Shown one piece after another: positions 1-32,000 of a DNA stretch of 32,000 bases. The notes under the pieces were generated by a model that made no database searches, had not been told where the DNA came from, and saw only the letters and a program-made list of their open reading frames with translations. The stretch is from contig NZ_CP047960.1 in assembly GCF_014280195.1 (NCBI RefSeq), forward strand, positions 210,001-242,000. Direction: 5' to 3'. Positions within the stretch are counted from its first letter, which is position 1. Each line of letters begins with the position of its first letter. This DNA is from Synechococcus sp. A15-24 (lineage in GTDB: Bacteria; Cyanobacteriota; Cyanobacteriia; PCC-6307; Cyanobiaceae). The position numbers and the translations under genes are program-made.

Positions 1-1
1 G

Positions 2-499
2 CTGGAGCGGCTGCTGGTGGAACCGGGCTGCCGAGGGGTTGAGCTGCCGGTACCTCGCATCGCCCGCGTGCTGGAGGGGCCGACACCCGATCTGCTGCTG
101 GCGGATCTGGAGCGGGTCTGGTTGCAGCAGCTGCAAGAGCTGCTTGGAGCAGGCCTAACTCCGGTGTTGTTCACCAGCCGCGGTGAGTTGCGCTGCGCTT
201 CCGAGCAGGAGGGCCGGCGTTTGTCCTGTGCCCTAGCTGAGTTGATGGCGCGACTGGCGGCTGCTTTGGCGCCGGATCTTGGTTATCTGATCAGCAAAGG
301 AGGAACCACCACGCAGACCCTGCTTTCCAAAGGGCTGGGGCTGACGGCCGTGCAGCTGGAGGGGCAGTTGCTGCCGGGGCTGTCCTTGGTGCGTTCGTCA
401 GAGGGGCGCCACTCTGGCCTGCCGATCATCACCTTTCCGGGAAACCTCGGCAGTGCCGACACCCTGCGCGACGCCTGGCAGCGCATGGAGGCCGGCTGA
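2..499 (+). CDS. 3' part of a DUF1537 / four-carbon acid sugar kinase-like protein (5' end outside window)
   Basis: The frame is open from the window edge to TGA 497-499; the track M at 17 is a GTG inside this frame. C-terminal motifs LISKGGTTTQTLL and ITFPGNLGS recall the nucleotide-binding C-domain of YgbK/OtnK-type kinases. Recognition is from memory only. Confidence 0.4.
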   Translation: MERLLVEPGCRGVELPVPRIARVLEGPTPDLLLADLERVWLQQLQELLGAGLTPVLFTSRGELRCASEQEGRRLSCALAELMARLAAALAPDLGYLISKGGTTTQTLLSKGLGLTAVQLEGQLLPGLSLVRSSEGRHSGLPIITFPGNLGSADTLRDAWQRMEAG

Positions 500-1774
500 G
501 GCGGCTAGCAGTTGCATCGGGTGCAACACCTCAGCGCGATCGCCCAGGTGACGTCGCAACTGAAGGGTGCAGCCGATGTTGGCGCTGGCGACGATTCCGG
601 CGCCGGTGCTGCTGAGGTCAGCGGCTTTGATGCGGCCGAGCTCAGCGGCTTCATCGGGTTGAACCAGGTTGTAGATGCCCGCACTGCCGCAGCAGACGCC
701 GGCTTCGATGGCCTCCCTGAGTCGGATGCCGGGAATGGCCCGCAGCAGAGCCCGGGGTTGGGTCTGAATGTTCTGGCCATGAATCATGTGGCAGGCGTCG
801 TGCATGGCCACGGCCTCAGGCAGGGGTTGCAGCTGCGATGTGAATGTCTCGGAGAGGCCGCGATCGGCGAGAAACTCCTGCACGTCCAGGACTGGCGCAC
901 GGAACTGGAGGTCCCCTTTCAGCAGTTCGTCGTAAGCCTTCATCGTGTGGCCGCAACCGGACGCTGCCACCAGCACGGCATCGAGATCCCCGTCCACGCC
1001 GTTCATGCTGCTCACAAGATCAGAGGCCAACTGGCGGGTCAACTCCAGTTCCCCCTGGTGATGACTTACGGCACCGCAACAACCTTGATCCGGCGGGATC
1101 ACCACCTCGAACCCATTGGCCTGCAGCACCTTCACCGTGGCGATGCTGACGGCCGGATCGAAGCAGCGCTGCACGCAGCCCAGCAGTAATGCAACGCGGC
1201 CGCGGCGGTCACCGGTCGCTGGATTGATCGTTGGCAGGAAGTCGTCGAAGCTTTCGGGAGCCAGCGCTGGCAGCAGTTGCTCCATCGCTTCAATCTCCGG
1301 ACCAAAAAGCCGGGTCAGGCCGGAGCGGCGGGCAAAGGCCTGCAGCGATGTGCCGACATAGGCCCGCAGGGGTTGCAGCAGAGATCTCAGCCGCCTGGGG
1401 TAGGGCAGCACCTGCAGCAACAATTGACGGAAGCTGATCTGCCAGCTGCTGCGGTGCTGCAGCTGATTCAGCTTGGGTCGTGTCGCCTCAATCAGTTGGT
1501 CGTAGCGCACGCCGGATGGGCAGGCGGAGACGCAGGCGTAGCAGCCCAGGCAGGTGTCGAAATGGCTGGCGACGGTGGCGTCCAGTTCCAGTTCACCGGC
1601 TTCGATGGCCCGCAGAGCGTGGATACGGCCGCGAGGGGAATCCATTTCGCTGGCCAGCACGCGGTAACTGGCACAGGTGGGTAAGCAGAAGCCGCAGTGC
1701 ACACAGGGATCTGCAGCGCCTGCTGGCAGGCCGGGGAGCTGAGACTTTGGTTCCATCCAGTAATTGTGAACCAA
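398..1774 (-). CDS. glcF: glycolate oxidase iron-sulfur subunit (GlcF-type Fe-S oxidoreductase)
   Basis: Two ferredoxin-type 4Fe-4S motifs (CVHCGFCLPTCASY and CLGCYACVSACPSG) are followed by two Cys-rich CCG-type regions (GCCGAV, CCGSAGIYN), which is the GlcF architecture. The start is ATG 1774 or the in-frame ATG 1756 (MEPKSQ). The 3' end overlaps the convergent gene by 102 nt. Confidence 0.85.
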   Translation of the reverse strand: MVHNYWMEPKSQLPGLPAGAADPCVHCGFCLPTCASYRVLASEMDSPRGRIHALRAIEAGELELDATVASHFDTCLGCYACVSACPSGVRYDQLIEATRPKLNQLQHRSSWQISFRQLLLQVLPYPRRLRSLLQPLRAYVGTSLQAFARRSGLTRLFGPEIEAMEQLLPALAPESFDDFLPTINPATGDRRGRVALLLGCVQRCFDPAVSIATVKVLQANGFEVVIPPDQGCCGAVSHHQGELELTRQLASDLVSSMNGVDGDLDAVLVAASGCGHTMKAYDELLKGDLQFRAPVLDVQEFLADRGLSETFTSQLQPLPEAVAMHDACHMIHGQNIQTQPRALLRAIPGIRLREAIEAGVCCGSAGIYNLVQPDEAAELGRIKAADLSSTGAGIVASANIGCTLQLRRHLGDRAEVLHPMQLLAASAGLHALPGVAQGVGTAEVSRKGDDRQARVAPL

Positions 1775-1865
1775 GAACAGAGGCTCCGTTGGTTTATTTG
1801 TGAGGTTTAAACCCTTTAGAAATCGTTTTATTGTTGATGTCTATAAAAAATTCGCAAATTGCCCG

Positions 1866-2498
1866 CTAAGCCTGCGCAATCAATTCGCGTGTTTTTAAGA
1901 GGGGCTTAAAAGCTCTCATGTCTTTGACTTCCCAAAATGATTCAACAAGTGGGCATTGATTTCGATATCTGGTGGCGGTGCTTTCGAACTCTGCTTGGCT
2001 TGGCTCAAGGAAGCCATAACAGATATCAAGAAAGATATCTATATGATCTAAGTTAACCTGTCGTTTGATTAATCCCTTCTCAATTAATTTCCAGGTAGCG
2101 AGTGACGAGGACTGAGATTGATTTTTCAGTTCTTCGAATGATTCGCGAATTGCACTACCATATTCCTTTATATGTTCCGCAGAAAATGATTTACCTTGAT
2201 TCGTGCGATCGTTGCTGCTATGAGAATTCGATTGTAAAATGAATTGTCCAATAAAATGCTTCAATTCTTGATGGTATAACTTTTCCAGGGAAGTGTTTGA
2301 TAATGACATCGATGCAAATTCTAGCTCCTTCATTACTTGTGAGCATTGAGAAAAGAATGTTTCAACGTAATCCTGCCCTAATAGCTGAACCTGGCGATTC
2401 AAATGTTCGAGAACTGATTCAAAGTGAGGAGCGATCTTTTCGGGTATTCGAAGTCGCGTGGTTGTTCCAAGCGCTGGATAGTTCTTTTGGAATGGCAT
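1866..2498 (-). CDS. hypothetical protein, orphan, low-GC
   Basis: A 210-aa ATG-initiated ORF is the only long open frame in the AT-rich islet, where stop codons should be frequent by chance. I recognise no family. It is Ser/Gln/Glu-rich and has no TM segment or signal peptide. Confidence 0.55.
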   Translation of the reverse strand: MPFQKNYPALGTTTRLRIPEKIAPHFESVLEHLNRQVQLLGQDYVETFFSQCSQVMKELEFASMSLSNTSLEKLYHQELKHFIGQFILQSNSHSSNDRTNQGKSFSAEHIKEYGSAIRESFEELKNQSQSSSLATWKLIEKGLIKRQVNLDHIDIFLDICYGFLEPSQAEFESTATRYRNQCPLVESFWEVKDMRAFKPLLKTRELIAQA

Positions 2499-2720
2499 AT
2501 GACTTAAGAGCAGAAGCCTTCAAATGCTCAATCGCGACAAAAATTTCATCGAAGGTGTGGCGCGAGCAAAGCATGCTGGGTTATAAATTAGTAATCAAAT
2601 TTTTAGCATGAGGTTAAATCCTGCGTTACGGCGACTTTTTGTGTGATTTCGGAGACAAATTTGTTGGCGACCTCTCTGTGTGACGCTTTCTTCTTTGGTA
2701 TTTATCTGGATTGTTTGATT

Positions 2721-2836
2721 TGGGACGAATTGACTTTTGATTCGGGACGCATTTTATTTTTCATGCGTCCCGTTTGCCTTGAATATGTCCCGTGGGTTTG
2801 TCCTAGTTCTTTCACTTGTCCCGTGTATTTGTCCCG
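2721..2836. promoter_or_regulatory. array of GTCCCG / CGGGAC motifs with a central perfect 10-bp inverted repeat (candidate operator or iteron array)
   Basis: GTCCCG occurs on the plus strand at 2767, 2787, 2818 and 2831. CGGGAC occurs at 2743 and the variant TGGGAC at 2721. Degenerate GTCCT (2800) and GTCTG (2852) are also present. The inverted repeat is CGGGACGCAT (2743-2752), a 10-nt loop, then ATGCGTCCCG (2763-2772). The array lies in the divergent spacer between the 210-aa and 684-aa genes. Confidence 0.5.
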
Positions 2837-2993
2837 AACACACAAGCGATTGTCTGTTTTCTTGGACTTGGAGCATGAATTGATCTGATGTAGTGCGGCA
2901 AACATCTCTCTGAAAGAACCCTCGTTATCAAGGCAGTGATGTTGCGCGTTACTGATGTCAACGTGCAGCGCGATTCTTTAAGTCTCTTATTCC

Positions 2994-5048
2994 ATGGCTA
3001 AGAAGGTCACCATCGGGCAAACAACTGCTCTGATCCCAGAAGCCGGTTCCGCGATTCAACCTGAGTGGCTGCTCGACGGGGAAAGTGGCAACACCAACTT
3101 CCCGTACTCCAGCTACAAGGCTCTCGCCACCGTCGGCGAGGTGGATGCCAAGACTAAGCTAGGTCTCACCGGTTATCCCGATGGTCAGGCTGCCTGGCTT
3201 GTGGATGATGACACCGTTCGTGTTGCCTATCAGTCTGAGTCTTATGCCAACGTCACTGGCTACCGCACTGGCGTAGCCGAAGGTGAGACCTATGCACGGG
3301 CAATGAAGACCGGTGTGACCTTCACTGGATCCAGGATCCACACCATTGACTACGCCCGCGATGCATTCGCGGATTTCATGAACAATGATTCTGCCGCCAG
3401 CGACATGGTTAAAGGCAGCGGTTTCCTGTTTAATCGTGTGTTCAACCTCTTTGGTGAAGAGGTCACTCCTAAGAACACTGATCCCACGGATCTGGCAGCC
3501 AAGTGGGGCAACCAGACCCTGCCTTCCGGTGACATCATTGAGTTCAGTGCCCCTCTCGCCGACGCTGACTTTTTCTTCCACTCCTTTTGTGGCGCTTGGT
3601 ATGAGCCTGCCAATCGTTATGGCGAAGGACAGGGCTTCAGCGATGACATCTGGCTGATGGCCGAAGAGTGGGACATCGGTGAAGACGCTTTCGGTCCCGC
3701 AGGATCGGCCGTGGGTAACGAGACCATGGGTCTTGCTGCTATGGCCGTCGATGTTGCCAATGAAGTCGCCTACTCCGTACCGGCCCTGGGCCAGACCGGT
3801 TACGAGAAGATCGCACCTCTGAACACCGGTGAGAGCGATTACGTGGTGATGGTGACTGCCGGTTACAATCACGGCCAAGATCCTGCTCCTCTGAAGATCT
3901 ACGTCGGCCGCAAGGGCTACGACGCAGAAGGCAACGTGATCACTGAGGATCACAGCGAGCGCGATCAGTTTCTGGGCCGCAACGGCATGCTCTGGGGTCA
4001 GCTCTATGGCCAAACCCTGAAGAACAAGCACTTCGACAAGCTGGGTATCGTCGCCGACGAAGATGGCAACGGCCGTTTCGACGACCAGGTGATGAACACC
4101 TACCTGACTTCCCAGGCGAAGGCTGGTGATTCCTACAAGGGTCGTTTCTATCCCACCAGCTTCCAGTGGGGCGGCTGGGATGAGCCCACCGCTGTTGGCA
4201 ACACCGAGATGTTCCTCTGGGAGCGTCCCGAAGAGCAGCCCAAGAACTACACGTTCTTCCAGGGCGACAAAAAGACCGAGCACCAGGCCATAGATCCTTC
4301 TGGAAAGGCTCGCTGGTTCCAGAACATGACCGATGAGGGTGCTCTGCTTGGCTTCAACTTGAAGAATCTGGCCAAGCAGCTCAAGAGCAACCCTGATGCT
4401 GATGGTAACTCGCTGCCTGACTACATCAACTACAAATCTGTTGTGACCATCCCCGCCACGGATGGATCACTGCGTGTTGATGTGGGTGATGAAGGTCTAG
4501 CCCACAAAGGTGAAGCCAACCCTGACGGCAGCCTCACTCATGCCACGCACGTTGAAAAGGGTGTTGAGAAGATCGTTTCCAACGACGGTCTGTACTGGGC
4601 CAAGGGTAAGGACGGCAATGTTCTGATCCTGGATGAGGATTCCGGCAACGATTACGGCGAGCGCAAGATTGCACTTCCTCTCAAAGGAATGGAATTGCGT
4701 GATGAAGCCACCGGTTACTTCCTGGGTGCTGCTGGTGGTACTCTCAGCCCACGTTATGAAGCTGGCGCTGCTGCTCTGGCTGGAGCGTTCTCTGCTGCAG
4801 GGACTAATGAGTTCTCCGGCAGCTGGGATGTCACGGGCATGGTGACCCGCAAAGATGACGGCAGCTTCTATTCCAAGGAAGAGCTGTCTGGCAGTGGCAT
4901 GCAGGATGTGGCCGATATGGTCCACATCGAGGATCACACCTACATCGGTGTTGTTCAGGCCCGTCCTGAGTCCGGCGGTCAGGTTGAGGAGATCGGCGGC
5001 GATGCCGGTGGCCAGGTGTTCATGTTCGAAATGAGCAACTTCTACTGA
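2994..5048 (+). CDS. hypothetical acidic 684-aa protein, possibly a beta-propeller-type exported or cell-surface protein
   Basis: The ATG-initiated ORF is long and uninterrupted, with coding-like codon bias (GGT/GGC, ACC, CTG, GAC). It is Gly/Asp/Glu-rich and has no N-terminal signal peptide or TM segment. A strong intrinsic terminator follows it. Patterns such as YPDGQAAWLVDDDTVRVAYQSE and ILDEDSGND only loosely recall DUF839/phytase-like propellers. Confidence 0.8.
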   Translation: MAKKVTIGQTTALIPEAGSAIQPEWLLDGESGNTNFPYSSYKALATVGEVDAKTKLGLTGYPDGQAAWLVDDDTVRVAYQSESYANVTGYRTGVAEGETYARAMKTGVTFTGSRIHTIDYARDAFADFMNNDSAASDMVKGSGFLFNRVFNLFGEEVTPKNTDPTDLAAKWGNQTLPSGDIIEFSAPLADADFFFHSFCGAWYEPANRYGEGQGFSDDIWLMAEEWDIGEDAFGPAGSAVGNETMGLAAMAVDVANEVAYSVPALGQTGYEKIAPLNTGESDYVVMVTAGYNHGQDPAPLKIYVGRKGYDAEGNVITEDHSERDQFLGRNGMLWGQLYGQTLKNKHFDKLGIVADEDGNGRFDDQVMNTYLTSQAKAGDSYKGRFYPTSFQWGGWDEPTAVGNTEMFLWERPEEQPKNYTFFQGDKKTEHQAIDPSGKARWFQNMTDEGALLGFNLKNLAKQLKSNPDADGNSLPDYINYKSVVTIPATDGSLRVDVGDEGLAHKGEANPDGSLTHATHVEKGVEKIVSNDGLYWAKGKDGNVLILDEDSGNDYGERKIALPLKGMELRDEATGYFLGAAGGTLSPRYEAGAAALAGAFSAAGTNEFSGSWDVTGMVTRKDDGSFYSKEELSGSGMQDVADMVHIEDHTYIGVVQARPESGGQVEEIGGDAGGQVFMFEMSNFY

Positions 5049-5071
5049 TTGGCTCTGTCCAATCAAGTCTC

Positions 5072-5099
5072 AGCCCCCTCATTTGAGGGGGCTTTTTTG
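5072..5099 (+). terminator. rho-independent terminator after the 684-aa gene
   Basis: The stem AGCCCCCTC (5072-5080) pairs perfectly with GAGGGGGCT (5085-5093) across the loop ATTT. T6 follows directly at 5094-5099. It begins 24 nt after the stop codon. Confidence 0.85.
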
Positions 5100-5108
5100 T
5101 CGTCTTTC

Positions 5109-6533
<1,425 letters not shown>

Positions 6534-6613
6534 GGCGGTCGGTTGGGCGTCAGCAGGGCGAGCCTATGACTGAGCCGGGAGCCCTACGGTTCACCCATCA
6601 CAGCCGGGTTGGC

Positions 6614-7549
6614 ATGGGCAGCGAGCAGCTCTGGGTGGTAGCGGCTTGTTTCAACGAGGAGGTGGTGATCATCCGGTTCATCGAACGCGTCCTGGCCTTG
6701 CCTCAGGTGAGCCGGTTGTTGTTAATCGACGACGGCTCCTCCGACGCAACGGTTGCGGTGACTCGCGCTTGGCAGCAGTCCCATCCTGATCAGGGGCTGA
6801 CGCTGTTGGAACTCACCCGCAACTTCGGCAAGGAGGCCGCCATGCTCGCGGGCCTGGATTTTGCCGATGGCCGATGCAGCGCAGCCGTGTTGATCGACTC
6901 GGATCTGCAGCATCCGCCCGAACGCATCCCGGCGATGGTGAAGGCCTGGCAAGACGGTGCTGAGGTGGTCACGGCTGTCCGCGATGACCGCGACGCTGAA
7001 GGCCTGATGAAAGTGGCCACCGCCTCTTGGTTCTACCGGGTGTTCAATCGCCTGGTGGATTCGATCCAGTTGCAGGAAGGAGCCGGCGATTTTCGGTTGC
7101 TCAGTGCTCCGGTGATTGAGGCAGTCATTCAGATGCGCGAGGCCACGCGTTTCTCCAAAGGGCTGATGCCATGGACGGGCTACCGCAGTGTCGAAATTCC
7201 TTACAGCCGCGTCGCGCGGGCTGGAGGTGCAACCTCCTGGAGCTCTCTCAAACTGTGGCGTTACGCCCTTGACGGAATCTTTTCGTTCTCAGTGAAGCCC
7301 CTCAAGGTGTGGGGGGGGATCGGCCTGCTGATATCCCTGCTCAGCTTTCTCTACGCAGCACTGATTGTGCTGCGAACCGTGGTCTTCGGTGTGGATCTGC
7401 CGGGCTATGCCTCGTTGATCGTGGCGATCCTCTTTCTCGGTGGAATCCAGCTGATTGGCATCGGTGTTCTTGGCGAGTACATCGGCCGGATTTATATCGA
7501 TGTCAAGCGCCGGCCCCACTACTTCATCCGCGCGGTGCACGAGTCCTGA
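6614..7549 (+). CDS. polyprenyl-phosphate glycosyltransferase, GT2 family (GtrB/ArnC/DPM1-like)
   Basis: The GT-A N-domain shows VVAACFNEE, LIDDGSSDAT and the DxD-like VLIDSDLQHPP. Two C-terminal TM helices (GGIGLLISLLSFLYAALIV and SLIVAILFLGGIQLIGIGVLGEY) precede the RIY..VKRRP tail typical of GtrB/ArnC. I prefer ATG 6614, because ATG 6566 leaves only 32 nt to the divergent icd start. Confidence 0.9.
   Translation: MGSEQLWVVAACFNEEVVIIRFIERVLALPQVSRLLLIDDGSSDATVAVTRAWQQSHPDQGLTLLELTRNFGKEAAMLAGLDFADGRCSAAVLIDSDLQHPPERIPAMVKAWQDGAEVVTAVRDDRDAEGLMKVATASWFYRVFNRLVDSIQLQEGAGDFRLLSAPVIEAVIQMREATRFSKGLMPWTGYRSVEIPYSRVARAGGATSWSSLKLWRYALDGIFSFSVKPLKVWGGIGLLISLLSFLYAALIVLRTVVFGVDLPGYASLIVAILFLGGIQLIGIGVLGEYIGRIYIDVKRRPHYFIRAVHES
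7311..7318 (+). repeat. G8 homopolymer inside the GT2 coding sequence
   Basis: The codons read AAG GTG TGG GGG GGG ATC (KVWGGI), giving eight consecutive G at 7311-7318. This is the longest homopolymer I saw inside a gene in this window. Confidence 0.9.
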
Positions 7550-8711
7550 GGGCCTTCCATTCGTGTTGCCGCCAAGGTGAACTGAAAAATGCGGCTGAGC
7601 GATGAAACTGATGTTGCTCAAGCTGATCTGGGTTTACAGCGGCCGCAGGATGGGCCAGCAGTAGGTCGCCATCACCCAAGGAACGTTCAGCAGCATCAAG
7701 GGCGGCACCCGCCATCTTTCCGGTGAACAGCACACCGGCAAAGCGCTGATTGGTGCGGATGCCAGCTGCCTTGAGTTTTCTCCGCGCCAGCCACGTGAGC
7801 GGTTGCAGCACCAGCCACTTGAGCAATCCGCCATCCCTGAGCGCTTTGATCCACAGCTCGAGGGGAAGGCCCTGCGGCAGCGGCTCTGCAGTAGTGCGCA
7901 CCCAGACGATCTCCGGTTGTCCCAGCACAACATCCAGCACCAGTGGCACGAGATGAATGTGCTGATGTCCGTCGAGCTGGATCTGGTGCTGACCCGTGAG
8001 CTGCTGAAAACGATGGATCTGCGCCTGGATCGATTGGACGACCTGAGTCCGCAACGCACGACGTTTCGGCGGCAGCAGAGAACTCAGCAGCAGCGCGCCA
8101 AAACCTGCCGGTAGATCAGGACAGTGCTGTGGTTGGGGCCCTTCCGTCAGGCAGAGATGCAGAACAAGTGGATGGGCCTTGGGTAAGCATCGCCAGGCCT
8201 CGGCGGCTGATTCAGCCGTTGCTCCATCCACCAGCAGGCTGGCGCTGGTGAGACGCCCTGCTGTCGCCAGATCAAGGATGGCGGTGTTGACCCCAGGTGC
8301 GAGGCCAAGATCATCGGCGTGGATGGCAGGGCGTCCAAGGCGTTGACGTTGATGCAGAGCCCCGCGGGCTGCGCGATTCCAGATCAGCGCGTTGAGCGCA
8401 GTGGGCGTGAACACCAGCACCACGGTTGGAGCATTCAGCAGTGGGAGCAGCGAGCAGACGCTGATGTTCACGGCGTACTGCAGCAACAACCAACGCCGAG
8501 CGAAGCGTCGCCCTCCGGTCTCCTCCCGGAAGGTCACCAGGGCATGACCCAGATATCCCGCAATGGAGGCGGTGAGAAAGCCGATCGGGTTGGCCAGGCT
8601 GAGGGGGAGCCAAGACCCGAGGCTCAGCAGCACGGCTGCATGAATGACGGCGGCGATGAGGCCGATGGCGCCGTAGCGCACCAGTCGGTTCAAGGCCGCC
8701 GGCAGGTTCAT
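7524..8711 (-). CDS. fusion protein: N-terminal GtrA-like 4-TM domain plus C-terminal YdjC/ChbG/HpnK/NaxD-family carbohydrate deacetylase
   Basis: The N-terminal roughly 120 aa (RLVRYGAIGLIAAVIHAAVL, NPIGFLTASIAGYLGHALVTF, then two more hydrophobic helices) match the GtrA pattern. The C-domain has the YdjC hallmarks IHADDLGLAPGVNTAI, LTSASLLVDG and DGHQHIH. The ATG at 8711 overlaps the mtnN stop as ATGA. Confidence 0.8.
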   Translation of the reverse strand: MNLPAALNRLVRYGAIGLIAAVIHAAVLLSLGSWLPLSLANPIGFLTASIAGYLGHALVTFREETGGRRFARRWLLLQYAVNISVCSLLPLLNAPTVVLVFTPTALNALIWNRAARGALHQRQRLGRPAIHADDLGLAPGVNTAILDLATAGRLTSASLLVDGATAESAAEAWRCLPKAHPLVLHLCLTEGPQPQHCPDLPAGFGALLLSSLLPPKRRALRTQVVQSIQAQIHRFQQLTGQHQIQLDGHQHIHLVPLVLDVVLGQPEIVWVRTTAEPLPQGLPLELWIKALRDGGLLKWLVLQPLTWLARRKLKAAGIRTNQRFAGVLFTGKMAGAALDAAERSLGDGDLLLAHPAAAVNPDQLEQHQFHRSAAFFSSPWRQHEWKALRTRAPRG

Positions 8712-9448
8712 CGCGTCGACAACCGCTTGAGCAGCGCTTCGATCAGGCTCCAGGCCCGTTGGTCATAGACCTGCACGAAGTCGCTGAAGCTCTGAGCGGC
8801 TGCCTCATCGGCACCGTCGGAGATCACCCGCAGCACCAGCCAGGGCACCCCTTCCTGCTCCGCCACCTGAGCCACGGCACCCCCTTCCATTTCCACCGCC
8901 TGCAGATCCGGCAAGGCCGCTTTGAGCTCCTGCAGTACTGCGGCATCACCAATGAACTGATCACCAGTGGCAATCAGTCCCGGGCGTATGGCTCCAAAGC
9001 CCTTTAGCTCGCCGGTTTCCTGGGCAGCGTTCAGGGAGCGGCTGGCCCAGGCCAGCCAGTCCGGATCGGGCTGCAGACGATCGCGGTTCAGCGGCGGCAG
9101 GGTGAAGCGGGGAAACAGGGGGCTGGCATTCATGTCGTGCTGAATCACGGCATCCGCCAGCACCACGTCCCATTGCTGCAGTGCGGTTTCGGCTGCACCG
9201 GCCACCCCGGTGAAGAGCAGCAGATCCAGGTCTGGAGCCGCCGCCATCAGACGGGTTGCAGCCCTGGCTGCGCACACCTTCCCCCACCCACTCCAGGCCA
9301 GGGTGAGTCGGACCCCATCGCCCCAGACGCCCTGGTGCAGCGTTAGGTCGCCATGGTCAGTGCTGCTGAGCTGCCTGAGATGACTCAGATCCGAGCCGAT
9401 CTCCTCTGGCATGGCGCTAAGCAGGCCGATGTGCAGCGGGGGTGTCAT
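8708..9448 (-). CDS. mtnN: 5'-methylthioadenosine/S-adenosylhomocysteine nucleosidase family (PNP_UDP_1) protein
   Basis: IGLLSAMPEEIGS near the N-terminus and VEMEGGAVAQVAEQEGVPWLVLRVISDGADE match the MtnN/Pfs signatures. I prefer the start at ATG 9448 (MTPPLHIGLL); the track ORF extends upstream to 9568. Confidence 0.75.
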   Translation of the reverse strand: MTPPLHIGLLSAMPEEIGSDLSHLRQLSSTDHGDLTLHQGVWGDGVRLTLAWSGWGKVCAARAATRLMAAAPDLDLLLFTGVAGAAETALQQWDVVLADAVIQHDMNASPLFPRFTLPPLNRDRLQPDPDWLAWASRSLNAAQETGELKGFGAIRPGLIATGDQFIGDAAVLQELKAALPDLQAVEMEGGAVAQVAEQEGVPWLVLRVISDGADEAAAQSFSDFVQVYDQRAWSLIEALLKRLSTR

Positions 9449-9526
9449 GGCTTTGTGAACCTGGCGCAACCGTAACGGCGACATCGACTGTTTCTCTTCA
9501 ACATGCCTTGAGGGACTGGCAGTGCT

Positions 9527-9970
9527 TTGAACGCAGGCGAATCCGTGCGCAGTGTCGATCAGGCCCAAGCCCTGGCCTCGGTGATCACACTGGTGCGGCA
9601 GCGGTTTCCAGCGGCCAAGGCCAACCTCACGCCCTGGCGGGATGACCCGCAGACCCGGCAGTGGTCAGAACAGGACAGTCTCGACCTCTCCTTTCATTTC
9701 CCTGGTTGGAGTCCACGACTTCAATGCCGCAGCCTCTTGATTCAGCTGCGGTTCTGCGGCGAATCGGCCGAGGTTCAGCCTTCACTGTTGGGAGTGTTGA
9801 TGCGGGGCATGACCTACGACGGTGAACGCTGGCGGCTTGCCACCGTTGGGGAGTGGCTGCCAGAGGGCCCTCACCTGCCCCAACCGGATCAGGTGATCCA
9901 GCTGCAGATGATCTGCAGGGACCTGTTTGAGCTGTTCAGCGGTTCGACGGCCGCGGACGAGGCGGCGTAA
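9527..9970 (+). CDS. hypothetical protein
   Basis: This 147-aa ORF is divergent from mtnN and has no competing supported gene. I recognise no family. Confidence 0.45.
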   Translation: MNAGESVRSVDQAQALASVITLVRQRFPAAKANLTPWRDDPQTRQWSEQDSLDLSFHFPGWSPRLQCRSLLIQLRFCGESAEVQPSLLGVLMRGMTYDGERWRLATVGEWLPEGPHLPQPDQVIQLQMICRDLFELFSGSTAADEAA

Positions 9971-10045
9971 CCCTTCGCAACGGGTTAAGGCCGTTCTTCA
10001 AGTTCTCCTTATAAGGTTTTTTCATTGGTTGACTGATCTCTCAGC

Positions 10046-10759
10046 ATGTCTGTCGCTCTGGCTGCCCAGCTCCGGGAAGGCACCAAGAAATCCCACACGA
10101 TGGCCGAAAACACCGGCTTCGTTAGTTGCTTCCTAAAGGGAGTGGTGGACAAGGCCAGCTACCGCAAGCTGGTGGCTGATCTCTACTTCGTGTACACCGC
10201 AATGGAAGAGGAGATCTCAAAGCTGGGCGATCACCCCGTGGTCGGTCCGGTGGGCATGCAGGAGCTCAACCGACGTGAGGCCCTGGAGCAGGATCTCGTC
10301 TATTACTTCGGTGCTGGCTGGAAGGATCAGATTCAACCGTCTCCCTCAGCAGCGGCTTATGTGGAGCGGATCCATGCCGTGGCTCAGGAGTCACCGGAGT
10401 TGCTGGTGGGTCACCACTACACCCGCTACCTCGGCGACCTCTCCGGTGGCCAGATCCTCAAGAACATTGCCCAGAAGGCGATGAACATGGATGGAGATGA
10501 TGGCCTCCACTTCTATGTCTTCAACGACATCTCCGACGAGAAGGCTTTCAAGACCACCTATCGCTCCACGATGGATGAGCTGCCCATCGATCAGGCGATG
10601 GCCGATCGGATCGTGGAAGAAGCCAATCACGCCTTCCACCTGAACATGAACATGTTCAAGGAACTGGAGGGCAACCTGGTGGCTGCCATCGGCAAGGTGC
10701 TGTTCGGCTTCCTGACCCGTCGCCAGCGCGCCGGCAGCACGGAGGCTGCGGCAGCCTGA
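10046..10759 (+). CDS. ho1: heme oxygenase 1
   Basis: The N-terminus MSVALAAQLREGTKKSHTMAENTGFVSCFLKGVVDKASYRKLVADLYFVYTAMEEE is near-canonical cyanobacterial HO-1, including the proximal His in TKKSH. Confidence 0.95.
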   Translation: MSVALAAQLREGTKKSHTMAENTGFVSCFLKGVVDKASYRKLVADLYFVYTAMEEEISKLGDHPVVGPVGMQELNRREALEQDLVYYFGAGWKDQIQPSPSAAAYVERIHAVAQESPELLVGHHYTRYLGDLSGGQILKNIAQKAMNMDGDDGLHFYVFNDISDEKAFKTTYRSTMDELPIDQAMADRIVEEANHAFHLNMNMFKELEGNLVAAIGKVLFGFLTRRQRAGSTEAAAA

Positions 10760-10763
10760 TTCC

Positions 10764-11804
10764 GTGCCCACCACGCTCATTCGCATCCTCGTCCCCGGCA
10801 CCAGCAAACGGTTCCGTTGCGGTGGTCTGAGTGTGGAGCTGCAGACGGCTCGACTGTTGTCGAGCCTCTGTGCAACGGAGCTGGTGACCTACCGGGAGCG
10901 GCATCAGGATCATCCATGTCTGGATGATCTACTCACCGTTGAGCCTTCTCGGCCGGAGGTGCTCTGGATCGTCAGCTGGGGATTTGATGTTCCGGCATTG
11001 GTCCGTCGGTTACGGAGCCATCGCGTGGCTTATCACGCCCACAGCAGTGGGTATGGCTTCACGCTTCCCCCTGGGGTGCCGGTGCTGGCGGTGAGTCGGA
11101 ACACCCTGGGCTACTGGGGTGATCGTTGCCCCCGCAACCCTTTGTTGCTGGTGCCCAATGCCATCGAGCCCGGTTGGCTGGAACGAGGCGCCCGGGGTAG
11201 TGCGGAGCGCCGTCCAATCGATGTGTTGGTGCAGGCCCGCAAGAGCAGTCGGTACGTGTTGGATCAGCTGGTCCCTGCCTTGCGGCAGCAAGGGCTCAGG
11301 GTGGAGGTTCAAAGCGGCTGGGTCGATGACCTCGTTGATCTGTTCAACCGCTCCTGCGTTTATCTCTACGACTCAGCCGAGTACTGGCGTGGACGCGGCG
11401 TTACGGAGGGCTTTGGCTTACCACCGCTGGAGGCCATGGCCTGCGGTTGTGTGGTCTTCGGCAGCCTGAATCACGCTCTGGCCGACCACGGTGATCCTGG
11501 TCGGATGGTCCATCAGATCGGCTGCGGGCGCTTGCTCTTTGATGTGCGCCGGATCCAGCACGCCGTCCGCGATCCAGCTGGGTGGAGACCACCGGCAGCA
11601 GCTCTGAATGCTGTGCTGGAGGGGAGCTCAGAGGCGTCCCTGCTGCAGCGTTGGACGGTGGCGCTGGATCAGCTGGATGCCCTGGACCTGGCTGAAGGTC
11701 CGCTGCTCAGCAGCCCACCCACCTGGCAACTGAGGCTGCAGCAGCTCTGCCAACGGCTGCAGCGAGTGGTCGATCGGTTGCCCGGCTGGCCTTCCACCCG
11801 CTGA
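10764..11804 (+). CDS. GT-B fold glycosyltransferase (GT4-like)
   Basis: The C-terminal motif EGFGLPPLEAMACGCVVF is the GT4-type E-x7-E region. The GTG start lies 4 nt after the ho1 stop. Confidence 0.65.
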   Translation: MPTTLIRILVPGTSKRFRCGGLSVELQTARLLSSLCATELVTYRERHQDHPCLDDLLTVEPSRPEVLWIVSWGFDVPALVRRLRSHRVAYHAHSSGYGFTLPPGVPVLAVSRNTLGYWGDRCPRNPLLLVPNAIEPGWLERGARGSAERRPIDVLVQARKSSRYVLDQLVPALRQQGLRVEVQSGWVDDLVDLFNRSCVYLYDSAEYWRGRGVTEGFGLPPLEAMACGCVVFGSLNHALADHGDPGRMVHQIGCGRLLFDVRRIQHAVRDPAGWRPPAAALNAVLEGSSEASLLQRWTVALDQLDALDLAEGPLLSSPPTWQLRLQQLCQRLQRVVDRLPGWPSTR

Positions 11805-11871
11805 GGGCAGTGGTTCGCACGCCTTAACGTCCTCAAATGCAGGCTGGCGTTGCGTCTGCCCGATCGCTGCC

Positions 11872-13689
11872 ATGCCCTTGCGAAGCCAGACCTGGAGAGA
11901 TCTGCGGCGCCTGCTGAAGGAGTTGCCACCCAGCCGGCTTCGTTTTCTTGTGGTGGTGCTGGTGGCCTCTTTCCTGCAGGGCCTGATGGACATCCTGCTT
12001 GTGGGTCTGTTGGCGCGGCTGGTGGGCTTGATGGCCGGCGTGAAACTGGCGGATCAGATCCCCGGCATCCACGTCTTTGGTGGGGGCATGCTCGATCAGG
12101 CCGGCTGGTTGCTGGGGTTGTTGGTCGTGGCGTTCTGGCTCACCTCCGGCCTGCGCTTTGGTGTGGCATTTCTGCAGAGCATGCTCAGCGCCGAGATCTG
12201 GAATGACCTGGTCAATAAGGTCTACCGGAATCTGATGCTGCAGGACTATGAGTTCTTCACGCATCACCGCACCGCCAATCTTTCCGAGAGCTTCAACCGG
12301 ATCCTGAACAAGGTTTCCACGACCGTGGTCAGTCCAATGATCACGATTGCGGGCAATGCCCTTTCGGTGCTGGTGCTGCTGAGCGGTGTGGTGCTGGTTC
12401 TGGGCACCCCGGCTCTGCTGATGTTCGGTTTGATGCTTGGTTCCTATGCCTTGGCATCGAAGCTGATCATTCCCTATCTGCGCTTCGCCACCAAGCAGCG
12501 GGTGCGCTACTCCAGACGGATCCATTTGCTGCTGATGGAATCACTGCGATCGATGCGAGATGTGCAGCTCTATTCCGCCGAGCGATTCTTCATCAATCGC
12601 TTCGCCAGCGATGGCGTTGTGGCCAAGCGCTACGACCGGTTGACCAAATTGCTGCCGGATGTGCCTCGCTATGTGATCGAGCCAGCTGGAATCACGATTC
12701 TGTTTCTCGTGGGCCTCGGACCCTCCGTTCTCAGTGGGGATGCCGTCAGCGTGCGGGAGGCCATTCCCACCCTGGCAGCGGTGCTCGGTACCTTGCTGCG
12801 CATCTCCGGACCCCTGCAGAACACCTTCCGCAATATCAACAAACTTCGCGGCGGTTTGCCTGAAATTCAGGATGCACTGGAGTTGCTGGACCTTCGCCCC
12901 AAGCGCCTGAACACCAGCGCACCGGGGGTCCCCACGCCCAGTGGTGTGATGCCACGGCAGTTCATTCAGCTGCGTGATGTGAGCTTCAGCTACTCCGGCA
13001 GCGAGGAATCTGTGCTGTCGAACGTTGATCTCACCATTCCCGTTGGATCACGCATCGCCCTGGTCGGTCGCACGGGCAGCGGCAAAACCACCCTGGCCCA
13101 TCTGCTGCTTGGTCTGTTCCGCCCCAGCAGTGGTGATCTCACCCTGGACGGTCTTCCCCTGAATGAGGAAGAGTTGCCGGCCTGGCAGGGCAACTGCGCC
13201 CTGGTGCCCCAGGACATCCGACTGCTGGATGCCAGCATCCGCGACAACGTCGCCTTCGGCTGTGATCCGGAGGAGATTGAGGACGATCAGGTCTGGGCAG
13301 CACTGGAAGCAGCTCAATTCGAAGATGTCGTCAGCGCTATGCCGTATGGGCTTTTCACCATGATCGGTGAAAACGGGATCAAGCTGTCTGGCGGACAGCG
13401 TCAGCGGTTGTCTCTAGCCCGTGCCTTCTACCGCGATGCCAAGGTGCTGGTGCTGGATGAAGCCACCAGTGCTCTCGATAACAAGACCGAGCACGACGTA
13501 ATGCAGGCCCTGGATCTGGTGGGACGTCGCTGCACCACGATTGTGATCGCCCATCGCCTGTCCACCGTGCGCAAGTGCGATCGCATCTATGAGATCGAAG
13601 ACGGGCGGATCAAAGCGTCTGGTGATTTCGACACCCTCTGCGGCCTGTCGGACAGCTTCCGTGAGATGACCCGGTTCGAAACCGCCTGA
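11872..13689 (+). CDS. ABC exporter, fused TMD-NBD half transporter (MsbA/PglK/Wzk-like)
   Basis: An N-terminal domain of about 300 aa contains multiple TM helices. The NBD carries Walker A GRTGSGKTT, the signature LSGGQRQR, Walker B VLVLDEATSALD and the H-loop IAHRL. Confidence 0.9.
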   Translation: MPLRSQTWRDLRRLLKELPPSRLRFLVVVLVASFLQGLMDILLVGLLARLVGLMAGVKLADQIPGIHVFGGGMLDQAGWLLGLLVVAFWLTSGLRFGVAFLQSMLSAEIWNDLVNKVYRNLMLQDYEFFTHHRTANLSESFNRILNKVSTTVVSPMITIAGNALSVLVLLSGVVLVLGTPALLMFGLMLGSYALASKLIIPYLRFATKQRVRYSRRIHLLLMESLRSMRDVQLYSAERFFINRFASDGVVAKRYDRLTKLLPDVPRYVIEPAGITILFLVGLGPSVLSGDAVSVREAIPTLAAVLGTLLRISGPLQNTFRNINKLRGGLPEIQDALELLDLRPKRLNTSAPGVPTPSGVMPRQFIQLRDVSFSYSGSEESVLSNVDLTIPVGSRIALVGRTGSGKTTLAHLLLGLFRPSSGDLTLDGLPLNEEELPAWQGNCALVPQDIRLLDASIRDNVAFGCDPEEIEDDQVWAALEAAQFEDVVSAMPYGLFTMIGENGIKLSGGQRQRLSLARAFYRDAKVLVLDEATSALDNKTEHDVMQALDLVGRRCTTIVIAHRLSTVRKCDRIYEIEDGRIKASGDFDTLCGLSDSFREMTRFETA

Positions 13690-13696
13690 GCCGGTT

Positions 13697-15691
13697 ATGG
13701 CCGATGTCATCGTCCTGGCCACCGCCGACTGGGACCATCCCCTCTGGACCAACAAGCAGCACACCGCCGTCAGCCTTGCTGCCCTTGGCCACCGGGTTCT
13801 CTACGTGGAATCCCTGGGGCTGCGTCCACCGCGCAAGGGGGCCGCGGATCTGCCGCGGATGCTCAAGCGCCTGCGTCGGGTGTTGCGCTGGCCGCGGCGC
13901 GTGCAAAACGGTGTCTGGGTCTGGTCTCCTCTGGTGCTGCCTGGAGCCTCTCATCCCCTGGCGCAGCGGCTCAACCGATTGCTGGTGCGCAGAGGGCTTG
14001 ATCTCGCTCGGCGCTGGCTGAGGTTCCGTTCACCAATGCTGTGGACCTACAACCCGCTGACCCTTGAGGTCCTGTCGCTCTCGTCCTTTGCGGGTTCGAT
14101 TTATCACTGCGTCGATCGCATCCAGGCTCAGCCTGAAATGCCGGCGGACCGCATCGAACGGGCGGAACAGCAGCTCTGTCAGGCCGTCAATGTCGTGTTC
14201 ACGACGGCGCCGGAATTGCAGGCGTCTTTGGCACCGCTCAATCCCCACACCCATTTTTTTGGCAATGTGGCGGATTTCGACCACTTCGCCCGTGCATGGC
14301 GGGACCCGGGTCCTTGCCCTGACCCGCTGAAGAAATTGCCGTCACCCAGGCTGTTGTTCACCGGCGCCATCGATGCCTACAAGCTCGATCTGCCGTCGCT
14401 GACCCGACTGGCCCAGCGACGGCCCGACTGGACGTTTGTGCTCGTAGGGCCGGTGGGTGAGGCGGATCCCAGTACCGATGTGAGGGCCCTGCAGGCCTGC
14501 TCCAACATTCATCTGCCGGGCCCCCGCCCCTACGACGAGCTGCCGGATTGGTTGGCCCACAGCGACGTGGCGCTGCTGCCACTACGCCTCAATAGCTACA
14601 CCCGCAACATGTTCCCGATGAAATTTTTCGAGTACTTGGGGGCGGGGCGGCCCGTGGTGGCCACAGCGATTCCTTCATTGCAGTCCTTCGGGGAAGCTGC
14701 CCAGCTGGTGGAACCCTCCGAGGGAGCGTTTGAAACCGCCATCAGCCAGTGCCTGGAGGACCATGGTCCTTCCCTTGAAACACGCCTTTCCCTGGCGCAG
14801 CGTCACACCTATGTGTCCCGATCGCGCGGGATGGTTGCCGTGCTGGAGCAGCTGGGGTTGATCGATCAGCCCTGGTCTGGCGGATCTGCGTCGAGGAGCG
14901 TTCAAAAGATGCTGCAGCGCGGTGATGTGGATGCCGCCATCGGACTGATCCGCCTCCAGTGGCAACAGAACGCCGACGTGTCCGCCTTGCATCAGTTGCT
15001 GTTTCGTCGTGGTGCCCGGCCGCCCTCTGCTTCGCTGCAGGTCGCGTTGTTTGAGGCGCTGGCGAAGGACGCGTCCCTGCCGATGCCGGAGCGTTCCTAC
15101 AGCCAGATCGCTCTGACGTATCGCGTCCTCAAGGATCGTCGGGTCCACCTGTTGCAGTGCTGTCGGCTCGAGCTTGAGCCGTTGATCGCCCAGCTGGAGC
15201 AGGACCCTGGCACGTTGGTGTGTCAGCGCCCCAATCGACGTAACCGCGCCAAGTTGCTGATCTCTGCTTCGACGGCTCTCATGCTGGTTCTGGCCATGCA
15301 GGCAGATCGGAGTGCCCTGCTGCAGCTCAGCCAACGGATCGGCATTTGGTTGGATCGTCTCAACCTCGCAGCGATTCAGGCGGATGCTGCCTTCCGGATG
15401 ACCCGCAATCTCTGCCGCTGCCTGCTGGTGGAGGCGGTGGCGCAGCCAACCCAGCAGGCGCGGCTGCGACTGCAGCGTCTTATTGACTTCACCGGGCAGG
15501 AACGCTTTGTGGGTCATCCGGCGCAGGAGGATCACCGGGGCATCGCGAGCGCTTCCCTGGCCGATCTTGAGGAGGCATCGGCCGCTGGCTGCGATCGTCT
15601 CTGTGCCCTGATCAGTGATGAGCCACGGGATCTTGGTGTCACGGCTGCTGATCTGCTGACGCTGCTGCGGGACGATGGCCGTACCGCCTGA
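13697..15691 (+). CDS. GT-B glycosyltransferase (TuaH-like GT1/GT4) with an unrecognised C-terminal domain of about 265 aa
   Basis: The N-domain shows VIVLATADWDHPLWTNKQH, LLFTGAIDAYKLD and MFPMKFFEYLGAGRPVVA. The C-terminal part, from about aa 400, is a paralogue of the C-terminus of the 17992-19788 product. Confidence 0.8.
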   Translation: MADVIVLATADWDHPLWTNKQHTAVSLAALGHRVLYVESLGLRPPRKGAADLPRMLKRLRRVLRWPRRVQNGVWVWSPLVLPGASHPLAQRLNRLLVRRGLDLARRWLRFRSPMLWTYNPLTLEVLSLSSFAGSIYHCVDRIQAQPEMPADRIERAEQQLCQAVNVVFTTAPELQASLAPLNPHTHFFGNVADFDHFARAWRDPGPCPDPLKKLPSPRLLFTGAIDAYKLDLPSLTRLAQRRPDWTFVLVGPVGEADPSTDVRALQACSNIHLPGPRPYDELPDWLAHSDVALLPLRLNSYTRNMFPMKFFEYLGAGRPVVATAIPSLQSFGEAAQLVEPSEGAFETAISQCLEDHGPSLETRLSLAQRHTYVSRSRGMVAVLEQLGLIDQPWSGGSASRSVQKMLQRGDVDAAIGLIRLQWQQNADVSALHQLLFRRGARPPSASLQVALFEALAKDASLPMPERSYSQIALTYRVLKDRRVHLLQCCRLELEPLIAQLEQDPGTLVCQRPNRRNRAKLLISASTALMLVLAMQADRSALLQLSQRIGIWLDRLNLAAIQADAAFRMTRNLCRCLLVEAVAQPTQQARLRLQRLIDFTGQERFVGHPAQEDHRGIASASLADLEEASAAGCDRLCALISDEPRDLGVTAADLLTLLRDDGRTA

Positions 15692-15698
15692 ACCGTTG

Positions 15699-16850
15699 AT
15701 GCGCCGTGTCGTTCTCTACGTCGATTCCCTCAAGATCGGCGGAGCGGAGCGGGCCACCCTGACCTTTGCCCGCTGGCTGCGGCAGAACGGCTGGACGCCA
15801 ATCGTCTTGACACGCCAGTCATGCACCTTCGATTTCTATCCGATTCCCGCCGGGGTGGAGCGGGCGGTGGAGCCTCCCGATCCCCGGTGGCTGCGTCTGC
15901 TTGGCCGCTGGGGATTGCCCTGGCGGGTGCGTCGCTTGCGTCATTGGCTGCGCCAGCAGCAGGTGAGCCTGGCCATCGGCATGACCACCAAGCCGGCTGT
16001 GAAGTTGCTGTTGGCAGCCCATCCCCTGAGGATTCCATGTGCAGTGTCCGAGCGGAATTTCCCGCCGTTGAAACCGATGGCACTCCCCTGGGGGGTGCTG
16101 CGGCGGTTCAGTTACCGCTGGGCCTCGTTGCATATCGTGCAGACCCGGGCGACCGGAGAGTGGCTTAAGCAACAGTTGTCGGCAGAGCCGCAATTGCTGT
16201 TGCCCAACCCAGTGCAGTGGCCGCTGCCCCGGTTTGAACCCGAGCTTGATCCAGACCAGTGGCTGACTGAGGTTTGCGTCGCCTCGGACGCGCCGGTGTT
16301 GCTGGCAGCCGGCACCAAAGCCCACCAGAAGGGCTTCGATCTGCTGGTGCAGGCGTTTGCAGATCTGATTCCCCGTCATCCCAATCTTCAGCTCGTCATC
16401 CTTGGGCTGACCCAGGAGACTTATCACGACTCAGATCAGCAAAAGGCCCTGCGGCGACTGCTCAGGCGTGATCCCGAGGCACAGGCACAACTGCATTTCC
16501 CTGGTCGGGTGGGGAACATGGCGGATTGGTACCGACGCTGCACGTTGTTTGTGCTGCCCTCACGGTACGAAGGGTTCCCCAATGTGCTGCTGGAGGCGAT
16601 GGCAGAGGGCTGCTGTTGTCTGGCGGCCGACTGCCCCCATGGTCCTGCTGATCTGCTGCGCCACAACACTGATGGATTGCTGCTGCCGCGGCAGGCCACG
16701 GCGACACGCTGGTCTGAAGCCATCGATCGGCTGTTGCTGGATCCCAGTCAGCGTCAACGGCTCGAGGGGGAAGCGGCGACGGTGCGTGAGCGCTTTTCCG
16801 ACCGTGCCCTGGAAGCTCAGTTGATGCAGGCGCTGGGGCAGCTCGACTGA
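15699..16850 (+). CDS. glycosyltransferase family 4
   Basis: Motifs are MRRVVLYVDSLKIGGAER (N-terminal GT4 pattern) and LPSRYEGFPNVLLEAMAEGCCCLAAD. An alternative ATG at 15675 overlaps the upstream stop. The stop overlaps the next start as TGATG. Confidence 0.85.
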   Translation: MRRVVLYVDSLKIGGAERATLTFARWLRQNGWTPIVLTRQSCTFDFYPIPAGVERAVEPPDPRWLRLLGRWGLPWRVRRLRHWLRQQQVSLAIGMTTKPAVKLLLAAHPLRIPCAVSERNFPPLKPMALPWGVLRRFSYRWASLHIVQTRATGEWLKQQLSAEPQLLLPNPVQWPLPRFEPELDPDQWLTEVCVASDAPVLLAAGTKAHQKGFDLLVQAFADLIPRHPNLQLVILGLTQETYHDSDQQKALRRLLRRDPEAQAQLHFPGRVGNMADWYRRCTLFVLPSRYEGFPNVLLEAMAEGCCCLAADCPHGPADLLRHNTDGLLLPRQATATRWSEAIDRLLLDPSQRQRLEGEAATVRERFSDRALEAQLMQALGQLD

Positions 16851-17995
16851 TGCCTTTGCATGTTCTGCTGATGGCGCCTAGTCGGCGGGCTGCATCGGAG
16901 ACCTTCATCCGGGCCAATCTCCGCGGGTTGCCCTTCCGCAAAACCGCTGTTTTCGGGGATGAACGACCAATCGGCCGTCCTCTGGCTTTTGCCCATGGTC
17001 TGGCGGTGCTCCTCAGCAAGGCACTCACGGTGCTGGGTCTGCTGCGTCTGGCCTCTCTGCCGGCAGCCTGCACCACCTGGCTTCTGCTGCAGCGGCAACG
17101 CCCGGATGTGATGTTGGTGGATTTCGGTTTCCACGCCGTGCGGGTGATGGAGGCCGCTGCCTGGAGTGGGGTGCCGCTTGTGGTTCACTTCCGCGGCTCG
17201 GATGCCTCATCTGAATCGAAGTTTCAGCGGCTTCGCGATCGGTACCGGCGGCTGTTTCAACTCACCGATGGCGTGATCGTGAAGAGTCGGCCGATGCAGC
17301 AAGCACTGCAATCCCTAGGCGCTGAGTCGAAGTCGATGGTGATCAGTCCCTCGGGGGCGGATCCAGCCTTGTTCCATGGAGCGGATCCGGCCGCGGCACC
17401 CCCTCGCCTGTTGGCGGTGGGCCGTCTTGTGGCCAAGAAGGGACCGCTGCAGACCCTCCAGGCCTTCGCGCGCCTGGTGGCCAGACTCGACGAGCCGTTG
17501 CGCAGTCGAGCTGAGCTGCTGATCGTGGGCGAGGGCCCCCTGCAGGATCAGCTGCAGGAGTTCGTGGATGACCAACAGCTGTCTGGACAGGTGCAGCTGC
17601 GCGGACTTCGCTCGCCTCAGCAGATCGCTGATCTGATGCGATCAGCCCGTGGTTTTGTGCAGCATTCCGTGGTGGCGCCCGATGGCGACAGTGAGGGCAA
17701 CCCTGTTGCGGTGATGGAAGCGCAACTCTCTGGTCTTCCTGTGGTCGCCACACGCCATGCCGGGATCCCTGAAGTGGTGCTCGACGGCGACACCGGTTTG
17801 CTGGTGGAGGAAAAGGATGTGGAGGCCATGGCTCAGGCCATGGGCCGGCTTCTGCTGGAACCAGATCTCGCAGCGCGCCTTGGTGCAGCAGGACGGCGAC
17901 GGGTGGCCAATGGCTTCACCGTTCAGCACCATTGGTCCGCGGTGAGCGGTGTGTTGGAGCGGAGCGCTGCGGCCCGATCCCCCTGGACGCGATGA
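16850..17995 (+). CDS. glycosyltransferase family 4
   Basis: SEGNPVAVMEAQLSGLPVVATRHAGIPEVVLDGDTGLLVEE is the classical GT4 C-terminal motif. The stop overlaps the next ATG as ATGA at 17992-17995. Confidence 0.85.
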   Translation: MPLHVLLMAPSRRAASETFIRANLRGLPFRKTAVFGDERPIGRPLAFAHGLAVLLSKALTVLGLLRLASLPAACTTWLLLQRQRPDVMLVDFGFHAVRVMEAAAWSGVPLVVHFRGSDASSESKFQRLRDRYRRLFQLTDGVIVKSRPMQQALQSLGAESKSMVISPSGADPALFHGADPAAAPPRLLAVGRLVAKKGPLQTLQAFARLVARLDEPLRSRAELLIVGEGPLQDQLQEFVDDQQLSGQVQLRGLRSPQQIADLMRSARGFVQHSVVAPDGDSEGNPVAVMEAQLSGLPVVATRHAGIPEVVLDGDTGLLVEEKDVEAMAQAMGRLLLEPDLAARLGAAGRRRVANGFTVQHHWSAVSGVLERSAAARSPWTR

Positions 17996-19788
17996 CATCA
18001 ATGTCCCTGAGCATCGTCACCGTCTGCATGAACAGACGGCAGCATCTGATCGAGACCGCTGCACGTGTGGCGGCCTGGCCCCATCACAGCGAACATCTGA
18101 TTCTTGATTGGAGCAGCGCTGTACCCCTTCGGCGGGAAGAGTTGCCGGACGATGACCGTCTGCGCCTGGTGCGGGTGGATGGTGAGCGCGACTGGCACCT
18201 CTGCCGGTCCTACAACCTGGCGCTGCAGCTTGCCTGCGGTGATGTGCTGTTCAAGCTTGATGCCGATTGCTGGCCCCAACCGCAATTGGATCCAGCTGCG
18301 TTAAGGCGGGATGGATCCCTCTGCAGCTTCGGCAGCGGTCCGGATGGTCGTCTGGGGCAGTGGATTCTGGACAGGTCTTTGCTGGAGGCGGTCGGCGGCT
18401 TCAACGAATTTCTGGTCGGTTACGGCTTTGACGACAAGGACCTGAGGGCCCGTGTGATGGCCCGCTGTGGGGGAGAGGGGCCTCCGTTGCAAGCCCGACA
18501 GCTTGGGGTGATTGTTCATTCCGCCCTCGAACGGATCGGTGCAGGCCCGGAGAGTCGCCGGCTTCCCTTCCGCGAAGCCACCGCCCAGGCCCAGAAACGA
18601 GCCAGTGCCATGGCCAACCGTGTTTTGGCGGCGAGTTGTCCCTGGACGGCTCAGCGCAGGGGAAGTCGGTATCGCTGGAATGCCTCCAGTGCCTCTTGGC
18701 TGGTGGATGTGGAGTCGGTGCTGAGGGCTCCGATCGAGGTGGATGACGAGGTGCGGCGGCTGCGGCGCACGCTGTTCTGGGGTGAGTTGATGACCTTGCC
18801 GGCTGCGGTGGTGCGTCAGCTGCCGGAGCGCTTGCTGCCGGCGGATCAACGGGGACGGCTGCCCGTCGGTGCCCTGCATTGGTGGCTCTGGTACGTCATC
18901 CGACCGTTTTGGGCGTGGCCCAGCTGGTTGTTGGAGCAGATCCAGCTGCTGCGGGGCAGAAGACCAGGAGGCGACGGCAGCAAGGAGCGCTTCCGCACGG
19001 CCTATCGCAGCGGTGATGTGCAGGAGATGCTGTCCCTGCTGGCGGGAATGCAGCCGCGTCAGCGGCAGCAGTTGGTGGATCGACTGTTGTTCCAGCGGGC
19101 CCATCGTCCGGAGGATGTCGGCATCCAGATCGCTCTGCTGGAGGGATTGCAGCAGATGACGTTATTACCGGAGCATCAGCGGGCCTATGCCCTGATTGCT
19201 CTGGGTTGGACCCACCTGCGTGAGCGCTCTCCCGATCAGGCGAAACGCTGCGTTCGTCCCCTGGATGACGATATCCAACGGCTGCTGGCAGATCCGGAGA
19301 CGCTTCAGTGTGGACGCCGTAACCGGGAGAACCGGCTGAAGCGGCTGATCTCCTGCTGGAACCTGCTGGGACACCTGCATCTACAAGATGAGAACTGGTC
19401 CGCTCTGCTGGAGCTGAGTGGCTCCTCCAGCGATCTTCTGCATCGACTCGACCCCGATCAGCTCCCTGGCGATGTGTTGCTCCGGGTGAGCAGCAACTGG
19501 GCACGAACGCTGCTGTGGCAAGGGCCGCAACAACCCCAAATGTTGGTTGATGATCTTCAGCGGCTGCTGGCGATCATTGAGTCCGATCGCTGTGCAGCAT
19601 CCCGGCCTGAGGAGGATCACCGGGGGTTTGTGCGCAACTGGTTGCGTCGGATGTCCACGTGGATGGCAGACCCGTCCAAGCGGGTGTTGTCTCGCGAGGA
19701 GTTGTCTTCAGCCTTAACCGTTTCCACGTTGGATCTGATCGCTGCTGCTGAGCAGTACTGGCGTCAGGACGATCCGACACGCCCTTGA
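17992..19788 (+). CDS. GT-A (GT2-like) glycosyltransferase with an unrecognised C-terminal domain of about 265 aa
   Basis: LSIVTVCMNRRQHL, the DxD-like KLDADCWP and GYGFDDKDL match a GT2/galactosyltransferase-like N-domain. The C-terminal part is a paralogue of the 13697-15691 C-terminus. I prefer ATG 17992 over the track GTG at 17932. Confidence 0.75.
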   Translation: MTSMSLSIVTVCMNRRQHLIETAARVAAWPHHSEHLILDWSSAVPLRREELPDDDRLRLVRVDGERDWHLCRSYNLALQLACGDVLFKLDADCWPQPQLDPAALRRDGSLCSFGSGPDGRLGQWILDRSLLEAVGGFNEFLVGYGFDDKDLRARVMARCGGEGPPLQARQLGVIVHSALERIGAGPESRRLPFREATAQAQKRASAMANRVLAASCPWTAQRRGSRYRWNASSASWLVDVESVLRAPIEVDDEVRRLRRTLFWGELMTLPAAVVRQLPERLLPADQRGRLPVGALHWWLWYVIRPFWAWPSWLLEQIQLLRGRRPGGDGSKERFRTAYRSGDVQEMLSLLAGMQPRQRQQLVDRLLFQRAHRPEDVGIQIALLEGLQQMTLLPEHQRAYALIALGWTHLRERSPDQAKRCVRPLDDDIQRLLADPETLQCGRRNRENRLKRLISCWNLLGHLHLQDENWSALLELSGSSSDLLHRLDPDQLPGDVLLRVSSNWARTLLWQGPQQPQMLVDDLQRLLAIIESDRCAASRPEEDHRGFVRNWLRRMSTWMADPSKRVLSREELSSALTVSTLDLIAAAEQYWRQDDPTRP

Positions 19789-19813
19789 TGGGGGGTCCAC
19801 AACAGCGGAATGT

Positions 19814-20623
19814 CTATGGGCGTGACTTCATCAGAAAGGTCCTGCTTGAGGTAGTTGTGCAGCACTGGATGCTGGGTCTGTCGTCCTGAAACAACAGTTC
19901 GGCAAGACGTCGCTTGCGTTGGCGGACCGCTGGATCGATGCTGTTCAGGTTGGTGCGGGTCGTCGTGGTTGGGTTGCGTTGGATGGGTGCTGTTGTCGCT
20001 TTGGGTTGTTGCTTTTGACCGTCCGGTAGCTCTGAGATCAGGGCGTTTTGAAGCTCTGTCTGCCGGGTGGTGATGCTGGTGAATGGAATCACCAGACAGG
20101 GAATGTTGAGAGCAGCGCAGCGGTCGATCCAGCCATCGATCAGGTTCTGAATCAATGGCAAGTAGCGCACAGCCAACAGCTCAAACCGCTCGGAAGGATT
20201 GAGATCCTGAAAGTGGGATAAGCCCTCGATGCGGTTGATCAGCTTGGGGTCAATCGGACCGCTACCCCTGTCGCAATGGGCGATCAGGGAGCAGACCAAC
20301 TGTCCCAGCGGACGGATGGGGATGCAGCAAACCGCTGGTTGGTAGCGGCGGGCGATCCGTTTGAGGTTCAGGCGCGTGGGCAGGTAATGGCCGTAGACCA
20401 GTGCCGCCTTAGGAGGTCGCTTTAGGCCGCTGTGAAACCGCCACCGCTCCAAACGACGCACAGCATCGATCTTCAGGCTCTGATGAACATCACCGTCCAT
20501 GGCAGGCCTGTCTAAACCGGGAGGCATTAGGGCTTCCACCAGGGCCGTCAGGGTCTGGCTAGCGGTTTTGGGAGGTGCCGGGATTAGAACCGCCGGCGCT
20601 GTCCAGGGGTGGACGCTCACCAT
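19814..20623 (-). CDS. hypothetical protein, sulfotransferase-like (Sulfotransfer_2-type motifs)
   Basis: LIPAPPKTASQTL resembles a 5'-PSB loop (PKT[AG][ST]). CIPIRPLGQLVCSLIAH resembles the 3'-PB R-x-P-x3-R/Q-x3-S motif. ATG 20623-20621 sits one base upstream of the preceding stop TGA 20619-20617 (ATGgTGA), so the two reading frames overlap by 7 nt. Confidence 0.4.
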   Translation of the reverse strand: MVSVHPWTAPAVLIPAPPKTASQTLTALVEALMPPGLDRPAMDGDVHQSLKIDAVRRLERWRFHSGLKRPPKAALVYGHYLPTRLNLKRIARRYQPAVCCIPIRPLGQLVCSLIAHCDRGSGPIDPKLINRIEGLSHFQDLNPSERFELLAVRYLPLIQNLIDGWIDRCAALNIPCLVIPFTSITTRQTELQNALISELPDGQKQQPKATTAPIQRNPTTTTRTNLNSIDPAVRQRKRRLAELLFQDDRPSIQCCTTTSSRTFLMKSRP

Positions 20624-21805
20624 TTCACCTGCCAGGGCCAGCGATCCGGTAGGCACATGAACTGATCCCCGCCGATGCAGTCCTCAAGTCGCAGGATGCG
20701 GTCGTCGATGAAGGATTCCCCAACGACCGCCAGCGCGGGGAGCAGGGCCCAGGCGCAGCCCTGACGGGCAGTCCAGACCATCAGGGACAGCATCCAGAAC
20801 AAACCGATCGGGTCCAGGCAGCGACTGAGGATGGGTGCCAGGACTCCTGTAGCCATGGATAGCTGGATCAGACCCAGCAGCAGGCTGTAGGCAAACAGCG
20901 TCCGCGCATCGTGATCGGCGGCCATGGCGGCGGGCCTCAGCCGGGCTCGCCAGATGGTCAACGCCACAGCCACCAGAGCGGACAGCTCAAGTCCGAACAC
21001 CGCTTTGCGCAGTCCGTAGGTGTTGAAGTATCTGGCCTCAAACAGTTAGCTGCTCAGCTTCTCAATCAGTGCGGGCTGACTGAGGGCGATGCCGATGCTC
21101 ACCATCACTAGCAGGCTGGCCAGAGTGATGGTTCGCCGGCCTGTGTTCTGTAGCAGCCCTGGACGGGTCAGAACGGGGACCAGGGCCAGGGTCGTTGTGA
21201 TCGGAAGACTGTTATGAGCCAGGGCAGAGCCAGCGACGGCGGCGGCAACCCAGCCCCAACCGATCTGGCACCAGCCGGCGACGCGCAGCAGCAGGGGAGT
21301 GATCAGCACCGTGGCCAGGGCCTGGCGGGTGACACCGTTCTGCAGGAAGTTGCGGAGCAAGGGGGACCACAGCACCAGCAGGGCCCAGAGGCCACCCCAC
21401 TGCGGTCGCTGTGTTGCCCTCGAAAGCATGAGTGGCACCACGGCATACCCAACCGCCACGAGTCCATGCAGGCTCGCCAACCGGTAGGGCAGAGCACTGA
21501 TCAACGGGGCTGCCGCAATCCAGAGCGGTTCATCCAACACATCACGGGGGTCAATCGCCAGGTAACGGCTGAAGCGGGTGATGTCACTGGTGCCCCAGTT
21601 GGCCAGGGTGAAGAACAGCGTGCTGAGTGCCACCAGACCAGCGGCGAGACACCACCAGCGGCGAGACACCACCAGCGGCGACCCAACCACCCCATGCAGG
21701 TCGCCAGCAGCAGTTGCCCGATGGCCAGGGCCAGCATTGCTTCGGGATTTGTGGTGACCTGATCAATCCGGTAAGGCGCCTCGCTGGGGAAGCTCAGCAG
21801 CAGGG

Positions 21806-21809
<4 letters not shown>
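20617..21809 (-). pseudogene. disrupted polytopic membrane protein (about 12-13 TM; Wzy/WaaL-like or GT-C-like), broken by a 17-bp tandem duplication and an in-frame TAA
   Basis: Three track ORFs (21501-21809, 21046-21690, 20617-21000) join into one frame of 392 codons. Removing one 17-bp repeat copy gives 1193-17=1176 nt, which is 3 x 392. Reading through TAA 21043-21045 completes the join. RRWWCLAAG is encoded in both overlapping frames. ATG 21809 overlaps the upstream stop as ATGA. Confidence 0.65.
21638..21681. repeat. 17-bp tandem repeat, 2.6 copies (CCAGCGGCGAGACACCA x2 plus CCAGCGGCGA)
   Basis: Direct reading gives copy 1 at 21638-21654, an identical copy 2 at 21655-21671, and a partial copy at 21672-21681. 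Confidence 0.95.
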
Positions 21810-23724
<1,915 letters not shown>

Positions 23725-23768
23725 TTACCGGCTCTGTTTTGCGGGGTTATGAGCGATAGCCTCCAGCC

Positions 23769-26162
23769 ATGAGCTTTCTGGCCGGCCTCAACGACGCCCA
23801 GCGCAGGGCGGTGGACCACCACGAAGGGCCCCTGCTGGTGGTGGCCGGTGCCGGCAGCGGCAAGACCCGTGCCCTCACCCACCGGATTGCCCATCTGATC
23901 GGCGAGCACGGCGCTGATCCGGCTCAGATCCTGGCGGTGACCTTCACCAACAAGGCCGCCCGTGAGATGAAGGAACGGCTGGAGGTGCTGCTGGCTCAGA
24001 AGCTGGCCCAGAGCCAGTACGGCCAGCCCTGGAGCACCCTGCCGCCGGTGGATCAACGGCAGTTGCGCTCACGCATCTACCGCGAGGTCAGCAAGGAGTT
24101 GTGGATCGGCACCTTCCACGCCCTGTTCGCGCGGATGCTCCGCTACGACATCGACAAGTTCAAGGACGCCGAGGGGCTGAGCTGGACCAAGCAGTTCTCG
24201 ATCTACGACGAGGCCGATGCCCAGAGCCTGGTGAAGGAGATCGTGACCCAGGAACTGCAGCTCGATCCAAAGCGATTTGAGCCAAAGAAGACCCGCTGGG
24301 CCATCAGCAACGCCAAGAACCAGGGCTGGTTGCCGGATCAGCTTGAGGCCAATGCTGAAGGTCAGCGGGGCAAGCTCACCGCCGATGTGTACCGCCGCTA
24401 CCGCAGGGCGCTGGCGGCGAACAATGCGCTGGATTTCGATGATCTGCTGTTGCTGCCTGTGCAGCTGCTGCAGCAGAACGAGCAGGTGCGTAGCTACTGG
24501 CACCGCCGCTTCGCCCATGTGTTGGTGGATGAATATCAAGACACCAACCGCACCCAGTACGACCTAATCAAGCTGTTGGTCACCGATGGCAAGGACCCGC
24601 AGACCTACAACGACTGGAGCGGACGCTCGGTGTTCGTGGTGGGAGATGCCGACCAGAGCATCTACAGCTTCCGCGCCGCCGACTTCACGATCCTGATGGG
24701 TTTCCAGGAGGACTTCGGTGATCAGGCGCCGGACGACGCCACCCGCACGATGGTGAAGCTGGAGGAGAACTACCGCTCCACCGCCACGATCCTGGCGGCG
24801 GCCAATGCCCTGATCGCCAAAAACAGCGAGCGGATCGACAAGGTGCTGCGACCCACCCGCGGCGAAGGGGAGTTGATCAGCCTCACCCGATGCGATGACG
24901 AAATCGCCGAGGCCGAGGCGGTGGTGCATCGGCTGCGGACGATGGAGGCGGCCAACCCCGAATTGAGCTGGGGCGATATGGCCGTGCTGTATCGCACCAA
25001 TGCTCAGTCCCGCTCGATCGAGGAATCGCTGGTGCGCTGGGGCATCCCTTACATCGTTGTTGGGGGACTTCGTTTTTATGACCGGCGGGAGATCAAGGAT
25101 CTGCTGGCCTATCTGCGGCTGTTGGTGAATCCGGCGGACACCGTCAGCCTGCTGCGGGTGATCAATGTGCCCAAACGGGGCATCGGCAAGACCACGATTC
25201 AGCGGCTCACTGATGCCGCCAATCAATTGGGAATTCCGCTTTGGGATGTGGTGAGTGATGCCGAAGCCGTGCGATCCCTTGGGGGACGGTCAGCCCGTGG
25301 TCTGCTGCAGTTCTGTGAGTTGCTCCACGACCTGCGCCGTCAGGTGCAGGTCGTGGCTCCGTCCGAGCTGATCCAGCAGGTGATGGAAAAGAGCGGCTAC
25401 GTCAGCGAACTGATCGCGGAAGGCACCGATGAAGCGGAGGAACGTCGCCGCAACCTGCAGGAATTGGTCAACGCGGCTCTTCAGTACCAGGAGGAGAACG
25501 AGGAGGGGGATCTCGAAGGCTTCCTGGCCACGGCGGCGTTGTCGAGCGATGCCGACAGCAAGGACACCGCAGCGGATCGGGTCACCCTGATGACCTTGCA
25601 CAGCAGCAAGGGCCTCGAATTTCCTGTGGTCTGCCTGGTGGGGCTGGAGCAGGGCCTGTTTCCCAGCTACCGCTCCCTCGATGATCCGGCCTCCCTGGAG
25701 GAGGAGCGCCGCCTCTGCTACGTCGGCATCACCCGCGCCAAGGAGCGCCTGTTTCTCTCCCATGCCAGTGAGCGTCGGCTCTGGGGTGGCATGCGCGAGG
25801 CCGCCGTGCCGTCGGTGTTTCTTTCAGAGCTGCCGGAGGCCCTGGTGCAGGGGGATCTCCCCCAGAGCGGTGGGGCGGCCCTGCGCCGGGAAAGACGCCT
25901 GGAGCGGCTCACCCGTGTGGATCGCGACAAGCCGACGACCGCTCCGGCCAATGCGGTGCGCCGCCGCCAGGCGGGTCCGGCCCCCGGGCGCAGCTGGAAC
26001 GTTGGGGATCGCGTCACCCATGCCAGCTTCGGGGTTGGGGAGATCACCCACACCTTCGGTAGTGGCGAGAAGGTGTCGATCGCGGTGAAGTTCGCTGGGA
26101 TGGGGCCGAAGATCCTTGATCCGCGGTTGGCGCCGATCGAGCCGATTGCCGCCGATGACTGA
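23769..26162 (+). CDS. pcrA: ATP-dependent DNA helicase PcrA/UvrD family
   Basis: Motifs are LNDAQRRAVDHHEGPLLVVAGAGSGKTRALTHRIA, VLVDEYQDTN, VGDADQSIYSFRAA, LEENYRST, TLHSSKGLEFPVV and YVGITRAKERL, plus a C-terminal GDRVTHASFGVGEI Tudor-like tail. Confidence 0.95.
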   Translation: MSFLAGLNDAQRRAVDHHEGPLLVVAGAGSGKTRALTHRIAHLIGEHGADPAQILAVTFTNKAAREMKERLEVLLAQKLAQSQYGQPWSTLPPVDQRQLRSRIYREVSKELWIGTFHALFARMLRYDIDKFKDAEGLSWTKQFSIYDEADAQSLVKEIVTQELQLDPKRFEPKKTRWAISNAKNQGWLPDQLEANAEGQRGKLTADVYRRYRRALAANNALDFDDLLLLPVQLLQQNEQVRSYWHRRFAHVLVDEYQDTNRTQYDLIKLLVTDGKDPQTYNDWSGRSVFVVGDADQSIYSFRAADFTILMGFQEDFGDQAPDDATRTMVKLEENYRSTATILAAANALIAKNSERIDKVLRPTRGEGELISLTRCDDEIAEAEAVVHRLRTMEAANPELSWGDMAVLYRTNAQSRSIEESLVRWGIPYIVVGGLRFYDRREIKDLLAYLRLLVNPADTVSLLRVINVPKRGIGKTTIQRLTDAANQLGIPLWDVVSDAEAVRSLGGRSARGLLQFCELLHDLRRQVQVVAPSELIQQVMEKSGYVSELIAEGTDEAEERRRNLQELVNAALQYQEENEEGDLEGFLATAALSSDADSKDTAADRVTLMTLHSSKGLEFPVVCLVGLEQGLFPSYRSLDDPASLEEERRLCYVGITRAKERLFLSHASERRLWGGMREAAVPSVFLSELPEALVQGDLPQSGGAALRRERRLERLTRVDRDKPTTAPANAVRRRQAGPAPGRSWNVGDRVTHASFGVGEITHTFGSGEKVSIAVKFAGMGPKILDPRLAPIEPIAADD

Positions 26163-27024
26163 GCCCGGATTGCTGCTTATCCGTGGTCTGGGCCACAGCG
26201 GCAGCACCATCCTTGATCTGGCCCTCGGAGCCCATCCGCAGCTGATTGGCCTGGGGGAGGCGGTGCGGGTGCTGGAGCGACCCCATCTCGGCGAAGAGCA
26301 CAAGGGGCCGCAGCAACTGCGGGGCGATCTCCGCTTTGAACGTCGCTGCACCTGTGGTGAGCTGGCCGGCGACTGTCCGGTATGGGGACCGCTGCTGGCG
26401 TGGTTGCCAGCTCACGACGATCGCCCCCTGCCGGAGAAGTTCAACCGCTTGATTGAGCCGTTGACCGCTTCGTCGCCCCGCTGGTTGGTGGAGTCGTTTC
26501 AGGCGGATGAGCAGCTGCTGGAGGCTCAAGCACTGGGTCGTCCGGTGCGGGTGATTCAGCTCACCCGTGATGTGCGCTCCTGGGTGCATTCAGAATCGCG
26601 GCGAGGTGTGGAACGCCATGGCCGCGGCGGAACTGTGGGTTGGCGCTCAATGCTGCGCTGGTGGCGCATCAATCGCTGTTGGGAGCAACGCTTGAACCGC
26701 TCCGGTTGTGCAGTGTTTCGGCTCGGTTACGAGGAGTTGGCCCTGGCTCCGGAGCAGGCCCTTCAGCAGCTCTGCGCTTGGCTTGAGGTTGGCTTCGATC
26801 CGGCGATGCTGCAGCCGGGGCTGAACTCCAGCAGTCACATCGTCAGTGGCAACCGCATGCGGTTCGACCCCGCTCAGAGCCAGGCGATTCGTTACGACGC
26901 GGCCTGGCTCTCTTCTGCGGCCCTATCTCTTCGGGTCGCGCCGTTGCTGCCAGCCGTGGCTCGCCTCAACCGCCGGCTCGTTTACAGCAATGGTTTGCTC
27001 GGAAGTGTCTGGCCCTCGGCCTAA
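26155..27024 (+). CDS. sulfotransferase family protein
   Basis: LLLIRGLGHSGSTILD is P-loop-like (5'-PSB) and VIQLTRDVRSWVHS matches a 3'-PB motif. A CTCG...C..W Cys cluster is also present. ATG 26155 overlaps the pcrA 3' end by 8 nt; the track start at 26116 lies deeper inside pcrA. Confidence 0.65.
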   Translation: MTEPGLLLIRGLGHSGSTILDLALGAHPQLIGLGEAVRVLERPHLGEEHKGPQQLRGDLRFERRCTCGELAGDCPVWGPLLAWLPAHDDRPLPEKFNRLIEPLTASSPRWLVESFQADEQLLEAQALGRPVRVIQLTRDVRSWVHSESRRGVERHGRGGTVGWRSMLRWWRINRCWEQRLNRSGCAVFRLGYEELALAPEQALQQLCAWLEVGFDPAMLQPGLNSSSHIVSGNRMRFDPAQSQAIRYDAAWLSSAALSLRVAPLLPAVARLNRRLVYSNGLLGSVWPSA

Positions 27025-27760
27025 CCTCCCTGCCAGCCACTACCGGGCCGTGTCCACCGTTCCCTCGCCGATCCCGATTTTCATCGGCTACGACCCTCGG
27101 GAACGGGCCGCCACCAATGTGCTGATCGACAGCTTGTATCAGCACAGCAGTGTGCCGCTGGCTATCACGCCGTTGGTGGCGCACCAGTTGGAAGCTCAGG
27201 GCTTGTACTGGCGCGAACGTGATCCCAAACAGAGCACCGCCTTCTCCTTCACCCGCTTCCTCGTACCGCATTTGATGGGATACCAGGGCTGGGCCCTGTT
27301 CATGGATTGCGACATGCTCTGCCGGGGAGACATCAAGCAGTTGTGGGACCAGCGCGATGACCGCTACGGCGCGATGTGTGTACAGCACGAACATGTGCCA
27401 GGTGAGACGGTGAAATTCCTTGGTGAGGTGCAGAGCGCTTACCCCAAGAAGAACTGGAGTTCGCTGATGCTGCTCAATTGCAGCCGCTGCTCAACGCTCA
27501 CTGTTGATTACGTCAACTCCGCCAGTGGACTGGAGCTGCACCGCTTCCATTGGCTCGAGGGGGATCATGAGATCGGCGCCATCCAGGGCGGTTGGAATCA
27601 CCTGGTGGACGTGCAGGCCCCACCGGAGCCCCTGGACGCCTCGCCGATGTTGCACTGGACCCTCGGCGGTCCCTGGTTCCGCGAGCAGCGGACCATGGGC
27701 GGGCCGTTGGCGGCGGAATGGTTCGGCGCCCGGGATGATGCGATGAAGCTCTGGAACTGA
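26990..27760 (+). CDS. glycosyltransferase family 8-like protein
   Basis: IPIFIGYDPRE, STAFSFTRFLVPHL and ALFMDCDMLCRGDIKQLW (DxD) match GT8-type retaining transferases. The start is uncertain: ATG 26990 gives a 35-nt overlap with the upstream gene, and the in-frame GTG 27050 is an alternative. The stop overlaps the kdsB start as TGATG. Confidence 0.7.
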   Translation: MVCSEVSGPRPNLPASHYRAVSTVPSPIPIFIGYDPRERAATNVLIDSLYQHSSVPLAITPLVAHQLEAQGLYWRERDPKQSTAFSFTRFLVPHLMGYQGWALFMDCDMLCRGDIKQLWDQRDDRYGAMCVQHEHVPGETVKFLGEVQSAYPKKNWSSLMLLNCSRCSTLTVDYVNSASGLELHRFHWLEGDHEIGAIQGGWNHLVDVQAPPEPLDASPMLHWTLGGPWFREQRTMGGPLAAEWFGARDDAMKLWN

Positions 27761-28539
27761 TGGCGATTCAACAGGCGGTGGTGGCGGTTCCGGCCCGTCT
27801 GCAGTCCTCCCGGCTGCCGAACAAGGTGCTGGCGGAGATCGGGGAAAAACCGATGATCCAGCGGGTGCTGGAACGGTGCCGTGAGGCGTCCACCGTGCAG
27901 GCGGTGGTGCTGTGCACTGACAGTTCTCAATTGCAGCAGCTGGCGGAAGGCTGGGGCTTTCCGGTGCTGATGACCTCTCCCGATTGCAGCTCCGGCAGTG
28001 AGCGGATCGCATCGGTGGCCGATCAGCTGATGGCGCTGGCCTGGGGGGAGGGCCCTGCAGTGGCGGAGCAGACCGCCGTGATCAACGTGCAGGGGGATCA
28101 GCCGTTCATCGATCCGGCGGTGATTGACGCGATGGTGGCGGAGTTTCAGCGCCTGGATCCCGTCCCGGCCGTTGTCACCCCGGTGTATGGCCTCACCCCG
28201 GAAACCATCCACAACCCCAACGTGGTGAAAACCCTGCTGGCCCATGACGGGCGGGCGCTGTACTTCTCCCGCTCCGCTATCCCGCACGTGCGGGACGTTG
28301 ATCCTGTGGACTGGCACCGCCACACCACTTACTGGGGCCATGTGGGCATGTATGGCTTCCGGGGGGATGTGCTGGCGGGCTGGGATCAGCTGCCGGCGTC
28401 ACCGCTGGAGGATCTGGAACGGCTGGAGCAGTTGCGCCTGATCGAGGCGGGGCACACCATCGCCACCTTCCCTGTAGCCGGAACATCTCTATCGGTGGAC
28501 ACGGCGGAACAACTGGAGGAGGCCCGCGAGTTGGTGTGA
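27760..28539 (+). CDS. kdsB: 3-deoxy-manno-octulosonate cytidylyltransferase (CMP-Kdo synthetase)
   Basis: VAVPARLQSSRLPNKVLAEIGEKPMIQ, VINVQGDQPFIDP and EQLRLIEAG are typical KdsB motifs. Confidence 0.9.
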   Translation: MAIQQAVVAVPARLQSSRLPNKVLAEIGEKPMIQRVLERCREASTVQAVVLCTDSSQLQQLAEGWGFPVLMTSPDCSSGSERIASVADQLMALAWGEGPAVAEQTAVINVQGDQPFIDPAVIDAMVAEFQRLDPVPAVVTPVYGLTPETIHNPNVVKTLLAHDGRALYFSRSAIPHVRDVDPVDWHRHTTYWGHVGMYGFRGDVLAGWDQLPASPLEDLERLEQLRLIEAGHTIATFPVAGTSLSVDTAEQLEEARELV

Positions 28540-28607
28540 GTGGCGGTCGGAATCTCAAACTTTTCATAGGTTGAGATCAGTCTTCGCACCATCCCACGGA
28601 ATCTCTT

Positions 28608-30797
28608 GTGTCTGAGCTGATATGCCCCTTCAGTGGCCACACGGGAGCCGTCACCCCAGCCGCCAATACGGGCAACAGGGAGTGGTGGCCGAATCAGATC
28701 AACCTCGGCCTGCTGCATCAGTACCATCCATCCTCCAATCCTCTGGGAGAGGACTTTGATTACCCCGCAGCCTTTGCAGGTTTGGATCTTGAGGCGCTGA
28801 AGGCGGATCTAAAGACGTTGATGACTGACTCCCAGGACTGGTGGCCTGCGGACTGGGGGCATTACGGCGGCCTGTTCATTCGTTTGGCATGGCACAGCGC
28901 TGGCACTTATCGCAGCGCCGACGGGCGCGGTGGCGCCGGTCACGGCAACCAGCGTTTTGCCCCTCTCAATAGTTGGCCTGACAACACCAATCTCGACAAG
29001 GCCCGAAGGTTGCTCTGGCCACTGAAACGCAAATACGGCAATGCGATTTCCTGGGCTGACTTAATCATTCTCAGCGGCAATGTGGCACTGGAATCCATGG
29101 GATTCCGCACCTTTGGCTTTGCCGGCGGTCGTACAGATATTTGGCAACCCGAAGAAGACGTGTTCTGGGGCAAGGAAACCGAGTGGTTAGGGGATGAACG
29201 CCACAACAACCAGGGAAAACTGGACCAGCCGCTGGCGGCTGTCGAGATGGGACTGATTTACGTCAATCCAGAGGGGCCGCACGGCAATCCCGATCCGGTG
29301 GCCTCTGGGCCGCAAGTGCGTGACACGTTTGCTCGAATGGGGATGACGGTGGAGGAGACCGTCGCTCTCGTGGCGGGTGGCCATACCTTTGGAAAGTGTC
29401 ACGGTGCGGCTCCTGCTTCACATTTGGACGCGGAACCGGAGGGGGCTGAACTGCATCAGCAGGGCCTGGGCTGGCAGAACCGTTTTGAGAGCGGCAAGGG
29501 GGAACACACCATCACCAGTGGCATTGAAGGGGCCTGGAAACCCAACCCAACCCGTTGGGACCAGGGCTATTTCGAAATGATGTTTAGCTACGAGTGGGAA
29601 CTGACCAAAAGTCCTGCAGGTGCTTGGCAGTGGGTCGCCAAAAATGTGAAACCGGAACACATGGTTCCGGATGCCCATGTTCCCGGTCGCTCGTCGGCAC
29701 CGATCATGACCACAGCGGATCTGTCGCTGCGTCATGACCCGGTGATGGAGCCAGTGGCCCGTCGCTTCCATAAGGATCAAGACGCTTTCGCTGCTGCATT
29801 TGCCCGAGCCTGGTTCAAGCTCACCCATCGGGATCTTGGACCGCGCAGTCTCTATTTGGGTGCAGATGTGCCGGAGGAGGTGCAGATTTGGCAAGACCCG
29901 GTGCCATCGCTCGATCATCCGTTGATTGGAACGGCCGAGATCAGCGTTCTTAAGCAACGCATCCTGGAGAGCGGCTGCAGTGTCGGTGCCCTTGTAGCTA
30001 CAGCCTGGGGTTCGGCATCAACGTTCCGTGGATCCGATCGACGCGGTGGTGCCAATGGTGGCCGGATCCGTCTGCAACCCCAGAACAACTGGGAGGTGAA
30101 TGATCCCGAGCAGCTGCGCACCGTGTTGACAGCGCTGGAGACGGTGCAGCGCGAGTTCAACGCGAAAGCCATCGGTGGTCAACAAGTGTCGATGGCGGAT
30201 CTGATCGTGTTGGCTGGATCCGCTGCCGTTGAGCAAGCGGCCACTTCTGGTAGTCACACCGTGACGGTTCCGTTCATGCCCGGACGTATGGATGCATCCG
30301 CAGATCAGACCGACACCGCCTCATTCAATTTGCTCAAGCCGATTGCCGATGGCTTTCGCAATTGGCAGCGCATCGGTCTGCCGCTTCGCGCGGAGGAGTG
30401 CCTCGTGGACCGTGCTCAACAGCTCGGTTTGAGTACACCGGAGATGACGGTGCTGATTGCCGGCCTGCGGGTACTGGGCGCCAACACAGGCGGCAACCGC
30501 CAGGGCGTATTGACCGATCGTATCGGCGTGTTGAGCAACGATTTCTGCGTGAATTTGCTCGATATGACTACTGTCTGGTCGCCGACCAGTGAGGCCATGG
30601 AGGGTTATTCAGGCCGGGATGCCGGAGGCGCTGAACGATGGACCGCGAGCCGTGCTGATCTCGTGTTCGGCTCCAATAGCCAGCTGCGAGCCATCGTTGA
30701 GGTGTATGCCCAGGACGATGGTGGCAGTCGTTTTGTGGCCGATTTTGTTCAGGCCTGGGTGAAGGTGATGAACCTCGACCGCTTTGATCTGAGCTGA
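28608..30797 (+). CDS. katG: catalase-peroxidase
   Basis: Motifs are [58 protein letters not shown] and [11 protein letters not shown]. The length is 729 aa. The start is GTG 28608, since no in-frame ATG lies upstream of the CPF motif. Confidence 0.95.
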
Positions 30798-30858
30798 GTT
30801 CGCCCCAGCACTTGGGTTCGATTGAGGAGGGGCACACCTTCGTCTCCCTCCCGATCAC

Positions 30859-31704
30859 TCAGTGCACCGAACACCATCGACTAGCGGTCGGCCAGAGCTG
30901 GTTGAGGTCAAGTTCCGGGCAATGGAGCTGCACGGCCGCCAGGGTCGCCTCTTGCCATTGCCCCAGCTGCTTCAGCAGCTCCTCTGGCAGGTCCGTGTCG
31001 GTGCGGCTCACATTCACCCGTTGTTCCCACTGCGGTTCCTGGTACCGCACCCCGAGGAACCGGCAGAGCTCAGCCCAGCAGTCCCGATGGAACAGCTGCT
31101 CGTAAGTGCCGATGAAGCACTGCTTCAGGCCGAAGCTGTCCTGAAGGACCGTGAGGGTGTGGCCGTAGTCACTGCGCAGATTGATCCGTTCGGGGCGCTC
31201 GCGGCAGAGATCGCGCAGGGCCTGGATTTCGCCGGCGCTGTCCTGCAGCCCCTGCTTGCGCCGTTGCATGCGCAGGCTGGAGACGATGCGCTCGATCGGG
31301 TCCCGCATCAGGAACACCGGTCGCAGTGGAACCCCCTGGTCTTCGAAGCCAGTGCGAATGGTGAGCAGGGTGGCGGCGCTGAGCCCGCAGTAGGAGGGTG
31401 TGATGTCCCCGGTGAGTTGGATTCCCGGACGCCGCAGCAGCCTGGCGAAGTAGGCGTAATACCGCTCGGGGCGTTCTAGGAAACGCTGGCGACGCCATGT
31501 ACGGGGTTTCAACAAAGACCGTCGGCTGCGGCCGCTGAAGCCTGCGGCCGGCAGGGTGAGCGCGTCATGGATGTGGTACTCCTTCAAGAAGCCGAAATCA
31601 GCGTCCCGGCGTTGGTTCAGCTGAGCGTGCAGCCAGGACGTGCCAGCCTTCTGGGCCCCGAGCCCCAGCAGGAACACGCCAGGGGCGTCAGTCGTTGCGG
31701 TCAC
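30859..31704 (-). CDS. sulfotransferase family protein
   Basis: VFLLGLGAQKAGTSWLHAQL matches the 5'-PSB motif (K-x-G-T-[ST]-W) and VFLMRDPIERIVSS matches the 3'-PB motif. GTG 31704 overlaps the kdsC 3' end by 17 nt; an alternative GTG lies at 31677. Confidence 0.75.
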   Translation of the reverse strand: MTATTDAPGVFLLGLGAQKAGTSWLHAQLNQRRDADFGFLKEYHIHDALTLPAAGFSGRSRRSLLKPRTWRRQRFLERPERYYAYFARLLRRPGIQLTGDITPSYCGLSAATLLTIRTGFEDQGVPLRPVFLMRDPIERIVSSLRMQRRKQGLQDSAGEIQALRDLCRERPERINLRSDYGHTLTVLQDSFGLKQCFIGTYEQLFHRDCWAELCRFLGVRYQEPQWEQRVNVSRTDTDLPEELLKQLGQWQEATLAAVQLHCPELDLNQLWPTASRWCSVH

Positions 31705-32000
31705 GCCAACCCCTCCGGCTCAAGCTGCGCCAGCCATCGCGAGCTTGAAGGATCCGTTCCGCTAGCTCCCGTACGGCCCCATGACCGCCGCGGCGCGCGA
31801 GCACCAGGTCGGCGCCCCGGCGCACGGGAGCGCAGGCATCGGCGGGCGCCAGAAGCAGACCCACCACTGGTCGCACGGCCAGATCATTGAGATCGTCGCC
31901 GACAAAAACGGTCTGCGAAACGGTCACCCCCACCTGCTGCTGCAGGGTCTGCAGGGCAGCGGGTTTGTCCTTGATGCCCACCAGGCAGTGTTGGATGCCC
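31688..32000 (-). CDS. kdsC: KDO 8-phosphate phosphatase, HAD family (5' end outside window)
   Basis: The frame stays open to the window edge (GIQHCLVGIKDKPAAL). VFVGDDLNDLAV is the HAD motif and GGHGAVRELAERIL is the KdsC C-terminal signature. Confidence 0.8.
   Translation of the reverse strand, partial: GIQHCLVGIKDKPAALQTLQQQVGVTVSQTVFVGDDLNDLAVRPVVGLLLAPADACAPVRRGADLVLARRGGHGAVRELAERILQARDGWRSLSRRGWRDRND

What the first reader, a model, noticed from the sequence alone, without database searches (positions are those of the whole stretch)
6614..8711. Polyprenyl-P glycosyltransferase next to a GtrA-YdjC fusion: a candidate lipid-linked aminosugar donor module
The GT2 at 6614-7549 has the GtrB/ArnC architecture: a GT-A domain plus a C-terminal TM hairpin. 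Such enzymes make polyprenyl-phosphate sugars. The convergent gene fuses a GtrA-type 4-TM domain to a YdjC-family deacetylase (IHADDLG, DGHQHIH). GtrA proteins are the proposed flippases for those lipid-linked sugars. In Francisella (FlmF2 plus NaxD) and Bordetella (LgmA plus LgmC), an ArnC-like GT2 makes Und-P-HexNAc and a YdjC-family enzyme deacetylates it to Und-P-HexN. A GT-C enzyme then transfers the HexN onto lipid A. Here the deacetylase and the putative flippase are a single polypeptide, which would couple deacetylation physically to membrane translocation. I am not aware of this fusion having been characterised. No ArnT-like GT-C transferase lies adjacent. The only candidate in the window is the disrupted polytopic membrane protein at 20617-21809.
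Basis: partly seen in the sequence, partly recalled or inferred. Interest (0 to 1): 0.65.

Follow-up and report, generated by a model that had tools for sequence, protein, structure and literature searches.

The report
Membrane-anchored sugar deacetylase beside lipid-sugar synthase
Marine Synechococcus and its relatives carry a conserved gene pair, an enzyme that loads a sugar onto a membrane lipid carrier and a single protein joining a small 'flippase-type' membrane domain to a sugar deacetylase, that most likely makes a lipid-linked amino-sugar for decorating the cell surface; the pathway type is known from pathogens, but this fused form has not been studied.

Summary
Window 6566/6614-7549 (+) encodes a full-length GtrB/ArnC-type polyprenyl-phosphate glycosyltransferase. 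It matches Synechocystis GtrB (PDB 5EKP) at E=8e-83 and keeps all 11 catalytic and UndP-binding residues. Window 7524-8711 (-) encodes one 395-aa protein: a 4-TM GtrA domain, a ~15-residue basic linker, and a YdjC deacetylase domain with an invariant Asp/His/His site.

The fusion is real. It is conserved down to ~38% identity across Synechococcus, Prochlorococcus, Cyanobium and Vulcanococcus, with the GT2 beside it in 25 of 25 loci.

The link between the parts recurs independently. Proteobacteria have separate GT2-GtrA-YdjC(-PMT_2) genes. Patescibacteria-type (CPR) contigs have the reverse fusion, YdjC-GtrA, directly downstream of a GT2. YdjC-GtrA-methyltransferase and YdjC-GT2 fusions also exist.

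ArnT/PMT-type GT-C genes abut the fusion in Cyanobium-like relatives but not in this window.

The predicted topology puts the YdjC domain in the cytoplasm. The likely mechanism is Und-P-HexNAc synthesis, deacetylation, flipping and transfer. The sugar, the flippase role and the acceptor are inferred, not shown. This is an uncharacterised fused variant of the NaxD/LgmC-type pathway.

The parts
6566..7549 (+). Polyprenyl-phosphate glycosyltransferase of the GtrB/ArnC type (GT2, GT-A domain, juxtamembrane helices and a C-terminal 2-TM hairpin). An alternative start is at 6614 (Met17).
   Evidence: Pfam PF00535 E=4e-25. Full-length match to PDB 5EKP GtrB at E=7.9e-83 and to ArnC structures at about 4e-38. 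46.6% identity to sll0501, with all 11 functional residues kept.
6896..6904 (+). DXD motif of the GT2 (D111-S-D113), the equivalent of GtrB D94/D96.
   Evidence: Pairwise mapping onto sll0501 numbering; residue roles from PMC4728340 and PMC12698845.
7298..7486 (+). C-terminal transmembrane hairpin of the GT2 (about residues 245-307).
   Evidence: Hydropathy peaks of 2.56 and 2.46; aligned to the TM1/TM2 region of 5EKP.
7524..7549 (.). 26-nt tail-to-tail overlap of the convergent GT2 and fusion genes.
   Evidence: Coordinates and sequence. The same 26-nt overlap is annotated in KORDI-49. Abutting or overlapping ends are seen in most picocyanobacterial loci.
8337..8711 (-). GtrA-type 4-TM domain of the fusion (residues 1-125). 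TM helices at about 13-34, 37-59, 75-92 and 94-112; conserved cytoplasmic loop TFREETGGRRFARRW; basic linker at 113-128.
   Evidence: PF04138 36.0 bits against a cutoff of 26.1. Positive-inside charge counts of 2/0/5/0/5. AF2 helices 3-31, 37-65, 72-91 and 96-122. Invariant polar intramembrane residues H24, N41, Q78, N82 and N107.
7524..8336 (-). YdjC-family carbohydrate deacetylase domain of the fusion (residues 126-395 plus the stop codon), predicted to be cytoplasmic.
   Evidence: PF04794 136.2 bits. PDB 7VI8 ChbG E=5e-11. All 7 significant Foldseek hits are YdjC-family structures. pLDDT 85-97.
8310..8315 (-). Codons for D133-D134, the catalytic/metal-site Asp pair (ChbG D11 equivalent).
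   Evidence: Alignment to 7VI8; invariant in 13 orthologs down to 38% identity.
8157..8159 (-). Codon for H185 (ChbG H61 equivalent).
7959..7967 (-). Codons for H249-Q250-H251 of the DGHQHIH motif (ChbG H125 equivalent is H249).
8708..9568 (-). MTA/SAH nucleosidase gene (mtnN) immediately upstream. Its stop overlaps the fusion's ATG (ATGA). It is an operon neighbour but probably not a functional part of the module.
   Evidence: NCBIfam NF004079 188.6 bits against a cutoff of 169. ATGA junction. Adjacency is seen only in loci L001-L010, one Synechococcus subclade.

Best explanation
The two genes form the cytoplasmic half of a lipid-carrier glycosylation pathway.

1. The GT2 is a tetrameric GtrB/ArnC-type enzyme. 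It transfers an N-acetylhexosamine from a UDP-sugar to undecaprenyl phosphate at the inner face of the cytoplasmic membrane.
2. The fusion protein sits in the same membrane with its N- and C-termini inside. Its YdjC domain is tethered about 15 residues from TM4. It removes the N-acetyl group with a metal-dependent Asp/His/His site, giving Und-P-hexosamine.
3. The GtrA domain binds the polyprenyl-phosphate sugar and most likely helps it cross to the periplasmic face. At the least, it holds the deacetylase on its lipid substrate.
4. A PMT/ArnT-type GT-C transferase then moves the amino sugar onto an envelope glycan. That gene is adjacent to the fusion in Cyanobium-like relatives and lies elsewhere or is unidentified in this marine genome.

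Shown here: the domain identities, intact active-site residues, the predicted cytoplasmic orientation of YdjC (positive-inside rule), conservation of the fusion, and its recurrent genomic linkage to GT2, GtrA and GT-C genes.

Inferred: the HexNAc donor, deacetylation of the lipid-linked form, flipping by the GtrA domain, and the acceptor. The acceptor is probably LPS core or O-chain, or another surface glycan. It is not lipid A phosphate.
For: - Domain calls pass the curated cutoffs.
- The GT2 keeps D111/D113/Q115 (DXD and Mg) and R139/R142/K149/K198/R215/R218/W225 (UndP path), plus D175.
- YdjC D133/D134/H185/H249 are invariant and the fold is confirmed.
- Topology is N-in, 4 TM, C-in.
- The fusion is conserved in Synechococcus, Prochlorococcus, Cyanobium and Vulcanococcus, with the GT2 adjacent in 25/25 loci.
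- Separate genes occur in the same order elsewhere: L045 has GT2/GtrA/YdjC/PMT_2 with overlapping genes; L032, L050 and L074 have GT2/GtrA/YdjC. In L032 and L074, GtrA and YdjC are in one frame with one stop codon between them.
- Alcaligenaceae loci have GT2/PMT_2/YdjC, which resembles lgmABC. lgmA, lgmB and lgmC are required for GlcN on lipid A (PMC4993483).
- An independent reverse-order fusion, YdjC-GtrA, is seen in at least 18 clusters and lies directly after a GT2 in three Patescibacteria-type (CPR) contigs; one of these also has a PMT_2 gene.
- A YdjC-GT2 fusion exists, P0320.
- PMT/PMT_2 genes are adjacent to the fusion in L026 and L029 and near it in L027. Those of L026 and L029 are most similar to the GT-C genes of lgm-like loci.
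- The GtrA domain is at least as conserved as the enzyme domain in 11 of 12 orthologs.
Against: - The closest characterised GT2, Synechocystis sll0501 (46.6% identity), makes Und-P-glucose in E. coli and in vitro (PMC4728340). Glucose offers nothing to deacetylate. No donor other than UDP-Glc is reported for it in the passages read, and specificity residues are undefined because the sugar is weakly coordinated in the structures (PMC12698845). In an unbootstrapped NJ tree, sll0501 is no closer to the window's GT2 than YdjC-linked GT2s are.
- The GT2 and the fusion are convergent, not co-transcribed.
- The GtrA match is weak (36 bits) and covers only 86 of 117 profile positions.
- No GT-C gene lies in the window.
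- No GtrA protein has been shown biochemically to flip lipids. A small membrane partner such as GacJ instead stimulates the GT2 (PMC8035078).
- Marine Synechococcus lipid A is reported to lack phosphate (PMC4377996), so the acceptor differs from the known systems and is unknown.
Confidence: 0.62

Rival explanations
1. The pathway is the same, but the GtrA domain is not a flippase. It serves as a membrane anchor, a polyprenyl-phosphate binding scaffold, or an activator of the GT2. Flipping is done by another protein, for example a DedA/VTT, Wzx or ArnEF-like protein.
For: - PF04138 is also the TM domain of DPM synthases, and it is fused directly to a GT2 in L089 896-2089.
- GacJ, a small 3-TM partner, is described as promoting efficient Und-P-GlcNAc production by GacI, while a Wzx-type protein flips (PMC8035078).
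- lgmD, the fourth gene of the Bordetella lgm cluster, is dispensable (PMC4993483).
- sll0501 orthologs sit next to VTT/DedA genes.
- L005 has a second, free-standing GtrA gene besides the fusion.
Against: - The GtrA domain is at least as conserved as the catalytic domain and keeps invariant polar residues inside its helices (H24, N41, Q78, N82, N107). That is more than a passive anchor would need.
- Genetics in Listeria, Bacillus and Lactococcus link GtrA-type proteins to the step between the GT2 and the GT-C (PMC8035078).
Confidence: 0.25
2. The GT2 is a plain Und-P-glucose synthase like sll0501, and the fusion is functionally unrelated to it. The YdjC domain would deacetylate another substrate at the membrane surface, such as a chitooligosaccharide, a peptidoglycan-derived GlcNAc compound or a glycolipid. 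On this view the adjacency is a frozen accident of a compact core genome.
For: - sll0501 produces Und-P-Glc (PMC4728340).
- The two genes are convergent.
- sll0501 orthologs in other cyanobacteria have no YdjC neighbour.
- The YdjC domain also hits ChbG (57 bits, and 7VI8).
Against: - The adjacency holds in 25/25 picocyanobacterial loci down to about 38% protein identity.
- A GtrB-type GT2 accompanies 43 of 55 distant YdjC relatives from several phyla.
- YdjC-GT2 and YdjC-GtrA fusions exist, and the latter lie in operons directly after a GT2.
- The ChbG and HpnK equivalog cutoffs are missed by a wide margin.
Confidence: 0.1
3. The pair is a hopanoid side-chain pathway of the HpnI/HpnK type. 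A GT2 adds GlcNAc to bacteriohopanetetrol, a YdjC enzyme deacetylates it, and the neighbouring nucleosidase acts like HpnG.
For: The best NCBIfam hit of the YdjC domain is HpnK (86.5 bits), and the neighbouring nucleosidase has a weak HpnG hit (66.6 bits).
Against: - Both scores are far below the family cutoffs (232.6 and 187.1).
- The nucleosidase passes the MtnN equivalog cutoff instead (188.6 against 169), and it is adjacent only in one subclade.
- The GT2 matches GtrB, ArnC and PgfS over its full length and keeps the UndP-binding residues.
- No hopanoid gene (shc, hpnH, hpnJ) was seen among the window ORFs scanned.
- From my own knowledge, not tested here: marine picocyanobacteria are generally regarded as non-producers of hopanoids.
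Confidence: 0.02
4. The fusion is an annotation or assembly artefact: two genes joined by a sequencing error.
For: Elsewhere GtrA and YdjC are separate genes, in L032 and L074 separated by only one in-frame stop codon. The window does contain at least one gene disrupted by an indel.
Against: The same uninterrupted ORF occurs in hundreds of independent assemblies, including the complete genomes KORDI-49 and MIT 0707, single-cell genomes and MAGs.
Confidence: 0.01

Closest known systems
Bordetella LgmA/LgmB/LgmC (lipid A glucosamine modification) and Francisella/Acinetobacter FlmF2-NaxD-FlmK
   Same: An ArnC-like GT2 works with a YdjC-family deacetylase and an ArnT-like GT-C. The nearest non-cyanobacterial relatives of the window's YdjC domain lie in GT2-PMT_2-YdjC loci of Castellaniella, Alcaligenes and Bordetella. 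lgmA, lgmB and lgmC are required for GlcN addition (PMC4993483). The biochemical details for NaxD (Und-P-GalNAc to Und-P-GalN) come from my own knowledge of Llewellyn et al. 2012; that paper could not be opened.
   Different: Here the deacetylase is fused to a GtrA domain and the GT-C is not adjacent. The GT2 is convergent rather than in the same operon. The acceptor cannot be lipid A phosphate if marine Synechococcus lipid A lacks phosphate (PMC4377996). YdjC identity to these relatives is only about 30-36%.
Three-component GtrA/GtrB/GtrC-type periplasmic glycosylation systems (Shigella phage Gtr; CsbB-GtcA-YfhO; GtlA-GtcA-GtlB; CsdAB-CflA)
   Same: A GT2 with a C-terminal TM hairpin makes a Und-P-monosaccharide, a GtrA-type 4-TM protein is the proposed flippase, and a GT-C does the final transfer (PMC8035078). 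The window's GT2 is a full-length homolog of structurally solved GtrB.
   Different: The systems reviewed in PMC8035078 transfer the sugar unmodified (Glc, Gal or GlcNAc) and, as described there, include no deacetylase. Here a YdjC deacetylase is covalently joined to the GtrA module, which implies an editing step on the lipid-linked sugar.
Arn pathway (ArnC, ArnD, ArnE/F, ArnT)
   Same: The logic is the same: a GT2 loads an N-acylated aminosugar onto Und-P, the sugar is de-acylated on the cytoplasmic face, then flipped, and a GT-C transfers it. The GT2 matches ArnC structures at about 4e-38. ArnC's role is described in PMC12690121.
   Different: From my own knowledge: ArnD is a polysaccharide-deacetylase (CE4-type) deformylase, not a YdjC enzyme, and the flippase ArnE/F is SMR-like, not GtrA. 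The sugar is Ara4FN. No Arn sugar-nucleotide genes are in the window.
GacI/GacJ of Streptococcus pyogenes, and mycobacterial PpgS/Rv3632
   Same: A small polytopic membrane protein partners a Und-P/polyprenyl-P-HexNAc synthase (GacI/GacJ: PMC8035078). The GT2 has a weak NCBIfam hit to PpgS. From my own knowledge: in mycobacteria the polyprenyl-P-GalNAc must be deacetylated before GalN is transferred, and the deacetylase has not been identified.
   Different: These partners are stand-alone proteins with no enzyme domain. GacJ acts as an activator and flipping is assigned to a Wzx-type protein.
ChbG (chitooligosaccharide deacetylase) and HpnK (hopanoid-associated deacetylase)
   Same: Same YdjC fold and the same Asp/His/His site. 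NCBI names the orthologs 'ChbG/HpnK family deacetylase'.
   Different: Both equivalog cutoffs are missed (57.3 against 227; 86.5 against 232.6). ChbG and HpnK are soluble single-domain proteins with different gene contexts.

Membership tests
Polyprenyl-phosphate glycosyltransferases of the GtrB/ArnC/DPMS type (GT2, PP-GT) | GT-A catalytic domain with a DXD motif | tested here: met
   PF00535 E=4e-25. D111-x-D113 and Q115 align to GtrB D94/D96/Q98.
Polyprenyl-phosphate glycosyltransferases of the GtrB/ArnC/DPMS type (GT2, PP-GT) | Juxtamembrane helices plus a C-terminal 2-TM hairpin, alignable end to end with solved members | tested here: met
   Residues 21-321 align to 5EKP residues 27-326 at E=7.9e-83, and residues 24-324 align to ArnC structures. 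Hydrophobic helices at about 245-307.
Polyprenyl-phosphate glycosyltransferases of the GtrB/ArnC/DPMS type (GT2, PP-GT) | Basic residues that bind and guide the UndP phosphate (GtrB R122, R125, K132, K180, R197, R200), the candidate base D157 and the gate residue W207 | tested here: met
   All are conserved: R139, R142, K149, K198, R215, R218, D175 and W225. Residue roles from PMC4728340 and PMC12698845.
Polyprenyl-phosphate glycosyltransferases of the GtrB/ArnC/DPMS type (GT2, PP-GT) | Identity of the donor sugar (Glc, HexNAc or other) | not testable with these tools
   sll0501 uses UDP-Glc (PMC4728340). The sugar is weakly coordinated in the structures, so no specificity residues are defined (PMC12698845). 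The NJ tree does not place the window's GT2 inside the sll0501 clade.
GtrA family (PF04138, GtrA/DPMS TM domain) | Profile match above the curated threshold | tested here: met
   36.0 bits against a cutoff of 26.1, but only profile positions 1-86 of 117 are matched. Stand-alone and reverse-fusion GtrA domains score 62-91 bits over the full profile.
GtrA family (PF04138, GtrA/DPMS TM domain) | About 120 residues with 3-4 TM helices and both termini cytoplasmic | tested here: met
   Four helices. K+R counts of 2/0/5/0/5 give N-in and C-in. The 3-4 TM description is from PMC8035078. The N-in/C-in topology of Shigella GtrA is from my own knowledge of Korres et al. 2005.
GtrA family (PF04138, GtrA/DPMS TM domain) | Genomic association with a GtrB-type GT2 and a GT-C transferase | tested here: met
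   The GT2 is adjacent in 25/25 loci. A GT-C is adjacent in L026 and L029 and near in L027, but absent from the window.
GtrA family (PF04138, GtrA/DPMS TM domain) | Translocation of Und-P-sugar across the membrane | not testable with these tools
   The reviews read here describe the flippase role as predicted or putative for the whole family (PMC8035078).
YdjC / ChbG / NaxD carbohydrate deacetylases (PF04794) | Profile match above the curated threshold over the whole domain | tested here: met
   136.2 bits against a cutoff of 29.7, profile positions 4-257 of 266.
YdjC / ChbG / NaxD carbohydrate deacetylases (PF04794) | YdjC fold | tested here: met
   AF2 pLDDT is 85-97 in this domain. The 7 Foldseek hits with E<1e-3 are all YdjC-family structures: 7VI8, 2E67, 2I5I and 8JQE/8JQF.
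YdjC / ChbG / NaxD carbohydrate deacetylases (PF04794) | Asp/His/His metal and catalytic residues (ChbG D11, H61, H125) | tested here: met
   D134 (with D133), H185 and H249 align to 7VI8 D11, H61 and H125 and are invariant in 13 orthologs.
YdjC / ChbG / NaxD carbohydrate deacetylases (PF04794) | Equivalog-level membership in ChbG or HpnK | tested here: not met
   ChbG NF002559: 57.3 bits against 227. HpnK TIGR03473: 86.5 bits against 232.6.
YdjC / ChbG / NaxD carbohydrate deacetylases (PF04794) | Deacetylation of a polyprenyl-phosphate-linked HexNAc (NaxD-type activity) | not testable with these tools
   Inferred only, from the linkage to GT2, GtrA and GT-C genes.
Lipid A aminosugar modification systems (LgmABC; FlmF2/NaxD/FlmK) | ArnC-like GT2 and YdjC deacetylase encoded together | tested here: met
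   Adjacent in the window and in 25/25 related loci.
Lipid A aminosugar modification systems (LgmABC; FlmF2/NaxD/FlmK) | ArnT-like GT-C transferase belonging to the system | tested here: inconclusive
   None in the window: its only polytopic ORF with at least 4 TM segments is the ABC exporter. PMT/PMT_2 genes lie beside the fusion in L026 and L029 and near it in L027. Those of L026 and L029 are 26-34% identical to the GT-C genes of lgm-like loci. The rest of this genome could not be searched.
Lipid A aminosugar modification systems (LgmABC; FlmF2/NaxD/FlmK) | Acceptor is a lipid A phosphate group | not testable with these tools
   The literature indicates that marine Synechococcus lipid A lacks phosphate (PMC4377996, citing Snyder 2009). 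This feature is therefore probably not met.

The most novel reading that the evidence does not exclude
The GtrA-YdjC protein is a coupled editing-and-export machine. Deacetylation of Und-P-HexNAc at the membrane surface hands the free-amine product directly to the attached GtrA domain, so that only the edited sugar is flipped. The same solution arose at least twice, as GtrA-YdjC in picocyanobacteria and as YdjC-GtrA in Patescibacteria-type (CPR) lineages. In some lineages a methyltransferase domain was added, which suggests lipid-linked N-methyl-hexosamine donors. This would define an unrecognised, widespread class of lipid-linked amino-sugar donor systems. It would also give the first natural construct in which GtrA's disputed flippase role can be tested through a covalently attached enzyme. 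In the ocean's most abundant phototrophs, the resulting cationic surface sugar could affect phage adsorption and grazing.
Probability: 0.3. Interest if true: 0.75.

Novelty: new variant of a known kind. Interest (0 to 1): 0.55.

Why it matters
- **A handle on GtrA function.** GtrA-type proteins are widely invoked as the flippases of three-component surface-glycosylation systems, but in the literature read here that role is only predicted (PMC8035078). To my knowledge the flippase of the NaxD/LgmC-type aminosugar pathways has not been assigned either. Natural fusions of GtrA to the pathway's deacetylase, in both domain orders, tie GtrA to the deacetylated lipid intermediate. They also offer a tractable protein for biochemical and structural tests.
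- **A predicted surface modification in abundant phototrophs.** The module is a conserved core-genome feature of Synechococcus, Prochlorococcus and Cyanobium. It predicts an undescribed free-amine sugar on their envelope. Such a sugar could matter for phage receptors, grazing resistance and surface charge.
- **A caution for annotation.** The result also flags that structurally solved 'GtrB' homologs may not all be glucose transferases.
- **Limits.** The pathway type itself is known and no experiment exists for this system, so this is a good lead rather than a surprise.

Tried and rejected
1. Artefact hypothesis (missed stop or frameshift). Rejected: the single ORF is conserved in complete genomes, single-cell genomes and MAGs.
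   - Reconstructed by removing one 17-nt repeat copy. No Pfam hit at E<=10.
   - An intact 391-392 aa ortholog occurs in only 4 metagenome contigs and is absent from all related loci.
   - hhalign probability is <=3% against GT-C, Wzy_C and the L023-type protein.
   - Rejected as the partner; its family remains unknown.
3. Reading the donor sugar from sugar-contact residues of GtrB. Not possible: the sugar is poorly coordinated in the structures.
4. Testing whether sll0501 orthologs in other cyanobacteria are YdjC-linked. They are not, so the YdjC link is specific to picocyanobacteria within the phylum.
5. MtnN as a functional partner (SAH removal for a methyltransferase step). Adjacency is limited to loci L001-L010 and there is no methyltransferase in the window. 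Judged incidental.
6. HpnK/HpnG hopanoid reading. Scores are far below the cutoffs.
7. Phage or plasmid origin of the module. No copy of the fusion was found: only a 34%-coverage YdjC fragment in one Salmonella phage record, and standalone YdjC genes on Azospirillum replicons.
8. Papers by Llewellyn et al. 2012 (NaxD) and Snyder et al. 2009 (Synechococcus LPS) could not be opened. Statements about them rest on secondary sources or my own knowledge and are marked as such.
9. Whole-genome search for a GT-C in this organism.

Full report
**1. Context.** The window has about 62% G+C and carries icd (5109-6533, minus strand), a heme oxygenase gene (10046-10759) and katG. It also holds an envelope-glycan region: an ABC exporter at 11872-13689, GT4 genes at 13697-17995, a GT2-like gene at 17932-19788, kdsA at 22846-23700, kdsB at 27760-28539 and two sulfotransferases. 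The closest database proteins come from marine Synechococcus, and Synechococcus sp. KORDI-49 has the same gene order around the finding.

**2. The observation.** Both ORFs are real.

Pfam PF00535 matches at E=4e-25. It aligns end to end with the polyprenyl-phosphate glycosyltransferases PgfS (2.3e-75) and ArnC (2.2e-43) in NCBIfam, both below the equivalog cutoffs. Among solved structures it matches Synechocystis sll0501 'GtrB' (5EKP) at E=7.9e-83 over residues 21-321, and three ArnC structures at about 4e-38. Identity to sll0501 is 46.6%. Every residue to which the GtrB papers assign a role is conserved: D111/D113/Q115 for D94/D96/Q98; R139, R142, K149, K198, R215 and R218 for the UndP-binding basic residues; D175 for D157; and W225 for the gate W207 (roles from PMC4728340 and PMC12698845). 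Two strongly hydrophobic C-terminal helices are present.

The minus-strand ORF 7524-8711 (395 aa) scores above the Pfam gathering thresholds for both GtrA_DPMS_TM (36.0 against 26.1 bits; residues 12-98) and YdjC (136.2 bits; residues 130-390). The two genes converge and overlap by 26 nt.

**3. The fusion is genuine and conserved.** All of the top 120 homolog clusters are 395-452 aa proteins carrying both domains, apart from two N-terminally shorter entries (346 and 299 aa) that carry only YdjC. NCBI names them 'ChbG/HpnK family deacetylase' and IMG names them 'ChbG / putative flippase GtrA'. An exhaustive search of 1.84 billion representatives found about 11 clusters at 50% identity with the full GtrA-to-YdjC architecture. 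A scan of one genome per GTDB species found the fusion in marine Synechococcus, Prochlorococcus (including the complete genome MIT 0707), Cyanobium and Vulcanococcus, and in nothing else among the 80 loci returned.

In a 13-sequence alignment reaching 38% identity, D133, D134, H185, H249, H251 and H253 are invariant. Through the alignment to ChbG 7VI8 these correspond to the D11/H61/H125 site. Several polar residues inside the GtrA helices are also invariant (H24, N41, Q78, N82, N107). The GtrA domain is at least as conserved as the YdjC domain in 11 of 12 orthologs.

**4. Structure and topology.** AlphaFold2 with a 28-sequence alignment gave mean pLDDT 80.7 and pTM 0.71. The model has four long helices (3-31, 37-65, 72-91, 96-122) followed by an alpha/beta domain with pLDDT 85-97. 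The TM region is less confident (pLDDT 53-79). All seven significant Foldseek matches in the PDB are YdjC-family deacetylases: ChbG 7VI8, TTHB029 2E67, EF3048 2I5I and CmCBDA 8JQE/8JQF.

The charge distribution is unambiguous. K+R counts are 2 at the N-terminus, 0 in the TM1-2 loop, 5 in the TM2-3 loop, 0 in the TM3-4 loop and 5 in the 17 residues after TM4. By the positive-inside rule both termini are cytoplasmic. The YdjC domain therefore sits on the same face as the GT2 catalytic domain, tethered by about 15 residues. The catalytic Asp pair lies only about 20 residues beyond the end of TM4.

**5. Functional linkage from comparative genomics.**
- *(a) Within picocyanobacteria.* The GtrB-type GT2 lies next to the fusion in 25 of 25 loci, tail to tail. 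In 24 the ends abut or overlap; in L023 it is 1.9 kb away.
- *(b) Distant relatives.* Among 55 loci holding the nearest non-cyanobacterial YdjC relatives, 43 have a full-length GtrB-type GT2 within the fetched flanks. It is nearly always next to the YdjC gene or separated from it only by a GtrA or GT-C gene. These loci come from Alpha- and Betaproteobacteria, Oscillospiraceae, Saccharibacteria, Terriglobia and Binatia.
- *(c) Separate genes in the same order.* Several loci have the genes in the order of the cyanobacterial domains. L045 (an Oceanospirillales bacterium) has GT2, GtrA (79.7 bits), YdjC and PMT_2 (132 bits) as four overlapping genes. L032 and L050 (Herminiimonas) and L074 have GT2, GtrA and YdjC. 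In L032 and L074 the GtrA and YdjC ORFs share a reading frame and are separated by a single stop codon. Loss of one stop codon would recreate the fusion.
- *(d) lgm-like loci.* Castellaniella, Alcaligenes and Bordetella loci have GT2, a PMT_2 protein of about 550 aa, and YdjC. By my own knowledge of the gene order, this matches the lgmA-lgmB-lgmC locus. Those genes are required for glucosamine addition to B. pertussis lipid A, while lgmD is dispensable (PMC4993483).
- *(e) An independent reverse fusion.* A YdjC-to-GtrA fusion of about 410-435 aa exists. Twelve clusters were confirmed by Pfam here and six more by precomputed domains. In three related contigs (L004-L006; L004 is annotated as a Patescibacteria group bacterium) it directly follows a 313-315 aa GT2 on the same strand and is followed by methyltransferase genes. 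In L005 a PMT_2 gene overlaps the fusion's stop.
- *(f) Other fusions.* YdjC-GtrA-methyltransferase triple fusions (P0192, P0229, P0252), YdjC-methyltransferase fusions and a YdjC-GT2 fusion (P0320) also exist.

Both domain orders keep the YdjC domain cytoplasmic, given a GtrA domain with both termini inside.

**6. The missing transferase.** The window holds no GT-C. Its only polytopic ORF with at least four predicted TM segments is the ABC exporter.

A 17-nt tandem duplication (21637-21670) shifts the frame, and an in-frame TAA sits at 21046-21048. Close relatives in metagenomes have an intact 391-392 aa ORF. The reconstructed protein has no Pfam match even at E<=10. It shows no profile similarity to GT-C, Wzy_C or other polytopic partners (hhalign probability <=3%). 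It is also absent from all 25 related loci. A strain-specific pseudogene is a poor partner for a module conserved across the picocyanobacteria.

ArnT/PMT-type GT-C genes do lie beside the fusion in the freshwater and basal lineages:
- L026 (a Cyanobium MAG): PMT_2, then PMT/PMT_2, then the fusion on one strand, with 7 nt between the second GT-C gene and the fusion.
- L029 (a Synechococcus UW140-like MAG): PMT, then the fusion.
- L027: a PMT_2 gene 1.7 kb beyond the GT2.

The GT-C proteins of L026 and L029 are most similar (26-34% identity) to the GT-C genes of the lgm-like proteobacterial loci.

In L023, a 638-aa protein with 9 TM segments and no Pfam match starts on the fusion's stop codon. 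It has homologs near the module in L018, L014 and L019. It is a second candidate transferase type.

**7. The main weakness: the sugar.** The closest characterised enzyme, sll0501, accumulates Und-P-glucose in E. coli and makes it in vitro (PMC4728340). No donor other than UDP-Glc is reported in the passages I read. The cryo-EM study notes weak coordination of the sugar, so specificity residues are undefined (PMC12698845).

sll0501 orthologs (72-78% identity across Nostoc, Pleurocapsales and Spirulina) are not YdjC-linked. Their neighbours include PMT_2 and VTT/DedA genes.

In an NJ tree without bootstrap support, which is only indicative, the picocyanobacterial GT2s form their own clade. The window's GT2 is 44-47% identical to the sll0501 group and up to 45% identical to YdjC-linked GT2s. 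The sll0501 clade itself nests among YdjC-linked alphaproteobacterial sequences.

The glucose precedent therefore does not carry over with confidence. The HexNAc donor rests on the logic that a deacetylase needs an acetyl group, together with the lgm analogy.

**8. The acceptor.** A review citing Snyder et al. 2009 states that marine Synechococcus lipid A lacks phosphate (PMC4377996). In Bordetella the GlcN substitutes the lipid A phosphates (PMC4993483). The acceptor here must therefore differ and is unknown. The core or O-chain of LPS, or another surface glycan, is plausible given the neighbouring glycan cluster, but nothing tests this.

**9. Mechanism and confidence.**
- Best-supported reading (0.62): Und-P-HexNAc is made by the GT2, deacetylated on the cytoplasmic face by the tethered YdjC domain, translocated with the help of the GtrA domain, and transferred by a GT-C encoded elsewhere.
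- Main rival (0.25): the pathway is the same, but the GtrA domain acts as an anchor, scaffold or activator rather than a flippase. This fits GacJ-type partners and the occurrence of this TM domain in DPM synthases and in a GT2-GtrA fusion (PMC8035078).
- Unrelated functions of the two genes: 0.10.
- A hopanoid HpnI/HpnK-type role: 0.02.
- Artefact: 0.01.

**10. Novelty.** The pathway logic is known from LgmABC, FlmF2/NaxD, the Arn pathway and three-component Gtr systems. The covalent GtrA-YdjC fusion is labelled by annotation pipelines, but no paper in the searchable library mentions GtrA together with YdjC. The three papers that mention GtrA, deacetylase and undecaprenyl together are irrelevant, judging from their titles and abstracts and from reading the top-ranked one. 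I rate it a new variant of a known kind, with interest 0.55.

The added value is threefold. It is recurrent Rosetta-stone evidence tying GtrA to the deacetylated lipid-linked intermediate. It is a natural construct for testing GtrA function. It predicts an undescribed amino-sugar surface modification in globally abundant phototrophs.

Noticed in passing
window 20617-21809 (-); repeat at 21637-21670 (third, degenerate copy 21671-21687); TAA at 21046-21048: A polytopic membrane-protein gene is inactivated by a 17-nt tandem duplication (frameshift) and an in-frame stop. Orthologs at 96% and 92% identity in metagenome contigs L090 (1103-2281) and L091 (381-1556) are intact 391-392 aa ORFs. The family is unknown: no Pfam hit at E<=10. 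It could be a real pseudogene, a phase-variable gene or an assembly error.
   Followed up: yes
P0192, P0229, P0252 (638-680 aa); P0165, P0218; loci L004 9283-10149, L005 6290-6979, L006 9246-11401: Outside cyanobacteria, YdjC-GtrA is fused to, or followed by, SAM-dependent methyltransferases (class I or FkbM type). This suggests that the freed amine of the lipid-linked sugar is N-methylated in those lineages. No such methyltransferase is in the window.
   Followed up: partly
L023 11293-13209 (+); homologs L018 14816-16672, L014 1-1200, L019 7-903: A 638-aa protein with 9 TM segments and no Pfam match is translationally coupled to the fusion (ATGA overlap) in one Synechococcus MAG. Homologs recur within a few kb of the module in other marine Synechococcus. 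It may be an unrecognised transferase family. It has no homolog in the window.
   Followed up: partly
L032 10370-10435; L074 1390-1440: In Herminiimonas contaminans and a proteobacterial MAG, the separate gtrA and ydjC genes are in the same reading frame with a single stop codon between them (5 and 1 intervening codons). This is a one-mutation route to the cyanobacterial fusion.
   Followed up: yes
L087 5219-5923 and 7061-9007; L089 896-5898 and 7073-7765: Orthologs of the structurally solved Synechocystis GtrB (sll0501) in Nostoc and another cyanobacterium sit next to VTT/DedA-family genes. L089 also has two PMT_2 GT-C genes and a GT2-GtrA fusion (397 aa). L087 has a 648-aa protein with no Pfam match. 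The physiological pathway of this model enzyme appears to be undescribed.
   Followed up: partly
L004 5327-6982, L005 4633-6285, L006 5393-7042: A conserved protein of about 550 aa with no Pfam match (51-58% identity between the contigs) lies immediately upstream of the GT2/YdjC-GtrA operon in all three Patescibacteria-type (CPR) contigs.
   Followed up: no
window 8708-9568 (-) and junction at 8708-8711: The MTA/SAH nucleosidase gene is translationally coupled to the fusion (ATGA). This adjacency occurs only in one Synechococcus subclade (L001-L010). The listed ORF starts at a TTG and is 30 aa longer than the 256-aa KORDI-49 gene call, so the true start is probably further downstream.
   Followed up: partly
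window 1866-5048 (GC 0.41 in 2001-3000): A low-GC segment is flanked by a 210-aa ORF (1866-2498, minus strand) and a 684-aa ORF (2994-5048, plus strand). Neither has a Pfam match even at E<=10. In KORDI-49 a single 313-aa gene with no Pfam match lies between icd and the Fe-S/CCG oxidoreductase gene, so this looks like a strain-specific insertion.
   Followed up: no
window 10764-19788, 26116-27760, 30859-31704: A large surface-glycan cluster surrounds the module: a GT1-like gene, an ABC exporter, three GT4 genes, a 618-aa GT2-like gene, two sulfotransferases and a GT8-like gene, together with kdsA and kdsB. It may supply the acceptor glycan for the module. Sulfated glycans would be notable.
   Followed up: no
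window 21806-23083 (-) and 19814-20656 (-): Two ORFs (425 aa and 280 aa) have no Pfam match. The first overlaps the 3' part of kdsA as listed, so its true start is probably internal. Its stop overlaps the ATG of the disrupted membrane-protein gene.
   Followed up: no

What the first reader, a model, noticed from the sequence alone, without database searches (positions are those of the whole stretch)
14900..19785. Two glycosyltransferases of different fold share an unrecognised paralogous C-terminal domain of about 265 aa
The product of 13697-15691 has a GT-B/TuaH-like catalytic domain. The product of 17992-19788 has a GT-A/GT2-like catalytic domain. Each carries a long C-terminal extension, encoded at roughly 14900-15688 and 18990-19785. 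The two extensions are collinear. The following motifs occur in the same order in both: GDV(D/Q); LLF(R/Q)R..RP; (V/I)AL(F/L)E.L; LP...R.Y..IAL; DP.TL.C.R.NR.NR.K.LIS; SALL(Q/E)LS; L.RL; R...N..R.LL; LQRL(I/L); P.(Q/E)EDHRG. I do not recognise the domain, which looks helical and is Leu/Arg/Gln-rich. A shared non-catalytic module grafted onto two unrelated transferases in one operon with an ABC exporter suggests a common docking, scaffolding or substrate/chain-length-sensing function. The coiled-coil or carbohydrate-binding modules that coordinate ABC-dependent O-antigen assembly are a loose analogy only. This is my best candidate for a genuinely undescribed component.
Basis: seen in the sequence. 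Interest (0 to 1): 0.72.

Follow-up and report, generated by a model that had tools for sequence, protein, structure and literature searches.

The report
Unannotated helical tail shared by glycosyltransferases
Two sugar-adding enzymes of different fold in one cyanobacterial cell-surface glycan operon carry the same unannotated helical domain of about 270 residues, which in related genomes moves between enzymes or is a separate gene, so it is a real new accessory module whose exact job is still unknown.

Summary
The C-terminal ~270 aa of the GT-B protein (13697-15691) and of the GT-A protein (17992-19788) are homologous: BLASTP E=1e-26, 34% identity, shuffle z=39.6.

No Pfam or NCBIfam model matches the domain. 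A profile finds only 116 clusters among 1.84 billion representatives, and those that carry a name are called hypothetical.

AlphaFold2 gives a confident all-alpha array of helical hairpins (pLDDT 92.6). It has no significant PDB match; the best are TPR domains at TM 0.40. No TPR signature or internal repeat is detectable in the sequence.

In 29 picocyanobacterial loci the operon is conserved (heme oxygenase, GT, MsbA/PglK-type ABC exporter, GT-B, GT4s, sulfotransferase). The tail appears fused to GT-B, fused to GT-A, or as a separate gene beside either enzyme. Its paralogue clades A and B track their GT partner.

About a dozen polar residues are invariant (RP; NR.NR.K..S; R...N..R; EDH) and sit at helix N-termini. 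The domain is basic.

My best reading (about 0.4) is a cytoplasmic, membrane-proximal binding module for an anionic feature of the lipid-linked glycan, acting in cis or in trans. The rivals are a protein scaffold and a new enzyme. Docking specifically to the ABC exporter is weakened.

The parts
10046..10759 (+). Heme oxygenase, first gene of the co-directional cluster (context)
   Evidence: Pfam Heme_oxygenase 3.4e-83. Adjacency to the next GT gene is conserved in the related loci whose contigs reach that far.
10764..11804 (+). Weak GT-B-type glycosyltransferase ('GT1w') with a conserved basic C-terminal helix
   Evidence: Sub-threshold Glyco_trans_1_4 and Glycos_transf_1 hits, E~1.5e-5. Orthologues found in 20 loci. 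C-termini listed.
11872..13689 (+). Fused TMD-NBD ABC exporter of the MsbA/PglK/HepA type
   Evidence: ABC_membrane 1e-13 and ABC_tran 7.7e-30. Best NCBIfam hits are MsbA, HepA and PglK, all below their equivalog cut-offs.
13697..14851 (+). GT-B (GT4/TuaH-like) catalytic part of protein 4, aa 1-385
   Evidence: Glyco_trans_1_4 5.4e-16 at aa 217-355; TuaH model 1.5e-23 at aa 148-352.
14852..15688 (+). Tail B: helical-hairpin domain, clade B paralogue (profile core about 14891-15688)
   Evidence: AlphaFold2 pLDDT 92.6, pTM 0.91, 15 helices.
15233..15265 (+). Most conserved motif of tail B, NRRNRAKLLIS (family signature NR.NR.K.L[IV]S), in the loop and N-terminal turns of helix 132-149
   Evidence: Translation. 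Invariant columns; conservation mapped on secondary structure.
15675..16850 (+). GT4 glycosyltransferase (GT4a)
   Evidence: Glycos_transf_1 8.9e-31 and Glyco_transf_4 4.7e-12.
16850..17995 (+). GT4 glycosyltransferase (GT4b)
   Evidence: Glycos_transf_1 1.5e-31.
17992..18720 (+). GT-A catalytic part of protein 7 (aa 1 to about 243), with DAD at aa 90-92
   Evidence: Sub-threshold Glycos_transf_2 hit, 1.2e-4. AlphaFold2 beta/alpha domain. 73 Foldseek PDB hits at E<=1e-3; the 50 listed are all glycosyltransferases.
18874..18957 (+). Trp-rich linker helix LHWWLWYVIRPFWAWPSWLLEQIQLLRG, a predicted membrane-interface anchor rather than a TM helix
   Evidence: Helix 294-322 in the model. Wimley-White interfacial energy -12.9 kcal/mol, with Kyte-Doolittle below the TM range. 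Translation. Unfused GT-A proteins of Cyanobium end right after this helix.
18979..19785 (+). Tail A: helical-hairpin domain, clade A paralogue
   Evidence: pLDDT is 88-98 over aa 331-550, lower towards the C-terminus.
19321..19353 (+). Signature motif of tail A, NRENRLKRLIS
   Evidence: Translation. Invariant N444, R445, K450 and S454 in A6.
26116..27024 (+). Sulfotransferase. Its orthologue directly follows GT4b in most related operons (context)
   Evidence: Sulfotransfer_3 2e-10. Orthologue positions.
27760..28539 (+). CMP-Kdo/CMP-ulosonate synthetase-type cytidylyltransferase (context)
   Evidence: CTP_transf_3 6.2e-44. The orthologue lies within about 5-10 kb of the tail gene in 9 related picocyanobacterial loci. 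The same Pfam family lies beside 3 of 6 informative distant tail homologues.

Best explanation
The tail is a previously unannotated, autonomous, all-alpha helical-hairpin domain.

Proposed role. It works on the cytoplasmic face of the inner membrane as a ligand-binding accessory subunit of a glycan assembly line. The assembly line consists of the GTs, an MsbA/PglK-type ABC exporter and a sulfotransferase. I propose that its invariant, basic patch binds an anionic feature common to the pathway intermediates. Candidate features are the (pyro)phosphate of the lipid carrier, or an acidic or sulfated sugar of the growing chain. By binding it, the tail would hold the acceptor next to whichever transferase carries it, or next to the whole complex when it is a separate protein.

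Why two copies here. Each paralogue (A or B) stays physically or genetically coupled to its own GT. One copy per operon appears to be enough, so the two copies in this window are a lineage-specific doubling.

Shown here: homology of the two tails, the fold class, the conserved patch at sequence level, domain mobility, the genomic contexts, and a cytoplasmic location (it is fused to NDP-sugar GTs without an intervening TM helix).

Inferred, not shown: that the conserved residues form one site, the identity of the ligand, and that the domain is non-catalytic.
For: 1. Autonomous fold. The AlphaFold2 model has pLDDT 92.6 and pTM 0.91 and is all helical hairpins. In the full-length GT-A protein both domains are confident but pTM is only 0.55, which fits a tethered module.

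2. It can work in trans. The same domain is fused to GT-B, fused to GT-A, or encoded as a 280-380 aa gene immediately after the unfused GT-A or near the unfused GT-B. Clades A and B of the tail tree follow the GT partner whether fused or split.

3. Redundancy. Many operons have a single copy of either type. L027, a close relative of the window, has a GT-B without a tail plus GT-A-tail.

4. A conserved polar patch. Invariant or near-invariant residues are R-P, N-R-x-N-R-x-K-x-L-[IV]-S, R-x3-N-x2-R and E-D-H-R, across paralogues that are only about 30% identical. R56, P57, R129, S138, N186 and R189 persist in distant proteobacterial members. All of these sit in loops or first turns at the N-termini of successive helices, a typical anion-binding geometry.

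5. The domain is basic: mean net charge +4, pI 8.8.

6. Membrane proximity. A Trp-rich interfacial helix precedes tail A, and hydrophobic or basic N-terminal segments precede standalone tails. No true TM segment is predicted.

7. Glycan context throughout the family. This includes a Wzy_C/O-antigen-ligase-like gene inserted between GT-B and the tail in L002/L004, a sulfotransferase inside the operon, and KpsF, KdsA or CTP_transf_3 genes beside clade C and distant members.
Against: - No coordinates, PAE or electrostatics were available, so clustering of the conserved residues into a single site is inferred from secondary-structure positions only.
- No ligand was tested.
- The best structural neighbours (KLC TPR, 14-3-3, LGN, gamma-SNAP; E>=0.09, TM<=0.42) bind peptides, which favours a protein partner.
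- Twelve invariant polar residues including Glu, His and Ser would also suit an enzyme.
- One distant member (Marinovum, L037) lies in a housekeeping context without glycan genes.
- 'At least one tail per operon' is subject to ascertainment bias, because the loci were found through the tail itself.
Confidence: 0.4

Rival explanations
1. Protein-protein scaffold or docking module. The solenoid would bind a peptide or surface of another pathway protein (the ABC exporter NBD, a GT4, GT1w or the sulfotransferase) and assemble a membrane-associated multi-enzyme complex, possibly setting the order of reactions or the chain length.
For: The closest folds are peptide-binding TPR/14-3-3-type solenoids. 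Asn/Arg/Lys residues on successive helices resemble peptide or carboxylate clamps (my own knowledge of Hop and importin-type clamps). The domain is fused to or adjacent to different GTs of one operon. The flexible tether fits a docking arm (pTM 0.55).
Against: The invariant patch is shared by clades A, B and C, and part of it by Marinovum-type homologues that lack this operon. A lineage-specific protein partner would not explain that. Clade C loci (L020, L025) have no ABC gene within 10 kb. None of the gene tables of the distant contexts shows an ABC-exporter gene next to the homologue; the one ABC_tran gene seen (L037) lies five genes away on the other strand. The structural matches are not significant (E>=0.09).
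Confidence: 0.25
2. A new all-alpha catalytic domain. It would be an enzyme that adds, removes or processes a non-standard group, such as a terminal ulosonic-acid (Kdo-like), phosphate or sulfate cap, or a lyase- or hydrolase-type editing activity. One such step would be needed per glycan, which would explain one (sometimes two) copies per operon and fusion to either GT, as in multidomain O-antigen enzymes.
For: About 12 invariant polar residues including Glu, His, Ser, Asn and 4-5 Arg, across paralogues about 30% identical. Both copies in the window keep all of them. There is a recurrent neighbourhood with CMP-ulosonate synthetase-type genes (CTP_transf_3) in 3 of 6 informative distant contexts and within about 5-10 kb of the tail gene in the window and in 9 related picocyanobacterial loci. 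KpsF/KdsA and sulfotransferases also recur. Precedent exists for terminator domains fused to GTs (WbbB, WbdD; my own knowledge).
Against: The fold is a hairpin array. No listed Foldseek hit is an enzyme of alpha/alpha-toroid or other all-alpha type. No known catalytic motif is recognisable. Pfam, NCBIfam and PDB sequence searches are all negative. Only R, P, R, S, N, R are kept family-wide, which is more typical of binding than of acid/base chemistry.
Confidence: 0.2
3. Regulatory sensor. The tail would bind a nucleotide or metabolite (for example PAP/PAPS, a nucleotide sugar or a second messenger) and tune the activity of the attached or neighbouring GT.
For: An Arg-rich patch at helix N-termini suits phosphates. 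A sulfotransferase lies in the operon. A DHH/DHHA2 phosphoesterase gene sits next to the Marinovum homologue.
Against: The evidence is purely circumstantial, and the DHH neighbour is a single case. There is no similarity to any known nucleotide-binding domain.
Confidence: 0.07
4. Not a specific feature: a chance similarity of Leu/Arg-rich helical tails, or a generic TPR repeat.
For: Composition is biased (Leu 11-20%, Arg 9-14%) and the nearest folds are TPR-like.
Against: E=1e-26 with composition correction, and z=39.6 against shuffles. The family profile recovers 66 clusters at E<=1e-10. No TPR Pfam model matches: 2-3 of 61 members have hits at E>=0.004. No internal repeats by hhalign. The synteny is specific.
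Confidence: 0.01

Closest known systems
TPR superhelix of O-GlcNAc transferase / SPINDLY (GT41: TPR + GT-B)
   Same: A helical-hairpin solenoid is covalently attached to a GT-B glycosyltransferase. Conserved Asn/Arg-type residues on successive helices are thought to hold the acceptor near the active site. This is an accessory, non-GT domain.
   Different: In OGT the TPRs are N-terminal, are recognisable 34-residue repeats and bind protein acceptors. Here the domain is C-terminal, has no TPR signature or internal repeat, also occurs on a GT-A enzyme and as a separate gene, and sits in a lipid-linked glycan/ABC exporter operon.
LapB (YciM): inner-membrane-anchored cytoplasmic TPR protein coordinating LPS assembly
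   Same: A cytoplasmic helical-repeat protein held at the inner membrane by an N-terminal hydrophobic segment and acting with envelope-glycolipid enzymes. Standalone tails (e.g. L004 9686-10822) have a similar layout. LapB appears among the Foldseek hits (rank 7).
   Different: The match is not significant (E=0.2, TM 0.30). There is no rubredoxin domain and no TPR motifs, the conserved residues differ, and there is no link to LpxC/FtsH.
TPR scaffolds of exopolysaccharide secretion systems (AlgK, PelB, BcsC, PgaA)
   Same: Helical-repeat modules encoded in polysaccharide operons that organise modifying enzymes and export.
   Different: Those are periplasmic or outer-membrane associated and belong to synthase-dependent systems. 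This domain is cytoplasmic (fused to NDP-sugar GTs, with no TM helix between) and sits with an ABC exporter.
Accessory modules of ABC-transporter-dependent O-antigen assembly (WbdD/WbbB coiled coils and terminator domains; the Wzt carbohydrate-binding module)
   Same: Non-polymerising modules attached to pathway enzymes that couple chain completion to ABC export. One module serves the whole pathway.
   Different: Different folds (coiled coil, kinase/methyltransferase, GT99, beta-sandwich CBM). The exporter here is a fused MsbA/PglK-type half-transporter rather than Wzm/Wzt. No terminator chemistry has been shown.
Kinesin light chain TPR domain (best structural hit, PDB 5oj8/6ejn)
   Same: A right-handed array of about six helical hairpins of similar size.
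   Different: TMq is only 0.37-0.40, rmsd 8-12 A, 10-16% identity, E>=0.09. This is a generic fold-class resemblance only.

Membership tests
Tetratricopeptide repeat (TPR) proteins | Sequence matches TPR profile models | tested here: not met
   No TPR hit on either window tail. Among 61 family members at E<=1, only 2-3 have isolated TPR_14, TPR_19 or TPR_10 hits (best 0.004), mostly in N-terminal extensions.
Tetratricopeptide repeat (TPR) proteins | Tandem, mutually homologous repeats of about 34 residues | tested here: not met
   hhalign of each hairpin profile against every other, and of the N-half against the C-half: all probabilities are <1%.
Tetratricopeptide repeat (TPR) proteins | Helix-turn-helix hairpins stacked into a solenoid (fold level) | tested here: inconclusive
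GT-B glycosyltransferases, GT4/TuaH-like (protein 13697-15691, N-terminal part) | Match to GT-B C-terminal domain models above curated thresholds | tested here: met
   Glyco_trans_1_4 59.6 bits (cut-off 27), Glycos_transf_1 33.4 bits (26.4), Glyco_trans_1_2 30.5 bits (25).
TuaH (teichuronic acid biosynthesis) equivalog | Score above the NCBIfam equivalog cut-off | tested here: not met
   83.3 bits against a cut-off of 550. It is TuaH-like only in the sense of best hit.
GT-A glycosyltransferases, GT2-like (protein 17992-19788, N-terminal part) | Pfam GT2 model above the gathering score | tested here: not met
   Glycos_transf_2 22.5 bits against 23.3, and Glyco_transf_7C 21.3 against 23: just below threshold.
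GT-A glycosyltransferases, GT2-like (protein 17992-19788, N-terminal part) | GT-A Rossmann-like fold with a DxD motif after a central strand | tested here: met
   AlphaFold2 beta/alpha domain. 73 Foldseek PDB hits at E<=1e-3; the 50 listed are all glycosyltransferases, including 6yv7, ppGalNAc-T2, K4CP, beta4GalT7 and WrtF. D90-A91-D92 follows strand 85-89.
MsbA/PglK-type (type IV) ABC exporters | Fused ABC_membrane TMD plus ABC_tran NBD in one polypeptide | tested here: met
   ABC_membrane 52.1 bits and ABC_tran 104.7 bits. The MsbA, HepA and PglK equivalog cut-offs are not reached, so the substrate is unknown.
Wzm/Wzt ABC-transporter-dependent O-antigen systems with CBM or coiled-coil ruler | Separate Wzm permease and Wzt ATPase, Wzt C-terminal CBM, coiled-coil terminator | tested here: not met
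   The exporter is a fused half-transporter. The tail model is a globular hairpin array, not a coiled coil or beta-sandwich.
The new tail family itself (working definition) | About 260-290 aa all-alpha domain with the ordered motifs LLF.R..RP, NR.NR.K.L[IV]S, R...N..R.L and (Q/E)EDH | tested here: met
   Both window copies carry all motifs. The family profile scores them at E~6e-104, though both are part of the profile's seed.

The most novel reading that the evidence does not exclude
The tail is a new all-alpha enzyme family of glycan assembly. For example, it could be a capping or editing activity that uses or recognises CMP-activated ulosonic acids (Kdo-like) or sulfate/phosphate groups and marks the finished lipid-linked chain for export by the MsbA/PglK-type transporter. 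That would explain the dozen invariant polar residues, the need for one copy per operon regardless of which GT carries it, and the recurrent CTP_transf_3/KpsF/KdsA/sulfotransferase neighbourhoods from cyanobacteria to proteobacteria.
Probability: 0.15. Interest if true: 0.8.

Novelty: new variant of a known kind. Interest (0 to 1): 0.5.

Why it matters
Marine and freshwater picocyanobacteria (Synechococcus, Cyanobium) are among the most abundant phototrophs. Their surface glycans control phage adsorption and grazing, yet the assembly pathways are almost uncharacterised. A 2015 review notes few experimental studies and an LPS core lacking Kdo (PMC4390846).

This work defines a conserved operon (ABC exporter, four to five GTs, sulfotransferase) and a new domain family that is its mobile accessory component. 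The natural fusion, fission and loss variants amount to a ready-made genetic experiment. They predict that the tail works in trans and that one copy suffices. They also nominate a few Arg/Asn/Ser/Glu/His residues for mutagenesis.

The family deserves a curated model, because everything that carries a name in the databases is currently 'hypothetical protein'. If the tail turns out to bind the lipid-linked intermediate or to be catalytic, it would add a new part to the ABC-dependent glycan assembly toolkit.

Tried and rejected
1. Known-family assignment failed. I ran Pfam on the window proteins, on 10 distant members and on all 61 members of A4 at E<=1, and NCBIfam on the window proteins and on 10 diverse members. 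Nothing consistent came back.

2. The PDB sequence profile search hit only designed helical repeats through a low-complexity stretch, which I judge spurious.

4. An internal-repeat search by hhalign was negative.

5. tblastn of the tail against phage records, and of a distant member against plasmid records, found no match.

6. The third word-indexed homologue search, using the distant-branch alignment, returned only 2 proteins. With a subset it gave 2 loci.

7. P0012 and P0013 first looked like standalone tails after a missing GT-B. tblastn shows the GT-B part in the same frame upstream, so they are gene-call truncations and I rejected them as evidence.

8. I guessed from a 'PPKTASQT' motif that the 280-aa ORF at 19814-20656(-) is a sulfotransferase. 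There was no Pfam hit at E<=1, no similarity to the operon sulfotransferase of L032, and no homologue in any related locus, so I dropped the idea.

9. A conserved acidic C-terminal peptide on operon proteins, as a possible 'clamp' ligand, gave nothing convincing. The ABC exporter C-terminus is conserved, but in the ordinary way for an NBD.

10. The N-terminal regions of the distant fusions P0117 and P0123 could not be identified.

11. Literature searches found no description of this operon or domain.

Full report
**1. What is in the window**

Nucleotides 10046-19788 hold a tight, co-directional gene cluster on the + strand. The window is 61% G+C. The genes are:
- heme oxygenase (10046-10759);
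- a weak GT-B-type transferase, 'GT1w' (10764-11804);
- a fused TMD-NBD ABC exporter whose best matches are MsbA, HepA and PglK, all below their equivalog cut-offs (11872-13689);
- a 664-aa protein with a GT4/TuaH-like GT-B domain (13697-15691);
- two GT4 enzymes (15675-16850 and 16850-17995);
- a 598-aa protein with weak GT2 hits (17992-19788).

Intergenic gaps are at most 67 nt, and three junctions overlap.

Downstream lie two minus-strand ORFs without family matches, then PcrA, a sulfotransferase (26116-27024), a GT8-like gene, a CMP-Kdo-synthetase-type cytidylyltransferase (27760-28539) and KatG. Upstream are a GT2 gene, a GtrA-YdjC fusion, a phosphorylase and isocitrate dehydrogenase.

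**2.

The last ~270 residues of the two long proteins align collinearly. BLASTP gives E=1e-26, 34% identity over 229 residues and five gaps. The Smith-Waterman score is 248 against 37 +/- 5.3 for 500 shuffles, z=39.6. There is little or no DNA-level similarity, so the duplication looks old.

The two catalytic domains do have different folds:
- The first is a bona fide GT-B by Pfam.
- The second misses the GT2 gathering score by a bit, but its AlphaFold2 model (pLDDT 87) gives 73 significant Foldseek hits. The 50 listed are all glycosyltransferases, e.g. PcManGT, ppGalNAc-T2 and K4CP, and it has a DAD motif after strand 85-89.

**3. The domain is unknown to curated resources and is rare**

- No Pfam or NCBIfam model matches either tail, or 61 and 10 diverse family members at relaxed thresholds.
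- A PDB sequence-profile search gives only spurious designed repeats.
- Word-indexed searches of 5.8 billion clusters return 14 and 24 proteins. None has a Pfam domain, and those that carry a name are called 'hypothetical protein'.
- An exhaustive profile search of 1.84 billion representatives finds 116 clusters at E<=1e-3, 66 at <=1e-10 and 31 at <=1e-30.
- Named members are 'hypothetical protein' from Synechococcus and from the alphaproteobacterium Marinovum.

**4. Structure**

With a 61-sequence alignment, AlphaFold2 predicts tail B with pLDDT 92.6 and pTM 0.91. The model is all-alpha, with 15 helices forming six to seven hairpins.

Foldseek finds nothing at E<=1e-3 in the PDB or in BFVD. 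The top hits are TPR-type solenoids (kinesin light chain, 14-3-3, LGN, gamma-SNAP, LapB) at E>=0.09 and TM<=0.42. The hairpins are not detectably homologous to one another.

In the full-length GT-A protein both domains are confident, but pTM is 0.55. The domains are joined by a long Trp-rich helix (LHWWLWYVIRPFWAWPSWLL). That helix has a very favourable interfacial partitioning energy (-12.9 kcal/mol) and sub-TM hydrophobicity. I read it as a membrane-surface anchor. No TM helix separates GT and tail, so the tail is cytoplasmic.

**5. Comparative genomics**

A scan of one genome per species found 29 loci, 27 of them in records named as picocyanobacteria: Synechococcus WH7803, WH8017, MIT S9507, MIT S1220, Cyanobium, Vulcanococcus and Regnicoccus.

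Local profile searches show a conserved operon: heme oxygenase, GT1w, ABC exporter, GT-B, GT4s and usually a sulfotransferase, often followed within 5-10 kb by the GT8-like and KdsB-like genes.

The tail occurs in three architectures:
- (i) fused to GT-B, in proteins of about 740 aa (WH7803 and many others);
- (ii) fused to GT-A at the operon end (L005, L021, L026, L027 and the window);
- (iii) a separate 280-380 aa gene. This gene lies either directly after an unfused GT-A whose product ends just after the Trp-rich helix (Cyanobium/Vulcanococcus group), or after an unfused GT-B with a Wzy_C/O-antigen-ligase-like membrane protein inserted between them (L002, L004).

A neighbour-joining tree splits the tails into three clades:
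- Clade B is always with GT-B.
- Clade A is always with GT-A.
- Clade C is standalone, lying between a TupA-like ATP-grasp gene and a GT4 gene, with KpsF and a sulfotransferase just upstream. It has no ABC gene within 10 kb.

Two tails in the same genome were seen in four cases:
- the window (clades A and B);
- L005 (clades A and B);
- one single-cell genome, L001 plus L021 (clades A and B);
- L026 (clades A and C).

L027, a close relative, has a GT-B without a tail.

The tail is therefore an independent module that can act in trans and stays genetically coupled to a GT. One copy appears sufficient. The caveat is that the loci were found through the tail itself.

**6. Conserved site**

Across paralogues that are about 30% identical, about a dozen polar residues are invariant or nearly so:
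- F-x-R-x2-R-P;
- Y;
- N-R-x-N-R-x-K-x-L-[IV]-S;
- R-x3-N-x2-R;
- E-D-H-R.

R56, P57, R129, S138, N186 and R189 (tail B numbering) persist in the most distant members.

On the model's secondary structure, all of these lie in the loops or first turns at the N-termini of successive helices. This arrangement combines helix dipoles with Arg/Lys/Asn side chains. The domain is basic on average, with net charge +4 and pI 8.8.

**7. Distant members**

Proteins of about 290-330 aa share the core motifs (K..RP, R.D..H..FS, F[YF].T..N..RC), and there are a few fusions with TPR or with unidentified N-terminal domains. Their contexts are mostly glycan loci:

| Locus | Neighbouring genes |
|---|---|
| L031 | GT2-like, homologue, cytidylyltransferase+RraA, KdsA, KpsF |
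| L035 | HMGL-like, CTP_transf_3, HAD, sugar epimerases/dehydratases |
| L038 | CTP_transf_3 |
| L034 | Wzx, pyruvyl transferase and GT2 nearby |
| L036 | RgpF, GT2, WsaF-like GT |
| L037 (Marinovum) | housekeeping genes only |

A CMP-ulosonate-synthetase-type gene therefore lies beside three of six informative distant homologues. Such a gene also lies within about 5-10 kb of the tail gene in the window and in 9 related picocyanobacterial loci. That is far more often than expected for a gene present once or twice per genome; this last step is my own estimate, not a formal test.

**8. Interpretation**

The data establish a new, autonomous accessory domain of glycan assembly systems. They do not establish what it binds or does.

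I favour (about 0.4) a cytoplasmic, membrane-proximal module that binds an anionic feature of the lipid-linked intermediate. The feature could be the carrier (pyro)phosphate or an acidic or sulfated sugar. Binding would keep the intermediate at the transferase or complex. The reasons are:
- the invariant patch is shared by all paralogues and partly by relatives in other phyla;
- the geometry and charge suit anions;
- the domain works fused to either enzyme or alone.

The rivals are:
Fold class supports it. The conservation pattern and the lack of any ABC-exporter gene next to clade C and distant members weaken it.
- A new enzyme (0.2). It remains attractive because of the Glu/His/Ser/Asn/Arg set and the Kdo/sulfate neighbourhoods.
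- A metabolite sensor (0.07).
- Chance or plain TPR, which is excluded.

**9. Novelty and score**

Helical-repeat accessory domains on or beside glycosyltransferases are a known kind of thing (OGT, LapB, AlgK/PelB/BcsC). This family is new at the sequence level. It has no significant structural neighbour among solved structures, it carries a distinctive invariant polar patch, and it shows unusually clear fusion, fission and loss dynamics in an ecologically important group. I rate it a new variant of a known kind, with interest 0.5.

The most novel reading that the evidence does not exclude is a new all-alpha catalytic family linked to ulosonic-acid or sulfate capping: probability about 0.15, interest if true 0.8.

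Noticed in passing
window 10046-11804, and L002-L029 where the contig reaches that far: The heme oxygenase gene sits 4 nt upstream of the first glycosyltransferase of the operon. This adjacency (HO then GT1w then ABC exporter) is kept in the picocyanobacterial loci that reach that far. The coupling of pigment metabolism with a surface-glycan operon is unexplained.
   Followed up: partly
window 21806-23083 (-); L015 8311-9918 (+); L017, L021, L022, L026, L029: A conserved protein of about 300-425 aa without any Pfam or NCBIfam match lies near the operon in many loci. In L015 it lies inside the operon, between GT-A and the standalone tail. It may be another uncharacterised component of the pathway.
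   Followed up: partly
window 19814-20656 (-): A 280-aa ORF convergent with the operon end, with no family match and no homologue in any of the related loci. It is either lineage-specific or not a real gene. My motif-based guess of a sulfotransferase was not supported.
   Followed up: yes
L004 8470-9789 and the equivalent gap in L002 (8485-9698): In L004 a 439-aa polytopic protein matching Wzy_C (O-antigen ligase family) exactly at the gathering score is inserted between the unfused GT-B and the standalone clade B tail. This suggests the exported glycan is ligated to an acceptor on the periplasmic side. L002 has a gap of the same size at that position, but I did not read its ORFs.
   Followed up: partly
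window 26116-27024; L003 14436-15311; L006 14409-15284 and others: The Sulfotransfer_3 gene directly follows the last GT4 in most related operons. In the window it is displaced about 8 kb downstream, beyond the GT-A-tail gene, two minus-strand ORFs and pcrA. This points to a sulfated product and to a rearrangement or insertion in this lineage.
   Followed up: partly
window 18874-18957; C-termini of unfused GT-A proteins in L016-L029: A Trp-rich helix (LHWWLWYVIRPFWAWPSWLL) with very favourable interfacial partitioning belongs to the GT-A part. In Cyanobium-type genomes the gene fission point lies exactly after it.
   Followed up: yes
window 6566-8711: A GT2 gene (ArnC/GtrB-like by Pfam) and, on the opposite strand, a GtrA-YdjC fusion protein lie just upstream of the operon and are conserved in many related loci. 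They may form a polyprenyl-phosphate-sugar modification system.
   Followed up: no
window 2994-5048 (+): A 684-aa ORF with no Pfam match at E<=1e-3. I did not examine it further.
   Followed up: no
L001 1637-3654; L032 2791-4803; L033 3376-5406: In one single-cell genome and two metagenome contigs the GT-B-tail gene appears split or truncated. L001 shows a frame change, and the gene calls of L032 and L033 start at an internal Met although the GT-B part lies upstream in the same frame. These are probably sequencing or gene-calling artefacts. They inflate the apparent number of 'standalone' tails in protein databases.
   Followed up: yes
L037 8049-9861 (Marinovum chromosome): The proteobacterial homologue sits directly downstream of a DHH/DHHA2 phosphoesterase (NrnA-type, which in other bacteria also hydrolyses pAp, the by-product of sulfotransferases) and not in a glycan locus. 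This is a single case and its significance is unknown.
   Followed up: no
L025 8796-13437: The clade C tail is translationally coupled between a TupA-like ATP-grasp gene and a GT4 gene. It is followed by a 425-aa protein that looks like TPR plus a DXD sugar-binding transferase, and further on by a GT-C/PMT-like polytopic protein. This is a second, different glycan system that uses the same domain.
   Followed up: partly

What the first reader, a model, noticed from the sequence alone, without database searches (positions are those of the whole stretch)
21638..21681. 17-bp tandem duplication frameshifts a polytopic envelope membrane protein
CCAGCGGCGAGACACCA occurs twice in perfect tandem (21638-21654 and 21655-21671) and is followed by a 10-nt partial copy. 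Because 17 is not a multiple of 3, the minus-strand gene is split. The upstream frame reads ...CMGWLGRRWWCLAAGGVSPLVWW... and the downstream frame reads (GTG)VGSPLVVSRRWWCLAAGLVALSTLFF.... RRWWCLAAG is therefore encoded twice in different frames. Deleting one copy restores MGWLGRRWWCLAAGLVALS..., and the whole 20617-21809 interval becomes 1176 nt, exactly 392 codons. The pre-existing 10-nt repeat at 17-nt spacing would favour slipped-strand duplication and also precise reversion, so this could be a reversible on/off lesion. The gene is the third in an overlap-coupled chain (kdsA, unknown, this gene, sulfotransferase-like), so the frameshift should also impair translation of the last gene. Loss-of-function mutations in cell-surface glycan genes are a well-documented route to phage resistance in marine picocyanobacteria.
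Basis: partly seen in the sequence, partly recalled or inferred. Interest (0 to 1): 0.72.

Follow-up and report, generated by a model that had tools for sequence, protein, structure and literature searches.

The report
Duplication-broken, doubly dead envelope gene

Summary
A perfect 17-bp x 2.6 tandem array lies at 21637-21681, and chance expects about 1e-10 such arrays in the window. It splits a minus-strand gene (20617-21809) that is a single 391-393 aa ORF in close relatives. One-copy relatives already carry the 11-nt direct repeat at 17-nt spacing, which supports an origin by replication slippage.

An in-frame TAA at 21046-21048 replaces a Tyr that all 17 aligned homologues keep, so precise reversion of the duplication would not restore the protein. 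The same duplication plus TAA occurs in three independent ocean metagenome contigs (99.0-99.4% identical, each with its own SNPs). This excludes an assembly artefact and a culture-acquired mutation.

Two related lineages carry different null lesions: a TGA at codon 260, and a 1-nt deletion in clade III strain YX04-3. In A15-24 the next gene in the operon has a 1-nt deletion.

The protein belongs to a narrow picocyanobacterial family with no Pfam match. Its confident AlphaFold model best resembles GT-C glycosyltransferases.

Verdict: a stably inherited, multi-hit pseudogene in a glycan gene cluster. Loss driven by phage is plausible but untested. Interest is modest.

The parts
21637..21681 (.). 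Perfect tandem array, 17-bp unit x 2.6. On the coding (minus) strand it reads as three copies of the 11-mer TCGCCGCTGGT separated by GGTGTC.
   Evidence: TRF; sequence; chance estimate
21655..21671 (-). The extra 17-bp copy. Either full copy (this one or 21638-21654) can be taken as the insertion. It is absent from all one-copy orthologues.
   Evidence: DNA alignments
20617..21809 (-). Disrupted gene (pseudogene) for a 391-aa polytopic membrane protein with a GT-C-like fold. Intact in relatives at 391-393 aa.
21501..21809 (-). ORF A: 52 native N-terminal residues (TM1 only) followed by 50 out-of-frame residues and a stop.
   Evidence: helix map of the model
21046..21690 (-). ORF B: 214 aa, GTG start. 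Annotated in GenBank as hypothetical protein QNJ27955.1. Residues 19-214 correspond to native residues 53-248.
21046..21048 (-). In-frame TAA nonsense codon replacing a Tyr (TAC) conserved in all 17 aligned homologues.
20617..21000 (-). ORF C: 127 aa, the native C-terminal part in the same frame as ORF B. Annotated as QNJ27954.1. 100% identical in protein to the intact allele on L074.
21806..22849 (-). Upstream operon gene, 347 aa, unknown function, TTG start overlapping the kdsA stop. Intact and 95% identical to the L074 copy.
22846..23700 (-). kdsA (3-deoxy-8-phosphooctulonate synthase), the first gene of the operon.
19814..20623 (-). Downstream operon gene (286 aa in relatives). Its ATG overlaps the stop of the membrane gene (ATGGTGA). 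In A15-24 a 1-nt deletion between 19866 and 19867 replaces the last ~33 residues with 16 out-of-frame residues.

Best explanation
The minus-strand gene at 20617-21809 of Synechococcus sp. A15-24 (clade III) is a stably inherited pseudogene with at least two hits. It derives from a conserved 391-aa polytopic membrane protein whose predicted fold resembles GT-C glycosyltransferases. Such enzymes use lipid-linked sugars at the outer face of the inner membrane.

In the ancestral allele the sequence TCGCCGCTGGT-GGTGTC-TCGCCGCTGGT held an 11-nt direct repeat with a 17-nt period. Replication slippage between the two 11-mers copied 17 nt a second time. This shifted the frame after codon 52, at the start of TM2. 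Separately, Tyr249 (TAC) mutated to TAA. With both lesions no full-length protein can be made, and loss of the duplication alone would not repair the gene, so it is not a working on/off switch.

The doubly broken allele is not an artefact and did not arise in culture: it circulates in natural ocean populations. Ribosomes now stop about 880 nt (ORF A) or about 420 nt (ORF B) before the start of the overlap-coupled downstream gene. That gene also carries a frameshift in A15-24, so the distal half of the kdsA-led operon is probably non-functional.

Shown: the duplication, the TAA, their absence from intact orthologues, their presence in three metagenome contigs, the pre-existing repeat, and the downstream 1-nt deletion. 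Inferred: slippage as the mechanism, loss of function, polarity on the downstream gene, and the enzymatic role.
For: - Array and its improbability.
- Three ORFs and the in-frame TAA.
- Sixty-seven homologues were found. The closest full-length ones are single ORFs of 392-393 aa at 73-94% identity.
- The stop aligns with Tyr in 17/17 homologues.
- Intact one-copy alleles occur on L069, L070, L074, L075 and L078. L078 and L079 have exactly the precursor sequence GGTTGGGTCGCCGCTGGTGGTGTCTCGCCGCTGGTCTGG.
- Identical duplication plus TAA occurs in L071 (ERZ27267435), L076 (ERZ9422971) and L077 (ERZ23497074). They are 99.0-99.4% identical to A15-24, with 6-8 private or shared SNPs each.
- The source is A15-24, and the fragments are annotated as separate hypothetical proteins. 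The genome was assembled from Illumina data.
- Intact allele pairs give dN/dS of 0.11-0.17. Within the duplication clade the values are 0.19-2.25, based on 13 SNPs (7 nonsynonymous). These include Q151E in the invariant FLQNG motif and L228P.
- The neighbourhood is collinear with L074 at 96.2% over 7.9 kb, with only 17 gap positions.
- The downstream gene has a 1-nt deletion.
- The AF2 model has pLDDT 91.7 and pTM 0.91. The best PDB folds are AftA, PglB, STT3, AglB and ArnT.
Against: - I had no read-level data for A15-24.
- The order of the two lesions is unresolved. The only contig with TAA and one copy (L072) has a 5' end from another haplotype and adapter sequence at its start, so it may be a recombinant or a chimeric assembly.
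- dN/dS in the duplication clade rests on 13 SNPs and is not clearly 1.
- ORF C is 100% identical in protein to an intact allele. This could reflect recent recombination or residual constraint.
- There are no expression or phenotype data.
- The GT-C assignment is from fold only (Foldseek E 1.7e-3, TM 0.50-0.53), with no sequence-family support.
- The 1-nt deletion in the downstream gene is seen only in the A15-24 assembly.
Confidence: 0.85

Rival explanations
1. Adaptive loss. The null alleles were positively selected, for example because the glycan made by this operon is a cyanophage receptor or grazer cue. They are then kept as a polymorphism alongside intact alleles. This concerns why the pseudogene exists and is compatible with the best explanation of what it is.
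For: Three lineages of close relatives carry different inactivating lesions in the same gene. These are duplication plus TAA in the A15-24 lineage, GGA>TGA at codon 260 on L079, and a 1-nt deletion at about codon 289 in clade III strain YX04-3 (L080 and L081). Intact alleles are under purifying selection, with dN/dS of 0.11-0.17. The gene lies in a cluster of glycosyltransferases, an ABC exporter and kdsA. Loss-of-function mutations in cell-surface genes are the common route to cyanophage resistance in Prochlorococcus and were seen in coevolving marine Synechococcus (background in PMC5520035).
Against: There are no phage, adsorption or fitness data. Recurrent loss is equally expected under relaxed selection for a dispensable accessory pathway. 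L079 is a single contig. L080 and L081 are probably the same culture. The region does not differ in G+C from its surroundings.
Confidence: 0.3
2. Reversible phase-variation switch. The 17-bp unit is gained and lost by slippage and toggles expression of the envelope protein and the downstream gene.
For: Tandem repeats flanked by microhomology are intrinsically prone to gain and loss. The repeat lies near the 5' end of a surface-glycan gene, as in classical contingency loci.
Against: The TAA at codon 249 is linked to the duplication in all four sequences, so excision cannot restore the ORF. Copy number is identical (2.6) in four genotypes diverged by up to 1%. One-copy alleles occur only on other haplotypes. 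The one-copy contig L072 has GGC and an extra TGG at the site, so it is not a precise revertant. The downstream gene is also frameshifted.
Confidence: 0.03
3. Assembly or sequencing artefact in the A15-24 genome.
For: Short tandem repeats can be mis-assembled, and I had no reads to check.
Against: The same junction and the same TAA were assembled independently in three metagenome projects with different assemblers, each on a slightly different haplotype. The 45-nt array is shorter than an Illumina read.
Confidence: 0.01
4. The split gene is still functional. ORF B and/or ORF C are translated and act as a truncated or multi-subunit enzyme.
For: GenBank annotates both as proteins. ORF C is 100% identical in protein to the intact L074 allele.
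Against: ORF B lacks TM1 and the conserved N-terminal motif (P8, P12 and R14 are invariant), and it stops inside the conserved region at an invariant Tyr. No diverged orthologue has this split architecture, and all 14 or so full-length family clusters are single ORFs. Nonsynonymous changes at invariant positions accumulate in the duplication clade.
Confidence: 0.05

Closest known systems
Frameshift pseudogenes made by short tandem duplication between direct repeats (replication slippage)
   Same: A perfect head-to-tail duplication whose length is not a multiple of 3. Microhomology (an 11-nt repeat) is already present in the ancestral one-copy allele. A further disabling mutation is also present.
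   Different: Nothing essential differs. The unusual aspect is that the identical allele can be followed in ocean metagenomes.
Phase-variable contingency loci in surface-glycan genes (simple-sequence-repeat switches of Haemophilus, Neisseria and Campylobacter; from general knowledge)
   Same: A repeat inside the 5' part of a cell-envelope glycan gene changes the reading frame.
   Different: Only 2.6 copies of a 17-nt unit rather than a long run of 1-7-nt units. Copy number is invariant across four diverged genotypes. A linked nonsense codon makes switching pointless.
GT-C fold membrane glycosyltransferases (AftA 8if8, PglB 6gxc and 5ogl, STT3, AglB, ArnT 5ezm)
   Same: A polytopic all-helical protein. 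These are the best structural matches to the confident model. The family has an invariant acidic loop motif (WGTSD) after an early TM helix.
   Different: No sequence-family membership. There is no large soluble periplasmic domain, since the protein is only about 392 aa. TM-score is about 0.5. The donor and acceptor are unknown.
EpsG / Wzy-type polysaccharide polymerases (Pfam PF14897)
   Same: Similar size, polytopic topology and a glycan-cluster setting. Three of 57 family members give weak EpsG hits, with best E 2.8e-4.
   Different: 54 of 57 members, including the closest relative of the window protein, give no hit. The solved O-antigen ligase WaaL matched poorly (probability 0.10).
Phage-resistance null mutations in cell-surface genes of marine picocyanobacteria (Avrani et al. 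2011 and Marston et al. 2012, as summarised in PMC5520035)
   Same: Loss-of-function lesions in genes of unknown function within envelope glycan regions, with population-level coexistence of alleles.
   Different: Those mutations were selected in the laboratory under phage challenge. Here no phage link has been tested, and the region shows no compositional island signature.

Membership tests
Tandem-duplication frameshift pseudogene | A perfect tandem duplicate that is absent from intact orthologues | tested here: met
   One copy in L069, L070, L074, L075, L078, L079, L080 and L081. Two full copies (a 2.6-copy array) only in the A15-24 lineage.
Tandem-duplication frameshift pseudogene | The insertion length is not a multiple of 3 and the frame is broken relative to full-length homologues | tested here: met
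   17 nt. The frame changes after codon 52. Homologues are single ORFs of 391-393 aa.
Tandem-duplication frameshift pseudogene | Pre-existing microhomology in the ancestral allele that can template slippage | tested here: met
   The 11-nt TCGCCGCTGGT occurs twice at 17-nt spacing in all close one-copy alleles. The exact precursor is present in L078 and L079.
Tandem-duplication frameshift pseudogene | Signs of decay: further disabling lesions or relaxed constraint | tested here: met
   TAA at the conserved Tyr249. dN/dS is raised but rests on only 13 SNPs. Q151E and L228P changes occur in members of the clade.
Phase-variable contingency locus | Repeat copy number varies among very close genomes on the same haplotype | tested here: not met
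   All four duplication-lineage sequences have the identical 45-nt array. One-copy alleles lie on other haplotypes.
Phase-variable contingency locus | One repeat state gives an intact ORF | tested here: not met
   Removing one copy still leaves the in-frame TAA at codon 249.
Phase-variable contingency locus | Measured high-frequency switching | not testable with these tools
   Needs amplicon sequencing of clonal cultures.
GT-C fold glycosyltransferase | Polytopic membrane protein with 8 or more TM helices | tested here: met
   The AF2 model of P0001 has pLDDT 91.7 and about 11-12 long helices.
GT-C fold glycosyltransferase | Structural similarity to solved GT-C enzymes | tested here: inconclusive
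GT-C fold glycosyltransferase | Conserved acidic residue in the first extracytoplasmic loop | tested here: inconclusive
   Invariant D71 (WGTSD) and E89 lie in the loop after TM2. The sidedness of this loop was not determined, and the residue-level structural alignment was not available.
GT-C fold glycosyltransferase | Sequence membership in a curated GT-C family | tested here: not met
   No Pfam or NCBIfam hit. No PDB sequence hit. A profile search of 1.84 billion representatives found only 67 proteins, all from the same narrow family.
GT-C fold glycosyltransferase | Use of a lipid-phosphate-linked sugar donor | not testable with these tools
   Requires biochemistry.
EpsG / Wzy-like polymerase | Match to PF14897 above the family threshold | tested here: not met
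   Only 3 of 57 members hit, with best E 2.8e-4. P0001 has no hit.
   No Pfam or NCBIfam hit. No PDB sequence hit for the profile. hhalign against the window's own Sulfotransfer_3 protein gave probability 0.2%. The AF2 model was unusable at pLDDT 33.8, so the fold remains untested.

The most novel reading that the evidence does not exclude
Null and intact alleles of this GT-C-like envelope gene coexist in wild clade III Synechococcus as a balanced polymorphism. It would be maintained by phage or grazer pressure through negative frequency-dependent selection on a Kdo-linked surface glycan. The 17-bp junction and the TAA would then serve as natural barcodes for tracking a resistance allele across ocean metagenomes.
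Probability: 0.2. Interest if true: 0.6.

Novelty: new member of a known kind. Interest (0 to 1): 0.3.

Why it matters
This corrects the public annotation of A15-24: QNJ27954.1 and QNJ27955.1 are fragments of one dead gene, not two hypothetical proteins. It gives a clean example of slippage-mediated duplication in which the precursor allele is still present in nature. It assigns a probable fold, GT-C-like, to a narrow picocyanobacterial membrane protein family that has no annotation. It also shows that null alleles of one envelope-glycan gene have arisen at least three times in close relatives and that one of them persists in the open ocean. If the losses prove to be phage-driven, the 17-bp junction would be a convenient marker for following a resistance allele in metagenomes. 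As it stands, this is an ordinary pseudogene, documented in some detail.

Tried and rejected
- The look-up of encoding contigs with ORF B returned 'not on record', although the exact-sequence look-up found it in NCBI.
- The genome-contig scan did not contain A15-24. The best marine hits were only 72-73% identical.
- The single metagenome contigs pattern scan found only two contigs, both one-copy and intact. It added no duplication carriers.
- L073 looked like another multi-frameshift allele. It is a 4x long-read contig in which kdsA and a GT4 gene are also split, so its indels were dismissed as sequencing errors.
- L072 was first taken as proof that the TAA came before the duplication. I rejected this as decisive. 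Its 5' 260 nt belong to the L069-type haplotype, its 3' part shares a derived SNP with the duplication-carrier L077, and the contig starts with Nextera adapter.
- The AF2 model of the downstream 286-aa protein failed (pLDDT 33.8), because only 11 homologues exist.
- hhalign of that protein against the window's own sulfotransferase gave nothing.
- Permissive NCBIfam and Pfam scans of all 57 family members gave only scattered noise apart from three weak EpsG hits.
- No paralogue of the membrane gene exists in the window.
- Programmed ribosomal frameshifting was considered and rejected, because the TAA would still terminate the restored frame.

Full report
**1. The observation**

Tandem Repeats Finder reports one array at 21637-21681 with period 17, 2.6 copies, 100% matches and score 90. 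This is the highest score in the window. The unit CCAGCGGCGAGACACCA occupies 21638-21654 and 21655-21671 and is followed by CCAGCGGCGA.

The array is a run of 28 consecutive self-matches at lag 17. From the base composition, about 1e-10 such runs are expected in 32 kb over lags 4-60. Twenty shuffles gave longest qualifying runs of only 7-11.

On the minus strand the upstream frame reads ...CMGWLGRRWWCLAAGGVSPLVWW... (ORF A, 21501-21809). The downstream frame reads MVGSPLVVSRRWWCLAAGLVALS... (ORF B, 21046-21690).

**2.

Deleting one copy does give 1176 nt. However, the restored frame reads ...IEKLSS*LFEARYFNTYG..., with an in-frame TAA at 21046-21048, codon 249. ORF B and ORF C (20617-21000) are in the same frame and are separated by this stop. 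The interval is therefore three fragments, and the gene has two independent inactivating lesions.

**3. Orthologues**

The closest full-length ones are single ORFs of 392-393 aa at 94, 90, 80 ... 73% identity, all from metagenomes and all unnamed. In an alignment of 17 of them the TAA column is Tyr in every sequence, and the one-copy reading MGW(W)LGRRWW(C/W)LAAGLVALS is the norm.

Exact look-up identifies the window as Synechococcus sp. A15-24. ORF B is deposited as hypothetical protein QNJ27955.1 and ORF C as QNJ27954.1. A15-24 is a clade III strain whose genome was assembled from Illumina libraries (Doré et al. 2020, PMC7522525).

**4. DNA-level comparison**

I fetched the contigs that encode the relatives and aligned the DNA (alignments).

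- Intact, one copy, TAC: L069 (95.5% identical), L074 (96.5%), L075 (91.4%), L070 (88%) and L078 (86.6% overall).
- L078 and L079 carry exactly GGTTGGGTCGCCGCTGGTGGTGTCTCGCCGCTGGTCTGG at the site. This is the immediate precursor. It contains the 11-mer TCGCCGCTGGT twice, 17 nt apart.
- The duplicated allele contains that 11-mer three times.

This is the expected product of replication slippage between the two 11-mers. The mechanism itself is inferred, while the precursor and the product are both observed.

**5. The broken allele exists in nature**

Three metagenome contigs carry the identical 45-nt array and the identical TAA:

- L071: ERZ27267435, a MEGAHIT-style contig name.
- L076: ERZ9422971, a SPAdes-style contig name, coverage 2.3.
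- L077: ERZ23497074, named LARK21-1_SAMN16861414_METAG.

They are 99.36%, 99.04% and 99.16% identical to A15-24 and differ from it and from each other at 6-8 sites. This excludes an assembly artefact in A15-24. It also excludes a mutation acquired in culture.

It further shows that the two-copy state has stayed unchanged while the lineage diverged by up to about 1%. Sites 244 and 358 show all four allele combinations once the outgroup alleles are counted, so this population recombines.

A pattern scan of the JGI metagenome collection found only two more contigs, both one-copy and intact.

**6. Switch or pseudogene?**

The reversible-switch reading fails on three counts:

- The TAA is linked to the duplication in all four carriers, so precise excision cannot restore the protein.
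- Copy number does not vary on this haplotype.
- The one contig with one copy plus TAA (L072) is not a revertant. At the site it has GGC and an extra TGG, like the L069 haplotype. Its first ~260 nt belong to that haplotype. Its 3' part shares the derived Q151E change with L077, and it begins with Nextera adapter. It is either a natural recombinant or a chimeric assembly. For the same reason it cannot settle which lesion came first.

Constraint looks relaxed in the broken lineage. Intact allele pairs give NG86 dN/dS of 0.11-0.17. Pairs within the duplication clade give 0.19-2.25. Of the 13 polymorphic sites, 7 are nonsynonymous, including Q151E in the invariant FLQNG motif and L228P. The numbers are small, so this is only suggestive.

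**7. More decay in and around the gene**

The neighbourhood is collinear with the 11.7-kb contig L074 at 96.2% over 7.9 kb, with 17 gap positions in all. The upstream 347-aa gene is intact.

The downstream gene is different. By homology its true start is the ATG at 20623, overlapping the membrane gene's stop as ATGGTGA. It has lost one base between 19866 and 19867: AGCATCC-AGTGCTG, against AGCATCCAAGTGCTG or AGCATCCAGGCGCTG in four relatives. The last ~33 residues of the 286-aa protein are replaced by 16 out-of-frame residues. This lesion is seen only in the A15-24 assembly.

Two other lineages carry different null lesions in the membrane gene:

- L079 (JGI 3300066019, 96.9% identical) has one copy and an intact Tyr but GGA>TGA at codon 260.
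- L081, the genome of clade III strain YX04-3 from the South China Sea (PMC7029141), and the identical L080 have one copy and an intact Tyr. They carry a 1-nt deletion (CCCGCC-CCATGG) near codon 289, plus R147H in the invariant LLRNF motif.

L073 also looked broken. It is a 4x long-read contig with other split genes, so I discounted it.

In total, at least three independent inactivations have occurred among close relatives of a gene that is otherwise under purifying selection.

**8. What the gene encodes**

Pfam and NCBIfam give no hit. Neither does a profile search of PDB sequences. A profile search of 1.84 billion cluster representatives finds only 67 proteins, about 14 of them full-length. 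The family is therefore narrow, and its named members come from Synechococcus, Cyanobium and Vulcanococcus.

An AlphaFold2 model of the closest intact relative, built from a 57-sequence alignment, is confident: pLDDT 91.7, pTM 0.91, about 11-12 long helices. Foldseek against the PDB places only GT-C glycosyltransferases at the top:

- AftA 8if8: E 1.7e-3, probability 1.00, TM 0.50-0.53.
- PglB 6gxc and 5ogl.
- Then STT3, AglB, ArnT and ALG3.
- The O-antigen ligase WaaL matches poorly.

Three of the 57 members give weak Pfam EpsG hits, with best E 2.8e-4. The invariant WGTSD and E89 loop after TM2 is a candidate catalytic acidic loop, but I did not establish which side of the membrane it faces.

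My reading is a membrane glycosyltransferase or polymerase acting on lipid-linked glycan. The fold is GT-C-like and family membership is not established. The frameshift falls at the start of TM2, so ORF A retains only TM1.

**9. Context**

The operon is kdsA, then the 347-aa unknown gene, then this gene, then the 286-aa-type unknown gene. The stop/start overlaps are TTGA, ATGA and ATGGTGA. It converges on a plus-strand block that encodes an ABC exporter, three GT4 enzymes and a GT2-like protein. A Sulfotransfer_3 protein and a GT8-like protein lie beyond uvrD. G+C is uniform at 0.61-0.64.

- No Pfam or NCBIfam hit.
- No PDB sequence hit.
- hhalign probability of 0.2% against the window's own sulfotransferase.
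- An unusable model (pLDDT 33.8) from only 11 homologues.

A review abstract states that cyanobacterial LPS lacks Kdo (PMC4515613). A kdsA-led accessory operon may therefore make some other Kdo-containing glycan. This is speculation.

**10. Why it was lost**

Loss-of-function in cell-surface genes is the usual route to cyanophage resistance in Prochlorococcus and was seen in coevolving marine Synechococcus (summarised in PMC5520035). The recurrent independent null alleles are compatible with selection for loss. They are equally compatible with relaxed selection on a dispensable accessory pathway. Nothing here discriminates between the two, and I put selected loss at about 0.3.

**11. Verdict**

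The reversible-switch and artefact readings are rejected. The locus is a naturally circulating, multi-hit pseudogene of an unannotated GT-C-like envelope enzyme, in an operon whose distal half is decaying. It is a new member of a known kind and of modest interest.

Noticed in passing
window 19866-19867 (minus-strand gene 19814-20623): A 1-nt deletion relative to four relatives frameshifts the last ~33 codons of the downstream operon gene. It is a third lesion in the same operon and is seen only in the A15-24 assembly.
   Followed up: partly
L079 (JGI 3300066019), gene codon 260: An independent nonsense mutation, GGA>TGA, on a one-copy allele with intact Tyr that is 96.9% identical to A15-24.
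   Followed up: partly
L081 (Synechococcus sp. YX04-3, GCA_003712085.1) and the identical L080 (Logan SRR11524959), gene nt ~865: An independent 1-nt deletion (CCCGCC-CCATGG) splits the gene into 308-aa and 92/102-aa ORFs. R147H is also present in the invariant LLRNF motif. The two assemblies are probably the same culture.
   Followed up: partly
L072 (ERZ27267439), nt 1-55 and gene nt 60-263: The contig begins with Nextera adapter sequence. Its 5' part matches the L069 haplotype and its 3' part matches the duplication clade, including the TAA. It is a recombinant or a chimeric assembly.
   Followed up: partly
L072, L076, L077: contig ends at gene nt 836-837: Three contigs from different assemblies end at the same gene position. 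Just downstream, the alleles become nearly identical. This is probably an assembly-graph break at a haplotype junction.
   Followed up: no
window 20617-21000 versus 21046-21690: ORF C is 100% identical in protein to the intact L074 allele, whereas ORF B is only 95.7% identical. This mosaic pattern suggests recombination within the gene.
   Followed up: no
window about 21682-21690 (minus strand, just 5' of the array): A 3-nt TGG (Trp codon) length polymorphism lies next to the repeat and gives 391-aa versus 392-aa alleles. It is a second slippage-prone spot in the GGTGGTGG run.
   Followed up: no
L030 (single-cell genome AG-670-A05), nt 1471-1979: Only residues 1-169 of the protein are matched, with a frame change near the N-terminus, although the contig continues for 2.2 kb. 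This may be another truncated copy or a chimera from genome amplification.
   Followed up: no
window 22846-23700 and the operon: A kdsA-led accessory operon occurs in a group whose LPS is reported to lack Kdo (PMC4515613 abstract). The product may be a non-LPS Kdo-containing glycan.
   Followed up: no
window 2714-2760 and 11997-12039: Two other imperfect two-copy tandem repeats (periods 22 and 21, 78-80% matches) were reported by TRF.
   Followed up: no
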